Positions 1 through 64,000 of a stretch of 64,000 bases of DNA are shown here, piece by piece. Source of the DNA: Gammaproteobacteria bacterium (lineage in GTDB: Bacteria; Pseudomonadota; Gammaproteobacteria; Steroidobacterales; Steroidobacteraceae); contig JAXDQI010000256.1 of NCBI GenBank assembly GCA_034667965.1, positions 6,958 through 70,957 on the forward strand, in the 5' to 3' direction. The position numbers and the translations under genes are program-made. How positions within the stretch are numbered: the stretch's first letter is position 1; each line of letters opens with the position of its first letter. The notes under the pieces were generated by a model. It made no database searches, was not told the origin of the DNA, and saw nothing but the letters and a program-made list of their open reading frames with translations.

Positions 1-93
1 CGGCGCATTCCGCCATTCCGCGAAACCTTGAGCTACGTGCCCAATGTCCTCAAGGTTTATCAGCACCTGATCGATCAAGCGCACGCGGGCTGA
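1..93 (+). CDS. 3' end of an upstream CDS (partial), possibly a lytic-transglycosylase-type protein
   Basis: Frame 1 is open from the window edge to TGA at 91-93 (...RRIPPFRETLSYVPNVLKVYQHLIDQAHAG*). The 'ET.xYVPxVL' pattern resembles the C-terminal end of SLT-domain enzymes. Only 30 aa are visible. Confidence 0.3.
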   Translation, partial: RRIPPFRETLSYVPNVLKVYQHLIDQAHAG

Positions 94-433
94 CGCTGCG
101 TCGAGCCGCCGCGTTCGCGGGGCTTGCAAATCAAGTGATTCCTGGTTCGATTCCTCGTCGACGCGTGTCCGCTTGCTATAACGCAGCGCTGATTCGACAT
201 AAGGCGGCGCCGCGCGTGTTCCGCGTCACGCGACTACGGTAGTTCCTACTCTTCGACTGCGCAGTTGCCTCCCACATCTCGCTCATCAGGTGAGTCATCG
301 TATGACCGTCAACCTGACCTTAATAATTTATCGGCGATGGGATGGATAAAAAAATTTCAAACATCCGGCGAGTCGATCGGCAACAACGGATCGGCAGTGC
401 GATGAGAGTCAACGCGATGATGGAGAACCCGAC
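94..433 (+). promoter_or_regulatory. Non-coding leader/promoter region upstream of the MCO operon
   Basis: 340 bp without a credible ORF, containing a locally AT-rich stretch (about 318-365, ttaataatttatcgg...ataaaaaaatttcaaa) in an otherwise GC-rich context. No consensus promoter could be assigned by eye. Confidence 0.25.
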
Positions 434-2269
434 ATGAAGAGCATACCTCGCCTTCTTTACGTACTGCCCGTGCTCGGGCTGCTGCTGGGAGCATTGGACG
501 CGCAGGCGCAAAACTTCCGCGTGCAGTGCCCAACCAGCACACCGTTCCACCCCGATGGCAGCAACATCAAGTGCCAGCAAATCGCGGGCGGCGACGGTTA
601 CGCCACCATGGGCGACGGGTCGACCACCTACCTGTTCGGCTTCGGGCCGCTGTCGGGTCTCCCGGACATCTACAAGGGATTGCCGGGAACGCAGGTGAAC
701 AGCGTGTTCAACACGACGTTCGGTCCGGTGACCGGTACGCCGAGCAGCCTGGTGGGCATGCCGGACGGCAATTTCGCCTACGACACCGCATTCAATGGCG
801 GGCCCTTCTTGGGCGCCATCGGCCTCACCGAGGACTACGGTCTCGACCCCTGGGCCGCCGGATTGGTGTACCTCAAAGGCGCGACCGTCCGTACCGCATC
901 GGGAATCTATAGCGCGACGAGCGACGGGACGTCCGGCGCCAATACTCCGGTCGGCACAGGCACCTTCTTCGACGGCGGCGTCCATTGGGCCTATCAGGGC
1001 ACACTGCTCGACGGCCACGTCGACGCCCGGCCCATCATGGATGTGGGCGTCATGAACGCCAACCAGCCGGCGCCGTTGATCGCCATCGACGAGGACGACG
1101 AGTTGTTCCTGACGCTCACCAACGTCGGCATGATCATGCGTCCCGACCTGTTCGAACAGCACACGGTCCACTTTCACGGCTACCCGAACGCTTCCGCCTT
1201 CTACGACGGTGTTCCCGACGCCTCGATCGCCATCAACGTCGGCGGCAGCTTCACCTACTACTACCTCGCGCCCGACGCGGGCACCTACTTCTGGCACTGT
1301 CACATTGCGCCGCCCGAGCATTTGCAAATGGGCATGGTCGGTCAGCTCTACGTGCGGCCGCGGCAGAACCGGGTGGCGGCGGGGGCATCGCTGTACACGG
1401 CGCTGAGCCAATGGGAAACGGGCCCGGCGATGAAGTCGAATCCCGTAAATTTTGCCGATTGGCAGACGTATGAGAACGTGCGCAAGCGTTGCGGCACGAA
1501 CGTCGCGGCGAACATTCCGGCGGACATTCTTTGCACCACGCCGCTGCCCACGAACACGGCTGCGACGCGCGCACCCACGGGCAAGTATGCCTACAACGAC
1601 GGCGACGGCACGACCTACTACGACGTCGAATACCCGATTCAGATACACGGCTTCGACCCGAATTTCCACTTCGTCGGCATGACCTTCAATCCGGAGTCGT
1701 TCAACGACATGAAGGACAAGTACTTCATGCTGAACGGCCGCAGCTATCCCGACACGGTGGGCGGCCACGTGTGCGTGACCAATGACCCGCTACCGGCGTG
1801 CTCCGGTTCACAGGCCGTTACGGTCGGCGGCGTCAAGATAGCCCCGGGTCCGATGGAGACCCAGTCGACGGACGGTACCAACCACGCCTCGCAGCCGCTG
1901 CCGACGGTGATCAACATTCCCGCCGACGGCCACGCGCTGCTGCGCATTTCGGATCTCGACGTCAGTGAGTACCAAACCCTCGCGTCGCTCGGCATACCGA
2001 TGCGGGTGGTCGGCCTCAACGCGCGCCTGCTGCGCGACATGGCCGGCAACAACATGGCTTACAACACGAATTCGATCACGCTCGCGGGCGGTGAATCGAT
2101 CGACGTCATCCTGGACGCGACCGGTCTGCAGCCGCGCCAGAAGTTCTTTCTGTACACACCCAACCTCGATCACCTGTCGAATGACGCCGAGAACTTCGGC
2201 GGTCTCATGACCGAGGTCAACATTTGTAGCTCGGTCGACCCCCAGACCAAAGCTTGCACGAACATCTAG
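434..2269 (+). CDS. Secreted multicopper oxidase paralogue 1 (carries the type-1 Cu site plus two HxH pairs)
   Basis: 611-aa ORF with a Sec-type signal peptide (MKSIPRLLYVLPVLGLLLGALDAQAQ). It has cupredoxin motifs HTVHFHG (nt 1160-1180) and WHCHIAPPEHLQMGM (nt 1292-1336). The C-terminal 'LNGRSYPD...' region is MCO-domain-2-like and has no Cu ligands. Confidence 0.85.
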   Translation: MKSIPRLLYVLPVLGLLLGALDAQAQNFRVQCPTSTPFHPDGSNIKCQQIAGGDGYATMGDGSTTYLFGFGPLSGLPDIYKGLPGTQVNSVFNTTFGPVTGTPSSLVGMPDGNFAYDTAFNGGPFLGAIGLTEDYGLDPWAAGLVYLKGATVRTASGIYSATSDGTSGANTPVGTGTFFDGGVHWAYQGTLLDGHVDARPIMDVGVMNANQPAPLIAIDEDDELFLTLTNVGMIMRPDLFEQHTVHFHGYPNASAFYDGVPDASIAINVGGSFTYYYLAPDAGTYFWHCHIAPPEHLQMGMVGQLYVRPRQNRVAAGASLYTALSQWETGPAMKSNPVNFADWQTYENVRKRCGTNVAANIPADILCTTPLPTNTAATRAPTGKYAYNDGDGTTYYDVEYPIQIHGFDPNFHFVGMTFNPESFNDMKDKYFMLNGRSYPDTVGGHVCVTNDPLPACSGSQAVTVGGVKIAPGPMETQSTDGTNHASQPLPTVINIPADGHALLRISDLDVSEYQTLASLGIPMRVVGLNARLLRDMAGNNMAYNTNSITLAGGESIDVILDATGLQPRQKFFLYTPNLDHLSNDAENFGGLMTEVNICSSVDPQTKACTNI

Positions 2270-2279
2270 GAGAGCGGCG

Positions 2280-3935
2280 ATGCGCGCTATGAATACTAAG
2301 TCACTGCTCGGGCAGGTCCTGCAAGGCGCAACGGTCGCCCTCGGGTCGATGCTCGCACTGTCCGCGCATGCGGCGGCACCCGGCATCACCGGGGCCTCCA
2401 ACGCGCCGGTCTTCAACCTGAACGCGGCGGCGATGCGCGTCACGCAGCCAAACGGCAAGAGCTTGTACTCTTGGGGCTACGGGTGCACCTCGACCACGGG
2501 CAATAGTTTCGCGCCCGCCTCGGTGCGGGGCGCCAACTGTCCGGCGGCGCAGCTGCCGGGACCCACCTTGATCGTCACCGAAGGCGACACGGTGACCGTC
2601 AATCTCACCAACGGACTGCCTGCAGCCGCGGGCGGCACGTCGATTCTCTTCCCCGGCTTCCAAGTGGCGACGTCGGGCGGCACCACGGGATTGCTGACTC
2701 AAGAGGCGCCGAGCCTGGCCTCGTGCGTCACCGGGGGCTGCAATACCGTGAAATACACCTTCACCGCCTCGACGCCGGGTACGCACTCCTACTACAGCGG
2801 AACCCAGGGCGACCTGCAGGTTGAGATGGGGATGTACGGCGCGCTCATCGTCCTGCCGAAAACCGTGCCGAGCAATTGCATTACCGGTGTCCTCGCCGCG
2901 AACAACGTCATTGCCGAAACGACCTCCGGGGAAAGCGATTTCCGTTTGGCGAAAGCGGCCTACGACCACCCGTCCACCTGCTACGACCGGGAATATCTGT
3001 TCCAGTTCTCCGAGATGGACGACAACATCCATAGTCAAGCCGAGGCGCAGGTTCTGGCCGATCAGCTGAAGGCCGTCGGTTCGCAATGCACGAACCCCAC
3101 GGGTTGCCTGGTGGTTGCCACCGAGCCTTATCTGCCGGACTACTACTTGGTCAACGGTCGTTCGATGCCGGACGACATGGACCCGAACTACATACCCATG
3201 TACCCGAATCAGCCGTACAACGGCAATCCGCACATGCATCCCGGCGAGCAGACGCTGGTGCGCATCATCGGCCAGGGCCGATGGCAGCATCCCTTCCACG
3301 AACACGCCAATCACGTGCGAGTGCTGGCCCGCGACGGCAATCTGTTGCTGAGCCCGCCGACGAATCCCAGCGATCCGACCAGCACGCTGCCCGCGGGTCC
3401 GCTCATGTTCACCACCACCACCACGCCGGGCATGACCATGGACGGCATCTTCTATTGGACGGGCCGGGGCCTCAATTGGGACGTGTTCGGGCATGACCCG
3501 TCGCTGGTCGATTCCAACACGAAGAAGCCCTTCGTTTGCGTCCCCGACACCAACGGCTATTTCACCAGCGACCCGACCGCGCCGAACTACTACGAGTGGT
3601 GCGGCGATCACAACAAGGCGCTCGAGAAGCATCCCTTCGGGCAGGTGGCCGCCGGCGGGCCGGTGACCTTGCCGGATCCGAACATCGTCGCGAACGGCAA
3701 CTGGTACGGCGGCAGCCCATACCTCGGAGGCGAAGCCACCGTTCGCGCGGTGGGCGGGACGCCAATCCCTCCCGCCGGCACCGTCGCCAATTCGCCTTCC
3801 GGCGAGGCGGGCTTCGCTTACATGTGGCACTCGCATAACGAGCGCGAGATCACGACGTCCAACGTTTTTCCGGGCGGGATGATGATGATGATGCTCGTCG
3901 ATCCACGTAGTTTCGCGATCGACGAAACGAATTGA
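2280..3935 (+). CDS. Secreted multicopper oxidase paralogue 2 (two HxH pairs, no type-1 Cys)
   Basis: 551-aa ORF starting 11 nt after MCO1, with a signal peptide (...GSMLALSAHAAAPG). The N-terminal cupredoxin-like domain lacks HxH (TSILFPGF, GTHSYYSG at the usual motif positions). The C-terminal domain has WQHPFHEH (nt 3282-3305), WHSH (nt 3825-3836) and then GGMMMMM. Confidence 0.85.
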   Translation: MRAMNTKSLLGQVLQGATVALGSMLALSAHAAAPGITGASNAPVFNLNAAAMRVTQPNGKSLYSWGYGCTSTTGNSFAPASVRGANCPAAQLPGPTLIVTEGDTVTVNLTNGLPAAAGGTSILFPGFQVATSGGTTGLLTQEAPSLASCVTGGCNTVKYTFTASTPGTHSYYSGTQGDLQVEMGMYGALIVLPKTVPSNCITGVLAANNVIAETTSGESDFRLAKAAYDHPSTCYDREYLFQFSEMDDNIHSQAEAQVLADQLKAVGSQCTNPTGCLVVATEPYLPDYYLVNGRSMPDDMDPNYIPMYPNQPYNGNPHMHPGEQTLVRIIGQGRWQHPFHEHANHVRVLARDGNLLLSPPTNPSDPTSTLPAGPLMFTTTTTPGMTMDGIFYWTGRGLNWDVFGHDPSLVDSNTKKPFVCVPDTNGYFTSDPTAPNYYEWCGDHNKALEKHPFGQVAAGGPVTLPDPNIVANGNWYGGSPYLGGEATVRAVGGTPIPPAGTVANSPSGEAGFAYMWHSHNEREITTSNVFPGGMMMMMLVDPRSFAIDETN

Positions 3936-3952
3936 TATTCAGGAGAATCTAG

Positions 3953-6900
3953 ATGCACCTCTTTACATCCAAGACGAGCCGGCTGATCCCTGGATTGGCG
4001 GCTTTGGCTCTCCTGCTGACAGCGAATGCGTCGCAGGCGCAAACGGTCAATCTGACCGCCGCGCCCACCAGCACCACCTTGCCCGACGGGCAAAGTGTGC
4101 CCATGTGGGGATACCATTGCACTGACGCGGGCAGCAATGGCGCGACCTGCGCAGCGGCCAACCCGGCCGTGCAGACGGCCGGAACGGGCTGGTCGCCGAT
4201 CGTGATCACCGTGCCCTATGTGGGCACCGCCACGGCCTCGAGCACCAACCTCACGATCAGCCTCACCAACAACCTGACGTTCGCCGGCGGCAAGATTCCC
4301 ACGTCGCTTACCATCGTCGGTCAGTTGGGCGGCGGCCTCGGCGGCGGCGGCACCACCAGTGTGAGCCCGGTGCATGCCGGTCAGGGAGTTACGTGGCCCG
4401 CCGCGGATCCGACCACGACGTCGACGCCGCCGGCACAGATGCCGCGCGTGCAGTCCTTCGGCACCGAAGTGGCGGTTGGCGCGACGACTGCGCTCACCTG
4501 GAACAAGCTGCGGCCCGGCACCTATTTGATCGAGTCGGGAACACACCCCTCGATTCAAGCCCCCATGGGCCTGTACGGCATTCTGGTCGTCACCACCACC
4601 TCGACCACCCCGGCTCAGGCGTATCCCACGGTCGCGGGTCTGCCCGTCACCGCGCTTGCGGTTTCTCAATATGACGCGGACCTGCCGCTGGTGCTCAGTG
4701 AAATCGATCCGGTGCAGAACGCATCAGTCGCCACCGCGGTCGCCACGACCGGCTTCTTGGAGACGACGGTGTGGAGCGGCCTGCCGGGAAAATGCGGCAA
4801 TCCGCTGAAGGCGGATGGGACCGCCAACGCGAGCTTCAACACCTGCTATCCGCCGGCCGTGAATTACAGCCCGCGCTACTATCTCGTCAACGGCGTGTCG
4901 TTCGATCGGACCAAGATTGCGTCCTCCACGGCCCAGATCCTCCCGCTGCCCGCCACCGTGTCCACGGGCAACGTCATTCTGCGCTTCGCCAACGCGGGTC
5001 TGCGCATGCACATTCCCGCGGTCGTCAACCAGCCGATGACATTGATCGCCGAAGACGGCAACCCGTTGCCCGGTCAGCCGCGCATCCAGAACGAAGTCTT
5101 CATGGCCGCCGGTAAGACGTACGACGTCGAAGTGAAGCCCACGCAGACCTCGGGCGCGTACAGCGCCGCGACGCTCGCGCTCTTCGACCGTCAGTTGAGT
5201 CTCTCCACCAACAATCAGCGCGACGGCGGCATGCAGGCGTACATCGGCGTGGCCGGCGGCGCGACGACGGGTGCCGGGTCCGTCGGGTCCGGCGTGGCCC
5301 TGGGCGGCGTCGCCGCCAAGACTTTCTACTGCGTTTCCGGCACGACGTTGTCCGTGACCGACCCCACCAGCGGATTGTTGGGCGGGACCACCGGTGCGAA
5401 CGGCGTAGCCGCCACTCCGCCCCTCCTGGCCGGCTTGACCATTCAGTCGAACGGTACGTTCACCTATGTTCCGCCGGCCACCGGCGCCTGCGGCGGCAGC
5501 TTCACTTATCTCGTCAACAATTCGCAGTCGGTCACGTCGACCATCGCGCAGTGCGATGCCACCAGCAGTACCGCGACAGGCTGCACGGTGAGCGGCCAGG
5601 CGACCTTGGTCAACGACACCTTCACCGGCACCAACGCCAAGGTATTGGCCATCAGTCCGCCGGGCGTGCTGCTAAACGACATCAATCCCGACGGCCGTCC
5701 GCTGAGCGTGGATCCCGCTACGGTGCAGTCGAGCGGATTGGTGAGCCTCGCCGTCAGTGCGGACGGATCGTTCACAGCCGTGGCGCCCGCCGCGGGCACG
5801 TATACGTTTACCTATAACGTCACGAATTCCCAGCATACGAAGGGCATCGCGCCTGCGACGGTCACGCTGAACTTCCCCCAGGGCTCGGGGCTGAAGGTCA
5901 AATTGGTTGACCAGAAGCATCAGACGGACCCGACGTGGGACCTCGCCGACGCGACCAAGAAGGGCGATTACCGCTGGATCATCGAAGAGGATCGCACCTT
6001 CTGGATCGATCCGAAGTGTCAGGTCAACAGCGCCACGCGACCGAAGGATTCTTACGGCCGCGCCTGCCCGCCGACACCGGTCGAGGCACTGGGCTACAAC
6101 TTCCACACGGCTTCCATGCCGGTGGTGGCCACCGGCTGCGTCGGCAGCATCTCTTGCGAATCGGGGCAGACGGTTTTGGGCGTGGCCGCGGTTTGCGATG
6201 TGGGTGACGGCACCTGCCGCACTGACGCTACGCAGCGCACTGAGTTGACGCCGGATCAGGTGCACCTCGATCCCAACAAGCACTACTTCATCTCCATCAT
6301 GCCGGCCGACGGCATCAACCCGACCGTCAACGGTGCGGGCGGCCCGGTGCAGGTCAATGCGACTTGCGATCCGACCACGACGAACTGCGCCATGCGCCAG
6401 TTCGACGCCACGAAGGATTGTCCGACCCCCGCCGACTTTGCGCCGGGTAGCGGAGCGTGTGGCCACAACATGGGCGGCACGCAGATCGGACCGCAATTCC
6501 TGGCGGACGGCACGCCGACCCCCCCGTCGGTCACCATCTCGCTGGTGGAGACGCCGCTGCCTTCGGCGAAGATCGCGGTGTTGGTGTACGAGGATGACTA
6601 TCCTCTCAATGGCGAGAACGATGCCGGCGGCGGCGTCGACATACTGGCGCCGAATGAAGCCGGTCTCGGCGGCTTCCAGATCGAACTTCTGGACCAAGCC
6701 GGCGCCCTCGGCGACTCCACCGGGCAGATCACCTACGACATGTTCAACATGCCGGTGAGCAATGCGCTGGCCGGCACGCCCGATCCCAACAATCACATGC
6801 AGGACGCGTGCCCGCTCACCTCGAATCCCGACAACCTCGTCGGCAGAATCATCACCTGCCCAACCTACGAAGCCGACGGCACGACCCTGTCGCCGCTCGC

Positions 6901-9900
6901 CGGACAGGCGGTGATCGCGAATCTATACCCCGGCCTCTACGAGCCCCAAGCGTTCCCGGATGCCGACCGCATCGCTCGCGGTGAGGAATGGCTGCAGACC
7001 AACACACTCGACGGCGGCAAACCGCACGAGGCCTTCATCCGACCGGGCGAACCCGCCTACTTCCAGGAATTTGGCCCGGGTGGTTTCCACGTCCAGATCG
7101 GCTTCGCCAACCCGAAGATCATCAACGATCGGCGTCACAACTTGGCCGGCACCGGCATCTGCGATGCGGTCGCCACCGGCGGCGGCGGTTTGGCGTGCAA
7201 ATCGAGCATTTCCGGCCAGGTGCACGGCAACCATATGAGCCGTACGCCGGACGAACGCACCTATGACACGGGCAGCTACGACGCGTTTGCGTTCTCGGCC
7301 TGCTACGTGTCCGTCGGAGTTCCCGATGAACAGGACTTCGCCTTCGCGAAGTGCGATGCCGAGGGCAACTACTCGATGACGGGTCTGCCTAATGGCACGT
7401 ACAAACTGGCGGTGTTCGACCAGTGGAACGACATCATGCTCGACGGCCTCATCACCAGTGTGGTCGTCAACGGCAACACCGTCGTCAATCCGACAGCGAC
7501 CCAGTGGCGCACCAATATCTATACGCGCACTTATCTCGACTTGAACGGCAACGGCATCCCGGATCGTACGTGCGATGCCAATGGCAACTGCACCGATCTT
7601 GAACCCGGCGCCCCGTTGCTTCCCATACAGGTCCGTTATCGCGACGGCAGCATCGGCTTCAAGAACAACACCGACTTGAATGGTTACGCCACGTACAACG
7701 AGGTGTTCCCCTTCATGAACTGGCTGGTGGTCGAACCCGATCAGACCCGTTACAAGCCCACCGGCGAACACGTGGTCTATGACGCCGGCGGTCCGGACGA
7801 TTGCACCACGGGGGCGGCCAAGTGCTCCAACACCGCTGCGCACCTGGCGGGCACTCAGGAATTGGTTTCCCTGCCGTTGGACCTGCGTGTGCCGGGCGCC
7901 GTGTATTGCACGGATGCCGACTGCAGCGACCCCAACGAGTCGATTCTGCTGGGCGCATACAACACCAAGACGGTCGACACCAGCAAGAATCACAACATCA
8001 CCGCCGGGCTCTCCAGCGGCCGCATCGACCCGCCGTGGCATTCCGAAGGCTGGCAGGGCCTGCTGGGCCAGCACAGCTTCATCGACTTCGGCATGAAGCC
8101 CTTCGCTGCGCATGAGAACGGCGGAATCCAGGGTCTGGTCGTGTACTACTCGACCCGCCCCTTCGACGACCCGTCGCTCGACGTGCAGCTGGTATGGGAA
8201 CCGGGCGTGCCGAACGTGCAGATCAATCTGTACCAGGAAGGCACCGCGCCGGACGGTACGACGACGCTGACGCTGGTGGACACGACTCAGACCACGAGCT
8301 GGGACAAGTGGGCCCAGGGTTTCCAAACCGACGGTCACGGTAATCTGCGTAAGCTCGCCGACGGCAGCTACGTGCCCAACATGAACTGCCCGGGCCAGGA
8401 TCCGACCAGCGGCTTCTTTGCGACCCTGCAGGGCAGCAAGATGTGGCTGGACACGGCGGACTCCACCGGCAACAAGAAGCAGCTGGCCTACAACTCGCAA
8501 TTCAAATGCTATGACGGTTGGTCCCAGTTGAACCAGATCGTACCCGCACCGTACGACGGCAAGTACACGTTCCCGAGCACCGTCGAACTCGATCCGGTCA
8601 CCGGCCGTCCCGCAGGCTTAGGTTCGCTCAACGGCATCGCTACACCGTTGATCGGCACCAACTGCAACATCTGTGTCGCCAATCCCGACGACGGCACTCC
8701 GATGCTGCCCGCCGGCAAGTATGTGGTCGAGGCGGTCATGCCCACCGGCTTCGAGATCGTCAAGGAAGAAGACAAGAACATCCTCATGGGCGACATCTAC
8801 ATTGCGCCCGTCTCGCAGCAGTTCGCGGGTCTGGGCAACGTCTTCATCCTGCCCGACCAGGCGGCGGTCAACGCGTACTACAATGCGAACAATCCGCTCA
8901 ATTCGACCACCAACTTAGGCGTGTTGAACCCGCGCGAGGATTTTGCGAGCACGGATCAGATGTGGCCCTGCGTCGGTAAGACGCGCATCGTGCCGGATAC
9001 CATGAGCCTGTTCCCCACCGTCGGCCAGACGGCACCGTTCGCCGGCGCCTCGCGGCCGCTGTGCGACCGCAAGGAAGTTTCCCTGACCGATCAGACGGGA
9101 GTGAGCGCGCGGTTCTACGCGTTCACCAAGAACCATATCGCCGGCCACTTCGTCGGCGGCATGACCAACGACATGGCCTCGGAGTTCGACCCGTTCTCGC
9201 CGCAATTCGGTGAGAAGTTCGGTGTCCCGAACCTTCCCATCCGCATGCGCGACTTCATGGGCGACGAAGTGACCCGGGTGTACGGCGACCAGTGGGGCGC
9301 CTACAACGGACTTTACTTCTCGAGCTGGGAAGTCAATCCGCCGAACCCCACCGGCTATGCGCCGCAGATGTCGGTGGCTTGCATGAACGATCCGGGTCCG
9401 ATCCTGGATGCCGATCCGACGTCGCCCACGCATGGGCAGATGATCACCGACCCGGCGTACAACCCGGCGTACAGCAACTTCTGCTACGAGACGCCGTTCA
9501 TGCCGGGCTTCACCGCCTACATGGATACGCCGGTCACTCCGACGCAGGCCTTCGCGGACCACTACAATCTGCCGGACGCGGAATATCCCGACGGTACGCC
9601 GGTCATCAAGCGCGCCGACTTCACGGGCAACGGCTTCGGCGCGGGCGGCGCCGGCCCCTGGGCGCCCGGTACTGCCGGTATCGGCAGCATCACGGTCACC
9701 AACACGGGCAGCTACACCGCGGTTCCCACCGTCGGCTTCAACGGCGGCGGCGGCAGCGGTGCCGCGGCCAGCCCGCTCATGAGCATCGGTCAGCTGAATC
9801 TGGTCAGCGCCAGCGGCTCGTACACCAACATCGCGACACCGACTGCCACCTTCTCGGCGCCGCCGTGCACCATCAACGGCACCACCTGCGTACGGGCCGT

Positions 9901-12900
9901 CGGCACCGTGCGGATGTCGTCGAATACTCTGGGCAACGCGACGCGCCGCGTCACGGGCATCACTCTGGCGGGCGGCAATAACACGCCCGGCGTCGGCTAC
10001 ACCACGCCGCCCACGGTGACCTTCAGCACCGGACCCGCCAAAGCGACCACAACTCTGGGCGTGAGCAGTGTCACGGTGACCGCGCCGGGCAGCGGCTACA
10101 CCAGCGTGCCCAACGTGACATTCACCGCCGGTGCCAGCCTTGCGACGGCCACCGCCTCCCTGGGCGGCCCCAGCACGACGCTGCCGCTGGTGCTCACGGC
10201 CTTCGGCGATCGCCAGGTCCAGAATCCGCAATTCGCGGGTCCGTCCGCGATCACTGCGCCTTACAACCAGAAGACCGTCACCCGGCACTATGGCTTCGGC
10301 ACGCAGTGCGCGGCCATCAGCACCGGCTGTGCTGCGATCTCGAGCGTCACCGTCGCAGGTCAGCCGGCGACGATCACCGGCTGGTCGGACACGCAGATCA
10401 CGATTACCGTCCCGGCTCTGCCGCTGTGCTCGGTACAGCAGCGCAGCCTGGTGGCGAACGTGGCGAGCCCGTCGCCGGCCGGTTGCGGTGAAGTAGTGAT
10501 CACTGCGGGCAACGGCAAGCAGTCGATCGACGGCATCACCGTCACCGTGGGCGGCAACGCCACCTACGTGACCACGGCAAGCCAGACCTCCATGACGTGG
10601 GGCGAGATAGACAAGAACCCGTTGCAGACGGCGGTCGACAACGCGAAGCCCGGCGATCTCCTCATCATCGAGGCGGGTGCGTATCGCGAAAATCTGCTCA
10701 TGTGGAAGCCGGTACGCCTGCAGGGTGTCGGCGCCGGTTCCGTCACCATCAATGGAGACGCACAGCCTGCCGGCAAGATGGACTCCTGGCGCCGTCGCGT
10801 GAGCTGTCTGTTCGGTCTCACCATCCAGGGTGTGCCCAACAACGGCAATGCCGCGTATGACCCGGACAACCAGTACACTTGCCCCGCGGATCAGTACTTC
10901 CGCTCCGATCGGCTTCCCTTCGAGGGCTTCGTCGGCTGGGATGCCTCGAGCAACGGCAACCTGGCGCAGCTTCTGCAGGAACCGTCGCTGATGGGCGCCT
11001 ATGAAGGGGCGGGCATCACGGTGATTGGCCGCGGCGTGAATCAGCGAGGTTCCGGAAACACGGACCTGTGGGGTGTAGCGGGCGGCGCGGGAACCTTCCC
11101 GGACGGCAGCCGGTACGTGAGCCTGGCCGATTGCAGGCCGCCGGCCAGCACCGGCAGTACGGCGACCAGAAACATCAACGACTACGGCACCAGCAACTTC
11201 CTTTGCAACCCGTCGGCCATCGACGGCGTGAGCATCCTGAACAGTTCGCAGGGCGGCGGCGGTATCTACCTGCATGGTTGGAACCACAACATTCAGATCG
11301 CCAACACCCGCATCTCCGCGAACGCGGGAACCTTGTCGGGCGCGATCAATCTCGGCAGCGGTGAGACGCCGCCGGCGTTCACCGTCGACAACACGATCTG
11401 CGGCAACACGGGTGCGAACCCCACGCCGCTGTGTCCGCCGAGTGTGCCGAATGCGCAATTGCCCAATGTGCCGGCGACGTTGTTGAACGGGGAGATCCCA
11501 TTCCAGTTCAACACCAACGTGCACATTCATCACAACCAGATCCTGGACAACGCCTCGATCGGTGATGCGCTGTTCTCCGGCTCGCCGGCCGGTGCGGGTG
11601 GCGTGACCATCAGTGCGGGTTCGGACAACTACGAGCTGGACCACAACTGGATCGCGGCCAACCTGACCTCGAGCGACGGCGGCGGTGTGGCGCAAATGGG
11701 CGTGAGCTTCAATGGCAAGATTCACAACAACTTCGTGTTGTTCAATCAGGCCAATAATCCGACGCTCCCCGTCGACGGCGGCGGCATCATCATCATGGGC
11801 GCTCAGGAAGATCGCACCCTGCCGAGCGGTCAGGAATGCGGCGGCACCACCGACCTCGACTGCCCGCCGGGCATCGGCGACGGCACGGGTCCGGGTCTCG
11901 TGATCGATTCGAACCTGATTCTCGGCAACAGCGCCGAGGACGGCAGCGGCGGCGGCCTGCGCCTGCGGCAGACGAATGGTACCGAGGTCGCGGCCTTCCT
12001 CAAGAGCCCGCAGAACTGGTACGGCATCACCGTGACCAACAACATCATCGCGAACAACGTCGCGGGATGGGATGGCGGCGGCGTGTCCTTGCAGGATTCG
12101 TTCAAGACCGTGTTCACCAACAACACCGTGGCATCCAACGACACCACCGCGTCCGCGGGTGTGCTGTTCAAGACGCTGGGTGCGATCAGTGCCGCTTCGC
12201 CGCCTCCGGGATGCTTGCCGACTCCGGATCCGACGCAGCCGCAGAACCCGGCCTGCTTGCTGACGAATGGACCGCACATTCCGCAGCCGGCCGGTTTGGT
12301 GACCATGCAAAACACGCCGAACATGATGTCGCAGCTGCCGAGCGGCGTGGTCTGCCCGGCGGGCTTCGGCTACGGCACGACCAATCCCAACGGCACGGAA
12401 TCGAATCTGACCAACGGCCGTTGCGTGCTCGTCAGCCTGCCGCAGATCAACAATGATCTGTTCTGGCAGAACCGGGCGTTCCACGTCGAGATCGTCGACG
12501 CGAACGGCAATACGATCGCTTCGGGCAACTCGCCGCCCACGGGGACCGGCTTGAAATCAAATCAGAACCTCGTGGCGCTGCTGCCCGAGTTCACGCAGAG
12601 CTACACGGGTCAGTGCGTCACGCCGCCGGCAAGCCAAGAGTTGTATTGGGACGTCGGTGTGCGATGGGACCTGCTGCCGAACGGCCAAGGTCAAGCGCTG
12701 GTGTTCAACGCCGCAACGGTGGGCGCGGGATCCTACACGCCGGCCAACGGCGGCAGCGGGGTGTCTGCGAACCTCAATGACGCGGGTCCGATCGCGCTCT
12801 CGGCCTCCTATTCCATCTTCAGCGACGCGCTGAATATGGGAAATGTGAAGCCGGGATCCATGGGCAACATGGCGCCTTCCAAGACGCCGGTGATCGGCCA

Positions 12901-14152
12901 GTATTGCAACGGTGCACGCATACCGCCCGAGCAATGCGCCGCCGGCCAGGGTGCGAACGACCCCGGCATGTGCAAGGGCTACTTCACGCCGGCCGGCCAG
13001 TCGGAAACCGTCGGTGTCGCTCCGGTGTTCCAGTTCAACGGCATCGCGGCCAGCGCGACGGTGGACGAGGGCAATAACTGGATCAACATGACCTACGGCC
13101 CGTTGACTCTGAGCCGTCCGCCGTCTGCCGGTGCCGGTTCGACGCCGTCGGCCGAGCCGACGGTGGCCAGCGCCGCAGTGGGCATCGCACAGGGTGCTTA
13201 CTCGATCGCTTCCGATTCGGCCGCGGTCGGTGCCGGATATCCGACGGCGCCGGGTACGCCCAACCACGACTTCTACGGCCAGCCGCGGTCGACGTCGGGC
13301 GTGTCCATCGGTGCAGTGGAGTTTGCAGTGCCGCCGCCCACGCTGACGGCGATCACGCCGGCTGCGGGGGTGCAGGGGACGACCGTGGCGGTGACGCTCA
13401 CCGGCACCAATTTCACGGCCGGTAGCGTCGTTTTGGTCTCGGGCAACGGCATCAATCAGTTCGGTCTGGTTGAGGTGAGCGCAACGCAGCTCACGACGAA
13501 TATCCAGATCTCGGGGAGTGCAACCCTGGGTGCGCGGAACGTGACGGTATCGACTTCCGGCGGCGTTACCGCGCCGGTGACCTTCACCATCGTCGCCAAG
13601 CCGCCGGCGCCGACGCTGACGTCGATCTCGCCAAACTCCGGGACGCGCGGCTCGACCGTGACGGTTACCTTGACCGGCACGAACTTCTCGGCGGCCGGAT
13701 TGGCGGTGAACGTGAGCGGTTCAGGCGTGACGCCGATCAATGTCACCTATGTGAGCCCCACGCAGGTGAAGGCGGACTTCGTGATCGGTCCAAACGCGAA
13801 CACCAACAATAGAAACGTCACGGTCACCACGTCGGGGGGTACGAGCGGCTCAAGGACCTTTACGGTCTCGAACCCGCCGCGGCCGACGCTGGCGTCGATT
13901 GCTCCGACGGTGGGAACGCATGGCACGAACGTGACGGTGACCCTGACCGGCACCAACTTCACGTCGACGGGGACGTCCATCAATGTCACGGGCACCGGTG
14001 TGGTGGCGACCGTCACGTCCGTGACGCCGACGCAGATCGTCGCGACCTTCGCCATCACTTCGGGTGCGCTACACACTGCAAGGGCGGTCAATGTGACGAC
14101 GCCCGGAGGAACGAATGTGCAAAGCCAGAACCGCACGTTTACCGTCAACTGA
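3953..14152 (+). CDS. Giant (3399 aa) secreted multidomain protein: Cu-less MCO-like head, cadherin-like/VCBS-type repeats, Cna-B/SdrD-like modules, right-handed beta-helix, C-terminal IPT/TIG repeats
   Basis: Uninterrupted ORF with a signal peptide (...LLLTANASQAQ). The first ~430 aa align in pattern with MCO domains 1 and 2 (WGY..., GTYLIESGTHPSIQAPMGLYGILVV, YYLVNGVSFD...) but contain no HxH/HCH motif. Further modules are 'VLLNDINPDGRPLSV', 'YSMTGLPNGTYKLAVFD', GSGYTSVPNVTF-type repeats, beta-helix repeats (NNIIANNVAGWDGGGVSLQD, DHNWIAANLTSSDGGGV) and 3 x ~90-aa IPT/TIG repeats at the end. Confidence 0.9.
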   Translation: MHLFTSKTSRLIPGLAALALLLTANASQAQTVNLTAAPTSTTLPDGQSVPMWGYHCTDAGSNGATCAAANPAVQTAGTGWSPIVITVPYVGTATASSTNLTISLTNNLTFAGGKIPTSLTIVGQLGGGLGGGGTTSVSPVHAGQGVTWPAADPTTTSTPPAQMPRVQSFGTEVAVGATTALTWNKLRPGTYLIESGTHPSIQAPMGLYGILVVTTTSTTPAQAYPTVAGLPVTALAVSQYDADLPLVLSEIDPVQNASVATAVATTGFLETTVWSGLPGKCGNPLKADGTANASFNTCYPPAVNYSPRYYLVNGVSFDRTKIASSTAQILPLPATVSTGNVILRFANAGLRMHIPAVVNQPMTLIAEDGNPLPGQPRIQNEVFMAAGKTYDVEVKPTQTSGAYSAATLALFDRQLSLSTNNQRDGGMQAYIGVAGGATTGAGSVGSGVALGGVAAKTFYCVSGTTLSVTDPTSGLLGGTTGANGVAATPPLLAGLTIQSNGTFTYVPPATGACGGSFTYLVNNSQSVTSTIAQCDATSSTATGCTVSGQATLVNDTFTGTNAKVLAISPPGVLLNDINPDGRPLSVDPATVQSSGLVSLAVSADGSFTAVAPAAGTYTFTYNVTNSQHTKGIAPATVTLNFPQGSGLKVKLVDQKHQTDPTWDLADATKKGDYRWIIEEDRTFWIDPKCQVNSATRPKDSYGRACPPTPVEALGYNFHTASMPVVATGCVGSISCESGQTVLGVAAVCDVGDGTCRTDATQRTELTPDQVHLDPNKHYFISIMPADGINPTVNGAGGPVQVNATCDPTTTNCAMRQFDATKDCPTPADFAPGSGACGHNMGGTQIGPQFLADGTPTPPSVTISLVETPLPSAKIAVLVYEDDYPLNGENDAGGGVDILAPNEAGLGGFQIELLDQAGALGDSTGQITYDMFNMPVSNALAGTPDPNNHMQDACPLTSNPDNLVGRIITCPTYEADGTTLSPLAGQAVIANLYPGLYEPQAFPDADRIARGEEWLQTNTLDGGKPHEAFIRPGEPAYFQEFGPGGFHVQIGFANPKIINDRRHNLAGTGICDAVATGGGGLACKSSISGQVHGNHMSRTPDERTYDTGSYDAFAFSACYVSVGVPDEQDFAFAKCDAEGNYSMTGLPNGTYKLAVFDQWNDIMLDGLITSVVVNGNTVVNPTATQWRTNIYTRTYLDLNGNGIPDRTCDANGNCTDLEPGAPLLPIQVRYRDGSIGFKNNTDLNGYATYNEVFPFMNWLVVEPDQTRYKPTGEHVVYDAGGPDDCTTGAAKCSNTAAHLAGTQELVSLPLDLRVPGAVYCTDADCSDPNESILLGAYNTKTVDTSKNHNITAGLSSGRIDPPWHSEGWQGLLGQHSFIDFGMKPFAAHENGGIQGLVVYYSTRPFDDPSLDVQLVWEPGVPNVQINLYQEGTAPDGTTTLTLVDTTQTTSWDKWAQGFQTDGHGNLRKLADGSYVPNMNCPGQDPTSGFFATLQGSKMWLDTADSTGNKKQLAYNSQFKCYDGWSQLNQIVPAPYDGKYTFPSTVELDPVTGRPAGLGSLNGIATPLIGTNCNICVANPDDGTPMLPAGKYVVEAVMPTGFEIVKEEDKNILMGDIYIAPVSQQFAGLGNVFILPDQAAVNAYYNANNPLNSTTNLGVLNPREDFASTDQMWPCVGKTRIVPDTMSLFPTVGQTAPFAGASRPLCDRKEVSLTDQTGVSARFYAFTKNHIAGHFVGGMTNDMASEFDPFSPQFGEKFGVPNLPIRMRDFMGDEVTRVYGDQWGAYNGLYFSSWEVNPPNPTGYAPQMSVACMNDPGPILDADPTSPTHGQMITDPAYNPAYSNFCYETPFMPGFTAYMDTPVTPTQAFADHYNLPDAEYPDGTPVIKRADFTGNGFGAGGAGPWAPGTAGIGSITVTNTGSYTAVPTVGFNGGGGSGAAASPLMSIGQLNLVSASGSYTNIATPTATFSAPPCTINGTTCVRAVGTVRMSSNTLGNATRRVTGITLAGGNNTPGVGYTTPPTVTFSTGPAKATTTLGVSSVTVTAPGSGYTSVPNVTFTAGASLATATASLGGPSTTLPLVLTAFGDRQVQNPQFAGPSAITAPYNQKTVTRHYGFGTQCAAISTGCAAISSVTVAGQPATITGWSDTQITITVPALPLCSVQQRSLVANVASPSPAGCGEVVITAGNGKQSIDGITVTVGGNATYVTTASQTSMTWGEIDKNPLQTAVDNAKPGDLLIIEAGAYRENLLMWKPVRLQGVGAGSVTINGDAQPAGKMDSWRRRVSCLFGLTIQGVPNNGNAAYDPDNQYTCPADQYFRSDRLPFEGFVGWDASSNGNLAQLLQEPSLMGAYEGAGITVIGRGVNQRGSGNTDLWGVAGGAGTFPDGSRYVSLADCRPPASTGSTATRNINDYGTSNFLCNPSAIDGVSILNSSQGGGGIYLHGWNHNIQIANTRISANAGTLSGAINLGSGETPPAFTVDNTICGNTGANPTPLCPPSVPNAQLPNVPATLLNGEIPFQFNTNVHIHHNQILDNASIGDALFSGSPAGAGGVTISAGSDNYELDHNWIAANLTSSDGGGVAQMGVSFNGKIHNNFVLFNQANNPTLPVDGGGIIIMGAQEDRTLPSGQECGGTTDLDCPPGIGDGTGPGLVIDSNLILGNSAEDGSGGGLRLRQTNGTEVAAFLKSPQNWYGITVTNNIIANNVAGWDGGGVSLQDSFKTVFTNNTVASNDTTASAGVLFKTLGAISAASPPPGCLPTPDPTQPQNPACLLTNGPHIPQPAGLVTMQNTPNMMSQLPSGVVCPAGFGYGTTNPNGTESNLTNGRCVLVSLPQINNDLFWQNRAFHVEIVDANGNTIASGNSPPTGTGLKSNQNLVALLPEFTQSYTGQCVTPPASQELYWDVGVRWDLLPNGQGQALVFNAATVGAGSYTPANGGSGVSANLNDAGPIALSASYSIFSDALNMGNVKPGSMGNMAPSKTPVIGQYCNGARIPPEQCAAGQGANDPGMCKGYFTPAGQSETVGVAPVFQFNGIAASATVDEGNNWINMTYGPLTLSRPPSAGAGSTPSAEPTVASAAVGIAQGAYSIASDSAAVGAGYPTAPGTPNHDFYGQPRSTSGVSIGAVEFAVPPPTLTAITPAAGVQGTTVAVTLTGTNFTAGSVVLVSGNGINQFGLVEVSATQLTTNIQISGSATLGARNVTVSTSGGVTAPVTFTIVAKPPAPTLTSISPNSGTRGSTVTVTLTGTNFSAAGLAVNVSGSGVTPINVTYVSPTQVKADFVIGPNANTNNRNVTVTTSGGTSGSRTFTVSNPPRPTLASIAPTVGTHGTNVTVTLTGTNFTSTGTSINVTGTGVVATVTSVTPTQIVATFAITSGALHTARAVNVTTPGGTNVQSQNRTFTVN
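13331..14149 (+). repeat. Three tandem ~270-273 bp coding repeats (IPT/TIG-like Ig domains) at the 3' end of the giant gene
   Basis: Repeat starts at ~13331 (PPPTLTAITPAAGVQGTTVAVTLTGTNFTAG), ~13601 (PPAPTLTSISPNSGTRGSTVTVTLTGTNFSAAG) and ~13874 (PPRPTLASIAPTVGTHGTNVTVTLTGTNFTSTG). Confidence 0.85.
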
Positions 14153-14161
14153 GCAGGTGGC

Positions 14162-14662
14162 GTGCCAGGACGCCGCAATCCGATGGAGACTGCAGGAATG
14201 AGTGGGTGCAGGAGAAAGTCCATGGGCGGTCGGCTCGCGTCGATCGCGGCCATCGTGCTCGTCGCAGCCGCCTCGAGCGTCGCGGCCGGCTCGAGCGTCG
14301 CAGCCGGCTCGAGCGCGGCAGCACCTCCGTCTGCGCGCGTTCGCGCCGGCGGATCGTTGCAGCACCGAGTCGACGTCCTTTCCAGAGCACTGCAACTCGA
14401 TGCGCGGCAGCGGGCCGAACTGCTGACCATTCTCGAACGCCAGCGCCAGACCGTCACCAAGATCTGGAGCGACCCTGCGTTGCTTCCTGCCGAGCGTACG
14501 CCCGCGACCCGCGCGCTTCAGGAGCGCACCGCGGACCAGATCCGAGCCATCCTCTCGGAGGAGCAGAGAAATCGGTACAACCCACCGAAACCGAAGGACG
14601 CCGCGCCGCCGTCGCCGAACGTGGCAGACTGGATGCAGACGCAGGCGCGGCAGCAGCAGTAG
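14162..14662 (+). CDS. Small secreted protein, possibly LTXXQ/Spy-CpxP-like periplasmic chaperone or metal-stress protein
   Basis: 166-aa ORF. The start is more likely ATG 14222 (MGGRLASIAAIVLVAAA..., a signal peptide). The helical body has LxxxQ-type motifs (LDARQRAELLTILERQ, ILSEEQRNRY). The family call is tentative. Confidence 0.5.
   Translation: MPGRRNPMETAGMSGCRRKSMGGRLASIAAIVLVAAASSVAAGSSVAAGSSAAAPPSARVRAGGSLQHRVDVLSRALQLDARQRAELLTILERQRQTVTKIWSDPALLPAERTPATRALQERTADQIRAILSEEQRNRYNPPKPKDAAPPSPNVADWMQTQARQQQ
14261..14314 (+). repeat. 18-bp x 3 tandem repeat (GTCGCRGCCGSCTCGAGC) encoding (VAA[A/G]SS)3
   Basis: Read directly at 14261-14278, 14279-14296 and 14297-14314. It lies in the signal-peptide/N-terminal region of the 14162-14662 ORF. 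Confidence 0.8.
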
Positions 14663-14684
14663 TAGGGACATCAGGAGACTTCGT

Positions 14685-14948
14685 ATGTTGCGAATCGATC
14701 AAATCATCGGCGCTTGCGGCGTCACCGCTGCATTAGTCGCAGCGACTTTCCTGGCGATGCCGGCGCGGGCGGAGGCGCCCTTGCCGACTGCGCCGTCCGC
14801 GGTGACGAAGAAGAAAGTCGTGTCGCCGTATGCGCGCGCCGCGGCGCAGCATGAACGGGTCGGAGAGGCCCCGGTGGGTCACGCTCCGACCAGGGTGCAG
14901 GGAATGGGCAAGCCGCATAAACCGCATGCAGGCGCGCCACGCAAATGA
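14685..14948 (+). CDS. Small secreted hypothetical protein (87 aa)
   Basis: Signal-peptide-like N-terminus (...AALVAATFLAMPARAEA) and a basic His/Pro-rich tail (GKPHKPHAGAPRK). It is co-directional, and its stop overlaps the next start (14945). Confidence 0.45.
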   Translation: MLRIDQIIGACGVTAALVAATFLAMPARAEAPLPTAPSAVTKKKVVSPYARAAAQHERVGEAPVGHAPTRVQGMGKPHKPHAGAPRK

Positions 14949-15433
14949 ACATTCGCGCGGGCCTCGTATTCTGCTGCGTCCTGTCCTCTGCGTCTCTGGC
15001 GCAGGCACCCGCGCCAGGGTCCGCGGCTTTGCCGCCCGCCAACCACGCCGGCAAGACTTCGCCCTATCACGGCATGAAGTTGAGCGAAAAGGCGCGCGCG
15101 TACTATCCCGCGGCCTGGGGCGTCGATCATCTGCGGGTGAGCTACACCTCGTCCGGCAATCTGATTCGCTTCAGCTACCGGGTGTTGGAGCCCAAGCTGG
15201 CGAGGGCGCTCGGCGACCACGAGTCGACGCCCTACCTGTACGCGCCGCGATCGCATGCCATGCTGCAAGTACCTACGATGGAAAAGATCGGCCAACTCAG
15301 GCAGCTCAATGCCGCCGAGGCCAACAAGGAATACTGGATGGCGTTCTCCAACAAAGGCAATCTCGTGCGTCCCGGTGAACGGGTCAACGTGATCATCGGA
15401 AAATTTCATGCCGACGGCATGCTCGTCGAGTAA
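14945..15433 (+). CDS. Secreted hypothetical protein (162 aa)
   Basis: Signal peptide (MNIRAGLVFCCVLSSASLAQA) and a 4-nt overlap with the preceding ORF. No family was recognised. Confidence 0.55.
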   Translation: MNIRAGLVFCCVLSSASLAQAPAPGSAALPPANHAGKTSPYHGMKLSEKARAYYPAAWGVDHLRVSYTSSGNLIRFSYRVLEPKLARALGDHESTPYLYAPRSHAMLQVPTMEKIGQLRQLNAAEANKEYWMAFSNKGNLVRPGERVNVIIGKFHADGMLVE

Positions 15434-15459
15434 TCATCATGTGCTCTAGAGGATCAACC

Positions 15460-16269
15460 ATGAATCGTGTTTCCCTATTTGCTGGCTGCCTGCTGTCGCT
15501 GGGCGCTGCCGCCAACAGCCCTGTCATCGCCGCCGCGGCGGCCACGCACGCTCCGGCGTCACTAAGCGTCGACCAGATCGTAGAGCGCAATGTCGCGGCG
15601 CACGGCGGCCTTGCCGCCTGGCGGGCTGCGAAAACCCTGACCATCGCCGGTGAAATGGACGCCGGCGGCAAGCCGAATCATGCGCTGCCGTTCGTGCTCA
15701 AGGAGAAGCGCCCGCGCAAGAGCCGGCTCGAGATCGTGTTCAAGGATCAAACGTCGGTTCAGGTGTACGACGGCGCCCAGGGCTGGAAAGTGCGTCCGTT
15801 CCTCAACCGCAACGAAGTCGAAACCTATACCGCGGCCGAAATCAAATCTGCCGCAGCGGATCAGGATCTCGACGGTCCGCTGGTGGACTATGCGGCGAAG
15901 GGCACGCAGATCGCGCTCGCCGGCTCCGAGGCGGTGGAGGGGCACCGGGCCTACAAGCTGAAACTCACGCTGCGCAATGGCGACAAGCGGAACCTGTGGA
16001 TCGATGCCGGTACGTACCTCGAACTCAAGATGCAGGGCGAGCCACGCAAGCTCGATGGCCGACTGCATAATGTCGCCGTCTATTTCCGCGATTACAAGAC
16101 CGAGCACGGGCTCACCACTGCGCGGCTGCAGGAAACCGCCGTCGAGGGCGTGAAGCAAACCTATAAAATGACTATTTCCCGCGTGGCGGTGAACGAGCCC
16201 CTGGACGATTCCCTGTTCCAGAGGCCGCAGCTCGCGGCGCTTGCGACGCCGGGCCCCACGCAGCACTAG
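15460..16269 (+). CDS. LolA-like / outer-membrane lipoprotein-sorting-like protein, paralogue 1
   Basis: Start chosen at ATG 15460 (GAGGA 6 nt upstream), giving MNRVSLFAGCLLSLGAAANS. 'SVDQIVERNVAAHGGLAAWRAAKTLTIAGEM' resembles the N-terminal signature of the LolA_like family. It is paralogous to the next ORF. Confidence 0.6.
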   Translation: MNRVSLFAGCLLSLGAAANSPVIAAAAATHAPASLSVDQIVERNVAAHGGLAAWRAAKTLTIAGEMDAGGKPNHALPFVLKEKRPRKSRLEIVFKDQTSVQVYDGAQGWKVRPFLNRNEVETYTAAEIKSAAADQDLDGPLVDYAAKGTQIALAGSEAVEGHRAYKLKLTLRNGDKRNLWIDAGTYLELKMQGEPRKLDGRLHNVAVYFRDYKTEHGLTTARLQETAVEGVKQTYKMTISRVAVNEPLDDSLFQRPQLAALATPGPTQH

Positions 16270-16270
16270 C

Positions 16271-17110
16271 ATGCTTAGGTTTGCACTGACGCTGGTCTGC
16301 GGCGCCTGGGTCGCCGGTGCGCTCGCGAACGCGGCGTTTGCGACGCCGGCCGGACCGCGAGAGCCCGCCGCTCCACGAAGCCTCGCCATGACCGCCGCCG
16401 AGGTCATCGACCGCAACGTTGCCGCACGCGGCGGGCTCGAGGCATGGCGCAAGGTCGAGACCATGGTGTGGCTCGGACATCTCGAACGCGGCACCCGGGA
16501 TGCACAGCGAATCCCGTTCGTGATGACCTTGCGGCGTCCGAATCTCACGCGTTTTGAACTCAAGGAGCAGTTCGACCAGTTCACCCGGATCTTCGACGGC
16601 GCGCACGGCTGGAAGGTGCGGCCGGGGTCCGATGGACGCCCAGCGACCCAGTCGTTTTCATCCGAGGAGTCAAACTTCGCACGCACCGAATTCGTGATCG
16701 ATGGTCCGCTCATCGACTACCAGACCAAGGGTGTGACCGCCGATCTCGACGGCATCGACACCGTGGACGGGCGCAGGGCCTATCGGCTGTCGCTGAAGCT
16801 GGCTTCCGGCGCTGAGCGCAAGGTGTGGATCGACACCAAGACGAACCTCGACATCCGCTACGATCGGCCCGCGACCAATCCTCTCAAGCCGGGAGCGCCC
16901 GTCTCGGTGTACTACCGCGACTACGCCACCGTGGACGGTGTGCGAGTGGCGCGCAGCATCGAGACCGGGGTCGGTGCGGTCGGCAACGGAGCCGCCGAGA
17001 AGCTGGTGATCGATCGGGTGCTGGTCAATCCCAAACTCGATGATGGAACCTTTGCGCCGCCTGCCACGCCGATGCGCCGCGGCGGCCACGTTCGCATTCC
17101 CGCTTCCTGA
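16271..17110 (+). CDS. LolA-like / outer-membrane lipoprotein-sorting-like protein, paralogue 2
   Basis: Start chosen at ATG 16271 (MLRFALTLVCGAWVAGALANA). 'TAAEVIDRNVAARGGLEAWRKVETMVWLGHLE' parallels paralogue 1, as do the length and C-terminal pattern (YRDY.T..G...A). Confidence 0.6.
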   Translation: MLRFALTLVCGAWVAGALANAAFATPAGPREPAAPRSLAMTAAEVIDRNVAARGGLEAWRKVETMVWLGHLERGTRDAQRIPFVMTLRRPNLTRFELKEQFDQFTRIFDGAHGWKVRPGSDGRPATQSFSSEESNFARTEFVIDGPLIDYQTKGVTADLDGIDTVDGRRAYRLSLKLASGAERKVWIDTKTNLDIRYDRPATNPLKPGAPVSVYYRDYATVDGVRVARSIETGVGAVGNGAAEKLVIDRVLVNPKLDDGTFAPPATPMRRGGHVRIPAS

Positions 17111-18786
17111 TGCCGACGGCCGCCCGGCTCCTTGCCCTGTGCGTGCTGATGACAGGGCTCGTCGCGCCGAGCGCGCGCTTGATTGCCAAGCCGCGCGTCC
17201 CGGAAGGCAACCCGGCGGCATCACCGGCGGGAGAGGCGATCTATCTCAAGGGAGTGTTGGCGTCGGGCGCGCCGCTCGTCGCCACCCGCGCGAATGCCGA
17301 GCCGCTGACCGGTGAGGCGGCTGCGTGCGTCAATTGTCATCGACGCAGCGGACTCGGCACCAGTGAATCGCGCAACCTCATTCCGCCGATCACGGGCCAG
17401 TTTCTATTTCATCCGCGCGGCGGCAACGCCGAAGACTTGCAGCCGCCGTACATTCCAGGCGCGCGGCTCGATCGCGAGCCCTACACCGACGCCACCCTGG
17501 CGCGCGCGCTGCGCGAGGGCCTGGATTCCGAGGGTCGGCCGCTCAATTACCTGATGCCTCGCTTCGCGCTGGGCGATGCCGACCTGGCAGCGTTGATCGC
17601 TCATCTGCGTGCACTCGACCGCCGCCGGGTGCCTGGTGTGTCCACCACCGAGCTGCATTTCGCGACCATCATTACCCCCGATGCCGATCCCGAGAAGCGG
17701 CGCGGCATGCTGGACGTGCTGCAGCAGTTTTTCATCGACCGCAACGCGGCGCCGCGCGGCGCATCGGCGCAGACCATGACCACGTCCGGCGGCACGGCGC
17801 ATGTCCGCTCCATGTTCAAGGTGAATCGGCGCTGGGTGCTGCACGTGTGGGAGCCGACCGGACCGGCGAACACTTGGGGGGAGCAGCTTGACAAGAAGTT
17901 CGCGGAACAGCCGGTATTCGCGGTGCTGTCGGGATTGGCCGGCGGCAATTGGGCGCCGGTTACGGATTTCTGCGAGCGCCGCTCGGTGCCGTGTTTGTTT
18001 CCCAACGTCGAAGAGCCGCCGGCCGATGCCGATCGCAATTTTCACACCCTGTATTTCTCTCGCGGCGTGCGGCTCGAAGCGGACCTGATCGCGGCCGGAC
18101 TGGACCACGCGCCGCCGGGCGCCGCTGCCACCCGCGTACGGCTCGTGTATCGCGCCGGCGACATCGGTGAGGCGGGTGCGCAGTCGCTCGCGACGCAGCT
18201 GCAGGCGCGCGGTGTGGGCATCGAGAGGCGTGTGATCCCGCGCGCTGCACCCGCGTCCGCCGTCATCGCCGCCGTGCGCGATGCGTCCGTCACCGATGCC
18301 ATCGTGTTGTGGCTGCGGGCGCGTGATCTCGCGGCCCTCGACGATGCGGCGCCGCCGCCCAACGCGCTGTACCTGTCCGGCCTGATGGGCGGCCTCGATG
18401 CGGCGCCGTTGCCGACGAGATGGCGCGAGCACGCGCACATGGCCTACCCGGTGGATCTGCCGGAGCGGCGACGCGTCCGCGTCGACTATGCGCTCGCCTG
18501 GTTCCGCATCCGTAAGATCCCGGTCGTCGCCGAGCAGGTTCAAGTGGACACCCACCTCGCCTGCGGGCTGGTCTCGGAGACCGTGAAGCACATGGTCGAT
18601 GCCTTCGTTCCCGACTACCTGGTCGAGCGCTTCGAGGACACGCTCGAGCATCACATCATTACAGGTTTCTATCCGCGCCTGGCCCTCGGGCCGCACCAGC
18701 GGTTCGCTTCCAAGGGCGGCTTTCTGGTGCACTTCGACGCGGGCCGCAAGGGCCTGGTCCCGGACGGCGAGTGGATGACCCCCTAA
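17110..18786 (+). CDS. Fusion protein: mono-haem cytochrome c domain + type-1 periplasmic binding protein (LivK-like) domain
   Basis: 558 aa with a signal peptide (…LMTGLVAPSARLIA). It has a CxxCH haem motif (AACVNCHRRSG) in the first ~100 aa. A ~400-aa region follows with PBP-type features (VFAVLSGLAGGNWAP..., VRLVYRAGDIGEAGAQSL). Confidence 0.65.
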   Translation: MPTAARLLALCVLMTGLVAPSARLIAKPRVPEGNPAASPAGEAIYLKGVLASGAPLVATRANAEPLTGEAAACVNCHRRSGLGTSESRNLIPPITGQFLFHPRGGNAEDLQPPYIPGARLDREPYTDATLARALREGLDSEGRPLNYLMPRFALGDADLAALIAHLRALDRRRVPGVSTTELHFATIITPDADPEKRRGMLDVLQQFFIDRNAAPRGASAQTMTTSGGTAHVRSMFKVNRRWVLHVWEPTGPANTWGEQLDKKFAEQPVFAVLSGLAGGNWAPVTDFCERRSVPCLFPNVEEPPADADRNFHTLYFSRGVRLEADLIAAGLDHAPPGAAATRVRLVYRAGDIGEAGAQSLATQLQARGVGIERRVIPRAAPASAVIAAVRDASVTDAIVLWLRARDLAALDDAAPPPNALYLSGLMGGLDAAPLPTRWREHAHMAYPVDLPERRRVRVDYALAWFRIRKIPVVAEQVQVDTHLACGLVSETVKHMVDAFVPDYLVERFEDTLEHHIITGFYPRLALGPHQRFASKGGFLVHFDAGRKGLVPDGEWMTP

Positions 18787-19550
18787 CGATGTTTGTTGGC
18801 GGCTGGATCCATCGGTGCCGCCGGCTCCACCTGCAACAGCTCGAGCTCATAGACCAGGAGCGCCCCGGGCGGGACCATGGGGGGCGGATTGGCGCCGTAA
18901 CCCAGTTCGGGCGGCACGAACAGCTGCCACTTCGCACCCGGCTTCATCGAGAGGAAGGCTTCCTGCCAGCCCTTGAAGACTGTGTTCACGCGGAAGGTGG
19001 CGGGGCGGTCGTGCGTGTCCGAGCGATCGAACTCGGTGCCGTCTGCAAGACTCGCCCGGTAGCGGACGGTCACCTGGTCGGTGGCGGCCGGAGATTTACC
19101 GCCGGGCACGCCCTCGGTCAGCACTCGGTACTGGAGCCCCGAGGGCGTGGTCTTGATGCCGGGTTCCTTGGCATTGCGCTCGAGAAACTGCCGGCCGGCG
19201 CCCTGATTCTTCGCGGCGAGCGCATCGCGCGTATCACGCATGAACCGCTGCGCCGTATCGCGTTCGGCGCCGGTGATCGGGCGCCCACCCACCCCATCCG
19301 TGACGCCCCGGATGAGGGCATCCAGCGACAGCGTCGGCGCCAGCCCGTTGTGCTCCAGCTGGCCGCCCAACATGAGGCCCAAGTCGTAGCTGGCGGTCTC
19401 CACGGCCGGGGCGGGCTGTTTGGGCGGCGTGGTTGCCGGCGCCGCGTCGGCTGCTCTGGCGCCGGGGGCGCCGTACAGCGCCGTGAGCGCCAGCAGCATG
19501 AACAAGCGGGCCGGGCACCGCTTGGTATGTAATCGGTCGTGAATTCGCAT
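18783..19550 (-). CDS. fkpA: FKBP-type peptidyl-prolyl cis-trans isomerase (FkpA/Mip-like), periplasmic
   Basis: Start chosen at the internal M (MRIHDRLHTKRCPARLFMLLALTALYGAPGARA). It has an N-terminal helical dimerisation-type region and a C-terminal FKBP domain (VFKGWQEAFLSMKPGAKWQLFVPPELGYG...PPGALLVYELELLQVE). Confidence 0.85.
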   Translation of the reverse strand: MRIHDRLHTKRCPARLFMLLALTALYGAPGARAADAAPATTPPKQPAPAVETASYDLGLMLGGQLEHNGLAPTLSLDALIRGVTDGVGGRPITGAERDTAQRFMRDTRDALAAKNQGAGRQFLERNAKEPGIKTTPSGLQYRVLTEGVPGGKSPAATDQVTVRYRASLADGTEFDRSDTHDRPATFRVNTVFKGWQEAFLSMKPGAKWQLFVPPELGYGANPPPMVPPGALLVYELELLQVEPAAPMDPAANKHR

Positions 19551-19750
19551 CAATGGTCCCTTTGCCGACTCCGCGAGCCGCCAGCATGGCACCAGGGCGC
19601 CCGGATCGCTTACCCGATACTACTTAATGCGAGGAGGAAAGTAGGTAGATTGTCCAAAAGTCCTTGTTGGTGCCAGGGTGGTCCAGTACCCTAATTTGCG
19701 TCAGGGCACGCGTCTCGCGTCGGGCACCGCATCTTTTCGAGAGGATCACG

Positions 19751-20488
19751 ATGGCGCAATTCGATTCCGCTTCCGATGCGATTTGGCCCGGTTTTATCAG
19801 GCGGGAAGCGCGACCCATACGGCTGGTACTCATCGATGACCATCCCGTCGTGCGTGAAGGCGTTGCTGCATTGCTGATGCTCGAGAGTGATTTGACCATG
19901 GTCGCCGACGCCGGCGACCTGGACATCGGCATCGAACTGGTCCGGAGGCACCAGCCGGATTTGGTGATCTGCGACCTGACGATGCCAGGCTGCACCGGCA
20001 CCATCGCGGTGCGCAGATTGTGCCGCGAATGTCCGAGCGCGCGCGTTCTGGTGTTGACCGCGCATGACTCCTTGGAATGCATTCGCGAGTCGTTCGCGGC
20101 GGGTGCCATCGGCTACGTGCGCAAGGACGCCTTGCGCGCCGATCTACTGGAAGCGATTCGCCGCGCCGCGGCGGGTGCACGGGCAATCTGTCTTGGTGTC
20201 AGCGATATGGTGATGCGCAATTGGCTGCTCGATGCGGGTCCGCCGCCCCGCGTTGCCGACACGCCGCTCGGGCCTGAAGACCGTCAAATTCTGCGCCTCA
20301 TCGCGCTCGGAGTGCCCACCTGGCGCATCGCGGCCGACCTGCGGCGCGGCGTCAAAGTCGTCGAGAAGTATCGGGCCAATCTGTTGCGCCGGCTCAATCT
20401 GAGCAGCACTGCGGCGGTGGCCAAATTTGCCGTCAGCTGCAATCTACTCTCGCGTGAGGAAGTCGATCAGTTGGTCTCCGCGGACTAG
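19751..20488 (+). CDS. NarL/FixJ (LuxR-type HTH) family response regulator
   Basis: Start at ATG 19751 with GAGAGG upstream. Receiver domain (RLVLIDDHPVVREG...DLVICDLTMPG) and a C-terminal LuxR HTH (LGPEDRQILRLIALGVPTWRIAADL...VEKYRANLLRRL). Confidence 0.85.
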   Translation: MAQFDSASDAIWPGFIRREARPIRLVLIDDHPVVREGVAALLMLESDLTMVADAGDLDIGIELVRRHQPDLVICDLTMPGCTGTIAVRRLCRECPSARVLVLTAHDSLECIRESFAAGAIGYVRKDALRADLLEAIRRAAAGARAICLGVSDMVMRNWLLDAGPPPRVADTPLGPEDRQILRLIALGVPTWRIAADLRRGVKVVEKYRANLLRRLNLSSTAAVAKFAVSCNLLSREEVDQLVSAD

Positions 20489-20490
20489 CG

Positions 20491-20889
20491 GTGCAACGTA
20501 TTCTCGTCATCGACGATGAGCCTTTCATACTCGAAGCTCTGAAGCGCGTGCTCGGCTCTTCCGCGGTGACCGTCGTCGGTGCCGCGAATGCCGATGCGGG
20601 ATTGGCTGCGATGCGTGAGTCGCCGGCGGATCTCGTGATCATAGACGTCATCCTGCCGGGAATGGACGGCGTCGCGGCGATCAAAATCTTTCGGCGCGAC
20701 TATCCGGCCGTGCGGATCATCGCCATCTCCGGAGGCGGAAATTTCGGATTGAACGCCTATCTGCCCGACGCGATTTCCACCAGCGCATATCTGGCTGCGT
20801 GCAGGGCCGCGGGCGCCGACGGAACATTGGCGAAACCGTTCGAAACCGCCGAATTGCGCGCGCTCATCCACCAGGTGCAGAACACCTGA
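20491..20889 (+). CDS. Single-domain (CheY-like) response regulator
   Basis: 132 aa with a GTG start 3 nt after the previous stop. Receiver motifs: ILVIDDEPFILE, DLVIIDVILPGMDG, TLAKPF. Confidence 0.8.
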   Translation: MQRILVIDDEPFILEALKRVLGSSAVTVVGAANADAGLAAMRESPADLVIIDVILPGMDGVAAIKIFRRDYPAVRIIAISGGGNFGLNAYLPDAISTSAYLAACRAAGADGTLAKPFETAELRALIHQVQNT

Positions 20890-20915
20890 TCCGTCCGGGC
20901 GCTGCGCGCCCGTCT

Positions 20916-22088
20916 TCAGGTCACCACGTAGGTCAGCACGTGTTCGCCGATCACGATTTGATCGGCGTGCTGCAAGACGTGACGTTTGACCAGCTTCCCG
21001 TTGACGGCGATGCCGTTCACGCTCCCCAGGTCCTCGACCGTCGAAATCGTCCCGACCGTCACGATTCGGCAGTGATGACGGCTGATGTAGGCTGCTTCGA
21101 GACGCATTTTGTTGTCGCTCGCCCGGCCGATCGAAATGCTGCCGGCCTCGAGCGGCCAGGTGGCGATATGCTCTTTGCGCTGACTCACCACGAGCTGCGC
21201 GACGGCGCGTGCGGGCTCCTCATCGGGGGCGGCGGGGAGTTCGAAGTGCGAATCGGCGCCGGGTTGCGCCTTTTCCCGCGCCAAGGCTTCCGGCCAACGC
21301 GCATCCTGCGTGGCAACCAAGATTTCGGCCGCGCTCACATGCCCCGACGCGCGGAGACAGGCTGCATGAAGCGCCGCGTCGCACAGCACATTGATGAGCC
21401 GCGGCGAGCCGTTGGTATGCTGAAAGATCATCGCGTGCGCATCCGCCGCGAACAGCTCCTTACCCCCGCCGCCTGCCACATTGAGGCGATGCTCGATGTA
21501 GGCCTTCGCGCCGTCCGGCCCAAGCGGGGAAAGGTGGACTTGGCGCGGTTTTTGCGCCACGACGACGCGCGCGGCCAGGCCGCCGCCGGGTTGCCGTGGG
21601 TCATGCTGCCCGACCAGCAGTATCTTCAAGCGGGGTGCGCGGGACAGCAGGTCGCCGAGCGTGACCAGCGTCGCCCCCGTGAGTAGCTGCGCGTCATCGA
21701 TCACCAGCATCGGCGGGGCGGCGCGCGAGCCGGCCGCGTCGAGCGCCGAAGCCACCTCCGCTAACAGGCCGGGGTGATTTCCTTCCCCTTCGACCGACGT
21801 CGTCCCGAGCTGCATGACGATCGCCTGCAGCAGTTCGGTGGCGGAGATATGCGGCTGATTGATGCGGCAGGCGGCGAAATGACCCGAAATTTCGTGAAGT
21901 ACGTCGTCGAGCAGCAGTGTCTTGCCGACGCCGGGCGGTCCCAAGAACAAGACCACCCGTGCACTGCCGCGGAGCGCGGCCACCACGGCGGCCCGGGCCT
22001 GCAGGTATTCCTGACCCGAATACAGAAACTCCGCATCAGGGCGCAGCCGAAAAGGCAGTTTTTGGAAGCCGAAGAATTGAGGGTACAT
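20916..22088 (-). CDS. ExeA/GspA/MshM-like AAA+ ATPase with C-terminal FHA domain
   Basis: N-terminus MYPQFFGFQKLPFRLRPDAEFLYSGQEY... plus Walker A (FLGPPGVGKTLL), typical of ExeA/MshM. The last ~100 aa carry the FHA pattern (ISIGRASDNKMRLEAAYISRHHCRIV...VEDLGSVNGIAVNG). The gene is divergent from gspG. Confidence 0.8.
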   Translation of the reverse strand: MYPQFFGFQKLPFRLRPDAEFLYSGQEYLQARAAVVAALRGSARVVLFLGPPGVGKTLLLDDVLHEISGHFAACRINQPHISATELLQAIVMQLGTTSVEGEGNHPGLLAEVASALDAAGSRAAPPMLVIDDAQLLTGATLVTLGDLLSRAPRLKILLVGQHDPRQPGGGLAARVVVAQKPRQVHLSPLGPDGAKAYIEHRLNVAGGGGKELFAADAHAMIFQHTNGSPRLINVLCDAALHAACLRASGHVSAAEILVATQDARWPEALAREKAQPGADSHFELPAAPDEEPARAVAQLVVSQRKEHIATWPLEAGSISIGRASDNKMRLEAAYISRHHCRIVTVGTISTVEDLGSVNGIAVNGKLVKRHVLQHADQIVIGEHVLTYVVT

Positions 22089-22104
22089 GTGGATTCGTGC
22101 CGAT

Positions 22105-22120
22105 GGCAGTTGTAACTGCC
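22105..22120. promoter_or_regulatory. Perfect 7-2-7 inverted repeat GGCAGTT-GT-AACTGCC in the divergent exeA-FHA / gspG intergenic region (candidate operator)
   Basis: Read directly. It sits 17 bp upstream of the exeA-like start and ~195 bp upstream of gspG. The function is inferred only. Confidence 0.3.
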
Positions 22121-22315
22121 TGTTTTAGCCGCCTGTTTGTAGACAATATACGGGTCACTACTCATTATCCAGGCTGCCGCTTGGACATAATGGATTCGAA
22201 TTCGAGGACTCCCTCCCAGGCTCGAAGGGAGGGCGGGCGGAGCGCCCGCAACCGTAGCAAAATCATACGGTGTTCTCCTACCTTCGCTGGTCGGGATGAC
22301 TGCGTACAGTGACGA

Positions 22316-22798
22316 ATGCAGATGGGAGCGGCGTTGAACAATATGCCAGTAAGACGGTGTCCGGAATGCGCTCAGCCTCAGCGGCTTGGGTTACGGGCGG
22401 CTGGGTTCACCCTGCTCGAACTCTTGGTCGTCATGGTCATCATCGGGCTCCTGGCCGGATTCGTTGCACCGCGGTATTTCTCTCAGGTGGGAAAATCGCA
22501 GGTCAAGGCCGCCAAAGCGCAAGTTGACGCCTTGGACAAGGCCATTGAGCAGTTCAGGCTGGACATGAACCGGCTGCCCACCACCGAAGAGGGCCTGGCG
22601 GCGCTCAATGTGGCACCCGCCAATGAGCCGAACTGGGCCGGACCGTACTTGAAAAAGGACGTCCCCCGCGATCCCTGGGGTCATCCTTACGTTTATCTGG
22701 CACCGGGGACCCACAACAACGATTTCGACCTCATGTCTTATGGCAAAGACGGCCAGCCTGGTGGCACCGGCGAAAACGCCGACCTCGGGAACTGGTAG
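22316..22798 (+). CDS. gspG: Type II secretion major pseudopilin GspG
   Basis: Prepilin-type N-terminus (G/FTLLELLVVMVIIGLL) and GspG body motifs (KAAKAQVDALDKAIEQFRLDMNRLPTTEEGLAAL, PWGHPYVYLAPGTHNNDFDLMSYGKDGQPGG). The leader is unusually long, so the true start may be an internal Met (~22343). Confidence 0.9.
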   Translation: MQMGAALNNMPVRRCPECAQPQRLGLRAAGFTLLELLVVMVIIGLLAGFVAPRYFSQVGKSQVKAAKAQVDALDKAIEQFRLDMNRLPTTEEGLAALNVAPANEPNWAGPYLKKDVPRDPWGHPYVYLAPGTHNNDFDLMSYGKDGQPGGTGENADLGNW

Positions 22799-22804
22799 GC
22801 CACC

Positions 22805-23985
22805 GTGGAATTTCGTGTAAAAGCCCTCGACCGCGAGCAGGCTGTACTAGCGCAGCACGTGGATGCCATCGACGAGATGGACGCGCGCCGGCAGTTGGGC
22901 TTGCTGGGCCTGCGGGTGATTTCTCTCACCCCCGTTCGCCAGACGCGGCTCTTCGCCCGGCCGGGCAAGATTCCGCTGGTCATATTCAGCCAAGAGCTGG
23001 TGTCGCTGCTAGATGCCGGCTTGTCTCTGGTCGAAGCCATTGAGGCGCTGACCGAGAAGGAAGCCAGCCCCACGGTGCGGCGGCCCCTCGAGCAGATTCT
23101 CGCCCGGTTGTACGAAGGCCAGACGTTGGGCGCGGCGCTCGCCGAGCATCCGACGACATTTCCGTATTTGTACATCGCCACGGTCCGCGCGAGCGAACGT
23201 ACGGGATCGCTGCGCGAGGCGCTGACCCGGTTCATCACCTATCAGCAGCAAATCGACGCCCTGCGCAAGACCCTCGTCAACGCGTCGATCTATCCGGCGG
23301 TGTTGCTGGGCGCCGGCTTGCTGGTCACGCTGTTCCTGATGGGCTACGTGGTGCCGCGCTTCAGTTCGATCTACGAAGAACTGGGTTCTGACCTGCCGTT
23401 CGCTTCGCGGCTGCTCATGCAGTGGGGCCAGATGCTCGAAGCGCACACCATGGTGGTGATCGCGGTCGGCGGCACGGCGGCGGCGGCGCTCGGATATGGA
23501 TTGTCGCGGCGCTCGACCCGCGCGCTCTTCGGCACGTGGTTCGCGAAAGTGCCGGCGATCGGGCGCCAACTGCGCCTGTATCAGTTGGCGCGACTGTACC
23601 GGACGGTGGGCATGCTCCTGCGCAGCGGTATGCCCGCAGTGACGGCGATGACCATGTCGTCGGGGCTGCTCAGCGAAGCACTGCGCCCGGCGTTCACGAA
23701 GGCGACGCAGTCGGTGAGGGAAGGGCAGTCGATCGCCAACGCGATGGAACTTCAGGGTCTCACCACTCCGGTCGCCGCCCGCATGCTGCGCGTCGGCGAG
23801 CGCAGCGGCAACATGGGTGAGATGACGGAGCGCATCGCCGCGTTTTACGACGAAGAGATCGCACGCTGGGTGGCCATCGTGACTCGCTTGATCGAGCCGC
23901 TGTTCATGACGCTGATCGGACTGCTGATCGGCGTCATCGTGGTCCTGATGTATTTCCCGATATTCCAACTGGCCGGAAGTGTCCA

Positions 23986-23989
<4 letters not shown>
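22805..23989 (+). CDS. gspF: GspF/PilC-family inner-membrane platform protein
   Basis: 394 aa with a GTG start. It has the duplicated T2SSF pattern (two cytoplasmic helical domains, each followed by TM segments), e.g. IFSQELVSLLDAGLSLVEAIEAL and LYRTVGMLLRSGMPAVTAM. Confidence 0.85.
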
Positions 23990-25735
<1,746 letters not shown>

Positions 25736-25755
<20 letters not shown>

Positions 25756-26551
25756 TGAAGTGGGAATTTATCTCGCCCAGCGGCGAGTGTGCCTGATCCG
25801 CATGCGGCGCGGCATTCGCCCGACATTGGCGGGCGAGGTGGACCACGCGGATCCGAACGCCGCAGTCGGCTGGGAGGGTGCGCTTGCGCTGCTGGAACGG
25901 CAGTTGACGGAAGGTGCATGGTCCGACGCGCGTGTCCGCGTGGTGCTTGCCGATCACTGGGTGCGTTATGCCGTGGTGCCGTGGTCCGACGCATTGAGTT
26001 CCTCGGGCGAGCGGCTGGCGCACGCCCGCGAATTGATGGCCGGGATCTTCGGCGCTGAAATGAGTGATTGGACCGTGTCCCTGTCCGAGGCGCCGCCCGG
26101 CTCATCGCGACTGGCGAGCGCCATGCCGACCGCCTTGCTGCATGAGCTGCGCGAAGCCGCGGTGCGGCATGGTCAGAAGCTCGTGTCCGTGCAGCCGCAG
26201 CTCATCGCTGCGTACAACACCTGGCGCCACGCTCTTCCCGCCGCCACCGCCGCCTGGTTCGTCACCGTCGAAGAGGGTTCCCTTGCGGCGCTGCGCATGT
26301 GCGGCGACGGGATCGACCGGGTGCATGCGGTCCGTATCGGGCTCGATTGGGCGCGTGAACTGAAGCGGCTGCAGACCTTCGGCCGCCTTGCCAGCGCGAG
26401 TCCCAGCGACGGGCGGGTGTACGTCGATCTACCGGCCGCCCTGCGCTCTTTGCGCCCGGAGGCCTCGGCGGATTTGGAATGGCTCGATGAACCGAATCCT
26501 CCGCTGACCACTTTGCATCAGCTCGAACATCTGCGCAGAAGGGCCGCATGA
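25736..26551 (+). CDS. PilM/GspL/MshI-like cytoplasmic assembly protein (hypothetical)
   Basis: 271 aa, overlapping the gspE stop. No TM segment. The position and size are like PilM/MshI. Assignment rests on context and weak pattern only. Confidence 0.45.
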
Positions 26552-27081
26552 GAAACGCGATTCAACTGGATTTCGCCGGGGCGCGCCCCGGCTTATCGCT
26601 GGCGGGCGGATTGCTGCTGGCGGTGGGGGTGGTCGCGGCCGGGGCCGTGCTGCTCGAGTACCGCGCAATCGGCCAGCATCGCGCCGGTCTCGAGCTCAGA
26701 CTGGCCGCAGTGGCCCGCGCGGATGCGCTCGCGGCCCCGCCCATCGAATCGCCAGCGGATAGCCGTGTTGCCGTGAGCGCGCAGCAGGCGGCCACCGACC
26801 TCGCGACGCCATGGACCTTGTTGTTGTCGGAACTCGAACAGGCGAGCAAGGAGACGCAGGGACAGGTCGCACTGCTCGGCGTCGAGCCGGATCACGCCAA
26901 GCACAACGTGCGCGTCAGTGCCGAGGCTCGCACACTGAGTTTGGCGCTGGCCTATGTGGAGCGTCTGCAAGCGAGCCGGTCACTGAGCTATCCGATGCTC
27001 GACCGCCATGAGATCCGCGCCGAAGATGCGCAGCATCCGGTGCGTTTCGAATTGACCGGCGCATGGAGAGACATACCGTGA
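26548..27081 (+). CDS. PilN/MshJ-like bitopic assembly protein (hypothetical)
   Basis: 177 aa with a 4-nt overlap with the previous ORF. It has a single N-terminal TM (LSLAGGLLLAVGVVAAGAVLL) followed by a periplasmic domain. Confidence 0.45.
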   Translation: MRNAIQLDFAGARPGLSLAGGLLLAVGVVAAGAVLLEYRAIGQHRAGLELRLAAVARADALAAPPIESPADSRVAVSAQQAATDLATPWTLLLSELEQASKETQGQVALLGVEPDHAKHNVRVSAEARTLSLALAYVERLQASRSLSYPMLDRHEIRAEDAQHPVRFELTGAWRDIP

Positions 27082-27737
27082 ACGCCCCCGAGGATAACCG
27101 CAGCGTGACGCGGTCCCCCATGCCGGGCGCCGCGCAGCCGGGCGTCGCGCGGCCGCCGGCCGCGCTTGCGGTCACATCGCGAACGGCATTGCAGGCGCGT
27201 GCCGAACAGATGCTGGTGCGCGCCGTGCCGCAGGTGAAGTATCAACTCATGCGGGTGGGTCCCGCCGGGTTGACGGGGATCGGAGTGCTGCTCGCGGCCG
27301 CCGTCGCGGCGATAGTCCTGCTGCTCCCGGCGCACCAATCAGTGCTCGCGCTGCGGGACGAGCTGACCAAGGCGGGCCATGCGATGCCGTCCACGGTGAA
27401 GCCGGAGCAGAGTCCGCAACAGTTCGCGGCGACGCTGCCCACCCGCGAGCAGATTCCGGCGTTGCTGGGAGTGGTGCTCGCACAGGCGACCGACGCGGGC
27501 ATCGTCCTGGAACAGGGGCGCTACACTTTCAGCCCGGCGACTTCCAACCGGCTTGCCCGTTATACCTTCGAATTTCCGGTCAAAGCGGACTACGGCAACA
27601 TCCGCAGCTTCATCAACAAGTCGCTGGCGGCGATTCCGGCGCTGGGATTGGACAAGTTGCACGTCGAACGCAAGACCGTCGGTGACACGGCGGTCAGCGC
27701 CGACGTCGGCTTCGTCATTTATCTGCGAGGTGCATAG
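27063..27737 (+). CDS. PilO/GspM-like bitopic assembly protein (hypothetical)
   Basis: 224 aa with one TM (LTGIGVLLAAAVAAIVLLL), a coiled segment, and a C-terminal ferredoxin-like pattern (YTFEFPVKADYGNIRSFINKSLAAIPAL) as in PilO/GspM. Confidence 0.5.
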   Translation: MERHTVNAPEDNRSVTRSPMPGAAQPGVARPPAALAVTSRTALQARAEQMLVRAVPQVKYQLMRVGPAGLTGIGVLLAAAVAAIVLLLPAHQSVLALRDELTKAGHAMPSTVKPEQSPQQFAATLPTREQIPALLGVVLAQATDAGIVLEQGRYTFSPATSNRLARYTFEFPVKADYGNIRSFINKSLAAIPALGLDKLHVERKTVGDTAVSADVGFVIYLRGA

Positions 27738-28276
27738 TGTTGGGCAAGGTCACGCTGCGCACCAAGGCTCTCATCGGCATCGCCTTGGCCTGCGCCGGAT
27801 ACATCGTATTCATGCCGGACGCGTCTCAGACCATCGAGCCCACGCATGGCACGGGGTCGCCCGGCGCCGCCTCGCCGACGCGCACCATCCATCCCGCGCC
27901 GGCCGGCCACAAATCCCCCGTGATGAATGCCGCCTTGCGCCAGTCCGATCGCATCGCCAGGGACACGGAGGCGGGATCCCTGTTCTCCGCGCAATCCTGG
28001 TACGTGGCGCCGCCTGCGCCGCCGCCCGTGCCGGTGGTCTATCAACCGCCGCCCGCGCCGACTGCGCCGCCGCTGCCGTTTGCATTCATGGGCAGCTATC
28101 GCACCGACGGCGGCGGCGCGATCTACTACCTCACCGCGGGCGATCGGGTTTACGACGTCAAGGTCGGCGACACGCTCGACAACACCTACAGCGTGGACGG
28201 AGTCAAATCCGGGCACCTGCTGCTGACCTATATGCCTCTCAAAATTCAGCAATCTCTTGCTGTGGGCGATGAATAA
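27737..28276 (+). CDS. PilP/GspC-HR-like protein (hypothetical)
   Basis: 179 aa with an N-terminal TM, a Pro-rich linker (PPAPPPVPVVYQPPPAPTAPPLP) and a C-terminal beta-rich module (IYYLTAGDRVYDVKVGDTLDNTYSVDGVKSGHLLLTY). It lies directly upstream of the secretin. Confidence 0.45.
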   Translation: MLGKVTLRTKALIGIALACAGYIVFMPDASQTIEPTHGTGSPGAASPTRTIHPAPAGHKSPVMNAALRQSDRIARDTEAGSLFSAQSWYVAPPAPPPVPVVYQPPPAPTAPPLPFAFMGSYRTDGGGAIYYLTAGDRVYDVKVGDTLDNTYSVDGVKSGHLLLTYMPLKIQQSLAVGDE

Positions 28277-30627
28277 TGATGAACAGATCCCTTAGAAATC
28301 TCCTTGGAACGCTGCTCTGCACCGCGGTGCTGCTGGGCTGCGCAGCCACGCAGCTGCATCGCGACGGCCTCGCGGAGGTGGAGCGCGGCAATTACGAAAC
28401 CGGGGTGTCCAAGCTCGCCGATGCGGTCGCTCAAGATCCCAACAACATGATGTACAAGCTGGATCTGACGGCGCGGCGCGAGGCCTCGATCCAGAAATTG
28501 ATTTCCGCCGGCGACGCGCTGCGCGGCGCCGGGCAGTGGGATGCCGCGGTGTCCACCTATCGTCGAGTGCTGGTGCTTGAAGCGGGCAATCAGCCGGCCT
28601 TGCGCGGTATCGAGGGCGTCGACGCCGATCGGCGCCACGCCGGCATGGTGGGCGAAGCCTTCAAGGCTTTCGAACGCAAAGACTACGATGCGGCCGATGC
28701 GATTCTGCGATCCGTGCTTAATGAGGACGCCGGCTTCGGACCCGCGGTGGCGCTTGCCGCCAAGATCAATGTGGCGCGCGGACCCATCAATGTGGTGCCT
28801 CGGCTGAAGGCGCGCAATAACGCGAAGGTCACCCTGCAGTTCCGCGATGCGCCCACGAAAATGGTGTTCGAGGTGTTGGCGCGGCAGACGGGCATCAATT
28901 TCGTGCTCGACAAGGATGTGAAGAGCGACAGCAAGACCACGATCTTCGTCCAGGAAGTGCCGATCGAGGAGCCCATCGACCTGGTGCTCGATCAGAACGC
29001 GCTGGCGCGGCAGATTCTCTCGTCGAACATGGTGCTCATCTATCCGAATACCCCGGCCAAGCAAAAGGACTACGAGGAACAGATCGTCCACACGTTCTAT
29101 TTGACCAATGCCGTCCCCAAGGACGTGGAGAGCATGTTGAAGTCCATGCTCGGCGCCAAGACCCTGTTCGTCGATGAGCGCACCAGCGTCGTCGTGATGC
29201 GCGATACCCCGGATGCGGTGCGCATGGCCGAGAAACTGGTGGCCTCGATCGACGTGCCGGAGCCTGAGGTCCTGATCGAAGTGGAAGTGCTCGAGATCGC
29301 TCGCAGCAAGCTGCTCAATCTCGGAATCACCCCTCCCGGCTCCTTCACGGCCAGCGCCACGTCGGTCCTTAAAGGAGCGACCGCCGGCGCAACGAGCGGG
29401 GCCTCGAATCTCGTTCTGTCCGACCTGAGCCACCAGAATGCCAATACCATCAGTGTCTCGTCGGTGAGCCTCACCGCGAACGCCCTGCAGACGGTGGGCA
29501 ACACCAACACGCTGGCGAGTCCGCGCATCCGCGCGCGCAACAAGGAAAAAGCGAAAATCCTGATAGGCAGCCGTGTTCCGGTCATCACCAGCAGCACGGC
29601 GCTTCTGTCCAATGGCACGGCGAACAGCAGCAGCGTTCAGTACCTCGACGTGGGGTTGACGCTGGAGGTCCAGCCGACCGTTTATCTGGACGGCGACGTG
29701 TCCATCAAAGTAGGGCTGGAGGTCAGCTCCATCACCAACACGGTGGTCGTCGGAGGCACACAGGCGTATACGATCGGTACGCGCAACGCCAACACCCTGT
29801 TGCGGCTGAAGGACGGGGAGACCCAGGTATTGGCCGGCCTGATCCAGGACTCGGACACGCGCAACGCCGCCGGAATCCCGGGATTGAGCCAAATTCCGGT
29901 CGTGGGACGCTTGTTCGGTTCGCACAATTCCGACCGGGAGAAAAACGAGATCGTGCTGTCGATCACGCCGCACATCATCCGCACGCAGGCGCGGCCCGCT
30001 TCCGATGCGACGGAATTCTGGTACGGCACCGAAACCCGCTCGCGGAGCACGCCATTTGGCGGTGGCGGCGGCTTCGACAGCGGCGGTTCGTCGGCGGCCT
30101 CCGCCGGCGCAGTCGGCGGCGGTGCAGGACTGCCGACGGTCGGACCTCGGCCTTCGGTATCGCAACCCGTTGCGCCCGCGGCGCCCGCACCCTTGCCGTC
30201 CCCGGCCGCACCGGCAGGCCCGCCGCCCCATCCCACGGTGACGGTCGACGGACCCAGTGAAACCTCGGTGGGTCAGGAATTCGACGTCACCGTGCGCGTT
30301 GCCACGGACGTGGGTATAAGCCGTCTGCGTGGCCAGCTCCGATTCGACTCCAGTGCGCTGCAACTCATGAGTGCGACCGCGGGGGACCTCGTGCCCTCCA
30401 GCGCGGGCAGTCCGACCGTCGATGCGAAAAGTGGAGGTGCGCAGTTGGACGTTACGGCGTCTGACGATCCCATCCAGGGCGAAGGCAGCCTGATGCTGCT
30501 GCGATTCAAGGCGCTCACGGCCCGCCCGGCGAGTCCGATCTCCGCGCAGGTGTCCGCGATGGGACCCGCGGGCACGGCGACGGCGAACGCGGCATCGCAG
30601 CCGCTGAGCGTCGCAATCAAACCGTGA
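28276..30627 (+). CDS. gspD: Secretin (GspD/PilQ/MshL family) lipoprotein fused to an N-terminal TPR region and a C-terminal cohesin-like domain
   Basis: 783 aa with a lipobox (AVLLGCAA) and TPR-like helices (aa ~30-170). It has an STN/N0-like segment (VTLQFRDAPTKMVFEVLARQTGINFVLDKDV) and a secretin core (GETQVLAGLIQD...IPGLSQIPVVGRLFG). A Gly/Ala/Pro linker leads to a cohesin-like tail (VGQEFDVTVRVATDVGISRLRGQLRFDSSALQLMS...GSLMLLRFKAL). Confidence 0.85.
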   Translation: MMNRSLRNLLGTLLCTAVLLGCAATQLHRDGLAEVERGNYETGVSKLADAVAQDPNNMMYKLDLTARREASIQKLISAGDALRGAGQWDAAVSTYRRVLVLEAGNQPALRGIEGVDADRRHAGMVGEAFKAFERKDYDAADAILRSVLNEDAGFGPAVALAAKINVARGPINVVPRLKARNNAKVTLQFRDAPTKMVFEVLARQTGINFVLDKDVKSDSKTTIFVQEVPIEEPIDLVLDQNALARQILSSNMVLIYPNTPAKQKDYEEQIVHTFYLTNAVPKDVESMLKSMLGAKTLFVDERTSVVVMRDTPDAVRMAEKLVASIDVPEPEVLIEVEVLEIARSKLLNLGITPPGSFTASATSVLKGATAGATSGASNLVLSDLSHQNANTISVSSVSLTANALQTVGNTNTLASPRIRARNKEKAKILIGSRVPVITSSTALLSNGTANSSSVQYLDVGLTLEVQPTVYLDGDVSIKVGLEVSSITNTVVVGGTQAYTIGTRNANTLLRLKDGETQVLAGLIQDSDTRNAAGIPGLSQIPVVGRLFGSHNSDREKNEIVLSITPHIIRTQARPASDATEFWYGTETRSRSTPFGGGGGFDSGGSSAASAGAVGGGAGLPTVGPRPSVSQPVAPAAPAPLPSPAAPAGPPPHPTVTVDGPSETSVGQEFDVTVRVATDVGISRLRGQLRFDSSALQLMSATAGDLVPSSAGSPTVDAKSGGAQLDVTASDDPIQGEGSLMLLRFKALTARPASPISAQVSAMGPAGTATANAASQPLSVAIKP

Positions 30628-31106
30628 GCCGGAGCATGCGCGCGCGGGGGTTTACGCTCATCGAGCTGGTGGTTACGGTGGCCATCATCGGAGTGCTCAC
30701 CAGCGCGGCCATGCCGCTGGTGCGGCTCGAAGCGCAACGCGAACGCGAGTCCGAGCTTCATCAGTCGCTGCGTATCTTGCGCAACGCCATCGATGCATAC
30801 AAGGAGGCGGCCGACTCCGGCCACGTCAAAATGGAATTGGGCGATTCGGGCTACCCGCCGAACCTTCAGGTTCTCGTCGACGGCGTCGAGGACATTCAGA
30901 GCGAAAAGAAAGTGATGATGTATTTCCTCCGGAGAGTGCCGCGTGATCCGCTTTTCCCCGACGTTTCCGTGGCTGCCGCGGATACCTGGGGACTGCGCAC
31001 TTACAAGAGCCCGCCGTCGGATCCACAGCCGGGCGAGGACGTGTTCGATGTGTATACCCTGGCGCAGGGAAAGGGCCTGAACGGGATCGCGTATCGTGAG
31101 TGGTAA
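30624..31106 (+). CDS. GspG-like pseudopilin 2
   Basis: Prepilin N-terminus MSRSMRARG/FTLIELVVTVAIIGVL and a GspG-like body (LRILRNAIDAYKEAADSG...YPPNLQVLV). Its start overlaps the secretin stop by 4 nt. Confidence 0.8.
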   Translation: MSRSMRARGFTLIELVVTVAIIGVLTSAAMPLVRLEAQRERESELHQSLRILRNAIDAYKEAADSGHVKMELGDSGYPPNLQVLVDGVEDIQSEKKVMMYFLRRVPRDPLFPDVSVAAADTWGLRTYKSPPSDPQPGEDVFDVYTLAQGKGLNGIAYREW

Positions 31107-31509
31107 CCCGATCAATCCCCGCGGCGCGCGCAATATCCGAACCGCGCACGGATTCACCCTGATCGAGTTGCTCGTGGTCATGAGCATCATCGGAGTGCTG
31201 TTGACCATCGCGGTACCGCGCTACTTTAAGACGGTGCAGCGGTCCAAGGAGACCGTGCTGCGCCGCGACTTGTCCGTGGTGCGGGAATCCATCGACAAGT
31301 ATTACGGCGATCTCGGCCAGTACCCGGATGCCCTGGCCGCTCTGGTCGACAAACGCTACATCCGCAGCGTGCCGGTGGACCCGTTCACCAAGTCGGCCGA
31401 GAGCTGGCTGGTGGTGCAGTCGGACGATCCCGATCATCCCGGGGTACGGGACATCCATAGCGGTTCGCCGGACAGCGCCGCCGACGGTTCGCCTTTCGTC
31501 AGTTGGTGA
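31096..31509 (+). CDS. GspG-like pseudopilin 3
   Basis: HG/FTLIELLVVMSIIGVLLTIAVPRYF followed by LSVVRESIDKYYGDLGQYPDALAALV. It overlaps the previous ORF. Confidence 0.8.
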   Translation: MSGNPINPRGARNIRTAHGFTLIELLVVMSIIGVLLTIAVPRYFKTVQRSKETVLRRDLSVVRESIDKYYGDLGQYPDALAALVDKRYIRSVPVDPFTKSAESWLVVQSDDPDHPGVRDIHSGSPDSAADGSPFVSW

Positions 31510-31512
31510 CAT

Positions 31513-32040
31513 GTGGGGAACCGATCAGGCCGTGCGACGGGATTCACCAACGTGGCGGGCTTCACCTACATCGGCCTCTTGATCGCCATCGTCATTCTGG
31601 GTGTGGGGCTGTCGGCCGTAGGTGTCGTCTGGCGCACGCAAGCGCAACGCGAACGCGAACAGGAACTGTTGTTCATCGGACGCGACTTCAAGCGGGCGAT
31701 CGCCTCGTACTACATGGATGCCGGAAACGGCGGCCATCAGTATCCGCAGGAGATAGCCGACCTGCTGGACGACAAGCGGGGCACCGAAATACATCACCAC
31801 CTGCGGCGCTTCTACGCCGATCCCATGACCGGCGCGCAGGACTGGAACCTCATTCGAGTCGATATGCTCGGCATTACCGGGATCGCGAGCAGTTCGCAAA
31901 ATGCGCCGATCAAGAAGTCCGGATTCCCGAAGGACGAATCGGAATTTGAAGACGCAACGTGCTATTGCGACTGGAAATTCCTGTATCAACCGCGAATCCT
32001 CGGGCGCCGCGCCAATCCCGTTCCCCGGGCCGCGGATTGA
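31513..32040 (+). CDS. Pseudopilin 4 (divergent prepilin-type N-terminus)
   Basis: AG/FTYIGLLIAIVILGVGL followed by FKRAIASYYMDAGNGGHQYPQEIADLL. 175 aa. Confidence 0.7.
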   Translation: MGNRSGRATGFTNVAGFTYIGLLIAIVILGVGLSAVGVVWRTQAQREREQELLFIGRDFKRAIASYYMDAGNGGHQYPQEIADLLDDKRGTEIHHHLRRFYADPMTGAQDWNLIRVDMLGITGIASSSQNAPIKKSGFPKDESEFEDATCYCDWKFLYQPRILGRRANPVPRAAD

Positions 32041-33329
32041 CCACATCCGATAAATTGCCCCCCCAGGGGCCGGCCGAATCGCCGGCGACTCCGGCTGCGA
32101 CCTTTCGGGCGATCGAAAAGGCGAAGCATGAGTGGGAATTCACCGTGGACGCCCTCACCGCCCTGGTGTGTCTGCTCGACCCCGATGGCATCGTGCTGCG
32201 TGCGAATCGCGTCGTCGAGCACTGGGGACTTGGATCGGTCGGCGGCGTGATCGGAAGAAGCGCGCACTCCATTCTTCATCCGGACTGCCCCGATGGCGAT
32301 TGCGAGGTTGCGCGCCGGCTCCGGGATGCATTGCCGAAGCTCCGCAACGGCTTTCCGCAGGAGTTCGAAGCCTATTCATCCGACGCTGATCGGACGCTGC
32401 AGTACACGCTGCGCCCGATGCGCACCGGCGACGACCCGCCGCCACAGCCGAACGATGGACGCAACGTGCTGGTCGTCACCGATGTATCCGCGTTGCGCCG
32501 CGCGCAGCGGGCTCTCGAAAACGTCAATCTCGACCTGGAGTCGCGCGTACAGCTGCGCACCCGCGAGCTGCACGATTCCAATCGCGAGCTTCGCGGCGAA
32601 GTCGTACGGCGCGAACAGGCGGAGCTCGAGCTTCGAGCATCGAGCAATAATCTGGCGCTGCTCTCCGAGCAGTTGATCCAGGCGCAGGAGGTCGAGCGCC
32701 GACGCATCGCCCTCGAACTGCACGACTCCGTCGGTCAAAGTTTAAGCGCCATCAAATACACGCTGGAGCGCGCCATCATCATGGTGCAGCGAGGCAACCT
32801 CGGGAGCCCCGAGAGCGTGTTGACCCTGGCAGTGCAGCGTATTCATGAAACGGCCGATGGGATACGCGCGATATCGATGAATCTGCGGCCGCAGATGCTC
32901 GATAACCTGGGAGCGGCGTCGGCGACCAGTTGGTTCTGCCGTGGTTTCGCCGAGATCTATCCGACGCTGGACGTGCGGGCCGAGATCACGGCATTGAACG
33001 GCGAAATCCCGAATCGAATTTCGACGCACCTCTACCGCTGCGTACAGGAATTGCTCAATAATGTGGCCAAGCATGCCGACGCGAACACCGTCTGGGTGAC
33101 GCTCAAGCGCGAGGGTCCGAGCTTGAGTCTCGAGGTGCGCGATGACGGCAGCGGGATGCAGACCCTGGCGGACGACCCGTCGCGATTGCACGGTTCCGGC
33201 ATCCGCAATATACGGGAGCGGGCCGACATGACCTTCGGACAATTTACGCTGGCATCCTCGCCGAGCGGGGGAACCTCCGCGCAGATCATTTGGCGCCTGG
33301 ACGACAACGACTTCGCGGAAGGGATCTAG
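31959..33329 (+). CDS. Cytoplasmic PAS-domain sensor histidine kinase, HisKA_3 (NarX/DegS-type) family
   Basis: PAS-like region (HEWEFTVDALTALVCLLDPDGIVLRANR), a coiled coil, an H-box (ELHDSVGQSLSAIKY) and a HATPase_c domain (VRDDGSGM...GSGIRNIRERA). No TM segment. The start is uncertain: a TTG at 32037 would overlap the pseudopilin stop as TTGA. Confidence 0.8.
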   Translation: MLLRLEIPVSTANPRAPRQSRSPGRGLTTSDKLPPQGPAESPATPAATFRAIEKAKHEWEFTVDALTALVCLLDPDGIVLRANRVVEHWGLGSVGGVIGRSAHSILHPDCPDGDCEVARRLRDALPKLRNGFPQEFEAYSSDADRTLQYTLRPMRTGDDPPPQPNDGRNVLVVTDVSALRRAQRALENVNLDLESRVQLRTRELHDSNRELRGEVVRREQAELELRASSNNLALLSEQLIQAQEVERRRIALELHDSVGQSLSAIKYTLERAIIMVQRGNLGSPESVLTLAVQRIHETADGIRAISMNLRPQMLDNLGAASATSWFCRGFAEIYPTLDVRAEITALNGEIPNRISTHLYRCVQELLNNVAKHADANTVWVTLKREGPSLSLEVRDDGSGMQTLADDPSRLHGSGIRNIRERADMTFGQFTLASSPSGGTSAQIIWRLDDNDFAEGI

Positions 33330-33754
33330 TCGCGGGGTTTACGCAGCCGGTCATCCATCTCTGCAAGGGTGGCGGCGATCGAATGCTCGGTGTCCTGAAG
33401 TTCGGTGCGCAGTTTGGCGATTTCCTCACGGATCAGCGCTCCCAATTCCGTGAAGCGCGACGCTTCGGCGCTCTCCGCAAGAAGCCGCTGCGCCTGCAGC
33501 TCCTTCGCCTGCCGCCGGAACTCCACGAGCAAGGTTCCCTGCCAATGACCGACGTAATTCCACAACACGGCAAGGGCCAGGGCGAAGAGCAGCAGCATCA
33601 CGACTCCGACAGGGACGTCCGCCGAGGTCAACAGCAAGTTCAGCTTTGCCGACCCGGCGAATATCCGCCAGTTCAGAACGAGAAACAGGGCGGACAAACC
33701 GGACACGACCAACATCAGCAATGATCTGACGCGCATTGTTAGCTCCAGCGGCAT
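33326..33754 (-). CDS. Small membrane protein with coiled-coil tail (LapA-domain-like), hypothetical
   Basis: 142 aa with two N-terminal TM helices (LLMLVVSGLSALFLVLNW, VGVVMLLLFALALAVLW) and then a helical tail. It is the last gene of the kbl-tdh transcription direction. Confidence 0.5.
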   Translation of the reverse strand: MPLELTMRVRSLLMLVVSGLSALFLVLNWRIFAGSAKLNLLLTSADVPVGVVMLLLFALALAVLWNYVGHWQGTLLVEFRRQAKELQAQRLLAESAEASRFTELGALIREEIAKLRTELQDTEHSIAATLAEMDDRLRKPRD

Positions 33755-33765
33755 GGCTCCGGGGG

Positions 33766-34797
33766 CTAGAGAGCCGCCCAGTCCAGGATGACCTTTCCCG
33801 ATTTTCCGGATTTCATGATCTCGAACCCCTCGAGAAAATCATTCACACCGAGCCGATGCGTAATGACAGGTCGCACGCTCAAACCGCTTTGCAACATGCT
33901 CGACATCTTGTACCAGGTCTCGAACATTTCGCGCCCGTAGATCCCCTTGATGACCAATCCCTTGAAGATGACGTCGTTCCAGTCGATGGCGGTTTCGCCG
34001 GGCGGGATGCCGAGCATGGATATGCTGCCGCCATGATTCATGGTGCGGAGCATGGCGCGAAACGCGGTGGCGTTGCCCGACATTTCGAAGCCCACGTCGA
34101 AGCCTTCTTCCATGCCGAGTTCGCGCATGGCATCGTCCAATGATTCGCGCGACACGTTCAGCGCCTTCGAGGCGCCCATGGTGGCCGCCAATCGCAACCG
34201 GTAGTCGTTGACGTCGGTGATGACGACGTGCCGGGCGCCGCAATGGCGCGCGATCGCCACCGCCATGATGCCGATGGGCCCGGCGCCGGTGATGAGCACA
34301 TCCTCGCCGACCACATTGAAGGCGAGGGCGGTGTGGGTGGCGTTGCCGAACGGATCGAGTATCGAGGCGATCTCATCGTCGATCGCAGCCGGCAGCTTGA
34401 ATACGTTGGCGGCCGGGATGGCCAAATATTCGGCGAAGGCGCCGGGGCGATTCACGCCCACGCCCGAGGTGTTGCGGCACAAGTGGCGCCGCCCCGCGCG
34501 GCAGTTGCGGCAATGGCCGCAGGTGATATGCCCCTCGCCCGACACCCGGTCGCCGGTCTCGAAGCCGCGCACTTCGCTGCCCATCTCGACGATCTCGCCC
34601 GAATACTCATGGCCCACGGCCATGGGCACCGGCACCGTCTTCTGCGCCCAGGCATCCCAGTTGTAGATGTGCATGTCGGTGCCGCAGATGGCGGAACGGT
34701 GCACCTTGATGAGCACGTCGTTGTGGCCCACCGCCGGTTCCGGGACGTCCTGCATCCAGATGCCGGGTTCGGCTCTTGCCTTGACCAGAGCTTTCAT
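33766..34797 (-). CDS. tdh: L-threonine 3-dehydrogenase
   Basis: 343 aa Zn-dependent alcohol-dehydrogenase fold, close in pattern to E. coli Tdh (MKALVK...[33 protein letters not shown]). It is paired with kbl. Confidence 0.9.
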
Positions 34798-34810
34798 GGC
34801 GAACCCTCGA

Positions 34811-36007
34811 TTAATGAATGATGCCGAGATCGCGGCCGGCGCGACCGAAGGCTTGAACGACGCGATCCAGCTGCGTCGTGGTGTGCGCCGCGTTCATCTG
34901 GGTGCGAATCCGCGCCTTGCCGTGCGGCACGACGGGGAATGCAAAGGCGACGACATAGACGCCGTTCTCCTGGCATCGCTCGGCCAGGCGCACCGCGAGC
35001 GGGGCCTCGCCCAGCATGATCGGGATGATGGGATGTTCGCCCGGCAGCAGATCGAACCCGAGGGACTGCATCTGCGAACGGAAGTAGCGCGCATTGCCGT
35101 GCACCCGCTCGCGCAGTTCCGGGGAGCTCTCGAGAATATCGAGAACCTTCAGAGTGGCGGCCGCGACCGGCGGGGCGATGCTGTTCGAGAACAGGTATGG
35201 GCGGGACCGTTGCCGCAGCCAACCGACGATTTCCTTGCGCGCGGCGACGTAACCGCCGCTTGCACCGCCCAAAGCCTTGCCGAACGTACCGGTCATGATG
35301 TCGATTCGGTCCATGACACCGCGCAGCTCGTGCGAGCCGCGGCCCCGCGCACCGATGAAGCCGGTGGCGTGCGAATCGTCCACCATGACCAGCGCTCCAT
35401 AGCGATCCGCCAGGCCGCAGATGGCGTCGAGCCTGGCGATCGAACCATCCATCGAGAACACGCCGTCGGTGGCGATCAGGCGAACACGCGCGTCCTGGGA
35501 ATCCTTCAAGGCTTGCTCGAGTTCGTTCATGTCGTTGTTGGCGTAGCGCAGCCGGCGGGCCTTGCAGAGGCGGATCCCGTCGATGATGCTCGCGTGATTC
35601 AAGGAATCACTGATCACCGCATCCTGATCGTCCAGCAGCGTTTCGAACAACCCGCCGTTGGCGTCGAAGCACGAGGAATAGAGGATGGCGTCCTCCATCG
35701 ACAGATACGCGCTCAAGCGCTGTTCGAGCTCCCGGTGCACGCGTTGCGTCCCGCAGATGAAACGGACCGAGGCCACGCCGTAGCCGTAGCGATCGAGCGC
35801 CTCGTGCGCGGCCGCGACCACGGCCGGGTGATTGGCGAGACCAAGGTAGTTGTTCGCGCACAGATTCACCATCTCACGGCCGTCGGCGAGCGTTACCACC
35901 GGCCCCTGCGCCGAGCCGATGACGCGCTCGCGCTTGAGGAGTCCGGCCGCTTCGAGCGCCTGGGTATCATTGTCTAGCCTCGCACGGAATTCTTTGATGG
36001 CGCTCAT
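34811..36007 (-). CDS. kbl: 2-amino-3-ketobutyrate CoA ligase (glycine C-acetyltransferase)
   Basis: Collinear with E. coli Kbl from [29 protein letters not shown]... ([42 protein letters not shown]). The start was trimmed from the track ORF (36130) to the Met that aligns with Kbl. Confidence 0.9.
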
Positions 36008-36025
36008 GCCGCTATTATAGCGGGC
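36008..36025. promoter_or_regulatory. 18-bp kbl/hslR divergent intergenic spacer forming an imperfect palindrome with -10-like boxes on both strands
   Basis: CATGCCGCTATTATAGCGGGCATG. The minus strand reads TATAAT-6 nt-ATG(kbl) and the plus strand reads TATTAT-7 nt-ATG(hslR). Coordinates are +/-1. Confidence 0.3.
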
Positions 36026-36418
36026 ATGGACGAAACTGATGTTCATCGATTGGACAAGTGGCTGTGGCATTGCCGGTTTTACAAGACGCGCAGCCTGGCC
36101 ACCGCCGCCATCGCCGGCGGAAAAGTGCACCTGAACTTAGGCCGGGTGAAACCGGCTCATCGGGTGCGCATCGGCGACCGTTTGAGCCTGTCGCTGCAGG
36201 GAGTGGTTGCGGAATTCGAGGTTTTGGGCCTTCCCGAGCGGCGCGGTCCCGCCGCGGAAGCACAGACCCACTATCTCGAGACGGCCGCAAGCACGGAGCG
36301 GCGCGGGCGGTTGCGGGAACAGCAGCGGTTGGCGAGTGCTTCGAGACCGCGGCCCGATGCAAGACCCGACAAGCGCGATCGACGCCGCTTGATGCGACTG
36401 CAACGAGATCAAACCTAG
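36026..36418 (+). CDS. hslR: Ribosome-associated heat-shock protein Hsp15 (S4 RNA-binding domain)
   Basis: [32 protein letters not shown] aligns with E. coli HslR (VRLDKWLWAARFYKTRALAREMIEGGKVHYN). The tail is basic ([13 protein letters not shown]). Confidence 0.85.
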
Positions 36419-36428
36419 GAGCTAAAAT

Positions 36429-36944
36429 TCAAGCCCACAGATCCGCCATGCTTTCCGGATCGTCCAGTTCGCAGTGGCTTGCGGTCTCGGGCTGAAGCTT
36501 CGTCCAGTCGGCATGGACCCAGATTGCGGTTACGATGCCGCCGGTCGGCAAGTCGCGCGGCTGCGGCTTGGGACCTAAGCGGCTCGCGATCTGGCTCAGG
36601 CCGGGATTGTGGCCGCAGACCATGAGATGTTTCACCCCGAGATCATGCCGCGTCAGGAGCCGCCAGGTGGTTTCGGGTGTCGCCAGATACAGCTCACGGG
36701 CGCAGCGAATCTGCTTGCCGTCGAGTTCGCAGATGCCGGCCACGATCGATGCCGTCGCCCAGGTCCGCTCGGCGGGACTCGCCAGGATGAGGTCCGGGAT
36801 CAGGTCGCGGTGCACGATGCGCGTCGCCATCTCCTTCGCCTCGATGTTGCCGCGACGCGTGAGCACACGTTCGAAATCGTCGGGGCAGCTGTCCACAGCC
36901 TGCGCCTGACCATGCCGCAGAAGAGTCAGCCTGAGCGTACCCAC
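36429..36944 (-). CDS. sixA: Phosphohistidine phosphatase SixA
   Basis: 171 aa histidine-phosphatase fold with an RHG motif (LTLLRHGQA) and a later H (CGHNPG). The size fits SixA. Confidence 0.75.
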   Translation of the reverse strand: MGTLRLTLLRHGQAQAVDSCPDDFERVLTRRGNIEAKEMATRIVHRDLIPDLILASPAERTWATASIVAGICELDGKQIRCARELYLATPETTWRLLTRHDLGVKHLMVCGHNPGLSQIASRLGPKPQPRDLPTGGIVTAIWVHADWTKLQPETASHCELDDPESMADLWA

Positions 36945-37234
36945 AGTCGCCCGTCCGCAATCTTGGTTTCGTATACCCGTACCGGCTCGTAGGCCGGCGG
37001 CGATAGCGCCTGGCCCGTGCGCAGACAGAAGCGCGCGCCGTGCCGCGGGCAGATGATTTCCGCGCCTTCGACGGCGCCCCCGGTCAGCTCGGCACCGTCA
37101 TGGGTGCAGATGTCCTCGATGGCGAAGCATTCATCGCCGCTGCGCACCACGGCCACCATGTGTCGGCCCACCGGAATGGAAATCGCCTCGCCGTCGTGCA
37201 AGTCGGCCGTGGGTCCCGCGTCGATCCATTTCAC
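36926..37234 (-). CDS. Rieske [2Fe-2S] ferredoxin-like protein (last gene of the suf operon)
   Basis: 102 aa with CTHDG...CPRHGARF (CxH...CxxH). Confidence 0.8.
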   Translation of the reverse strand: MKWIDAGPTADLHDGEAISIPVGRHMVAVVRSGDECFAIEDICTHDGAELTGGAVEGAEIICPRHGARFCLRTGQALSPPAYEPVRVYETKIADGRLWVRSG

Positions 37235-37276
37235 GAATGGTGTGCTCGTTCGTCACTCAGAATCACTTCGTCGTCC

Positions 37277-37828
37277 TCACATCATGCCGGTTTGCAGCCG
37301 CGCCTCATCCGACATCATGGTTTGGTTCCACGGCGGGTCGAACACCAGTTCCACATTGGCTCGCGACACGGTCGGAACGATTTCGACCTTGCCGCGCACG
37401 TCCTGCACCAAGGTCTCGCCCATGCCGCAGCCGGGCGCGGTCAAGGTCATTTTGATGTCGACCGTCCGGGTCGCATCGTCGTTCCTTATGACTTCGCACT
37501 CGTACACCAAGCCCAAGTCGACAATGTTTACCGGGATCTCGGGATCGTAGCAAGTCTTGAGCTGTTGCCAGATGATGCCCTTGAGGTCCTCCTCGGAGGC
37601 CCCGGGCGGTACTTCGGGCGCCAAGGACGCCGTCTTACCGATCGCGTCCGCATCATGCCCGGCGATGCGGAACAGGTTCCCGTCGATGTACACGGTGAAG
37701 CTGCCGCCTAACGCCTGGGTGATGTAGCCCACCGAACCCAGCTTCAGGTTGACTTCGACCCCGGCGGGTATCGCGATGGCCTTGACGTCGCGCTGCACGA
37801 CGATGGGTTCATTTTCGTAAGAATGCAT
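37277..37828 (-). CDS. sufT: SUF-system Fe-S assembly protein SufT (DUF59/MIP18 family, long form)
   Basis: 183 aa with a C-terminal DUF59 signature (CYDPEIPVNIVDLGLVY...LTAPGCGMG). It sits in the suf operon. Confidence 0.75.
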   Translation of the reverse strand: MHSYENEPIVVQRDVKAIAIPAGVEVNLKLGSVGYITQALGGSFTVYIDGNLFRIAGHDADAIGKTASLAPEVPPGASEEDLKGIIWQQLKTCYDPEIPVNIVDLGLVYECEVIRNDDATRTVDIKMTLTAPGCGMGETLVQDVRGKVEIVPTVSRANVELVFDPPWNQTMMSDEARLQTGMM

Positions 37829-37834
37829 TGGCTT

Positions 37835-38296
37835 TCAATCCGTCTCCGTCGATACGGCGTTCAGGTGTTTAGGGTCGGGGGCGCGGAGGGCGGCGGCAAG
37901 CGTGTGCCAGCATAGGCTTGCGCATTTGACGCGCGCCGGAAACTCGCGGACGCCGGAAAGGGCGGCCAGCTTGCCGAGTTGGTCGCTGGGCGCGGCATCG
38001 TCGGTCAACAGGCCATGCACCCGATCGAACAAGGCGAGGGCTTCGGTGCGGGTCTTGCCCTTGACGGCTTCGGTCATCAGCGAAGCCGAGGCGGTCGATA
38101 TCGCGCATCCCTGGCCTTCGAAACGGATGTCCTCGATCGCGTCGCCCGCCATCTTGAGCTGCACCGTCAGTCGATCGCCGCACAGGGGATTGAAGCCTTC
38201 GACGCGCGCATCGGCGGGCTCGAGCACGCCGAAGTTCCGCGGTCGGCGGTTGTGATCGAGAATCACGTCTCGATAAAGATCATTCAACTCCATCAT
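37835..38296 (-). CDS. sufU: SUF-system NifU/IscU-like scaffold/sulfur-transfer protein SufU
   Basis: LYRDVILDHNRRPRNFG, NPLCGD, GCAISTASASLM. ATGA overlap with sufS. Confidence 0.8.
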   Translation of the reverse strand: MMELNDLYRDVILDHNRRPRNFGVLEPADARVEGFNPLCGDRLTVQLKMAGDAIEDIRFEGQGCAISTASASLMTEAVKGKTRTEALALFDRVHGLLTDDAAPSDQLGKLAALSGVREFPARVKCASLCWHTLAAALRAPDPKHLNAVSTETD

Positions 38297-39546
38297 GCCC
38301 TCGCGAACATCGACAGCGCGCGCCGTATGCCTGAGTTCAACCGGTCGATTTCCTCAAATGTGTTGTAGAACGCGAACGAGGCACGCGCGGTGGCCGGCAG
38401 CTTGAAGTACTCCATCACCGGCATGGCACAGTGATGGCCGGTACGGACGGCGATGCCGTCCTCATCGAGAATGGTGCCAAGGTCGTGCGGATGTACATCC
38501 GCCACCACGAAGGAGACCAGACTCGCTTTATCCCGCGCCGTGCCGACGGCGCGGAGGCCTTCGATCTTGCTCAACGTCTCGGACGCGTAAGCGAGCAGGG
38601 CGCGCTCATGGGCGTGCGCTCCCTCCCGGTCCATGGCACTCAGGTAGTCGATCGCCGCCCCCAACCCGATGGCGCCGGAGATATTGGGCGTGCCGGCCTC
38701 GAACTTGTAGGGCAGGGCGTTATAAGTCGTCTTGCCAAAGGTCACCGTCAGGATCATGTCGCCGCCGCCCTGCCAGGGCGGCATGCGCTCGAGCAACGAC
38801 TCACGGCCGTAGAGGATCCCGATGCCGGTGGGGCCGAACAACTTGTGCCCGGAAAACGCATAAAAGTCGCAACCCAGATCCTGGACGTCGACGGCCATGT
38901 GGGGGACCGCCTGCGCACCGTCGATGAGCGTCGTGATCCCGCGCGCCTTGGCGGCCGCCACCAATCGCCGCACGGGCAACACCGTTCCCAAGGCATTCGA
39001 GACATGAGCGCAGGCGAACAAGCGGGTGCGCTCGCTCATCAGCGCTTCGACGGCCTCGACGTGAACTTCGCCGTGCTCATCCATCGGGGCTACTTTAAGC
39101 GTAGCTCCGGTCTGTTCGCACACCATCTGCCAAGGGACGATATTCGCGTGATGTTCCAAATGGGTAATGAGGATCTCATCGCCGGTTTTCAGAATCGGCC
39201 GCAGGTAGCTTTGCGCGACCAGATTGATGGCCTCCGTCGTACCACGCACGAAGATGACCTCGTGCCGCGAGGCGGCATGCAGAAACGCGAGCACCTTGTC
39301 GCGCGCCGCCTCGTACAGCCCGGTCGCTTCCTGGCTGAGCGTATGCACGCCGCGGTGAATGTTGGCGTGGTGACGCCGCTCGTAGTCGTCGACCGCGTCG
39401 ATGACGGCGGTGGGCCGCTGCGCCGATGCTCCGTTGTCCAGATAGGCGAGCGGCTTGCCGCGAATCATGCGTGCAAGGACCGGAAAGTCCCTGCGCGCTG
39501 ACATCACGTCGAATCGAGAATCATTGACTAATGCTATGTTTTTCAT
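38293..39546 (-). CDS. sufS: Cysteine desulfurase SufS (class V aminotransferase, group II)
   Basis: 417 aa with FPVL...YLDNGASAQRP, the PLP Lys region (FSGHKLFGPTGIGILYG) and the active-site region (RTGHHCAMP). Confidence 0.9.
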   Translation of the reverse strand: MKNIALVNDSRFDVMSARRDFPVLARMIRGKPLAYLDNGASAQRPTAVIDAVDDYERRHHANIHRGVHTLSQEATGLYEAARDKVLAFLHAASRHEVIFVRGTTEAINLVAQSYLRPILKTGDEILITHLEHHANIVPWQMVCEQTGATLKVAPMDEHGEVHVEAVEALMSERTRLFACAHVSNALGTVLPVRRLVAAAKARGITTLIDGAQAVPHMAVDVQDLGCDFYAFSGHKLFGPTGIGILYGRESLLERMPPWQGGGDMILTVTFGKTTYNALPYKFEAGTPNISGAIGLGAAIDYLSAMDREGAHAHERALLAYASETLSKIEGLRAVGTARDKASLVSFVVADVHPHDLGTILDEDGIAVRTGHHCAMPVMEYFKLPATARASFAFYNTFEEIDRLNSGIRRALSMFARA

Positions 39547-40895
39547 CGAAATTTATTCAAAAGCTGTGAGTCCGGTAACTGCGCAATCAAGGCGTCCTCG
39601 ATCGCGGAACGGGCCGACGGAACCGACATATCGGTCAACACATCGGCAAGGAAGGCATATACCAGCAGGCTCTGCGCCGTCTCGCGGTCCAACCCGCGAG
39701 ACAGCATGTAGAACAGCATGTCCGGGTCGAGGCGGCCGGTGGTGGCGCCATGAGAACACTTCACCTCATCCGCATGAATCTGCAGCTGCGGCCGGGTATC
39801 GATCTCCGCGGTGGTCGACAGCAGGAGGCCGCGGCAGGACTGCTGCGACTCGGCGTCAACGGCGCCCGCATTGACCACGACCTTGCTGTTGAATACCACG
39901 CGGCTGGTGCCGCTGGCGATGGCCCGCGACGTCTGCCTGCTGCGCGTTTCGCGTGCGTTATGAGTCGCGATGTTCACGCAGTCCACATGGCGCGCTTCGT
40001 GTCCCACCAAGAGCGAATAGGCATCCAGATAGGCTCCGGGCTGGCTCAGATCGGCTTCGAGCGAGGTGCGCACCAGGCCGCCGCCCAACGCGATGGTGAA
40101 CTGTTTGCACAGGCTGTTGCCGCCCAACCGCAGGGTCAGGGAATCGATGTGCTCGGCGCCGGCGCTGGTCGCGAAAACACGGTAGTGCTCGAGCTTCGAA
40201 TCCCGGCCGGCCGCGATGTGAGTGGCCGAATTGCACAGCGGGCGATGGGTGCCCTGTTCCACGTAGTGCTCGATGATGGTGGCGCTTGAGCCCGGTACGG
40301 CGTCGATGATGACTCGTGGATGCGCAATGTGATTCGCGGCTTCGGCCGTCGACACGTGCAGGATGACCAAGGGAGTCTTCACCTTGCCGGTCACCTTGAG
40401 ATACAGGCCGTCCACAAAGAGCGCGGTGTTGATGAGCGCCCAGCGTGATTGATCGGCATCCGACAGCGGTTCGAGGTACCCCGCGACCAATGCGGGATCC
40501 GTTCGAGAAAGATCTCGTAAACTAGTGATTTCTATACCATTAAAGAATGCGTCTATCCCGTCCGGCAGCACCGGATGACCGTTGACCATGAGTACCGTCG
40601 CGGCCAGCTCGTCGACCCCCACCAATGACAGGGAAGCGCTGGGCTGCAACAAGGCCGGCGCGGTCGCCGGGGCATCGATAAAACCGTGCGACGTCAGGTG
40701 GCGCAGGTTCGTATAGCGCCACGTCTCGTCGCGAGTGGTGGGCAGGCCGAGCCGCATGACGCGCTGCATGGCGCTCTGGCGCAGAACCGTCAGGGGGTCC
40801 GACTGCGTCGAGTCACGTGCCAGCCATTGCGCCTCGAACGAGCGCAACGCGGGGGACAGCGGCGGAGCCGCCGCGGCGTGCGGTGCGGATGTCAT
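39543..40895 (-). CDS. sufD: Fe-S cluster assembly protein SufD
   Basis: It lies between sufC and sufS and has the C-terminal SufB/D signature (KCSHGATTGRLDPDMLFYMLSRGL). The start is set at ATG 40895, which overlaps the sufC stop as ATGA. The track ORF extends to 40922. Confidence 0.85.
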   Translation of the reverse strand: MTSAPHAAAAPPLSPALRSFEAQWLARDSTQSDPLTVLRQSAMQRVMRLGLPTTRDETWRYTNLRHLTSHGFIDAPATAPALLQPSASLSLVGVDELAATVLMVNGHPVLPDGIDAFFNGIEITSLRDLSRTDPALVAGYLEPLSDADQSRWALINTALFVDGLYLKVTGKVKTPLVILHVSTAEAANHIAHPRVIIDAVPGSSATIIEHYVEQGTHRPLCNSATHIAAGRDSKLEHYRVFATSAGAEHIDSLTLRLGGNSLCKQFTIALGGGLVRTSLEADLSQPGAYLDAYSLLVGHEARHVDCVNIATHNARETRSRQTSRAIASGTSRVVFNSKVVVNAGAVDAESQQSCRGLLLSTTAEIDTRPQLQIHADEVKCSHGATTGRLDPDMLFYMLSRGLDRETAQSLLVYAFLADVLTDMSVPSARSAIEDALIAQLPDSQLLNKFR

Positions 40896-41650
40896 GCGAC
40901 CCGGCTCTCCTGCTGCACCCAATCGTAGCCGCGTCGTTCGAGCTCCAAGGCGAGCGAGCGGTCGCCCGACTTCAGGATGCGGCCGCCGGAAAGTACATGG
41001 ACGTGGTCCGGCACGATGTAATCGAGAAGCCGTTGATAATGGGTGACCAGCACCACGGCACGGCTCTGATCGCGCAAGCTGTTCACGCCCATCGAGACGA
41101 TCTTGAGCGCATCGATGTCCAGGCCGGAGTCGGTTTCGTCGAGGATCGCGAGCTTGGGTTCCAGGACGAGCATCTGCAGGACTTCGTTGCGCTTCTTCTC
41201 GCCGCCGGAAAAGCCCTCGTTCACGCCGCGCGAGAGAAAGGACTCGCTCATCTGCATGAGCCTCATCTTCTGCTTGATGAGCGCCAGGAAGTCGTAGGCA
41301 TCCACTTCGGGCTGGCCGGCCGCCTTGCGCTTGGCATTGAGCGCGGCCTTCAGCAGGTACACGTTGTTCACACCCGGTATTTCGACGGGATATTGGAATC
41401 CCAGGAAGAGGCCGGCGCGCGCGCGCTCCTCGGCCGGCAGCGCGAGCAGATCCTGGCCCTCGAAGGCGACGGACCCGCCGGTCACTTCGTAGTCGGCGCG
41501 GCCCGCCAGCACCTGGGCGAGGGTGCTCTTGCCCGATCCGTTGGGTCCCATGATGGCGTGGACCTCGCCCGCTCTGACCGCGAGGTTGACACCTTTGAGG
41601 ATGTCCTTGCCCGCCACGCGGGCGCTCAAATCGGTAATTTTCAGCAACAT
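40892..41650 (-). CDS. sufC: Fe-S cluster assembly ATPase SufC
   Basis: MLLKITDLSARV..., Walker A (GPNGSGKST), LSGGEKKR. The start is set at the second ATG (AAGGA upstream). The track ORF starts at 41665. Confidence 0.9.
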   Translation of the reverse strand: MLLKITDLSARVAGKDILKGVNLAVRAGEVHAIMGPNGSGKSTLAQVLAGRADYEVTGGSVAFEGQDLLALPAEERARAGLFLGFQYPVEIPGVNNVYLLKAALNAKRKAAGQPEVDAYDFLALIKQKMRLMQMSESFLSRGVNEGFSGGEKKRNEVLQMLVLEPKLAILDETDSGLDIDALKIVSMGVNSLRDQSRAVVLVTHYQRLLDYIVPDHVHVLSGGRILKSGDRSLALELERRGYDWVQQESRVA

Positions 41651-41669
41651 CGTTCCTTTGTCCATGGGG

Positions 41670-43130
41670 TCAACCGACCGCGCCTTCCAGACTTACGCTC
41701 AATAAATTTTGCGCTTCCACCGCGAATTCCATCGGCAGCTCCTTGAACACCACCTTGCAGAAGCCGCTGACGATCATGTTGACCGCGTCCTCGGTGGAGA
41801 TGCCGCGCTGCAGGCAGTAGAACAGCTGATCCTCACCGATCTTCGACGTGCTGGCCTCGTGCTCGACCGTGGCGCTCGGATTCTTGACCTCCATGTAGGG
41901 GAAGGTGTGCGCGGCGCACTTCGGACCCATCAGCAAGGAGTCGCATTGCGTGAAGTTGCGGGCGCCTTCGGCGCTCGGCAAGATCTTCACGAGGCCGCGG
42001 TAGGTGTTCTCGGCATGACCCGCCGAGATTCCCTTGGAGACGATGGTGCTCTTGGTGTTGCGTCCGATGTGAATCATCTTGGTGCCGGTATCGGCCTGCT
42101 GATAATTGTTCGCGACTGCAACCGAATAGAACTCGCCGACCGAATTGTCGCCCTTGAGCACGCAGCTCGGGTATTTCCAAGTAATGGCGGAGCCGGTCTC
42201 CACCTGCGTCCAGGAAATCTTGGAATTGCGGCCGCGGCACTCGCCGCGCTTGGTGACGAAATTGTAAATTCCGCCGAGGCCGTTCTCGTCTCCGGGATAC
42301 CAGTTCTGCACCGTGGAATATTTGATCCGCGCATCGTCCAAGGCGACCAATTCGACCACCGCGGCATGCAATTGATTTTCATCCCGCATGGGTGCCGTGC
42401 AACCCTCGAGGTAACTCACGGAAGCCCCTTCGGCGGCGATGATCAAGGTCCGCTCGAACTGGCCCGTCTTGGCGGCGTTGATGCGGAAATACGTCGATAG
42501 TTCCATCGGGCAGCGCACGCCCGCCGGAACGTAGACGAAAGAGCCGTCCGAGAACACGGCCGAGTTGAGCGCGGCAAAGAAATTGTCGCCGGCCGGCACG
42601 ACGGTGCCGAGATAGCGTTCGATGAGATGCGGATGATCGCGAACCGCGTCGGAGAACGAGCAAAAGATGACGCCGGCCTTGCCAAGCTTGTCCTTGAACG
42701 TGGTCGCCACCGACACGCTGTCGAAGACCGCATCGACCGCGACGCCCGCCAACCGCGCACGTTCATGCAGCGGAATGCCGAGTTTGGCGTAGGTGGCCAG
42801 CAGCTTCGGATCGACTTCGTCGAGGCTCTTCGGCGCGTTCAAGGGCGCGCGCGGCGCCGAGTAGTAGGAAATGTCCTGATAGTCGATGGGCTTGTAGTGC
42901 ACGTGCGCCCAGACGGGCTCGCGCATCGTTTTCCAATGGCGGAATGCTTTCAAACGCCAATCGAGCAAGAATTGCGGTTCGTTCTTCTTGCGCGATATTG
43001 CGGTGACGACGTCCTCATCGAGTCCGGGCGGCAGACTGTCGGATTCGATGTCCGTGACGAATCCGTGCCGGTACTTCTGATTGATCAGGGCTTCAACATC
43101 TTGGGTTTTGCTGGACACGAGTACTTCCAA
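41670..43130 (-). CDS. sufB: Fe-S cluster assembly scaffold SufB
   Basis: 486 aa with highly characteristic SufB blocks ([52 protein letters not shown]). Confidence 0.95.
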
Positions 43131-43141
43131 TGATCGGAACG

Positions 43142-43624
43142 TTACGATTCGGGGAGACTTAAGCGGGCGACGGGCGCGTGCGCCGGCTGGGCGGCGAGCG
43201 GCGCGAGGCGCACGTCGGCCGCATCCAAGCCGGCGAGTTGATGCAGCGTCACATCATCCAGGGCCCTGCGGATGGCGGCGTTCACCCGCTGCCAGCCACC
43301 GCCGACGCGGCACTGACGCTCGATGCCGCAGCGGCTCGATGCGCCGCTGCATTCGGTGATGGCGATGGGCCCCTCGAACACATCCAGGATCTGGGTCGCC
43401 GTGATATTCTCCGGCCGGCGAGCCAGTCTGTAGCCGCCGTGGGCGCCGCGCGACGAGATCACCATGCCGGCGCGCTGCAGGCCTTTCAGCACCTTGCTCA
43501 CCGTCGGACGGCTGAGCCGCGTGCTGTCGGCTAGATCCGCGGCGGCGCGGTGACGCGACGGATCTTGCGCTAGACTGGCGAGCACGACTGTCGCGTAGTC
43601 CGTCAATTTGCCCATTCGCAACAT
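43142..43624 (-). CDS. Rrf2-family SUF regulator (gammaproteobacterial suf_reg type)
   Basis: The N-terminal wHTH ([15 protein letters not shown]...[30 protein letters not shown]) is typical of Rrf2. It has a Cys cluster ([14 protein letters not shown]) and lies directly upstream of sufB. Confidence 0.8.
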
Positions 43625-43795
43625 ATGGATGTGTTTCCCATAAGGAAAGATGTGGGACCATTTTAGTCCTATTTGATGTCGAGGTCCACCCGCTTAGGCG
43701 GAGCAGAGTTGATTTTGTTATTCTCGGCGGATTATTTCACCGTAAGTTGCATCATCAGGTCGTATCACCATCGATAAGGAGCGAGAGACTTCCGA

Positions 43796-44818
43796 ATGAA
43801 CACCACAGAGTTAGCCGCGACCGCCCACGCGATGGTCGCGAACCGGCGAGGGATTTTGGCGGCGGACGAGAGCACCAGCACCATCGGCAAACGGTTCAGC
43901 ACCATCAAGCTGGAATCGACCGAGGAGAATCGGCGCCTGTACCGCGAATTATTGTTCACGGCGCCCGATGCGAGCCAATACATCAGCGGCGTCATTTTGT
44001 ACGACGAAACGATTCGGCAGAAGACCTCGGACGGCACGCCGTTCCCGACGTATCTGGCCCAGAACAAGATGGTCCCCGGCATAAAGGTTGATACCGGCGC
44101 CAAGCCCCTGGCGGGATTTCCGGGCGAAACCATCACCGAAGGCCTGGACGGCCTGCGAGAGCGGCTGGCCGAGTACTATAAATTGGGCGCACGGTTCGCG
44201 AAGTGGCGCGCCGTGATCGACATTGGATCCGGCATTCCCACCTCGTATGCAATCGACGCCAACGCCGCGGCGCTCGCGCGCTATGCCACTCTATGCCAGG
44301 AAGCGAGCATCGTGCCCATCGTGGAGCCCGAGGTATTGATGGACGGCGGCCATACGCTGGAGCGCTGCGAGGAAGTCACGAATGTCGTTCTGGACCGGGT
44401 TTTCTCGCATTTGTTTGCGGCCCGCGTCCACCTCGAAGGCATGATTCTCAAGCCGAACATGGTGATTGCGGGTAAGAAGTGCGCGCAGCGGGCGTCGCCG
44501 GAACAGGTGGCGGAGGCTACCCTGCGGACCTTGAGGCGCCAGGTGCCGTCCGCGGTGCCGGGCATCGCCTTCCTCTCGGGGGGGCAGAGTCCCACCGAGG
44601 CGACACTGCACTTGAGCCTCATGAATGCGGCCGGCGCGCTGCCGTGGGCGCTGAGCTTCAGTTATGGACGTGCTCTGCAGGAGAACGCGCTCAGTGCCTG
44701 GGGCGGGAAGACGGCGGCCTTTGCGGCGGGTCAGCAGGCGCTGGCGGTGCGTGCGAAGCTCAACAGCCTCGCTGCCGGCGGGACCTACAAGACTTCGATG
44801 GAAAAGTCCGTAGCATAA
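43796..44818 (+). CDS. fba: Class I fructose-bisphosphate aldolase
   Basis: 340 aa. GILAADESTSTIGKRF, ILYDETI, PGIKVDTG and LEGMILKPNMV match the class I (Schiff-base) aldolase pattern. AAGGAG lies upstream. Confidence 0.85.
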   Translation: MNTTELAATAHAMVANRRGILAADESTSTIGKRFSTIKLESTEENRRLYRELLFTAPDASQYISGVILYDETIRQKTSDGTPFPTYLAQNKMVPGIKVDTGAKPLAGFPGETITEGLDGLRERLAEYYKLGARFAKWRAVIDIGSGIPTSYAIDANAAALARYATLCQEASIVPIVEPEVLMDGGHTLERCEEVTNVVLDRVFSHLFAARVHLEGMILKPNMVIAGKKCAQRASPEQVAEATLRTLRRQVPSAVPGIAFLSGGQSPTEATLHLSLMNAAGALPWALSFSYGRALQENALSAWGGKTAAFAAGQQALAVRAKLNSLAAGGTYKTSMEKSVA

Positions 44819-44839
44819 GCTCAAGAATAATCCCCACGA

Positions 44840-44864
44840 GGCTCCGCACGATTGGTGCGGAGCC
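44840..44864 (+). terminator. 10-bp perfect stem-loop after fba (GGCTCCGCAC-gattg-GTGCGGAGCC)
   Basis: Read directly. It has no T-tract, so its role as a terminator or RNA-stability element is inferred. It overlaps the earliest possible mlaF start (TTG 44852), which argues for a later mlaF start. Confidence 0.4.
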
Positions 44865-45694
44865 CCTCCGGCACACCATTGAACCAAGATTCCCCCGTCG
44901 TCGAGATCCGAAAGTTAGGCTATGCCGTCGGCGGCCGCCCGATCTTCGACGGCCTCGACATGGACATCCCGCGCGGCAAGGTCACCGCCGTCATGGGGCC
45001 GAGCGGCACCGGGAAGACCACATTGCTGCGGCTCATCACCGGCCAGGTTCGCGCCGACACCGGCTCGATCAGTGTGGCGGGAGAAGACCTGCGCACCTTG
45101 AAGCGCGCGGACTTGTACGTCCTGCGCCGGCGCATGGGCATGCTGTTTCAAAACGGTGCATTGCTGACCGATTTGAGCGTCTTCGAGAATGTTGCGTTTC
45201 CGATCCGCGAGCATACCGATCTGCCCGAGCGGCTCATCCGCCAGTTGGTGTTGACCAAATTGGAAGCGGTCGGTTTACGGGGCGCCGCCGACCTGATGCC
45301 CGCGGAACTCTCCGGAGGAATGAGCCGTCGAGTGGCTCTGGCGCGGGCCATCGTCATGGATCCGGAAATCCTCATCTACGATGAACCGTTCGTGGGTCTC
45401 GATCCGATCTCGATGGGTGTGATCCTGCGGCTCATTCGCCGCTTGAACGACACGCTGGGGTTGACCAGCATCGTGGTCTCGCACGACGTGCAGGAAATCT
45501 CCACGGTCTCCGACAATGTGTTCCTGTTGTCCGCGGGCAAGGTGGTCGCGCGCGGCTCGCCGCAGGAACTCAGGGAAAGTACGTCGGAAGTGGTGCGGCA
45601 ATTCGTCGGCGGTCTGCCCGACGGACCGGTCGCATTTCACTATCCGGCTTCCGACTATTTCGACCAGCTTCTGGCGCGCGGCGAGGACCATTGA
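44852..45694 (+). CDS. mlaF: Phospholipid ABC transporter ATP-binding protein MlaF
   Basis: Collinear with E. coli MlaF (GPSG.GKTTLLRLI.GQ, LSGGM.RR.ALARAI, DGPV.F.YPA.DY). The start is uncertain (alternative TTG near 44879). Confidence 0.9.
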   Translation: MVRSPSGTPLNQDSPVVEIRKLGYAVGGRPIFDGLDMDIPRGKVTAVMGPSGTGKTTLLRLITGQVRADTGSISVAGEDLRTLKRADLYVLRRRMGMLFQNGALLTDLSVFENVAFPIREHTDLPERLIRQLVLTKLEAVGLRGAADLMPAELSGGMSRRVALARAIVMDPEILIYDEPFVGLDPISMGVILRLIRRLNDTLGLTSIVVSHDVQEISTVSDNVFLLSAGKVVARGSPQELRESTSEVVRQFVGGLPDGPVAFHYPASDYFDQLLARGEDH

Positions 45695-46458
45695 CCATCC
45701 TCAAAGAGCTGTGGCGAAGTCTGATCGACTCGTTGGTCGGATTGGGCGCGGTGGTCCGCTTCCTGCTGCGGATGATCGTCGTCACTCCAAGCGCGCTGTT
45801 GCGGTTCGATCTGATCGTCCAGCAGGTTTTCAATTCGGGTGCACTGTCACTGGTCATCATCATGCTGTCCGGCCTGTTCGTCGGCATGGTCCTTGGACTT
45901 CAGGGATTCCAGCTTCTGCAGCGATTCGGCTCCGAAGACTCGTTGGGGATCGCAGCGGCCATCGGGCTGGTCAAGGAGCTGGGGCCCGTGGTCACCGCGT
46001 TGTTGTTCGCGGGACGTGCGGGAACCGCTCTGGCTTCCGAGCTGGGATTGATGCGCGCCACCGATCAATTGTCGGCCATGGAGATGATGGCGGTGGATCC
46101 GATCACCCGCGTCGTGGTGCCGCGCTTCCTGGGCGGCGTCATTGCGATGCCGTTGCTCGCGGCCATCTTCAGCTTGATCGGCATTTACGGCGCGCAGCTC
46201 ATCGGTGTGCAGATCATGGGCGTCGATTCCGGCAGCTTCTGGTCGCAGATGCGCGGCGGTGTGGGTCTTGCCGACATCAATGAAGGCATCGTCAAAAGCG
46301 TGATTTTCGGAGTCGCCTGCAGCCTGATTGCGGTGTTCGAGGGCTACTATGCGACGCCGACGGCGGCGGGGGTGGGAACGGCGACCACGCGCACGGTGGT
46401 CACGTCGGCCGTGGTGGTCCTGTTTCTGGATTATTTGCTGACGGCAGCATTTCTGTAA
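45691..46458 (+). CDS. mlaE: Phospholipid ABC transporter permease MlaE
   Basis: 255 aa polytopic membrane protein with the MlaE pattern (ELGPVVTALLFAGRAGTALASELG.M..T.Q..AM..M.VDP). It overlaps mlaF by 4 nt. Confidence 0.9.
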   Translation: MTILKELWRSLIDSLVGLGAVVRFLLRMIVVTPSALLRFDLIVQQVFNSGALSLVIIMLSGLFVGMVLGLQGFQLLQRFGSEDSLGIAAAIGLVKELGPVVTALLFAGRAGTALASELGLMRATDQLSAMEMMAVDPITRVVVPRFLGGVIAMPLLAAIFSLIGIYGAQLIGVQIMGVDSGSFWSQMRGGVGLADINEGIVKSVIFGVACSLIAVFEGYYATPTAAGVGTATTRTVVTSAVVVLFLDYLLTAAFL

Positions 46459-46469
46459 GGGGCATCGTT

Positions 46470-46997
46470 ATGCGCAAGTCCAATACACTGAACCTCGGAA
46501 CCGGAGCATTCGTGGTGCTCGGATTTGCCGCGTTGCTCTTCCTGACGACTCAGACCACCACCCGCGGCATCTCGTTCGGCAGTCCCCCGCACTACGACGT
46601 GACCGCAAAATTCGACAACGTCGGGGATCTTCGGGTGGGCGCTCCCGTTTCGATGTCGGGCGTGGAAATCGGCCGCGTCGTGAAGATCGATTTCGACACC
46701 AAGGAATACAAGGCGGTCGTGCAGATGCGGCTGAACGCAAAATACAGCCAGATTCCGACGGACAGCGACGCGGCCATCTATACTCAGGGACTGTTGGGCG
46801 GCAAGTTCGTCGGGCTGACCGCGGGGGGCGCTGAAACCTATCTGAAGGATAAGGATCAAATAGATTTCACGCAGTCCGCGTTCGTGCTCGAGAATCTGAT
46901 CGGCCAGTTCCTGGCGAATTTTGCGAAGGGCTCGGGGCAGTCGAGTCCCCCGCCTTCCAAACCAGACTCGCAGACCGCAACGGAGAAGACCAAATGA
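46470..46997 (+). CDS. mlaD: MCE-domain protein MlaD
   Basis: N-terminal TM plus an MCE domain (Y.V.A.F.NVG.L..GAPV...GV.IGRV). Confidence 0.85.
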   Translation: MRKSNTLNLGTGAFVVLGFAALLFLTTQTTTRGISFGSPPHYDVTAKFDNVGDLRVGAPVSMSGVEIGRVVKIDFDTKEYKAVVQMRLNAKYSQIPTDSDAAIYTQGLLGGKFVGLTAGGAETYLKDKDQIDFTQSAFVLENLIGQFLANFAKGSGQSSPPPSKPDSQTATEKTK

Positions 46998-47704
46998 AAC
47001 CCATCCTGGTGAGTCGATCGAGCGCCGCCTTGAAGGCGATCGCCTGTTTGTCGTTCATGGCGCTCGCCCTGGCCGCGACGGCAAACGCGCAGGCTCCCGC
47101 CGCGACGTCGCCGGCGGCTGCCGCACCCCCGGCCAACACGCTGGGGCCGCAGGAACTGGTGGAGAACTCGGCAAAACGCATGTTGGCGGAATTGGATAAG
47201 AACCGGCCGGTGTATGCGAAAGATCCGGCCAAGCTCGATGCGTTGGTGGCGAACGTGTTGCTGCCGAACTTCGACAGCGAATACTCCGCGAGGCTGGTGC
47301 TGGGTCAGACATGGCGCACCGCGACGCCCGATCAGCGAAAACGCTTCGTCGATGCGTTCTACCATTCGCTGTTGCGCAACTACGGCACGGCGCTGCTCAA
47401 CTTCACAGCCGACCGCTTCGTCATCCTGCCTTACAAGGGCGACCCGGCCGATGCGACCGCGACCGTGCGTACCGAAGTGAAGAAGTCCTCCGGCGAGAGT
47501 GTGCCGGTGAATTTCAGTCTCCGCAAAACCGAGGCGGGGTGGAAGGCATGGGACGTCGTCATCGAGGGAATTTCCTACGTCAAGAGCTTCCGCACGGATA
47601 TCGGAGCCGAGGTCCAACAGAAGGGTCTCGATGAGGTCATCAACCGCCTGGAGGCGGACGGCAAGGTTCGCGCCAATAGCACCGCGCCGGGAACGGGCGC
47701 GTGA
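46994..47704 (+). CDS. mlaC: Periplasmic phospholipid-binding protein MlaC (Ttg2D/toluene-tolerance family)
   Basis: Signal peptide, then F.....A..VLG..WR.A...Q...F...F...L...Y. It is in the mla operon. Confidence 0.8.
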   Translation: MKPILVSRSSAALKAIACLSFMALALAATANAQAPAATSPAAAAPPANTLGPQELVENSAKRMLAELDKNRPVYAKDPAKLDALVANVLLPNFDSEYSARLVLGQTWRTATPDQRKRFVDAFYHSLLRNYGTALLNFTADRFVILPYKGDPADATATVRTEVKKSSGESVPVNFSLRKTEAGWKAWDVVIEGISYVKSFRTDIGAEVQQKGLDEVINRLEADGKVRANSTAPGTGA

Positions 47705-48015
47705 AGAAATCCCGGAACGGCATCGCGACATTCGAAGCCCCGGAGGGTGAGCGGTCGCGAGTCGTGGGGTCGCTTGAATTCGCGACGGTCGCGAAATTGC
47801 TGCCATTGGGCACGGCTGCCATCGAAAGCGGTCACGCTGCGGTCATCGATCTGGGCGGGGTGACGGACAGCGACAGTTCAGGACTCGCCCTGCTCATCGA
47901 ATGGCTGAGCATCGCGAAGGAAGCGGGGCGTTCGTTGCGCTACGAGAATATGCCCACGCAATTGCATCAGCTCGCCAGCTTGAGCGAGGTCGAGGGATTG
48001 TTCACCGCCAACTGA
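47701..48015 (+). CDS. mlaB: STAS-domain protein MlaB
   Basis: 104 aa STAS pattern (VIDLGGVTDSDSSGLALLIEW). It is the last gene of mlaFEDCB. Confidence 0.75.
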   Translation: MKKSRNGIATFEAPEGERSRVVGSLEFATVAKLLPLGTAAIESGHAAVIDLGGVTDSDSSGLALLIEWLSIAKEAGRSLRYENMPTQLHQLASLSEVEGLFTAN

Positions 48016-48077
48016 GGGTCGCGCTATTACTCGGCGCTCCTGCGCCTCGCCCTACGGGCCGCCGCGTGCGCGGCGTT

Positions 48078-48098
48078 CAACTCGGCCTGCGGCCGAGT
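48078..48098. terminator. 9-bp perfect hairpin (AACTCGGCC-tgc-GGCCGAGTT) between convergent mlaB and mlaA
   Basis: Read directly (coordinates +/-1). It abuts the mlaA stop codon. A bidirectional terminator role is inferred. Confidence 0.45.
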
Positions 48099-48901
48099 TA
48101 GTGCGGCGGCGGGTTTCCGGTGGGTTTCGGCGTGATCGGTTGGTCGTCGCTGGGCGCCGTGCCCACCGGCAGGTCGGCGTCCGGGTCGACCAGTTCATCG
48201 TTGCTCACCTTGCCGTCGGATACCAGGTAGGCACGTCGCTGCAGGTAGGCATCGCGGATGAAGGCATAGGGATCGTAGGTGTGCTTCAACGTCTCTTCGA
48301 GCGGCAATAGCGCTGCGCGCCGATCCGTCAATTCGGGCAGGTACAAACCGTACTTGACCCAGTTGTTCTTGATGTACTGCTTCGGATTCGTGTACGTATC
48401 CACCGCCCGGGCCGGTGCATCCCGCAGGTCCGACGGTCCCAGAATCGGCAATTCCACGAATGGTCCCGGGTGTACGCCCCATTTTCCCAGCGTCTGACCG
48501 AAGTCCTCGTTGTTGCGCGCCAGCCCGGCGGAGGAGGCGGGATCCAGGATGCCCCCCACGCCCAGGGTGGTGTTGAGCGCGAAGCGTCCCAAGTCGTTCG
48601 CCGCAGCGAGGAACTTTCCCTGCAGTGCATCATTGACCATGACGGTGGGTGTATCGAGGTTGGCGAAGAAATTGGAGACGCCGGTCCGGATGGGCTGGGG
48701 GACGTACCTGACATACGTGCGTGCCACCGGCTTGGCCACCGCCCGATCGAGAACGTCATTGAATTTGTAGACTCCGCGGTTCCAGGATTCCCACGGGTCC
48801 TGCGGCGAGCGCTGGCTGTTGGGCGGTAACGTAACGCAGGCACTCAAACCCGTCGCAACAATGGCGGCAAGCGCAACGCGCGCGAACCCTTCCTTCCCCA
48901 T
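48098..48901 (-). CDS. mlaA: Outer-membrane lipoprotein MlaA (VacJ family)
   Basis: The start is set at MGKEGFARVALAAIVATGLSAC (lipobox). VacJ signature: DPWE..NR..Y.FN..LD......PVA..Y. Confidence 0.85.
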   Translation of the reverse strand: MGKEGFARVALAAIVATGLSACVTLPPNSQRSPQDPWESWNRGVYKFNDVLDRAVAKPVARTYVRYVPQPIRTGVSNFFANLDTPTVMVNDALQGKFLAAANDLGRFALNTTLGVGGILDPASSAGLARNNEDFGQTLGKWGVHPGPFVELPILGPSDLRDAPARAVDTYTNPKQYIKNNWVKYGLYLPELTDRRAALLPLEETLKHTYDPYAFIRDAYLQRRAYLVSDGKVSNDELVDPDADLPVGTAPSDDQPITPKPTGNPPPH

Positions 48902-48977
48902 GGTGAAACTCTCCCTAACCGTTATCGATGTTGAATGAAGGACCGTACGATACCGCGTTGAGGACTTCCGTGTGCCG

Positions 48978-50486
48978 TCAATGACGACCATTGCCGTTGT
49001 CGTCCGCCACGGTGTTCTTGCGGTCCTTCGGCATGGCGGCCTTGATTTCATCGAGCCGTGCGCTGAATCGCGCGCGTTGCACGGGGTCCAATCCCGGCAG
49101 GCCTAAGGCCATTTGCAGTTGCGCGGCCGACATCCGCAGGTCGCCGCTCATGACGTAGTAGAACGACATGTAGTAATAGGAGTCGGCAAGATCGCCGGCG
49201 GCATTCGCCGCCTTGGCGATGAGCTTGGTTTGGTCGGGAGTCGGATCGACCACGTTGAACAGATCGTCCAGCAACAGCTGAGCTCTTTTGTTCTCACCGC
49301 TGCGCATCAAGGTTTCCGACAAGCGGATGGTGACCGGCACATTGCGGGGAAACAAACCGAGAGCCTTGTCCAATACTTCCTGAGAGTCCTTCAACTGGCC
49401 GTTCAGCATGTGGGCCTGTCCCAGGGCGCCATAGAACTGGGTCACTTTGGGATACTCGCGCACCAATGCCTGCAGATCGGGGATCGCCGCGGCGGGATTT
49501 CGCATGTTGATGTCCGCGACATCCTTGCCGTAGCGCTGCTCCATCGACAGGCCGGCACCATTCTTGACCAGGTTCACGTAGTAATCGCGAACGGTTCTGG
49601 GATCATCGACCAGCGAGCGCAGCCGCTCGCGGGTCAGCTGATAACCCATCGAGTCCTCGTGGTGTACGCGCCCGATCTGTTCCGCGCGATTGCGCGCCTC
49701 CGCGACACGATCGGAAAAGATCGGGTGATCGATCAAGAACTGGACGGCATTGACGCGGTCGGGAGACGGCATTCCGCGGGACATATAGCCGAAAAAACTC
49801 GCCATGCCCAAAGGATCGTAGCCGGCCGCCGCCATGGTGCCGATGCCGATCCGGTCGGCCTCGAACTCATTGGCGCGCGTGTAATTGATCTGGTGTTGGA
49901 TCGCGGCCCCCTGAGTGGCCATGATCGCTCCCTCCATGGCGTCGGGCGACCCATGCCCGGCCGTCGCGCCCAATAAGATGGCCGCCAGCATCGCCGCCGT
50001 CGACATCAAACCCGCATGGCTCTGGTCGATGAGCCCGCGCACGAGGTGACGCTGGGTGACGTGCGCGGTCTCGTGCGCCATGACCCCGGCCAATTCGTTC
50101 TCGTTGCGCGTAGCCAGGATCAGGCCGCTGTCGATGGCGACGAATCCGCCCGGCATGGCAAAGGCATTGATGACCGGATCGCGGACGACGAAGTAATAGA
50201 ACTGATGCTGACCCTCTTCGGCGCGGCTCGAGAGGCTGTGGCCGATCTGCTGGATGTAGGCGCTGACCTCGGGGTCCTCCAGCACGGTGCCGCCCTGGCC
50301 CATTTGCCGGAACCAGCCGAGGCCCGCCTGGTATTCATCTTCCAGCGATACCGCAGCATTCGCCGGGCTGCCCAGCTCCGGCAGGTCCTGATCGGTCGCG
50401 CTCAAGGACGCGGCCCAGCCCAGGCTGACGCTGGAGCCCACCGCCACGGCGCCGGCAAAGGCCGCCAGAGATTTCCACAGCTTCAT
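48978..50486 (-). CDS. bepA: Periplasmic M48 metalloprotease with TPR domain (BepA/YfgC-like)
   Basis: The start is set at MKLWKSLAAFAGAVAV (signal peptide). HExxH (AHETAHVTQRH) is followed by C-terminal TPR-like helices. Confidence 0.8.
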   Translation of the reverse strand: MKLWKSLAAFAGAVAVGSSVSLGWAASLSATDQDLPELGSPANAAVSLEDEYQAGLGWFRQMGQGGTVLEDPEVSAYIQQIGHSLSSRAEEGQHQFYYFVVRDPVINAFAMPGGFVAIDSGLILATRNENELAGVMAHETAHVTQRHLVRGLIDQSHAGLMSTAAMLAAILLGATAGHGSPDAMEGAIMATQGAAIQHQINYTRANEFEADRIGIGTMAAAGYDPLGMASFFGYMSRGMPSPDRVNAVQFLIDHPIFSDRVAEARNRAEQIGRVHHEDSMGYQLTRERLRSLVDDPRTVRDYYVNLVKNGAGLSMEQRYGKDVADINMRNPAAAIPDLQALVREYPKVTQFYGALGQAHMLNGQLKDSQEVLDKALGLFPRNVPVTIRLSETLMRSGENKRAQLLLDDLFNVVDPTPDQTKLIAKAANAAGDLADSYYYMSFYYVMSGDLRMSAAQLQMALGLPGLDPVQRARFSARLDEIKAAMPKDRKNTVADDNGNGRH

Positions 50487-50573
50487 GGATTGTTCACCAT
50501 CGAAGCGCTTGGAGTGTCCTTCGTGCCGCAAAGTTCTATTCTGCACCCAGCCGGCGCCCGGCGCGGCCCAGAA

Positions 50574-52028
50574 TTACAGCGCTTCCGACGCATAATCGGC
50601 CAAACGCGAGCGTTCGCCGCGTTTCAGCGTGATATGACCCGAATAGGCCCAGCCATGGAAGCGGTTGACGACATAGGTCAAACCGGTGGTGGTCTCGGTC
50701 AGATAGGGCGTATCGATCTGAGCGATGTTGCCCAGGCAAACCATCTTGGTCCCGGGACCGGCGCGGGTCACGAGGGCTTTCATCTGTTTCGGGGTCAGAT
50801 TCTGCGCTTCATCGATGATGATGAAGCGGTTCAAAAAGGTCCGGCCACGCATGAAATTCAAGGACCTTATCTTGATTCGATGACGCAGCAGGTCGTTCGT
50901 CGCACCACGCCCCCAGGTTCCACCCGGCTGGCTCTGCGTCAATACTTCCAGGTTGTCCATGAGCGCGCCCATCCAGGGCTCCATTTTTTCCTCTTCGGTT
51001 CCCGGGAGGAATCCGATGTCCTCTCCCAGGGGAATCGTCACGCGCGTCATGATGATCTCGCTGAACCGATTGTGATCCAGCGTTTGCGCAAGGCCGGCCG
51101 CCAGCGTCAAGAGAGTCTTGCCGGTGCCGGCCGGTCCCAGGACAGTGACGAAATCGATCTCGGGATCCATGAGAAGATTGAAGGCAAGGTTCTGCTCGCG
51201 ATTGCGGGCATTGACCCCCCAGACATTGTTGCGTTCGGTGCGGTAGTCCACCGTCAGCTCGAGAACGGCCGAGTCCCCCTCGATCTTGCGAACGATGGCC
51301 TCCACGCCGTTCTCGGCGGGATCGTAGACGAACTGATTGGCACGCCATTCGCGCACCAACGGTCCGCGGACGCGATAGAAGGTGCGGCTCTGTTGCTGCC
51401 ACGACTCCATGCCCTTGCCGTGTTTCTCCCAGAAATTCGTCGGCAGCTGCTGCACGCCGCTGACCAGGAGGTCCGCATCTTCGATGGTCTTGTCGCTCGA
51501 GTAGTCTTCGGCATGGACGCCGACGATCGCGGCCTTGATCCGCAGATTGATGTCCTTCGATACCAACGTGACCCTGGCGGCGGGGAAATTCTGCTGCAGG
51601 GCCAGGGTGTTGGCGAGAATGGTGTTGTCCGCGCCCTGACCCGGAAGGCTGTCCGGCAGCACGGACTCGAGCAGCTGGGTTTGAAAATACAGACGGCCCC
51701 CCGGCGGGCGCTTGCCGTGATTGATCGGCACAGCGGTCGGCAACGAGAGGCCGCGATCGATGTCCTTCTTGGTGGCGTCACGCATCAATTCATCGAGAAA
51801 CCGGCTCACCTGGCGGACGTTGCGGGCGGATTCGGAGAGACCTTTCTTGCCGGCGTCAAGCTCCTCGAGAACCGTCATCGGAATGTACACATCGTGCTCT
51901 TCGAAGCGGAAAATCGCCGTCGGGTCGTGCATGAGGACATTCGTATCAAGAACGAAAATACGCCGGTCCTGCTTTCCCTGACGCCCCCGGACGACTACGG
52001 CTGTCTGCGGCCGCACGGGCTCGGTCAC
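50574..52028 (-). CDS. PIN-domain + PhoH-like ATPase (PhoH2/YlaK type)
   Basis: PIN motif (IFVLDTNVLMHD), PhoH Walker A (GPAGTGKTLL) and IIIDEAQNLTP. The start is proposed at GTG 52028, overlapping the bcp stop as GTGA. The track ORF extends to 52088. Confidence 0.85.
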   Translation of the reverse strand: MTEPVRPQTAVVVRGRQGKQDRRIFVLDTNVLMHDPTAIFRFEEHDVYIPMTVLEELDAGKKGLSESARNVRQVSRFLDELMRDATKKDIDRGLSLPTAVPINHGKRPPGGRLYFQTQLLESVLPDSLPGQGADNTILANTLALQQNFPAARVTLVSKDINLRIKAAIVGVHAEDYSSDKTIEDADLLVSGVQQLPTNFWEKHGKGMESWQQQSRTFYRVRGPLVREWRANQFVYDPAENGVEAIVRKIEGDSAVLELTVDYRTERNNVWGVNARNREQNLAFNLLMDPEIDFVTVLGPAGTGKTLLTLAAGLAQTLDHNRFSEIIMTRVTIPLGEDIGFLPGTEEEKMEPWMGALMDNLEVLTQSQPGGTWGRGATNDLLRHRIKIRSLNFMRGRTFLNRFIIIDEAQNLTPKQMKALVTRAGPGTKMVCLGNIAQIDTPYLTETTTGLTYVVNRFHGWAYSGHITLKRGERSRLADYASEAL

Positions 52029-52489
52029 AGCGCCTTCACCGCAGCCAGAACCGCTTCGGCGTGCCCGTTGACCTTGACCTTCCGCCACTCCTGGCGCAGC
52101 ACGCCCTTCGAGTCGATCAGAAAGGTGCTGCGTTCGATTCCCAGGTACTTCTTGCCGTACATGCTTTTCTCCTGGATGACGTCGTACAGCTTGCAGACCG
52201 CCTTGTCCGGGTCGCTGAGCAGGTCGAAAGGAAATGCCATCTTCTTCTTGAATTTCTCATGCGATTCGACGGAATCCGCAGAGATTCCGAAGACCAGCGT
52301 CTTGGCCTTCTTGAAGTCCGCGAAGTGGCTGGAAAAACTTTCGCCCTCCTGAGTGCACCCCGGGGTGTTGTCGCGGGGATAGAAGTACATCACCACGGGC
52401 TGCCCTACGGCGTCCCTGAGGGACAAGCCGCCGCCCGTTCCGCCGAGCGTGAACAGCGGCGCCTTCTTGCCTATCTCGAGCTTGGTCAT
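52025..52489 (-). CDS. bcp: Thiol peroxidase Bcp (peroxiredoxin)
   Basis: The start is set at MTKLEIGKKAPLFTL. Motifs: YFYPRDNTPGCT (peroxidatic Cys) and the C-terminal HAEAVLAAVKAL. Confidence 0.9.
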   Translation of the reverse strand: MTKLEIGKKAPLFTLGGTGGGLSLRDAVGQPVVMYFYPRDNTPGCTQEGESFSSHFADFKKAKTLVFGISADSVESHEKFKKKMAFPFDLLSDPDKAVCKLYDVIQEKSMYGKKYLGIERSTFLIDSKGVLRQEWRKVKVNGHAEAVLAAVKAL

Positions 52490-52494
52490 TGCGG

Positions 52495-53025
52495 TCAACT
52501 CTTTACCGGTTCGAATATGGCGTCGAGATTCAAGTGGTCGCAGAAGTCCATGAATTCCTCGCGGAGTACTCCGATGTGCAGCCGGCTCGGCACGTTCACG
52601 ATCATTTGCACCGAAAACATCGGCGCGCCCGTATGCGCGGCGGCGTAGGCGCGGGTCGAAATCTCTGCGATGTCGACTCCGCGCTGCGAGAAGAAGCCCG
52701 ACAGGCCGGAAACGATGCCGGTCTGATCGAGGCATACGACGTCGATGGAGTAGGGCAGCATGTCATTGCGCGCCGCGCGCTCTTCGGTGCGCCGCAGCTG
52801 GATGTTCATGCCGGTCGCATCGGCAAGCTTCTTGAATTCTCCTTCGAGCTTCGCGAGGGTGTGCCAGTTGCCGTTCACCAGCAGCAGCATCGCAAATTCG
52901 CTGCCCAAGCATGTCATGCGGCTGTCGCTGATGCTGCCGCCGCAATCGGCGACGACCTTTGATAGTTCATGGACCAACCCGACACGGTCGCCCCCGACCG
53001 CCGAAATCACGATATGTTGTTTCAT
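52495..53025 (-). CDS. gcvR: Glycine cleavage system transcriptional repressor GcvR (tandem ACT domains)
   Basis: 176 aa. IVISAVGGDRVGLVHELSKVVADCGGSI plus a second ACT repeat. It has the conserved bcp-gcvR / dapA neighbourhood seen in E. coli. Confidence 0.8.
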   Translation of the reverse strand: MKQHIVISAVGGDRVGLVHELSKVVADCGGSISDSRMTCLGSEFAMLLLVNGNWHTLAKLEGEFKKLADATGMNIQLRRTEERAARNDMLPYSIDVVCLDQTGIVSGLSGFFSQRGVDIAEISTRAYAAAHTGAPMFSVQMIVNVPSRLHIGVLREEFMDFCDHLNLDAIFEPVKS

Positions 53026-53110
53026 TGGGTGGGAATTCTACCGGATGGGCGCTTGCCAGGGTGCATGTCCGGCACTTAAGGTATCGGTATTTCCTGTGGA
53101 GCCCGTCTCA

Positions 53111-54004
53111 ATGTTTTCCGGAAGCCTGGTTGCTATTGTCACACCCATGATCGAGGGTGGTGCGTTGGATTGGTCAGCGTGGGACCGCTTGCTGGATTTT
53201 CACGTCGGCGAGGGCTCGGACGGCATCGTGATCGCGGGTACCACAGGAGAATCGCCGGTGCTGTCCCTCGAGGAAATCGAGGAACTGACACGCCGGGCGC
53301 TCGCGCGCTGCGGCGGCAAGCTGAAGGTGATCGTGGGCGCGGGGACGCATTCGACGGCCACGACCATTGCGCGCGCGCGTACGCTGTCCCGGCTTGGGCC
53401 GGATGCCGTGATGTTCGTCACGCCCTATTACAATAAGCCGCCTCAGGAGGGGCTTTATCGCCATTTCATGGCGGCCGCGGATGCCTCGGCGGTCCCGGTG
53501 GTTCTGTATAATGTTCCGAGCCGCACCGGCGTGGATCTGCTGCCGGGGACGGTTGCGCGCCTGGCCAGACATCCTCAGATCGTTGCGCTCAAGGAAGCGA
53601 CTCCTGAGCTGAGCCGCGCGCGCGATCTGCTCGCGCAGCTGCCTGCGGGGTTTACCTTACTGTCGGGCGATGATGCGACCGCGGTGGACTTCATGAACGC
53701 CGGGGCCAAGGGCGTCATTTCCGTGACGGCGAACGTCGCGCCGCGTCGGGTACACGAAGTGTGTACGGCCGCGTTGGCAGGCGATTTCGCAAAGGCGCGC
53801 AGCATCGATACCGATTTGCAGCTCCTGCACAAGGATTTGTTCGTTGAAGCCAACCCCATCCCGGTGAAATGGGCGGTGGCCAGAATGGGCCTCATCGGGA
53901 GCGCCATACGTTTACCATTGGTCGATCTGGCGCCGGTGCACCAGGAAGCGGTTCTGCGCGCGATGCGCGCGGCCGGCATCACACTTGAGGAGCAAGCAGC
54001 TTGA
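53111..54004 (+). CDS. dapA: 4-hydroxy-tetrahydrodipicolinate synthase
   Basis: The start is set at MFSGSLVAIVTPM. Motifs: GTTGESP.LS..E, the VTPYYNKP block and the active-site region (ALKEAT). The track ORF's upstream extension (from 52760) is antisense to gcvR. Confidence 0.9.
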   Translation: MFSGSLVAIVTPMIEGGALDWSAWDRLLDFHVGEGSDGIVIAGTTGESPVLSLEEIEELTRRALARCGGKLKVIVGAGTHSTATTIARARTLSRLGPDAVMFVTPYYNKPPQEGLYRHFMAAADASAVPVVLYNVPSRTGVDLLPGTVARLARHPQIVALKEATPELSRARDLLAQLPAGFTLLSGDDATAVDFMNAGAKGVISVTANVAPRRVHEVCTAALAGDFAKARSIDTDLQLLHKDLFVEANPIPVKWAVARMGLIGSAIRLPLVDLAPVHQEAVLRAMRAAGITLEEQAA

Positions 54005-54291
54005 GTTTTCAGCGAATCATCGTATTTTCTGCGGCGGCGGCGCTGTTATCCGGTTGCCACATCATGAGGCGGCTGAATCCGGACTGTCATGTCAAGCAGG
54101 AGTATCAACACGCTGCGCAGGCAGCGCCCCTCAAGGTCCCGGAAGGCTTGGATTCGCCGAATACCAAGGACGCTCTCGTGATCCCCACCGTCGAGTTGGC
54201 GCCTCCTCCGCCGGGGCCCAAGGACGCCTGCCTGGATGTGCCGCCCCGTTACAAGCCGGCGCCGGCAAACAAGGCGGCGACCCCCGGGTAG
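54001..54291 (+). CDS. Short lipoprotein resembling only the N-terminal segment of BamC (NlpB)
   Basis: TTG start overlapping the dapA stop, with a lipobox (ALLSGC). 'EYQHAAQAAPLKVPEGLDSP...ALVIP' resembles the unstructured N-terminus of E. coli BamC. The position after dapA matches bamC, but the ORF is only 96 aa. Confidence 0.55.
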   Translation: MSFQRIIVFSAAAALLSGCHIMRRLNPDCHVKQEYQHAAQAAPLKVPEGLDSPNTKDALVIPTVELAPPPPGPKDACLDVPPRYKPAPANKAATPG

Positions 54292-54362
54292 ATGGCACGC
54301 CCCGGCTCGGCGCCGGCCGATTTGATAGCTGGGGCGGCCTCCGGTACCCTTGCGGCCCGAGT

Positions 54363-54522
54363 GGAGAGGTGGCCGAGCGGTCGAAGGCGCACGCCTGGAA
54401 AGTGTGTAACACCTAACCGTGTTCGTGGGTTCGACAAAATCGCAGGAAGCGATTTTGGACGCGCGTAGCGCGCCCGCAGGGCGAGGGCCAGGATGGCCCG
54501 AGTCAATCCCACCCTTTGCACC
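54363..54522 (+). pseudogene. Disrupted tRNA-Ser(GGA) copy: 5' 72 nt identical to the intact gene, then a ~70-nt insertion in the T-loop and a diverged 3' end
   Basis: 54363-54434 is identical to 54567-54638. After GGGTTCGA the sequence runs into an unrelated hairpin-rich segment (54435-54504), then AATCCCACCCT-TTGCACC. The 3' acceptor strand can no longer pair with GGAGAGG. Confidence 0.75.
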
Positions 54523-54566
54523 GATTTGATAGCTGGGGCGGCCTCCGGTACCCTTGCGGCCCGAGT

Positions 54567-54656
54567 GGAGAGGTGGCCGAGCGGTCGAAGGCGCACGCCT
54601 GGAAAGTGTGTAACACCTAACCGTGTTCGTGGGTTCGAATCCCACCCTCTCCGCCA
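54567..54656 (+). tRNA. serW: tRNA-Ser (anticodon GGA), CCA encoded
   Basis: The 90-nt sequence GGAGAGGTGGCCGAGCGGTCGAAGGCGCACGCCTGGAAAGTGTGTAACACCTAACCGTGTTCGTGGGTTCGAATCCCACCCTCTCCGCCA folds as a class II tRNA with a long variable arm. The anticodon loop is CTGGAAA. It is near-identical in the anticodon arm to E. coli tRNA-Ser(GGA). Confidence 0.9.
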
Positions 54657-54828
54657 CAAATGCTGGTGAAGCTGTAAGATTTGGTAAGTGTTTCGGTGGG
54701 GAACGAAGCGGGGGTTCGAACCTAAGAGGGTTCGACGAGCCGATGCGAAGCAGCGGCGAAGGACGCCGGAGCGCAGCGACGGCGGTCCCGAGCGTCGGCG
54801 AGGGATGAGCAGGCGCAAGCCTGCGAAC

Positions 54829-54869
54829 AATCCCACCCTCTCCGCCACACACACTGGTGAAGCTGTAAG
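54829..54869 (+). repeat. Direct repeat of the tRNA-Ser 3' end plus downstream flank (att-like scar)
   Basis: AATCCCACCCTCTCCGCCACAcacaCTGGTGAAGCTGTAAG repeats 54639-54679 (AATCCCACCCTCTCCGCCACAaatgCTGGTGAAGCTGTAAG). Confidence 0.8.
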
Positions 54870-54890
54870 GCCACCGATCGGCGAGTCTAT

Positions 54891-55003
54891 GGTGGCTCGC
54901 GTTTGCATCTTCGCGACGACTGGCCACGAACCCCGTCAGGCCCGGAAGGGAGCAGCGGTAGGGCTTTAAGTCGGGCGCCGAAGTCCTGCAGGCGCGGGCC
55001 GCC
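54891..55003 (+). ncRNA. ffs: Signal recognition particle RNA (4.5S RNA)
   Basis: The conserved domain IV core CGUCAGGCCCGGAAGGGAGCAGCG matches E. coli GGUCAGGUCCGGAAGGAAGCAGCC. The terminal helix is GGUGGCUCGCG...CGCGGGCCGCC. It is ~113 nt and has the conserved position upstream of dnaX. Confidence 0.8.
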
Positions 55004-55049
55004 TCCTATTCTGCTCCCAACCCTTGACGCACGGGCTAAACTTGACCCT

Positions 55050-56639
55050 ATGAGCTACATCGTCCTCGCACGCAAATGGCGCCCCAAGCGATTCGCCGAA
55101 ATGGTGGGTCAGGAACATGTGCTGCGCGCGCTCTCCAACGCGCTCGACACGGGCAAAGTGCATCACGCCTTTTTGTTCACCGGTACCCGTGGCGTGGGCA
55201 AGACGACGGTGGCGCGCATCCTTGCCAAGTCCTTGAACTGCGAAACGGGCGTGACCTCGAATCCCTGCGGCGTCTGCGCCGCGTGCCGCGAAATCGACGA
55301 GGGCCGGTTCGTCGATCTCATCGAGGTGGACGCGGCGTCGCGCACCAAAGTCGACGATACCCGTGAGATGTTGGACAACGTGCAGTACGCGCCCACTCGC
55401 GGCCGCTACAAGGTGTACCTCATCGACGAGGTGCACATGCTGTCGAGCCACTCGTTCAATGCGCTGCTAAAGACCTTGGAGGAACCGCCGCCGCACGTGA
55501 AATTCCTTCTGGCGACGACGGATCCGCAGAAGCTGCCGGTGACCGTGCTGTCCCGATGCCTGCAATTCAGCCTCAAACGGTTGTCGGCGCAGCTCATCGG
55601 CGAGCGTTTGAAGTTCATTGCCGCGGCCGAAAAACTCGAATACGAACCGGCCGCGATGGCGCTTCTGGCGCGGGCGGCGGAAGGCAGTATGCGCGATGGG
55701 TTGAGCTTGATGGATCAACTGATCGCCTTCGGCGGCGGTTCGTTGAGCGAATCCGACACGCGCTCCATGCTCGGCACGATCGATCGCGGGCACGTGACTC
55801 GAATCCTCGATGCCTTGTCGCGTCAGGATGGGCCGGGTCTGTTGAGCCATGTGCAGGAACTGGACCGCGATGCGCCCGACTATGATCGCGCGCTCATCGA
55901 ATTGGCCGCATTTCTTCAGAGAATCGCCGTCGTGCAGATCGTGCCCGAAGCGGCTGGACTGGACGAGGAATTCGATGGGGAGGCCTTGACGCGGTTGGCC
56001 CGGACCATCCCGCCCGAGGATGTCCAGCTGTACTACCAAATCGCCTTGGGTGGCCGGCGCGACATGGCCATGGCGCCTGAACCGCGGATCGGATTCGAGA
56101 TGAGCCTGTTGCGAATGCTGGCATTTCGACCCGAGTCGACCGTACATCCCGGCGCCGCGCCTTCGGGGTCCGGCGCCGGCCGCCCGTCTACTCCACTGGC
56201 GGCGCCGTCTGCGGCGCCGGCAGCCGCCGCGCGCGCGGCGCACATCCCGGCAACCATCGACGCAGGCAACTGGGCGGCGGTTGTGGAAGCTGCCAATTTG
56301 AGCGGCATGGTGCGGCAGATCGCGCTGAACTGCGTGCCGGTCTCGTTCGACGGCAGCCTGCTGCGTTTATCCTCCGACGAGGCGGCGGCGCATCAACGTT
56401 CGAAACCGATGGATGACAAGCTGGTGCAGTCCCTGTCGGCCTACCTGGGCCGGGAAATTCGCATTGCTTTCGAGTCCGCCGACCCCTCGCTGGTCACGCC
56501 GGCGCGCCGACGCGCAATGGCCGAGCAGGACAAGACCTCGCGTGCGGCGGCCGCGTTCGAAGAAGATCCCGCGGTGAAGACTCTGCGCCAACGTTTCGGC
56601 GCGGAAGTCGATCCCGCGTCGGTTAAACCAACGAATTAG
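55050..56639 (+). CDS. dnaX: DNA polymerase III subunits gamma/tau
   Basis: The start is set at MSYIVLARKWRPKRFAEMVGQEHV. Motifs: GTRGVGKTT, the Zn module (CETGVTSNPCGVCAACREI) and YLIDEVHMLS. Confidence 0.95.
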   Translation: MSYIVLARKWRPKRFAEMVGQEHVLRALSNALDTGKVHHAFLFTGTRGVGKTTVARILAKSLNCETGVTSNPCGVCAACREIDEGRFVDLIEVDAASRTKVDDTREMLDNVQYAPTRGRYKVYLIDEVHMLSSHSFNALLKTLEEPPPHVKFLLATTDPQKLPVTVLSRCLQFSLKRLSAQLIGERLKFIAAAEKLEYEPAAMALLARAAEGSMRDGLSLMDQLIAFGGGSLSESDTRSMLGTIDRGHVTRILDALSRQDGPGLLSHVQELDRDAPDYDRALIELAAFLQRIAVVQIVPEAAGLDEEFDGEALTRLARTIPPEDVQLYYQIALGGRRDMAMAPEPRIGFEMSLLRMLAFRPESTVHPGAAPSGSGAGRPSTPLAAPSAAPAAAARAAHIPATIDAGNWAAVVEAANLSGMVRQIALNCVPVSFDGSLLRLSSDEAAAHQRSKPMDDKLVQSLSAYLGREIRIAFESADPSLVTPARRRAMAEQDKTSRAAAAFEEDPAVKTLRQRFGAEVDPASVKPTN

Positions 56640-56657
56640 CCAGAGGAGGCAGCTGTC

Positions 56658-56984
56658 ATGTTGAAGGGCGGATTGGGAAACTTGATGCGCCAAGCGCAGC
56701 AGATGCAGGAGACCATGCAGAAAGCGCAGGCCGAACTCGCCGACCTTACGGTCACGGGCGAATCCGGTGCCGGCATGGTCAAGATAGTGCTCAACGGGCG
56801 CCATGAGGCCAAGAGCATCAGCATCACTCCGAAGCTTCTCGGCGAGGACAAGGACATGCTGGAGGACCTGGTCGTCGCGGCCATCAACGATGCCGTACAC
56901 AAGCTGGCCGCGCGGAGTCAGGAAAAGTATGCCGGTCTCATGTCGGGTCTCAATCTTCCGCCGGGCATGAAACTGCCGTTCTGA
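56658..56984 (+). CDS. ybaB: Nucleoid-associated protein YbaB/EbfC
   Basis: 108 aa. [25 protein letters not shown] and AAINDA. Confidence 0.9.
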
Positions 56985-57000
56985 ACCGTTCCGAACTCCG

Positions 57001-57600
57001 ATGAAATACACGCCCACATTGGCCCGCTTGATCGATTCCCTGCGATGTCTCCCGGGCGTCGGTCCGAAGTCTGCGCAGCGCATGGCCTTTTATCTGTTGG
57101 AGCGCGATCGCGACGGCGGCCGGGTTCTTAGCGAAGCATTGGCGGAAGCTCTCAGCAGCGTCGGGCATTGCAAGCGCTGCCGCATGCTGACGGAAAGCGA
57201 ATTGTGCGTCACGTGTGCGTCGAATCAACGCGACGTCGCGCAGCTGTGCGTGGTCGAGTCGCCCGCCGACGTCGTCGCCATAGAACAGTCGGGGGGATTT
57301 CGGGGCCGCTATTTCGTGCTCATGGGACATCTGTCGCCGCTCGACGGAATCGGACCCGCTGAATTGGGACTCCAGGAATTCGAACTGCTGTTGGGACTGG
57401 GCGAAGTTCGCGAAGTAATTCTTGCAACCAATCCAACCGTGGAGGGCGAGGCCACGGCGCACTATCTGGGCGAGCTTGCGCTGCGCCGCGGCCTCAAAGT
57501 GTCCCGCATCGCGCATGGGGTACCGGTGGGCGGGGAACTCGAATACGTCGACGGCGGCACGCTGGCGCACGCTTTGGCGGGCCGCACCGCCGTCTCTTAG
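57001..57600 (+). CDS. recR: Recombination protein RecR
   Basis: [24 protein letters not shown], a C4 zinc finger (CKRC...CVTC) and a Toprim domain. Confidence 0.95.
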
Positions 57601-57608
57601 GCCATGAA

Positions 57609-58559
57609 CTAGGGTCCGGCCAGCTTCTCGTACAGCCGGACCAGCCGGCGGTAGCTCTCGTAGCGCCGCGCTGCAATCTGTCCGCCGGCCACCGCCGTGC
57701 GCACCGCGCAGCCGGGTTCTTCCATGTGGCGGCAATCGTTGAAGCGGCATTCGACGCTGCGGGCGTGGACCTCGACGAAGCCGCGCTCGGCCGCACGTAC
57801 CAGGCTGGCCGGCGGTGCGAAGTCGCGGACGCCGGGAGCATCGACGATGGCAGTTTCGGGACCGAGAGAGTAACGCCGCGCGGTGGTCGTCGTATGGCGG
57901 CCTTCCGCATCCCGCGTCAGTTCGGAGGTTTGTGCGGCCGCCTCAGGAGCGAGCGCATTGACGATCGACGACTTGCCCACCCCGGATTGACCGACCAGCA
58001 GGGTCACCCCGCCCGCCAGGACCCGCTGCAGCCCCTCGATTCCCGCGGCGGATTGTATGGTCGTCTCCATGCACGGCAGCCCCAACCCACGATAGACCTC
58101 GATCTCGCTTTGGACGGCATCGAGCCCGAGATCGCACTTGTTCACAATCAGCAAGGATTCGATGTCCTTCAACCGGGCGCCCGCCCAGTAGCGATCCACC
58201 AGGAACCAATCTGCGGCGGGTTCCGGCGCGACGACGATGGCCAACCGCTCGATGTTCGCCGCCACCGGTTCGGGGCGGCCGCGCAGATCGATGCGTTCGA
58301 TCAAATTGCGGCGGGGCTCGATGGACTCCACCGAGGCGCCGTCGTTGGCGGGCTCGTAGACCCACGTGACGCGGTCGCCGCAGACTATGCGCTGCTTGCG
58401 CCCTTTGAGCGAGCAGCGCAAATGCGGACCGACGCTCCGCGGGATCCCGCCGCTCGCGGCGCCTTCCGGCGCGCCGCCGAGCGGGCCCTCGTCCGCTTGA
58501 ACCAGCACTCCGCGGCCGTAACTGGCCAGCACGACGCCTTTACCGGTCGTGCCTGTCAT
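57609..58559 (-). CDS. rsgA: Ribosome small-subunit-dependent GTPase A
   Basis: Circularly permuted GTPase motifs ([17 protein letters not shown]) and a C-terminal Zn cluster ([16 protein letters not shown]). Confidence 0.9.
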
Positions 58560-58598
58560 CGCTCTGCTACCATGCCGCTTTCAGATGCTGTACGGACA

Positions 58599-59141
58599 AT
58601 GAAATCTCCAGAAAATCTCATTTGGATCGATCTCGAGATGACCGGCTTGAGGCCGGAGTCTGATCTCATCATCGAGATCGCGACGATCGTAACCGACAAA
58701 CACCTCAATGTGCTCGCGGAAGGTCCGGTGTTGGCCATCCGTCAAAGCGAGGCGACGCTCAACGCAATGGATGATTGGAACCGGAGGCAGCATGGCGGTT
58801 CCGGACTGTCGGCCCGAGTTCTCGCGAGCGATGTCGACGCCGCCGCGGCCGAGGCTGCCACCTTGAAATTTCTTGGCGCCTGGGCCGAGCCCGGGCGATC
58901 ACCCATGTGCGGCAACAGCATCTGTCAGGATCGACGCTTCCTGGCGCGGCTCATGCCGAGGCTCGAAGTTTTTTTCCACTACCGAAATCTCGACGTGAGC
59001 ACGCTCAAAGAGCTGGCGCAGCGCTGGGCGCCGCAGGTCGCGCAGGGCTTCCAGAAATCGTCCACCCACCTGGCGCTGGACGACGTGCGCGAGTCGATCC
59101 GCGAACTTCAGTTCTATCGGGAACGCTTGCTGCGCATCTAG
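58599..59141 (+). CDS. orn: Oligoribonuclease
   Basis: [17 protein letters not shown]..., with DEDDh exonuclease motifs ([12 protein letters not shown]...DV.ES). An alternative start at 58572 (MPLSDAVRT...) is possible. The long upstream extension in the track is antisense to rsgA. Confidence 0.9.
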
Positions 59142-59157
59142 CGCGATCGATGCGATC

Positions 59158-61521
59158 TCACGCCGGCGTATCGCCGGCAAGGAACATCCAGGTCTCGACC
59201 ACGGTGTCGGGATTCAATGAAAGACTGTCGATGCCCTGTTCCACCAGCCACAGGGCCAGTTCCGGATGGTCTGAAGGCCCTTGGCCGCAGATTCCGACGT
59301 ACTTGCCTTGGCGTTTACAGGCTGCAATGGCGAGCGACATCAAGGCCTTGACCGCATCGTCGCGTTCGTCGAAGAGTTTCGCGATGACGGCCGAATCCCG
59401 GTCGAGTCCCAGCGCCAATTGGGTCATGTCGTTGGAACCGATGGAGAAGCCGTCGAAGTATTCGAGATAGCGGTCGGCGAGCAGGGCGTTTGTAGGCAAT
59501 TCGCACATCATGATGTGCTTCAAGCCGTTGTCGCCGCGTTTCAGGCCATTGTCGGCCAGCAGGTCGGTGACGGTCTTCGCTTCGAGCACTGTGCGGACGA
59601 AGGGCACCATGATCTGAACGTTCGTCAAGCCCATCTCATCGCGCACCCGCTTCAGCGCGCGGCATTCGAGTTCGAAGCAGGGCCTGAAAACCTTGTCGAT
59701 GTAGCGCGATGCACCGCGAAATCCGAGCATCGGATTTTCCTCGTGCGGCTCGTAGTTCTTGCCGCCGATCAGGTTGGCATACTCGTTCGACTTGAAATCG
59801 GACAGGCGCACGATGACAGGCTCGGGCGCGAACGCCGCCGCGATCTGGGCGATGCCCTCCGACAGCTTCTCCACATAGAAGGTGACCGGGTCCGCATAGC
59901 CCGCGATCTGCTTGGTGATGGCGTCCTTGATCTCCGCGCTTTGCTTATCGAATTCGAGGAGCGCTCGCGGGTGTACGCCGATCATCCGATTGATGATGAA
60001 CTCCAGCCGGGCGAGTCCGACGCCCCGGTGGGGAAGCCCGGCGAAGTCGAAGGCCCTGTCGGGATTGCCGACGTTCATCGTGATCTTTACCGGTATCGGG
60101 GGCAGGGAATCCAACTCGATGTTGCGCTCGTCGAACTCCAGCATGCCCTCGTAGACGTGACCCGTATCGCCTTCCGCGCAGGAGACCGTGACGGCCTGGT
60201 TCTCCTTGATGGCGGTGGTTGCGGTCCCGCAGCCGACGACCGCCGGTATGCCGAGTTCGCGCGCTATGATGGCGGCATGGCAGGTGCGGCCGCCCCGGTT
60301 GGTGACGATGGCGGAGGCGCGCTTCATCACCGGCTCCCAGTCGGGATCGGTCATATCGGCGACCAACACGTCGCCGGCGCGGACGCGGGACATTTCCTTG
60401 GCATCCTTGATGATGCGCGCGGATCCTGCGCCAATGCGTTGCCCGATGCTGCGGCCGCTCACCAGAAGCTTGGACCGGCCCTTCAGGGTGAAGCGTTGGA
60501 TGGTGCGGCCGGCGCGGCTCTGAACGGTTTCCGGCCGAGCCTGTAGAATGTAGATCTTGCCGGTGTCGCCATCCTTGCCCCACTCGATGTCCATCGGCGT
60601 GCCGTAGTGTTGTTCGATGATCAAGGCCTGCTTCGCCAGGCTGATGATGTCGGCCTCGTCGAGGGAAAAGCGGTTGCGATCCTCGGGCGCGACTTCGACC
60701 GTGCGCACGCGCTCCGGCGAGCCCTTCTCGGCGTAAATCATCTTGATCGCCTTGCCGCCCAGGTTCTTGCGCAACACCGCGCGCTTGCCGGCGCGCAACG
60801 CCTGTTTGTAGACATAGAACTCATCGGGATTGACGGCTCCCTGCACCACGGTCTCCCCGAGGCCGTACGCCGCCGTGATGAAGACGACGTCGCGAAATCC
60901 GGAATCCGTATCGAGCGTGAACATCACACCGGCCGCGCCGAGATCGCTGCGCACCATGTGTTGGACGCCGACCGACAGCGCCACCGCGTTGTGATCGAAG
61001 TTGCTGTGCACGCGATACGAGATCGCGCGGTCGTTGAACAGCGACGCGTAGACTTCGTGCATGCTGGATAAAAGATGATCCTCGCCGCGCACGTTGAGAA
61101 AAGTTTCCTGCTGGCCGGCGAAGGATGCCTCGGGTAGATCCTCGGCGGTGGCCGACGAGCGCACCGCGACCGCGAACTCGCTGCCGTGGCCCATCTTGCG
61201 CCACGCATCCAACACCTCGTCGTTGAGCCGCGCTGGAAAGGGCGTGGCCAGCATCCAGCCGCGGATCTCCTTGCCCACCACCGCAAGTCTTTCGACATCG
61301 TCGACGTCGAGCGATGCCAGCGCCGACCGGATGCGCTCGTCGAGCCCACCCTGCGCGAGGAAATCTCGATACGCATGCGAGGTGGTCGCGAACCCCCCGG
61401 GAACCGAGACACCGAGGCTTGCAAGACCCGATATCATTTCCCCGATGGACGCATTCTTGCCGCCGACGAGATCGACGTCTTTGTTCTTCAGTTCTTCAAA
61501 CGGAATGATGTAGGGTTTCAT
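59158..61521 (-). CDS. ppsA: Phosphoenolpyruvate synthase (pyruvate, water dikinase)
   Basis: 787 aa. [10 protein letters not shown], the phosphohistidine region ([24 protein letters not shown]) and a C-terminal PEP-utilising TIM domain (GSNDMTQL). Confidence 0.95.
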
Positions 61522-61590
61522 GACTGATTACTTGTCCGACGATTGGTTAGGTGAAACACTTCGTGCGAGGCGGCGACAAATGAGGCTACC

Positions 61591-62415
61591 GTGATAAAGC
61601 GAACCGTATTTTTTGTGTCGGACCAAACCGGCATCACTGCCGAGACGATGGGCCACAGTCTCATGACGCAGTTCGACGGTTTCGAGTTTCGGCAGGTGAC
61701 TGTGCCATTTATCTCAACTGTTGACAAGGCGATCGAGGCGGTCCGCAAGATCGATCTGGTGGGCAAGCAGGAAGGCGTGCGCCCGATCGTATTCAGCACC
61801 TTGGTGCAAGAAGATGTGCGCAATGTGGTACGTGGGAGCACGGGCTTTTTCCTGGACTTTTTCGACCCTTTCCTAGCACCGCTCGAAAACGAACTCAAGA
61901 CGCAATCCCACCATTTAACGAGTAGGACACATCGCATGGCGGACACGCACGCCTATGCGATGCGCATCGACGCCACGAACTTCGCGCTGGCGAACGACGA
62001 TGGATCGGTGGTGCGCGACTACGAACGCGCCGACCTCATCCTGATCGGCGTGTCTCGATCGGGAAAGACTCCCACCTGTCTGTACCTCGCGATGCAATAC
62101 GGCATATTTGCGGCGAATTTTCCGTTGACGGAGGACGACCTCGAGTCCAGGAACTTGCCCGCGGCACTCGAATTGCATGCGCGAAAGCTATTCGGCCTGA
62201 CCATCAAGCCCGATCGTTTGCAACAGATTCGCAATGAGCGCCGGCCGGACAGCCGCTACTCATCCTCGCGTCAAGTCGCATTCGAGGTGCGGGCGGCGGA
62301 GTCGCTGTTCGAAAGAAACGGCATTCCGGTCATCGATGCGACGGAGTGCTCAATCGAGGAAATTTCCAGCCGAATTCTCGACCGGACCGGCATCGAGCGC
62401 CGGCTTAGACCCTGA
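61591..62415 (+). CDS. ppsR: PEP synthase regulatory protein (bifunctional kinase/pyrophosphorylase, DUF299)
   Basis: RTVFFVSDQTGITAET.GHSL..QF and the P-loop GVSRSGKTPT. It is divergent from ppsA, as in enterobacteria. Confidence 0.9.
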   Translation: MIKRTVFFVSDQTGITAETMGHSLMTQFDGFEFRQVTVPFISTVDKAIEAVRKIDLVGKQEGVRPIVFSTLVQEDVRNVVRGSTGFFLDFFDPFLAPLENELKTQSHHLTSRTHRMADTHAYAMRIDATNFALANDDGSVVRDYERADLILIGVSRSGKTPTCLYLAMQYGIFAANFPLTEDDLESRNLPAALELHARKLFGLTIKPDRLQQIRNERRPDSRYSSSRQVAFEVRAAESLFERNGIPVIDATECSIEEISSRILDRTGIERRLRP

Positions 62416-62445
62416 CAAGTTACGCGTGCATGGTATAGTCGAAAT

Positions 62446-62907
62446 ATGATCGCGGACCAATGGTGCGAAACATCCTGGCGGGCTCAGCCCGGCAGCTTCG
62501 TGAGTCTGATGACGTTGTACGAAAGCAATTTCGTGCGCCTGCGCTGGCTCGTGCGGGACTTGCGGGCGATTACCGCTCGAGTGGTGTCGAAAACCGCCTC
62601 GGACTGTGATCTGTATCTCACACCGATGGATTTATCCCGCTATACGAGCGTATTCCGCCTCACTTATGAATTCGGCGATCAAACGGCCGGCGAACCGGCG
62701 GCGTGTGTCCGGGATCCCGATCTGGAGGTGTGCGTGTACCACGATGCGCGGCTCGCCGAAGTGCGCAGCTTTCGCGGATTCCAGCGCCATCCGCAGCTCT
62801 CGCGGCTGCAGTCCGGACTCAAGCGTGAACTGGATCAGCGCTGGACGCGAAACATGATGTTAAATAAATGGCTGGAATATTGTGCCGAGCAGGGACATCA
62901 CTTCTAG
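62446..62907 (+). CDS. DUF1249 family protein (YqiB-like)
   Basis: LYESNFVRLRWL, VCVYHDARLAEV and NKWLEYCAEQGH parallel E. coli YqiB (LCEMNFSQLRRL, VRLYHDAMVAEV, DWLRYCLAHG). Confidence 0.75.
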   Translation: MIADQWCETSWRAQPGSFVSLMTLYESNFVRLRWLVRDLRAITARVVSKTASDCDLYLTPMDLSRYTSVFRLTYEFGDQTAGEPAACVRDPDLEVCVYHDARLAEVRSFRGFQRHPQLSRLQSGLKRELDQRWTRNMMLNKWLEYCAEQGHHF

Positions 62908-62957
62908 CGGACTAATCGCCATGTGATCTCCCGCGTTCACGAGGCTGAGGCGGGAAT

Positions 62958-64000
62958 TTGATCGACAAGCTGAGCTTTCTCAAAGGAGGTCTGGACGGGG
63001 GCAGTGTGAGCGCCGACGAAGAGCGGCTCATGCAGCTGTTCCAAAACCGCGCCGGCCTGAAGAAAGCATACGCGGATCTCAAGGATGAGTTTCACTTGTT
63101 GCGCGATCGCCTGAAGCAGCAGGAAGGCGCGACCATCCGCGTTCAGGAACAACTGGACGCACTCGGCGATCTGCTCGCCGACCCGAACACGGGTTTCGGG
63201 GCTCTCGTATTTTATCAGCTGCGCGGTCTTTGGAAGACCTGCCATCAGCAGCTGTCCGCGTTCGCCACGGATTTGACGCGCACGCAGGAGGCGCGGGAGA
63301 CCGCCAGGCACAAAGCCGACTGCGACGCGGCGCGCGGCTCACGCCTCGCCGACGTCGACCGCAGGTTGGAGATGGCGATGAGCAAGGCGGATTTGCAGCG
63401 GCAACATCTGGCGGCCGCGCAAAGCGAATTGAACCGCCTCACCGCGATTTGGCACTACTTCGAGCGCCGCCGCCGCAACAAGTCGCTCGAGAGCATGCGG
63501 CAAGCCGTGGTGATCGCCGATGCCGCGGTGGGGGATCTGCATGCCGAGCGCAGCGCCATCGGCGGCGAGGCCATCGACGATTTTCCCGGCATCTCGCTGA
63601 CCGCGCGCCGCAACATCAACCTCGCCATCATCAGCTATGCAGAACTCTTGTGCGAAAGCGTCGACGCCTACGGTCTTGCTGCGCGCGCCAAGGAAGCCGT
63701 CGCGCGCCGGGTGCACGAGATGAGCTTTGGCGGCAGGCAGGAATGCGAGGATTACATGCAACGCGTGCAGAAGGCTCAGATTGCCGTCGCGAATCAGAAG
63801 CAGATCACGGTCACGGTCAAGGCGAAGATGGAGCGGTTGCGCGCCACCTGCGATTATCGCAACGCCGCCGACACCGTGCCGACGGCGGACTCGCTGGCGC
63901 CCGCGCCCGCGGACGGCGAAGCGGGGAGAGCGGCTCGCGCGCAGCCCGTCCCGGTTTGGAACGTCCTCGCGGAGGACTATTGGGACCTGTACACCCTGCT
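62958..64000 (+). CDS. Partial CDS (runs off the window): coiled-coil hypothetical protein
   Basis: Not in the ORF track because no stop is reached. The frame is open from the stop at 62946-62948 to the window end (~347 codons) with strong third-position GC bias. The sequence (...LKKAYADLKDEFHLLRDRLKQQEGATIRVQEQLDAL...) is helical and coiled-coil-like. The start is uncertain (TTG 62958, or a downstream GTG or ATG). Confidence 0.6.
   Translation, partial: MIDKLSFLKGGLDGGSVSADEERLMQLFQNRAGLKKAYADLKDEFHLLRDRLKQQEGATIRVQEQLDALGDLLADPNTGFGALVFYQLRGLWKTCHQQLSAFATDLTRTQEARETARHKADCDAARGSRLADVDRRLEMAMSKADLQRQHLAAAQSELNRLTAIWHYFERRRRNKSLESMRQAVVIADAAVGDLHAERSAIGGEAIDDFPGISLTARRNINLAIISYAELLCESVDAYGLAARAKEAVARRVHEMSFGGRQECEDYMQRVQKAQIAVANQKQITVTVKAKMERLRATCDYRNAADTVPTADSLAPAPADGEAGRAARAQPVPVWNVLAEDYWDLYTL

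Follow-up and report, generated by a model that had tools for sequence, protein, structure and literature searches.

What would the channel of a secretion machine in the bacterial outer membrane do with a cohesin at its C-terminus? The question is raised by a secretin encoded in the window, i.e., the 64,000-nucleotide stretch of gammaproteobacterial DNA analyzed here. A first-pass annotation had read from the sequence a secretin with lipobox and TPR-like helices at one end and a linker with a cohesin-like tail at the other, and this layout is confirmed by ORF analysis, Pfam, and AF2 models: the protein consists of lipobox, TPR-like domain (about 145 amino acyl residues), N0/STN, N3, secretin core, linker, and cohesin (Table 1). 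The lipobox LLGC comprises residues 19–22; Cys22 is invariant in 41 of 41 orthologues and is followed by Ala in at least 90% of them. In the window secretin, the STN match (residues 207–257, 23.3 bits) stays below the Pfam cut-off; in the orthologue of locus L095, STN (39 bits) and N0 (27 bits) both score over it. The match of the secretin core to PF00263 covers the full model (positions 1–169), PDB matches to PilQ and GspD structures reach down to 1.8e-29, and 70 residues of the linker region contain 15 Pro, 14 Gly, 12 Ala, and 9 Ser.

Table 1. Features of the secretin gene, its operon, and the candidate cargo genes in the window.
Feature	Coordinates	Strand	Details and basis
Candidate cargo: two multicopper-oxidase-like genes and a giant protein of 3399 aa	434..14152	+	Pfam
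gspG (22316-22798), gspF (22805-23989), gspE (23986-25755)	22316..25755	+	Pfam, NCBIfam
Four small genes just upstream of the secretin gene, at PilM/N/O/P-like positions	25736..28276	+	Conserved synteny
Tripartite secretin gene (P0001)	28276..30627	+	783 aa; ORF and Pfam domains
Signal peptide with lipobox LLGC (Cys22)	28276..28341	+	Sequence; Cys22 conservation in orthologues
TPR-like helical-hairpin domain, residues ~25-168	28348..28779	+	Pfam TPR_19/TPR_14 sub-threshold; AF2; Foldseek
N0/STN domain, residues ~187-257	28834..29046	+	Pfam STN, below cut-off in window protein
Secretin_N (N3), residues 271-330	29086..29265	+	Pfam PF03958, 47.1 bits
Secretin core, residues 403-569	29482..29982	+	Pfam PF00263, E 7.5e-43; PDB PilQ/GspD matches
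Gly/Ala/Pro-rich flexible linker, residues ~592-652	30049..30231	+	Composition; least conserved segment
C-terminal cohesin domain, residues ~654-783	30235..30624	+	Pfam; PDB profile matches; AF2 and Foldseek
Three pseudopilin genes downstream (30624-31106, 31096-31509, 31513-32040)	30624..32040	+	N_methyl/GspG-like matches

The tripartite secretin is always hosted by an operon of 11 genes, in which gspG, gspF, and gspE are followed by the PilMNOP-like genes, the secretin gene, and the pseudopilin genes; synteny of gspG-F-E, the four small genes, and the three downstream pseudopilin genes with the secretin gene is conserved in 84 loci. The four small genes of the window give no Pfam match; their orthologues give weak PilO/PilN matches. 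At 173 bits, the major pseudopilin clearly passes the GspG equivalog cut-off of 88.85 bits, and the ATPase carries a weak match to the MshEN domain. The secretin itself stays under the equivalog cut-offs for GspD (TIGR02517, 164.9 vs. 351 bits), PilQ (TIGR02515, 174.6 vs. 284 bits), and MshL (TIGR02519, 115.5 vs. 250 bits). The initial framing of the region as an MSHA locus is therefore not borne out, as the pseudopilin is of the GspG type and the secretin fails the MshL cut-off as well as those of PilQ and GspD. The apparatus may instead be a dedicated, non-canonical type II secretion (T2SS)-like machine with PilMNOP-like genes in place of GspC/L/M, a classification to which, jointly with the mechanism proposed below, we give about even chances.

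Three independent lines, Pfam, PDB profile matches, and the predicted fold, demonstrate that the C-terminal tail is a true cohesin. Residues 654–755 match Pfam Cohesin PF00963 with an E value of 2e-7 (31.7 bits vs. a gathering cut-off of 24.1), and in a six-frame search of the genome the tail scores 35.3 bits and is the sole cohesin encoded there. A profile built from 63 tails matches the PDB cohesins 3l8q (6e-13), 2vn5, 1g1k, and 2jh2 (NagJ). The AF2 model of the tail (pLDDT 92.8, pTM 0.85) displays the nine-stranded jelly-roll β-sandwich characteristic of cohesins. For residues ~650–783, for which a cohesin-like fold had been anticipated, the top ~30 Foldseek hits are cohesins only, with a probability of 1.00 and TM values up to 0.75 (1g1k, 0.75; 2xdh, 0.72). 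Since the tail is a true cohesin, protein docking is the natural reading of its role.

Secretins of this tripartite design are encoded in at least 308 species genomes of soil and freshwater Pseudomonadota, with Rhizobacter sp. SG703 and Pseudoduganella flava among the cultured members, and the design is retained even at less than 50% identity (P0140, P0141, P0146, and P0265). Among 106 full-length relatives, identity amounts to 75–99% for the tail, 65–97% for the N-domain, and 60–91% for the linker. Judged from these alignments, the tail is under purifying selection, since its identity is similar to that of the N-domain and well above that of the linker. The tail is ancestral, has persisted in both deep clades, and was lost only twice. 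Both tail-less lineages still possess lipobox, TPR-like domain, linker, and the whole apparatus, and their secretins keep a Pro/Ala-rich extension at the linker position. Protein-atlas clusters combining Secretin, TPR, and Cohesin are also found in Acidobacteriota and Nitrospirota, a lead that the combination might form a broad class beyond the Pseudomonadota.

At the other end of the protein, TPR_19 (22.1 vs. 25 bits) and TPR_14 (20.6 vs. 23.5 bits) remain under their Pfam cut-offs in the window N-domain; in the L095 orthologue TPR_19 reaches 25.1 bits. The AF2 model of the domain (pLDDT 92) consists of helices only, long ones (~27–33 residues) alternating with short ones (~14 residues). Foldseek aligns this model with nothing but generic TPR proteins, at TM ≤0.37 throughout; none of the top 50 is of the PilF/PilW/MshN type. 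Of the suggestion that the TPR part replaces a separate pilotin or MshN, the functional half is plausible, with the invariant Cys22 in favor of a lipidated TPR-like N-terminus as a built-in pilotin substitute; a fold relationship to the known proteins does not emerge from these matches. If so, the fused module would be a natural example of a pilotin-secretin fusion.

On which side of the outer membrane the tail resides is suggested by its position. PDB alignments with other secretins stop at residues 568–577, a point at which PilQ chains terminate and which corresponds to residue ~602 of the 657-residue GspD-type chain 6hcg, and therefore the tail region of the window protein begins where the S-domain of a T2SS secretin would. 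The S-domain is the pilotin-binding segment of T2SS secretins, and pilotins are periplasm-facing lipoproteins (PMC3542185). Because the tail starts at the position of a segment that binds periplasm-facing proteins, a periplasmic location would, by analogy, be more likely than surface display.

If the cohesin docks a protein, a dockerin might be expected. No PF00404 dockerin scores above the cut-off in the genome of the window (93.6% complete), where two sub-threshold matches were rejected, one a BamA loop and the other a small EF-hand protein. Nor do five related tail-bearing gammaproteobacterial genomes encode a canonical dockerin, which makes it absent from six of six genomes of this clade. 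Among five tail-bearing betaproteobacterial genomes, one encodes a dockerin, unlinked to the secretin locus, and one tail-less genome also encodes dockerins. The cultured tail-bearing strain Pseudoduganella flava CGMCC 1.10685 possesses a zinc metalloprotease with a dockerin tag. In a sister lineage (loci L089 and L095), the first gene of the operon encodes an S8 protease with a canonical dockerin at its C-terminus; in L095, the secretin scores 46 bits for Cohesin and the adjoining protease 35.6 bits for Dockerin_1, and L089 has the same arrangement. This adjacency comes from one lineage with two loci, 67% identical; a metagenome scan for relatives of L089 gave only one new locus, and a homologue search gave three proteins. 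In this sister lineage at least, the partner of the cohesin is probably the dockerin-tagged exoenzyme at the head of the operon. The S8 proteases beside the tail-less secretins of Duganella give no basis for claiming a co-loss of plug and socket, as they share with the L095 enzyme only the generic region around the catalytic Ser.

In the window, the first-pass annotation had proposed that the tail captures cargo such as the giant protein at the outer membrane. The capture of cargo gains from the cohesin identity of the tail and from the S8-dockerin neighbor in L089/L095, but the giant protein and the genome lack a dockerin above the cut-off. The motif DLNGNGIPD, noted earlier as Ca-loop-like, is present in the giant protein at residue 1196, but was rejected as dockerin: the loop stands alone, a second one in tandem being absent, and Pfam gives no dockerin signal for it. 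Capture of the giant protein or the multicopper oxidases (MCOs) in particular is weakened by tail-bearing secretins without MCO2, whose orthologue is missing from eight tail-bearing genomes, some of them incomplete MAGs, and capture at the surface becomes less likely with the S-domain position of the tail. In a survey of co-occurrence, suggested at the same time, MCO/giant genes lie within 10 kb in 22 of 63 tail-bearing and in none of 11 tail-less loci, and directly adjoin the apparatus in two diverged loci (L004 and L006); several tail-bearing genomes are devoid of them. Comparison of orthogroups in the flanks of tail-bearing and tail-less loci revealed no convincing co-varying partner, differences being confounded by phylogeny, and BLAST of the Ig-rich candidate cargo from tail-bearing loci of betaproteobacteria against the cargo proteins of the window detected no common module. 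The copper-oxidase cluster to which the family is linked is uncharacterized; its Sideroxydans counterpart is reported to have higher expression in magnetite cultures (PMC12016527). The cupredoxin cluster, but no secretin, is covered by Keffer et al. (2025).

The reading we prefer, with the even chances given above, is that of a T2SS-like machine whose secretin would be a self-targeting lipoprotein with a TPR-like pilotin stand-in, offering a leashed cohesin as docking partner at the channel. The machine would also comprise a GspG-type pseudopilus, a GspE/F motor, and PilMNOP-like alignment proteins. Made as a lipoprotein, the secretin would be self-sufficient in targeting, and its N-domain may act in lieu of a stand-alone pilotin or accessory TPR protein. 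At the S-domain position, a flexible leash of ~60 residues would end in the cohesin, and the assembled 12- to 15-mer would present a ring of tethered sockets, most likely in the periplasm just below the outer membrane, which could bind a partner protein and keep it at the channel. In the window genome, this partner would lack a canonical dockerin; candidates are an accessory protein or a part of the co-clustered cargo formed by the split multicopper oxidase and the giant protein.

Cohesins classically act extracellularly, and the tail might reach the cell surface, where, as anchoring scaffoldins do, it would keep secreted cargo such as the giant protein or MCO complex at the pore opening. A surface-retained protease would suit the S8-dockerin neighbor, and MCO/giant genes are often linked to tail-bearing and never to tail-less apparatuses. 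We nevertheless consider surface display quite unlikely: in characterized secretins the S-domain position engages periplasm-facing lipoproteins (PMC3542185), a route for 12–15 tails across the outer membrane is not evident, the giant protein and the genome are without dockerin, and tail-bearing secretins exist without MCO/giant genes.

A cohesin at the S-domain position could also serve assembly or stabilization, binding as a replacement of the S-domain to a neighboring subunit, its own TPR-like domain, an outer-membrane lipoprotein, or peptidoglycan rather than cargo, and so stapling or positioning the ring of secretin subunits. That cohesin and lipidated TPR-like domain are both hallmarks of the family, that most tail-bearing genomes lack a dockerin, and that the tail is not bound to one type of cargo would all fit such a module. 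However, the cohesin is dispensable for assembly, since two lineages without it retained lipobox, TPR-like domain, linker, and the whole apparatus; a staple would not need a long flexible leash, and the dockerin-tagged neighbor in L089/L095 suggests an external partner, which leaves this explanation unlikely. Finally, the absence of canonical dockerins from all six genomes of the window's clade and the two outright losses of the cohesin might mean that the tail is a relic, inherited by a clade that lost the dockerin partner and left with no specific function. Its conservation in more than 100 relatives at the level of the N-domain and above the linker, together with its retention in both deep clades, makes this very improbable.

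Recognition of folded substrates by T2SS is a long-standing question, and we know of no linear signal. A cohesin-bearing secretin with a dockerin-tagged neighbor provides a genetically testable hypothesis for the recruitment or retention of T2SS substrates and extends cohesin-dockerin biology to envelope machines of Gram-negative bacteria. It is a doubtful further step that cohesin and dockerin constitute an address system of T2SS-like machines, the plug being the S8 dockerin in one lineage and a non-canonical module on the MCO/giant complex in the window genome. If true, this would give a T2SS-type apparatus its first simple, modular signal for secretion or retention, and in the window organism an extracellular metal-oxidizing complex would be fixed at its own export pore. 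A literature search combining cohesin with secretin, GspD, or TPR found no description of such a secretin, and a preprint on giant genes of Omnitrophota mentions both cohesin and secretin in unrelated contexts.

The protein can be compared with several known systems. With the type I cohesin of CipC (1g1k) and the cohesins of Archaeoglobus fulgidus (2xdh) and C. perfringens NagJ (2jh2), the latter two non-cellulosomal, the tail shares Pfam family and fold (TM 0.67–0.75); unlike them, it is present in single copy on a Gram-negative outer-membrane channel and in a genome without dockerin. HxcQ of Pseudomonas aeruginosa, a self-piloting lipidated T2SS secretin (liposecretin), also carries an N-terminal lipobox on the secretin itself, which implies, as a prediction from sequence, pilotin-independent targeting; to our knowledge, no TPR-like module follows its lipid anchor, and a cohesin tail is likewise missing. 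The term liposecretin is found in PMC3542185. By sequence, PilQ of type IV pili is the closest match in both NCBIfam and PDB, and its functional pairing with a TPR lipoprotein pilotin (PilF/PilW/Tgl) appears fused into one chain in the window protein. However, the latter lacks AMIN domains, its N-domain is not superimposable on canonical TPRs (TM ≤0.37), and it continues into linker and cohesin where the tail-less PilQ ends at the secretin core. The MSHA proteins MshL and MshN likewise unite a secretin and a TPR protein within one system, but the major pilin of the window is of the GspG type and the MSHA pilin set is absent. With GspD/PulD of T2SS, the window system has in common the secretin core, N0, N3, a GspG-type pseudopilin, GspE/F, and a functional segment right after the core. 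In contrast to GspD/PulD, the window secretin is itself a predicted lipoprotein with a TPR-like domain and belongs to an operon that is PilMNOP-like rather than of the GspC/L/M type, and where GspD/PulD possess an S-domain served by a separate pilotin (PulS/AspS), it carries a linker and a cohesin.

The C-terminal tail of the 783-aa secretin is identified as a cohesin by the agreement of three independent lines, namely sequence, profile and predicted fold. On re-reading the sequence, the coordinates and motifs quoted for this ORF in the first-pass annotation all proved correct, and its description of the tail as cohesin-like is upheld by a Pfam match above the gathering score. Of the 270 matches from an exhaustive phmmer search of 1.84 billion representatives, queried with residues 640-783, the closest (38-85% identity) are without exception secretin C-termini, and remote ones (20-30% identity) belong to multi-cohesin scaffoldins, in which 3-9 stretches match. 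Among PDB sequences, the matches to a profile from 63 aligned tails are nearly all cohesins, for example the ScaB dyad 3l8q (6e-13), CipC 2vn5/1g1k, and C. perfringens NagJ 2jh2. The structural comparison proposed earlier gave the same picture: AF2 confidently predicts an all-beta tail (pLDDT 92.8, pTM 0.85), and the top ~30 Foldseek matches of this model in the PDB are cohesins, among them 1g1k (TM 0.75) and 2xdh, a non-cellulosomal cohesin of A. fulgidus (TM 0.72). The tail is the sole cohesin in its own genome (5.2 Mb) and is joined to the core by a linker (residues ~592-652), where a 70-residue stretch comprises 15 Pro, 14 Gly, 12 Ala, and 9 Ser.

Position of the secretin gene in the window and of its Pfam domains in the protein
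Feature	Position	Strand	Remarks
Secretin gene	28276-30627	+	783-aa ORF
TPR_19/TPR_14	residues 78-168		Pfam, below threshold
STN	residues 207-257		Pfam, below threshold
Secretin_N	residues 271-330		Pfam
Secretin domain	residues 403-569		Pfam E 7.5e-43
Cohesin PF00963	residues 654-755		Pfam E 2e-7, 31.7 bits; gathering score 24.1

At least 257 metagenomic proteins possess the tail together with the entire architecture; their sources call them nothing more specific than "general secretion pathway protein D" or "secretin N-terminal domain-containing protein." When one genome is taken for each species, relatives turn up in at least 308 species, among them members of Steroidobacterales (where the window's nearest relatives lie), Rhodanobacter, Acidiferrobacterales, Ferrovum, Rhodocyclaceae, Georgfuchsia, Propionivibrio, Rhizobacter, Ramlibacter, Oxalobacteraceae, and Anaeromyxobacter. 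ESM Atlas clusters annotated Secretin, TPR_2, and Cohesin (50-520 members, mostly Acidobacteriota and Nitrospirota) provide a lead, judged by listed domains alone, to the same design in these phyla. Among 74 complete orthologues, the cohesin is present in 63 and absent in 11, which retain a Pro/Ala-rich extension of 90-110 aa. On a maximum likelihood tree of N-domain and core, tail loss amounts to two events, one in a Duganella/Massilia clade (support 100/100) nested among tail-bearing Betaproteobacteria and the other on a single Acidiferrobacterales branch; because just two losses are needed, the tail is taken as ancestral. Among close relatives, the identity of the tail (75-99%), compared with N-domain (65-97%), core (86-99%), and linker (60-91%), argues for purifying selection. 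Anaeromyxobacter secretins (from MAGs, L048 and L052) nest within the gammaproteobacterial clade, and that of a "Sphingomonadaceae" MAG (L085) within Duganella, placements that could reflect horizontal transfer or mis-binning. In three long-read MFD MAGs (L022, L056, L057) the secretin frame is broken in or near the GC-rich Gly/Pro linker, with an Arg-rich out-of-frame stretch replacing the tail in L022; these are most likely assembly frameshifts rather than real truncations.

For one lineage, plug-and-socket pairing is locally well supported by gene content. Two metagenomic loci with this type of operon, L089 and L095, whose secretins share 67% identity, open with a gene for an S8 protease that has TSP3 repeats followed by a canonical C-terminal dockerin of two F-hand segments (DLNNDIKVN-VVDLNLFKAAY and DFNGDGRIN-TLDLSIFKLLY). 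The L095 protease matches Dockerin_1 with 35.6 bits (cut-off 22.9), and the L095 secretin (781 aa) matches Cohesin with 46 bits besides TPR_19, N0, STN, Secretin_N, and Secretin. By the Pfam model, canonical dockerin pairing is not a general rule across tail-bearing genomes, since canonical dockerins are otherwise rare and occur in a tail-less genome as well (one of five). None was found in five further tail-bearing gammaproteobacterial genomes, and one of five betaproteobacterial ones, Pseudoduganella flava, has a C-terminal dockerin on an unlinked zinc metalloprotease. P. flava is a cultured species whose own secretin bears the tail; its metalloprotease (L090, G006:C9) is secreted and has a HEMGHQ motif and the dockerin segments GDVNGDGQVD... 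/ VQDGVIDARDL.... That no canonical dockerin had been noticed in the cluster is borne out genome-wide, Dockerin_1 having no match at cut-off in the window's own genome. Its two best dockerin matches were rejected, one being a single loop in BamA and the other, second-best, a small periplasmic EF-hand-pair protein (L002, G000:C280:~9160-9440), which is exported, ~91 aa long, and consists only of the pair (DVNHDGKLTLEE / DVEKKGYLSLEQ). DLNGNGIPD in the giant protein (residue 1196), described earlier as Ca-loop-like, is a lone loop without tandem copy and was discarded.

The co-occurrence of tail and giant cluster, which the first-pass annotation had proposed to survey, is frequent but not obligatory. 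Genes for the two multicopper oxidase-like proteins (MCO1, MCO2) and the giant protein lie within 10 kb of the apparatus in 22 of 63 tail-bearing and none of 11 tail-less loci, and directly adjoin it in the diverged loci L004 and L006. Across whole genomes, tail-bearing G010, G011, G012, G013, G018 (Anaeromyxobacter, 11 kb from the secretin), and G020 have an MCO2 orthologue; none was found in tail-bearing G006-G009, G016, G017, G021, and G022, or in any of six tail-less genomes. The association is phylogenetically weak because there are just two loss events. Other tail-bearing loci are flanked by Big_9/fn3 Ig-rich proteins (1100-1300 aa), and tail-less Duganella/Massilia loci by a dockerin-less S8 subtilase.

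Downstream of one diverged tail-bearing apparatus (L088:13910-19131) is a run of small paralogous genes, seven or eight in number, whose products (~110-128 aa) all have a signal peptide and conserved pairs of Cys and lack Pfam matches; they may form a family of small substrates secreted by this apparatus type. RHS toxins stand beside the apparatus in two diverged loci: an RHS/YD-shell protein is encoded upstream in L088, and in P. flava L062, where the secretin locus is devoid of adjacent gspF/gspE, the secretin is preceded (471-8304) by a SpvB/FG-GAP/TcdB-like protein and by an RHS protein of 1599 aa that carries an Ntox47 toxin tip. Next to the S8-dockerin operon, L095:13386-18644 (-) encodes two further proteins: a multihaem cytochrome of 706 aa, with 12 c7-type stretches and an MtrC/MtrF-like domain, and a SPOR/TPR protein of 851 aa whose C-terminus is LamB-like. 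Their presence is a hint of extracellular electron transfer, much like that given by the window's MCO cluster.

All 41 of 41 orthologues (28-78% identity range) keep Cys22 of the N-terminal lipobox LLGC, and at least 90% have Ala as the next residue; at the sequence level this is strong evidence that the protein is a lipoprotein. Residues ~25-168 are confidently predicted (pLDDT 92) to form helices that are alternately long (~27-33 aa) and short (~14 aa), and Foldseek retrieves only TPR proteins (TM ≤0.37, rmsd ~12 Å), with no PilF/PilW/BamD-type pilotin among the top 50 matches. The TPR-like helices reported earlier stand, with "TPR-like helical hairpin array" as the accurate description; homology to MshN or a pilotin finds no support in these matches. 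Sequence alignments to solved secretins stop at query residues 568-577, which is where PilQ chains come to their very end and where, at residue ~602 of 657 in the GspD-type chain 6hcg, the S-domain starts. This segment binds pilotins, Lol-delivered outer-membrane lipoproteins that hence act from the periplasmic side (PMC3542185). Because the tail starts at the S-domain position, linker and cohesin probably exit into the periplasm, close to the outer membrane's inner leaflet.

We give about even chances to a reading in which the secretin would be a self-piloting lipoprotein whose assembled ring bears 12-15 flexibly tethered cohesin sockets; these would dock a partner at the channel, probably within the periplasm, and in this way recruit cargo or an accessory. 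That the tail instead replaces the S-domain in assembly or stabilisation accords with its position but is rather unlikely, since both natural losses leave the apparatus otherwise intact, which speaks against an essential assembly role. Retention of cargo at the surface, akin to the earlier proposal that the tail could capture a cargo such as the giant protein at the outer membrane, is distinctly improbable; the frequent linkage to the giant cluster speaks for it, the predicted periplasmic exit of the tail against it. A functionless relic in the window's clade, where canonical dockerins were not found, is very improbable given the strong conservation of the tail. In the literature searched, no paper describing or testing a cohesin-bearing secretin was found; the domain combination is already apparent in automatic annotations. 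New are the survey of the proteobacterial family with its Steroidobacterales-type member, an ancestral tail with two losses, the S8-dockerin neighbour, the failure to find canonical dockerins in the window's clade, and a tail not bound to the MCO/giant cargo.

The operon comprises gspG, gspF, gspE, four small genes, the secretin gene, and three pseudopilin genes, and this 11-gene module is kept in all 84 related loci examined. Pfam matches to the window's four small genes were not found; their orthologues give weak PilO/PilN matches. The protein in the PilP position (window 27737-28276) has a Pro-rich central stretch (APPAPPPVPVVYQPPPAPTAPPLP), and the stop of its gene overlaps the secretin start codon (ATGA-type coupling, 28273-28279). 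The secretin scores below the curated cut-offs for PilQ (175/284 bits), GspD (165/351), and MshL (115/250), and GspG clears its equivalog cut-off (173 vs 88.85 bits). Together with the gspG-F-E layout, the missed cut-offs place the locus in the type IV filament superfamily as a distinct system resembling type II secretion, and not as MSHA, the framing of the first-pass annotation.
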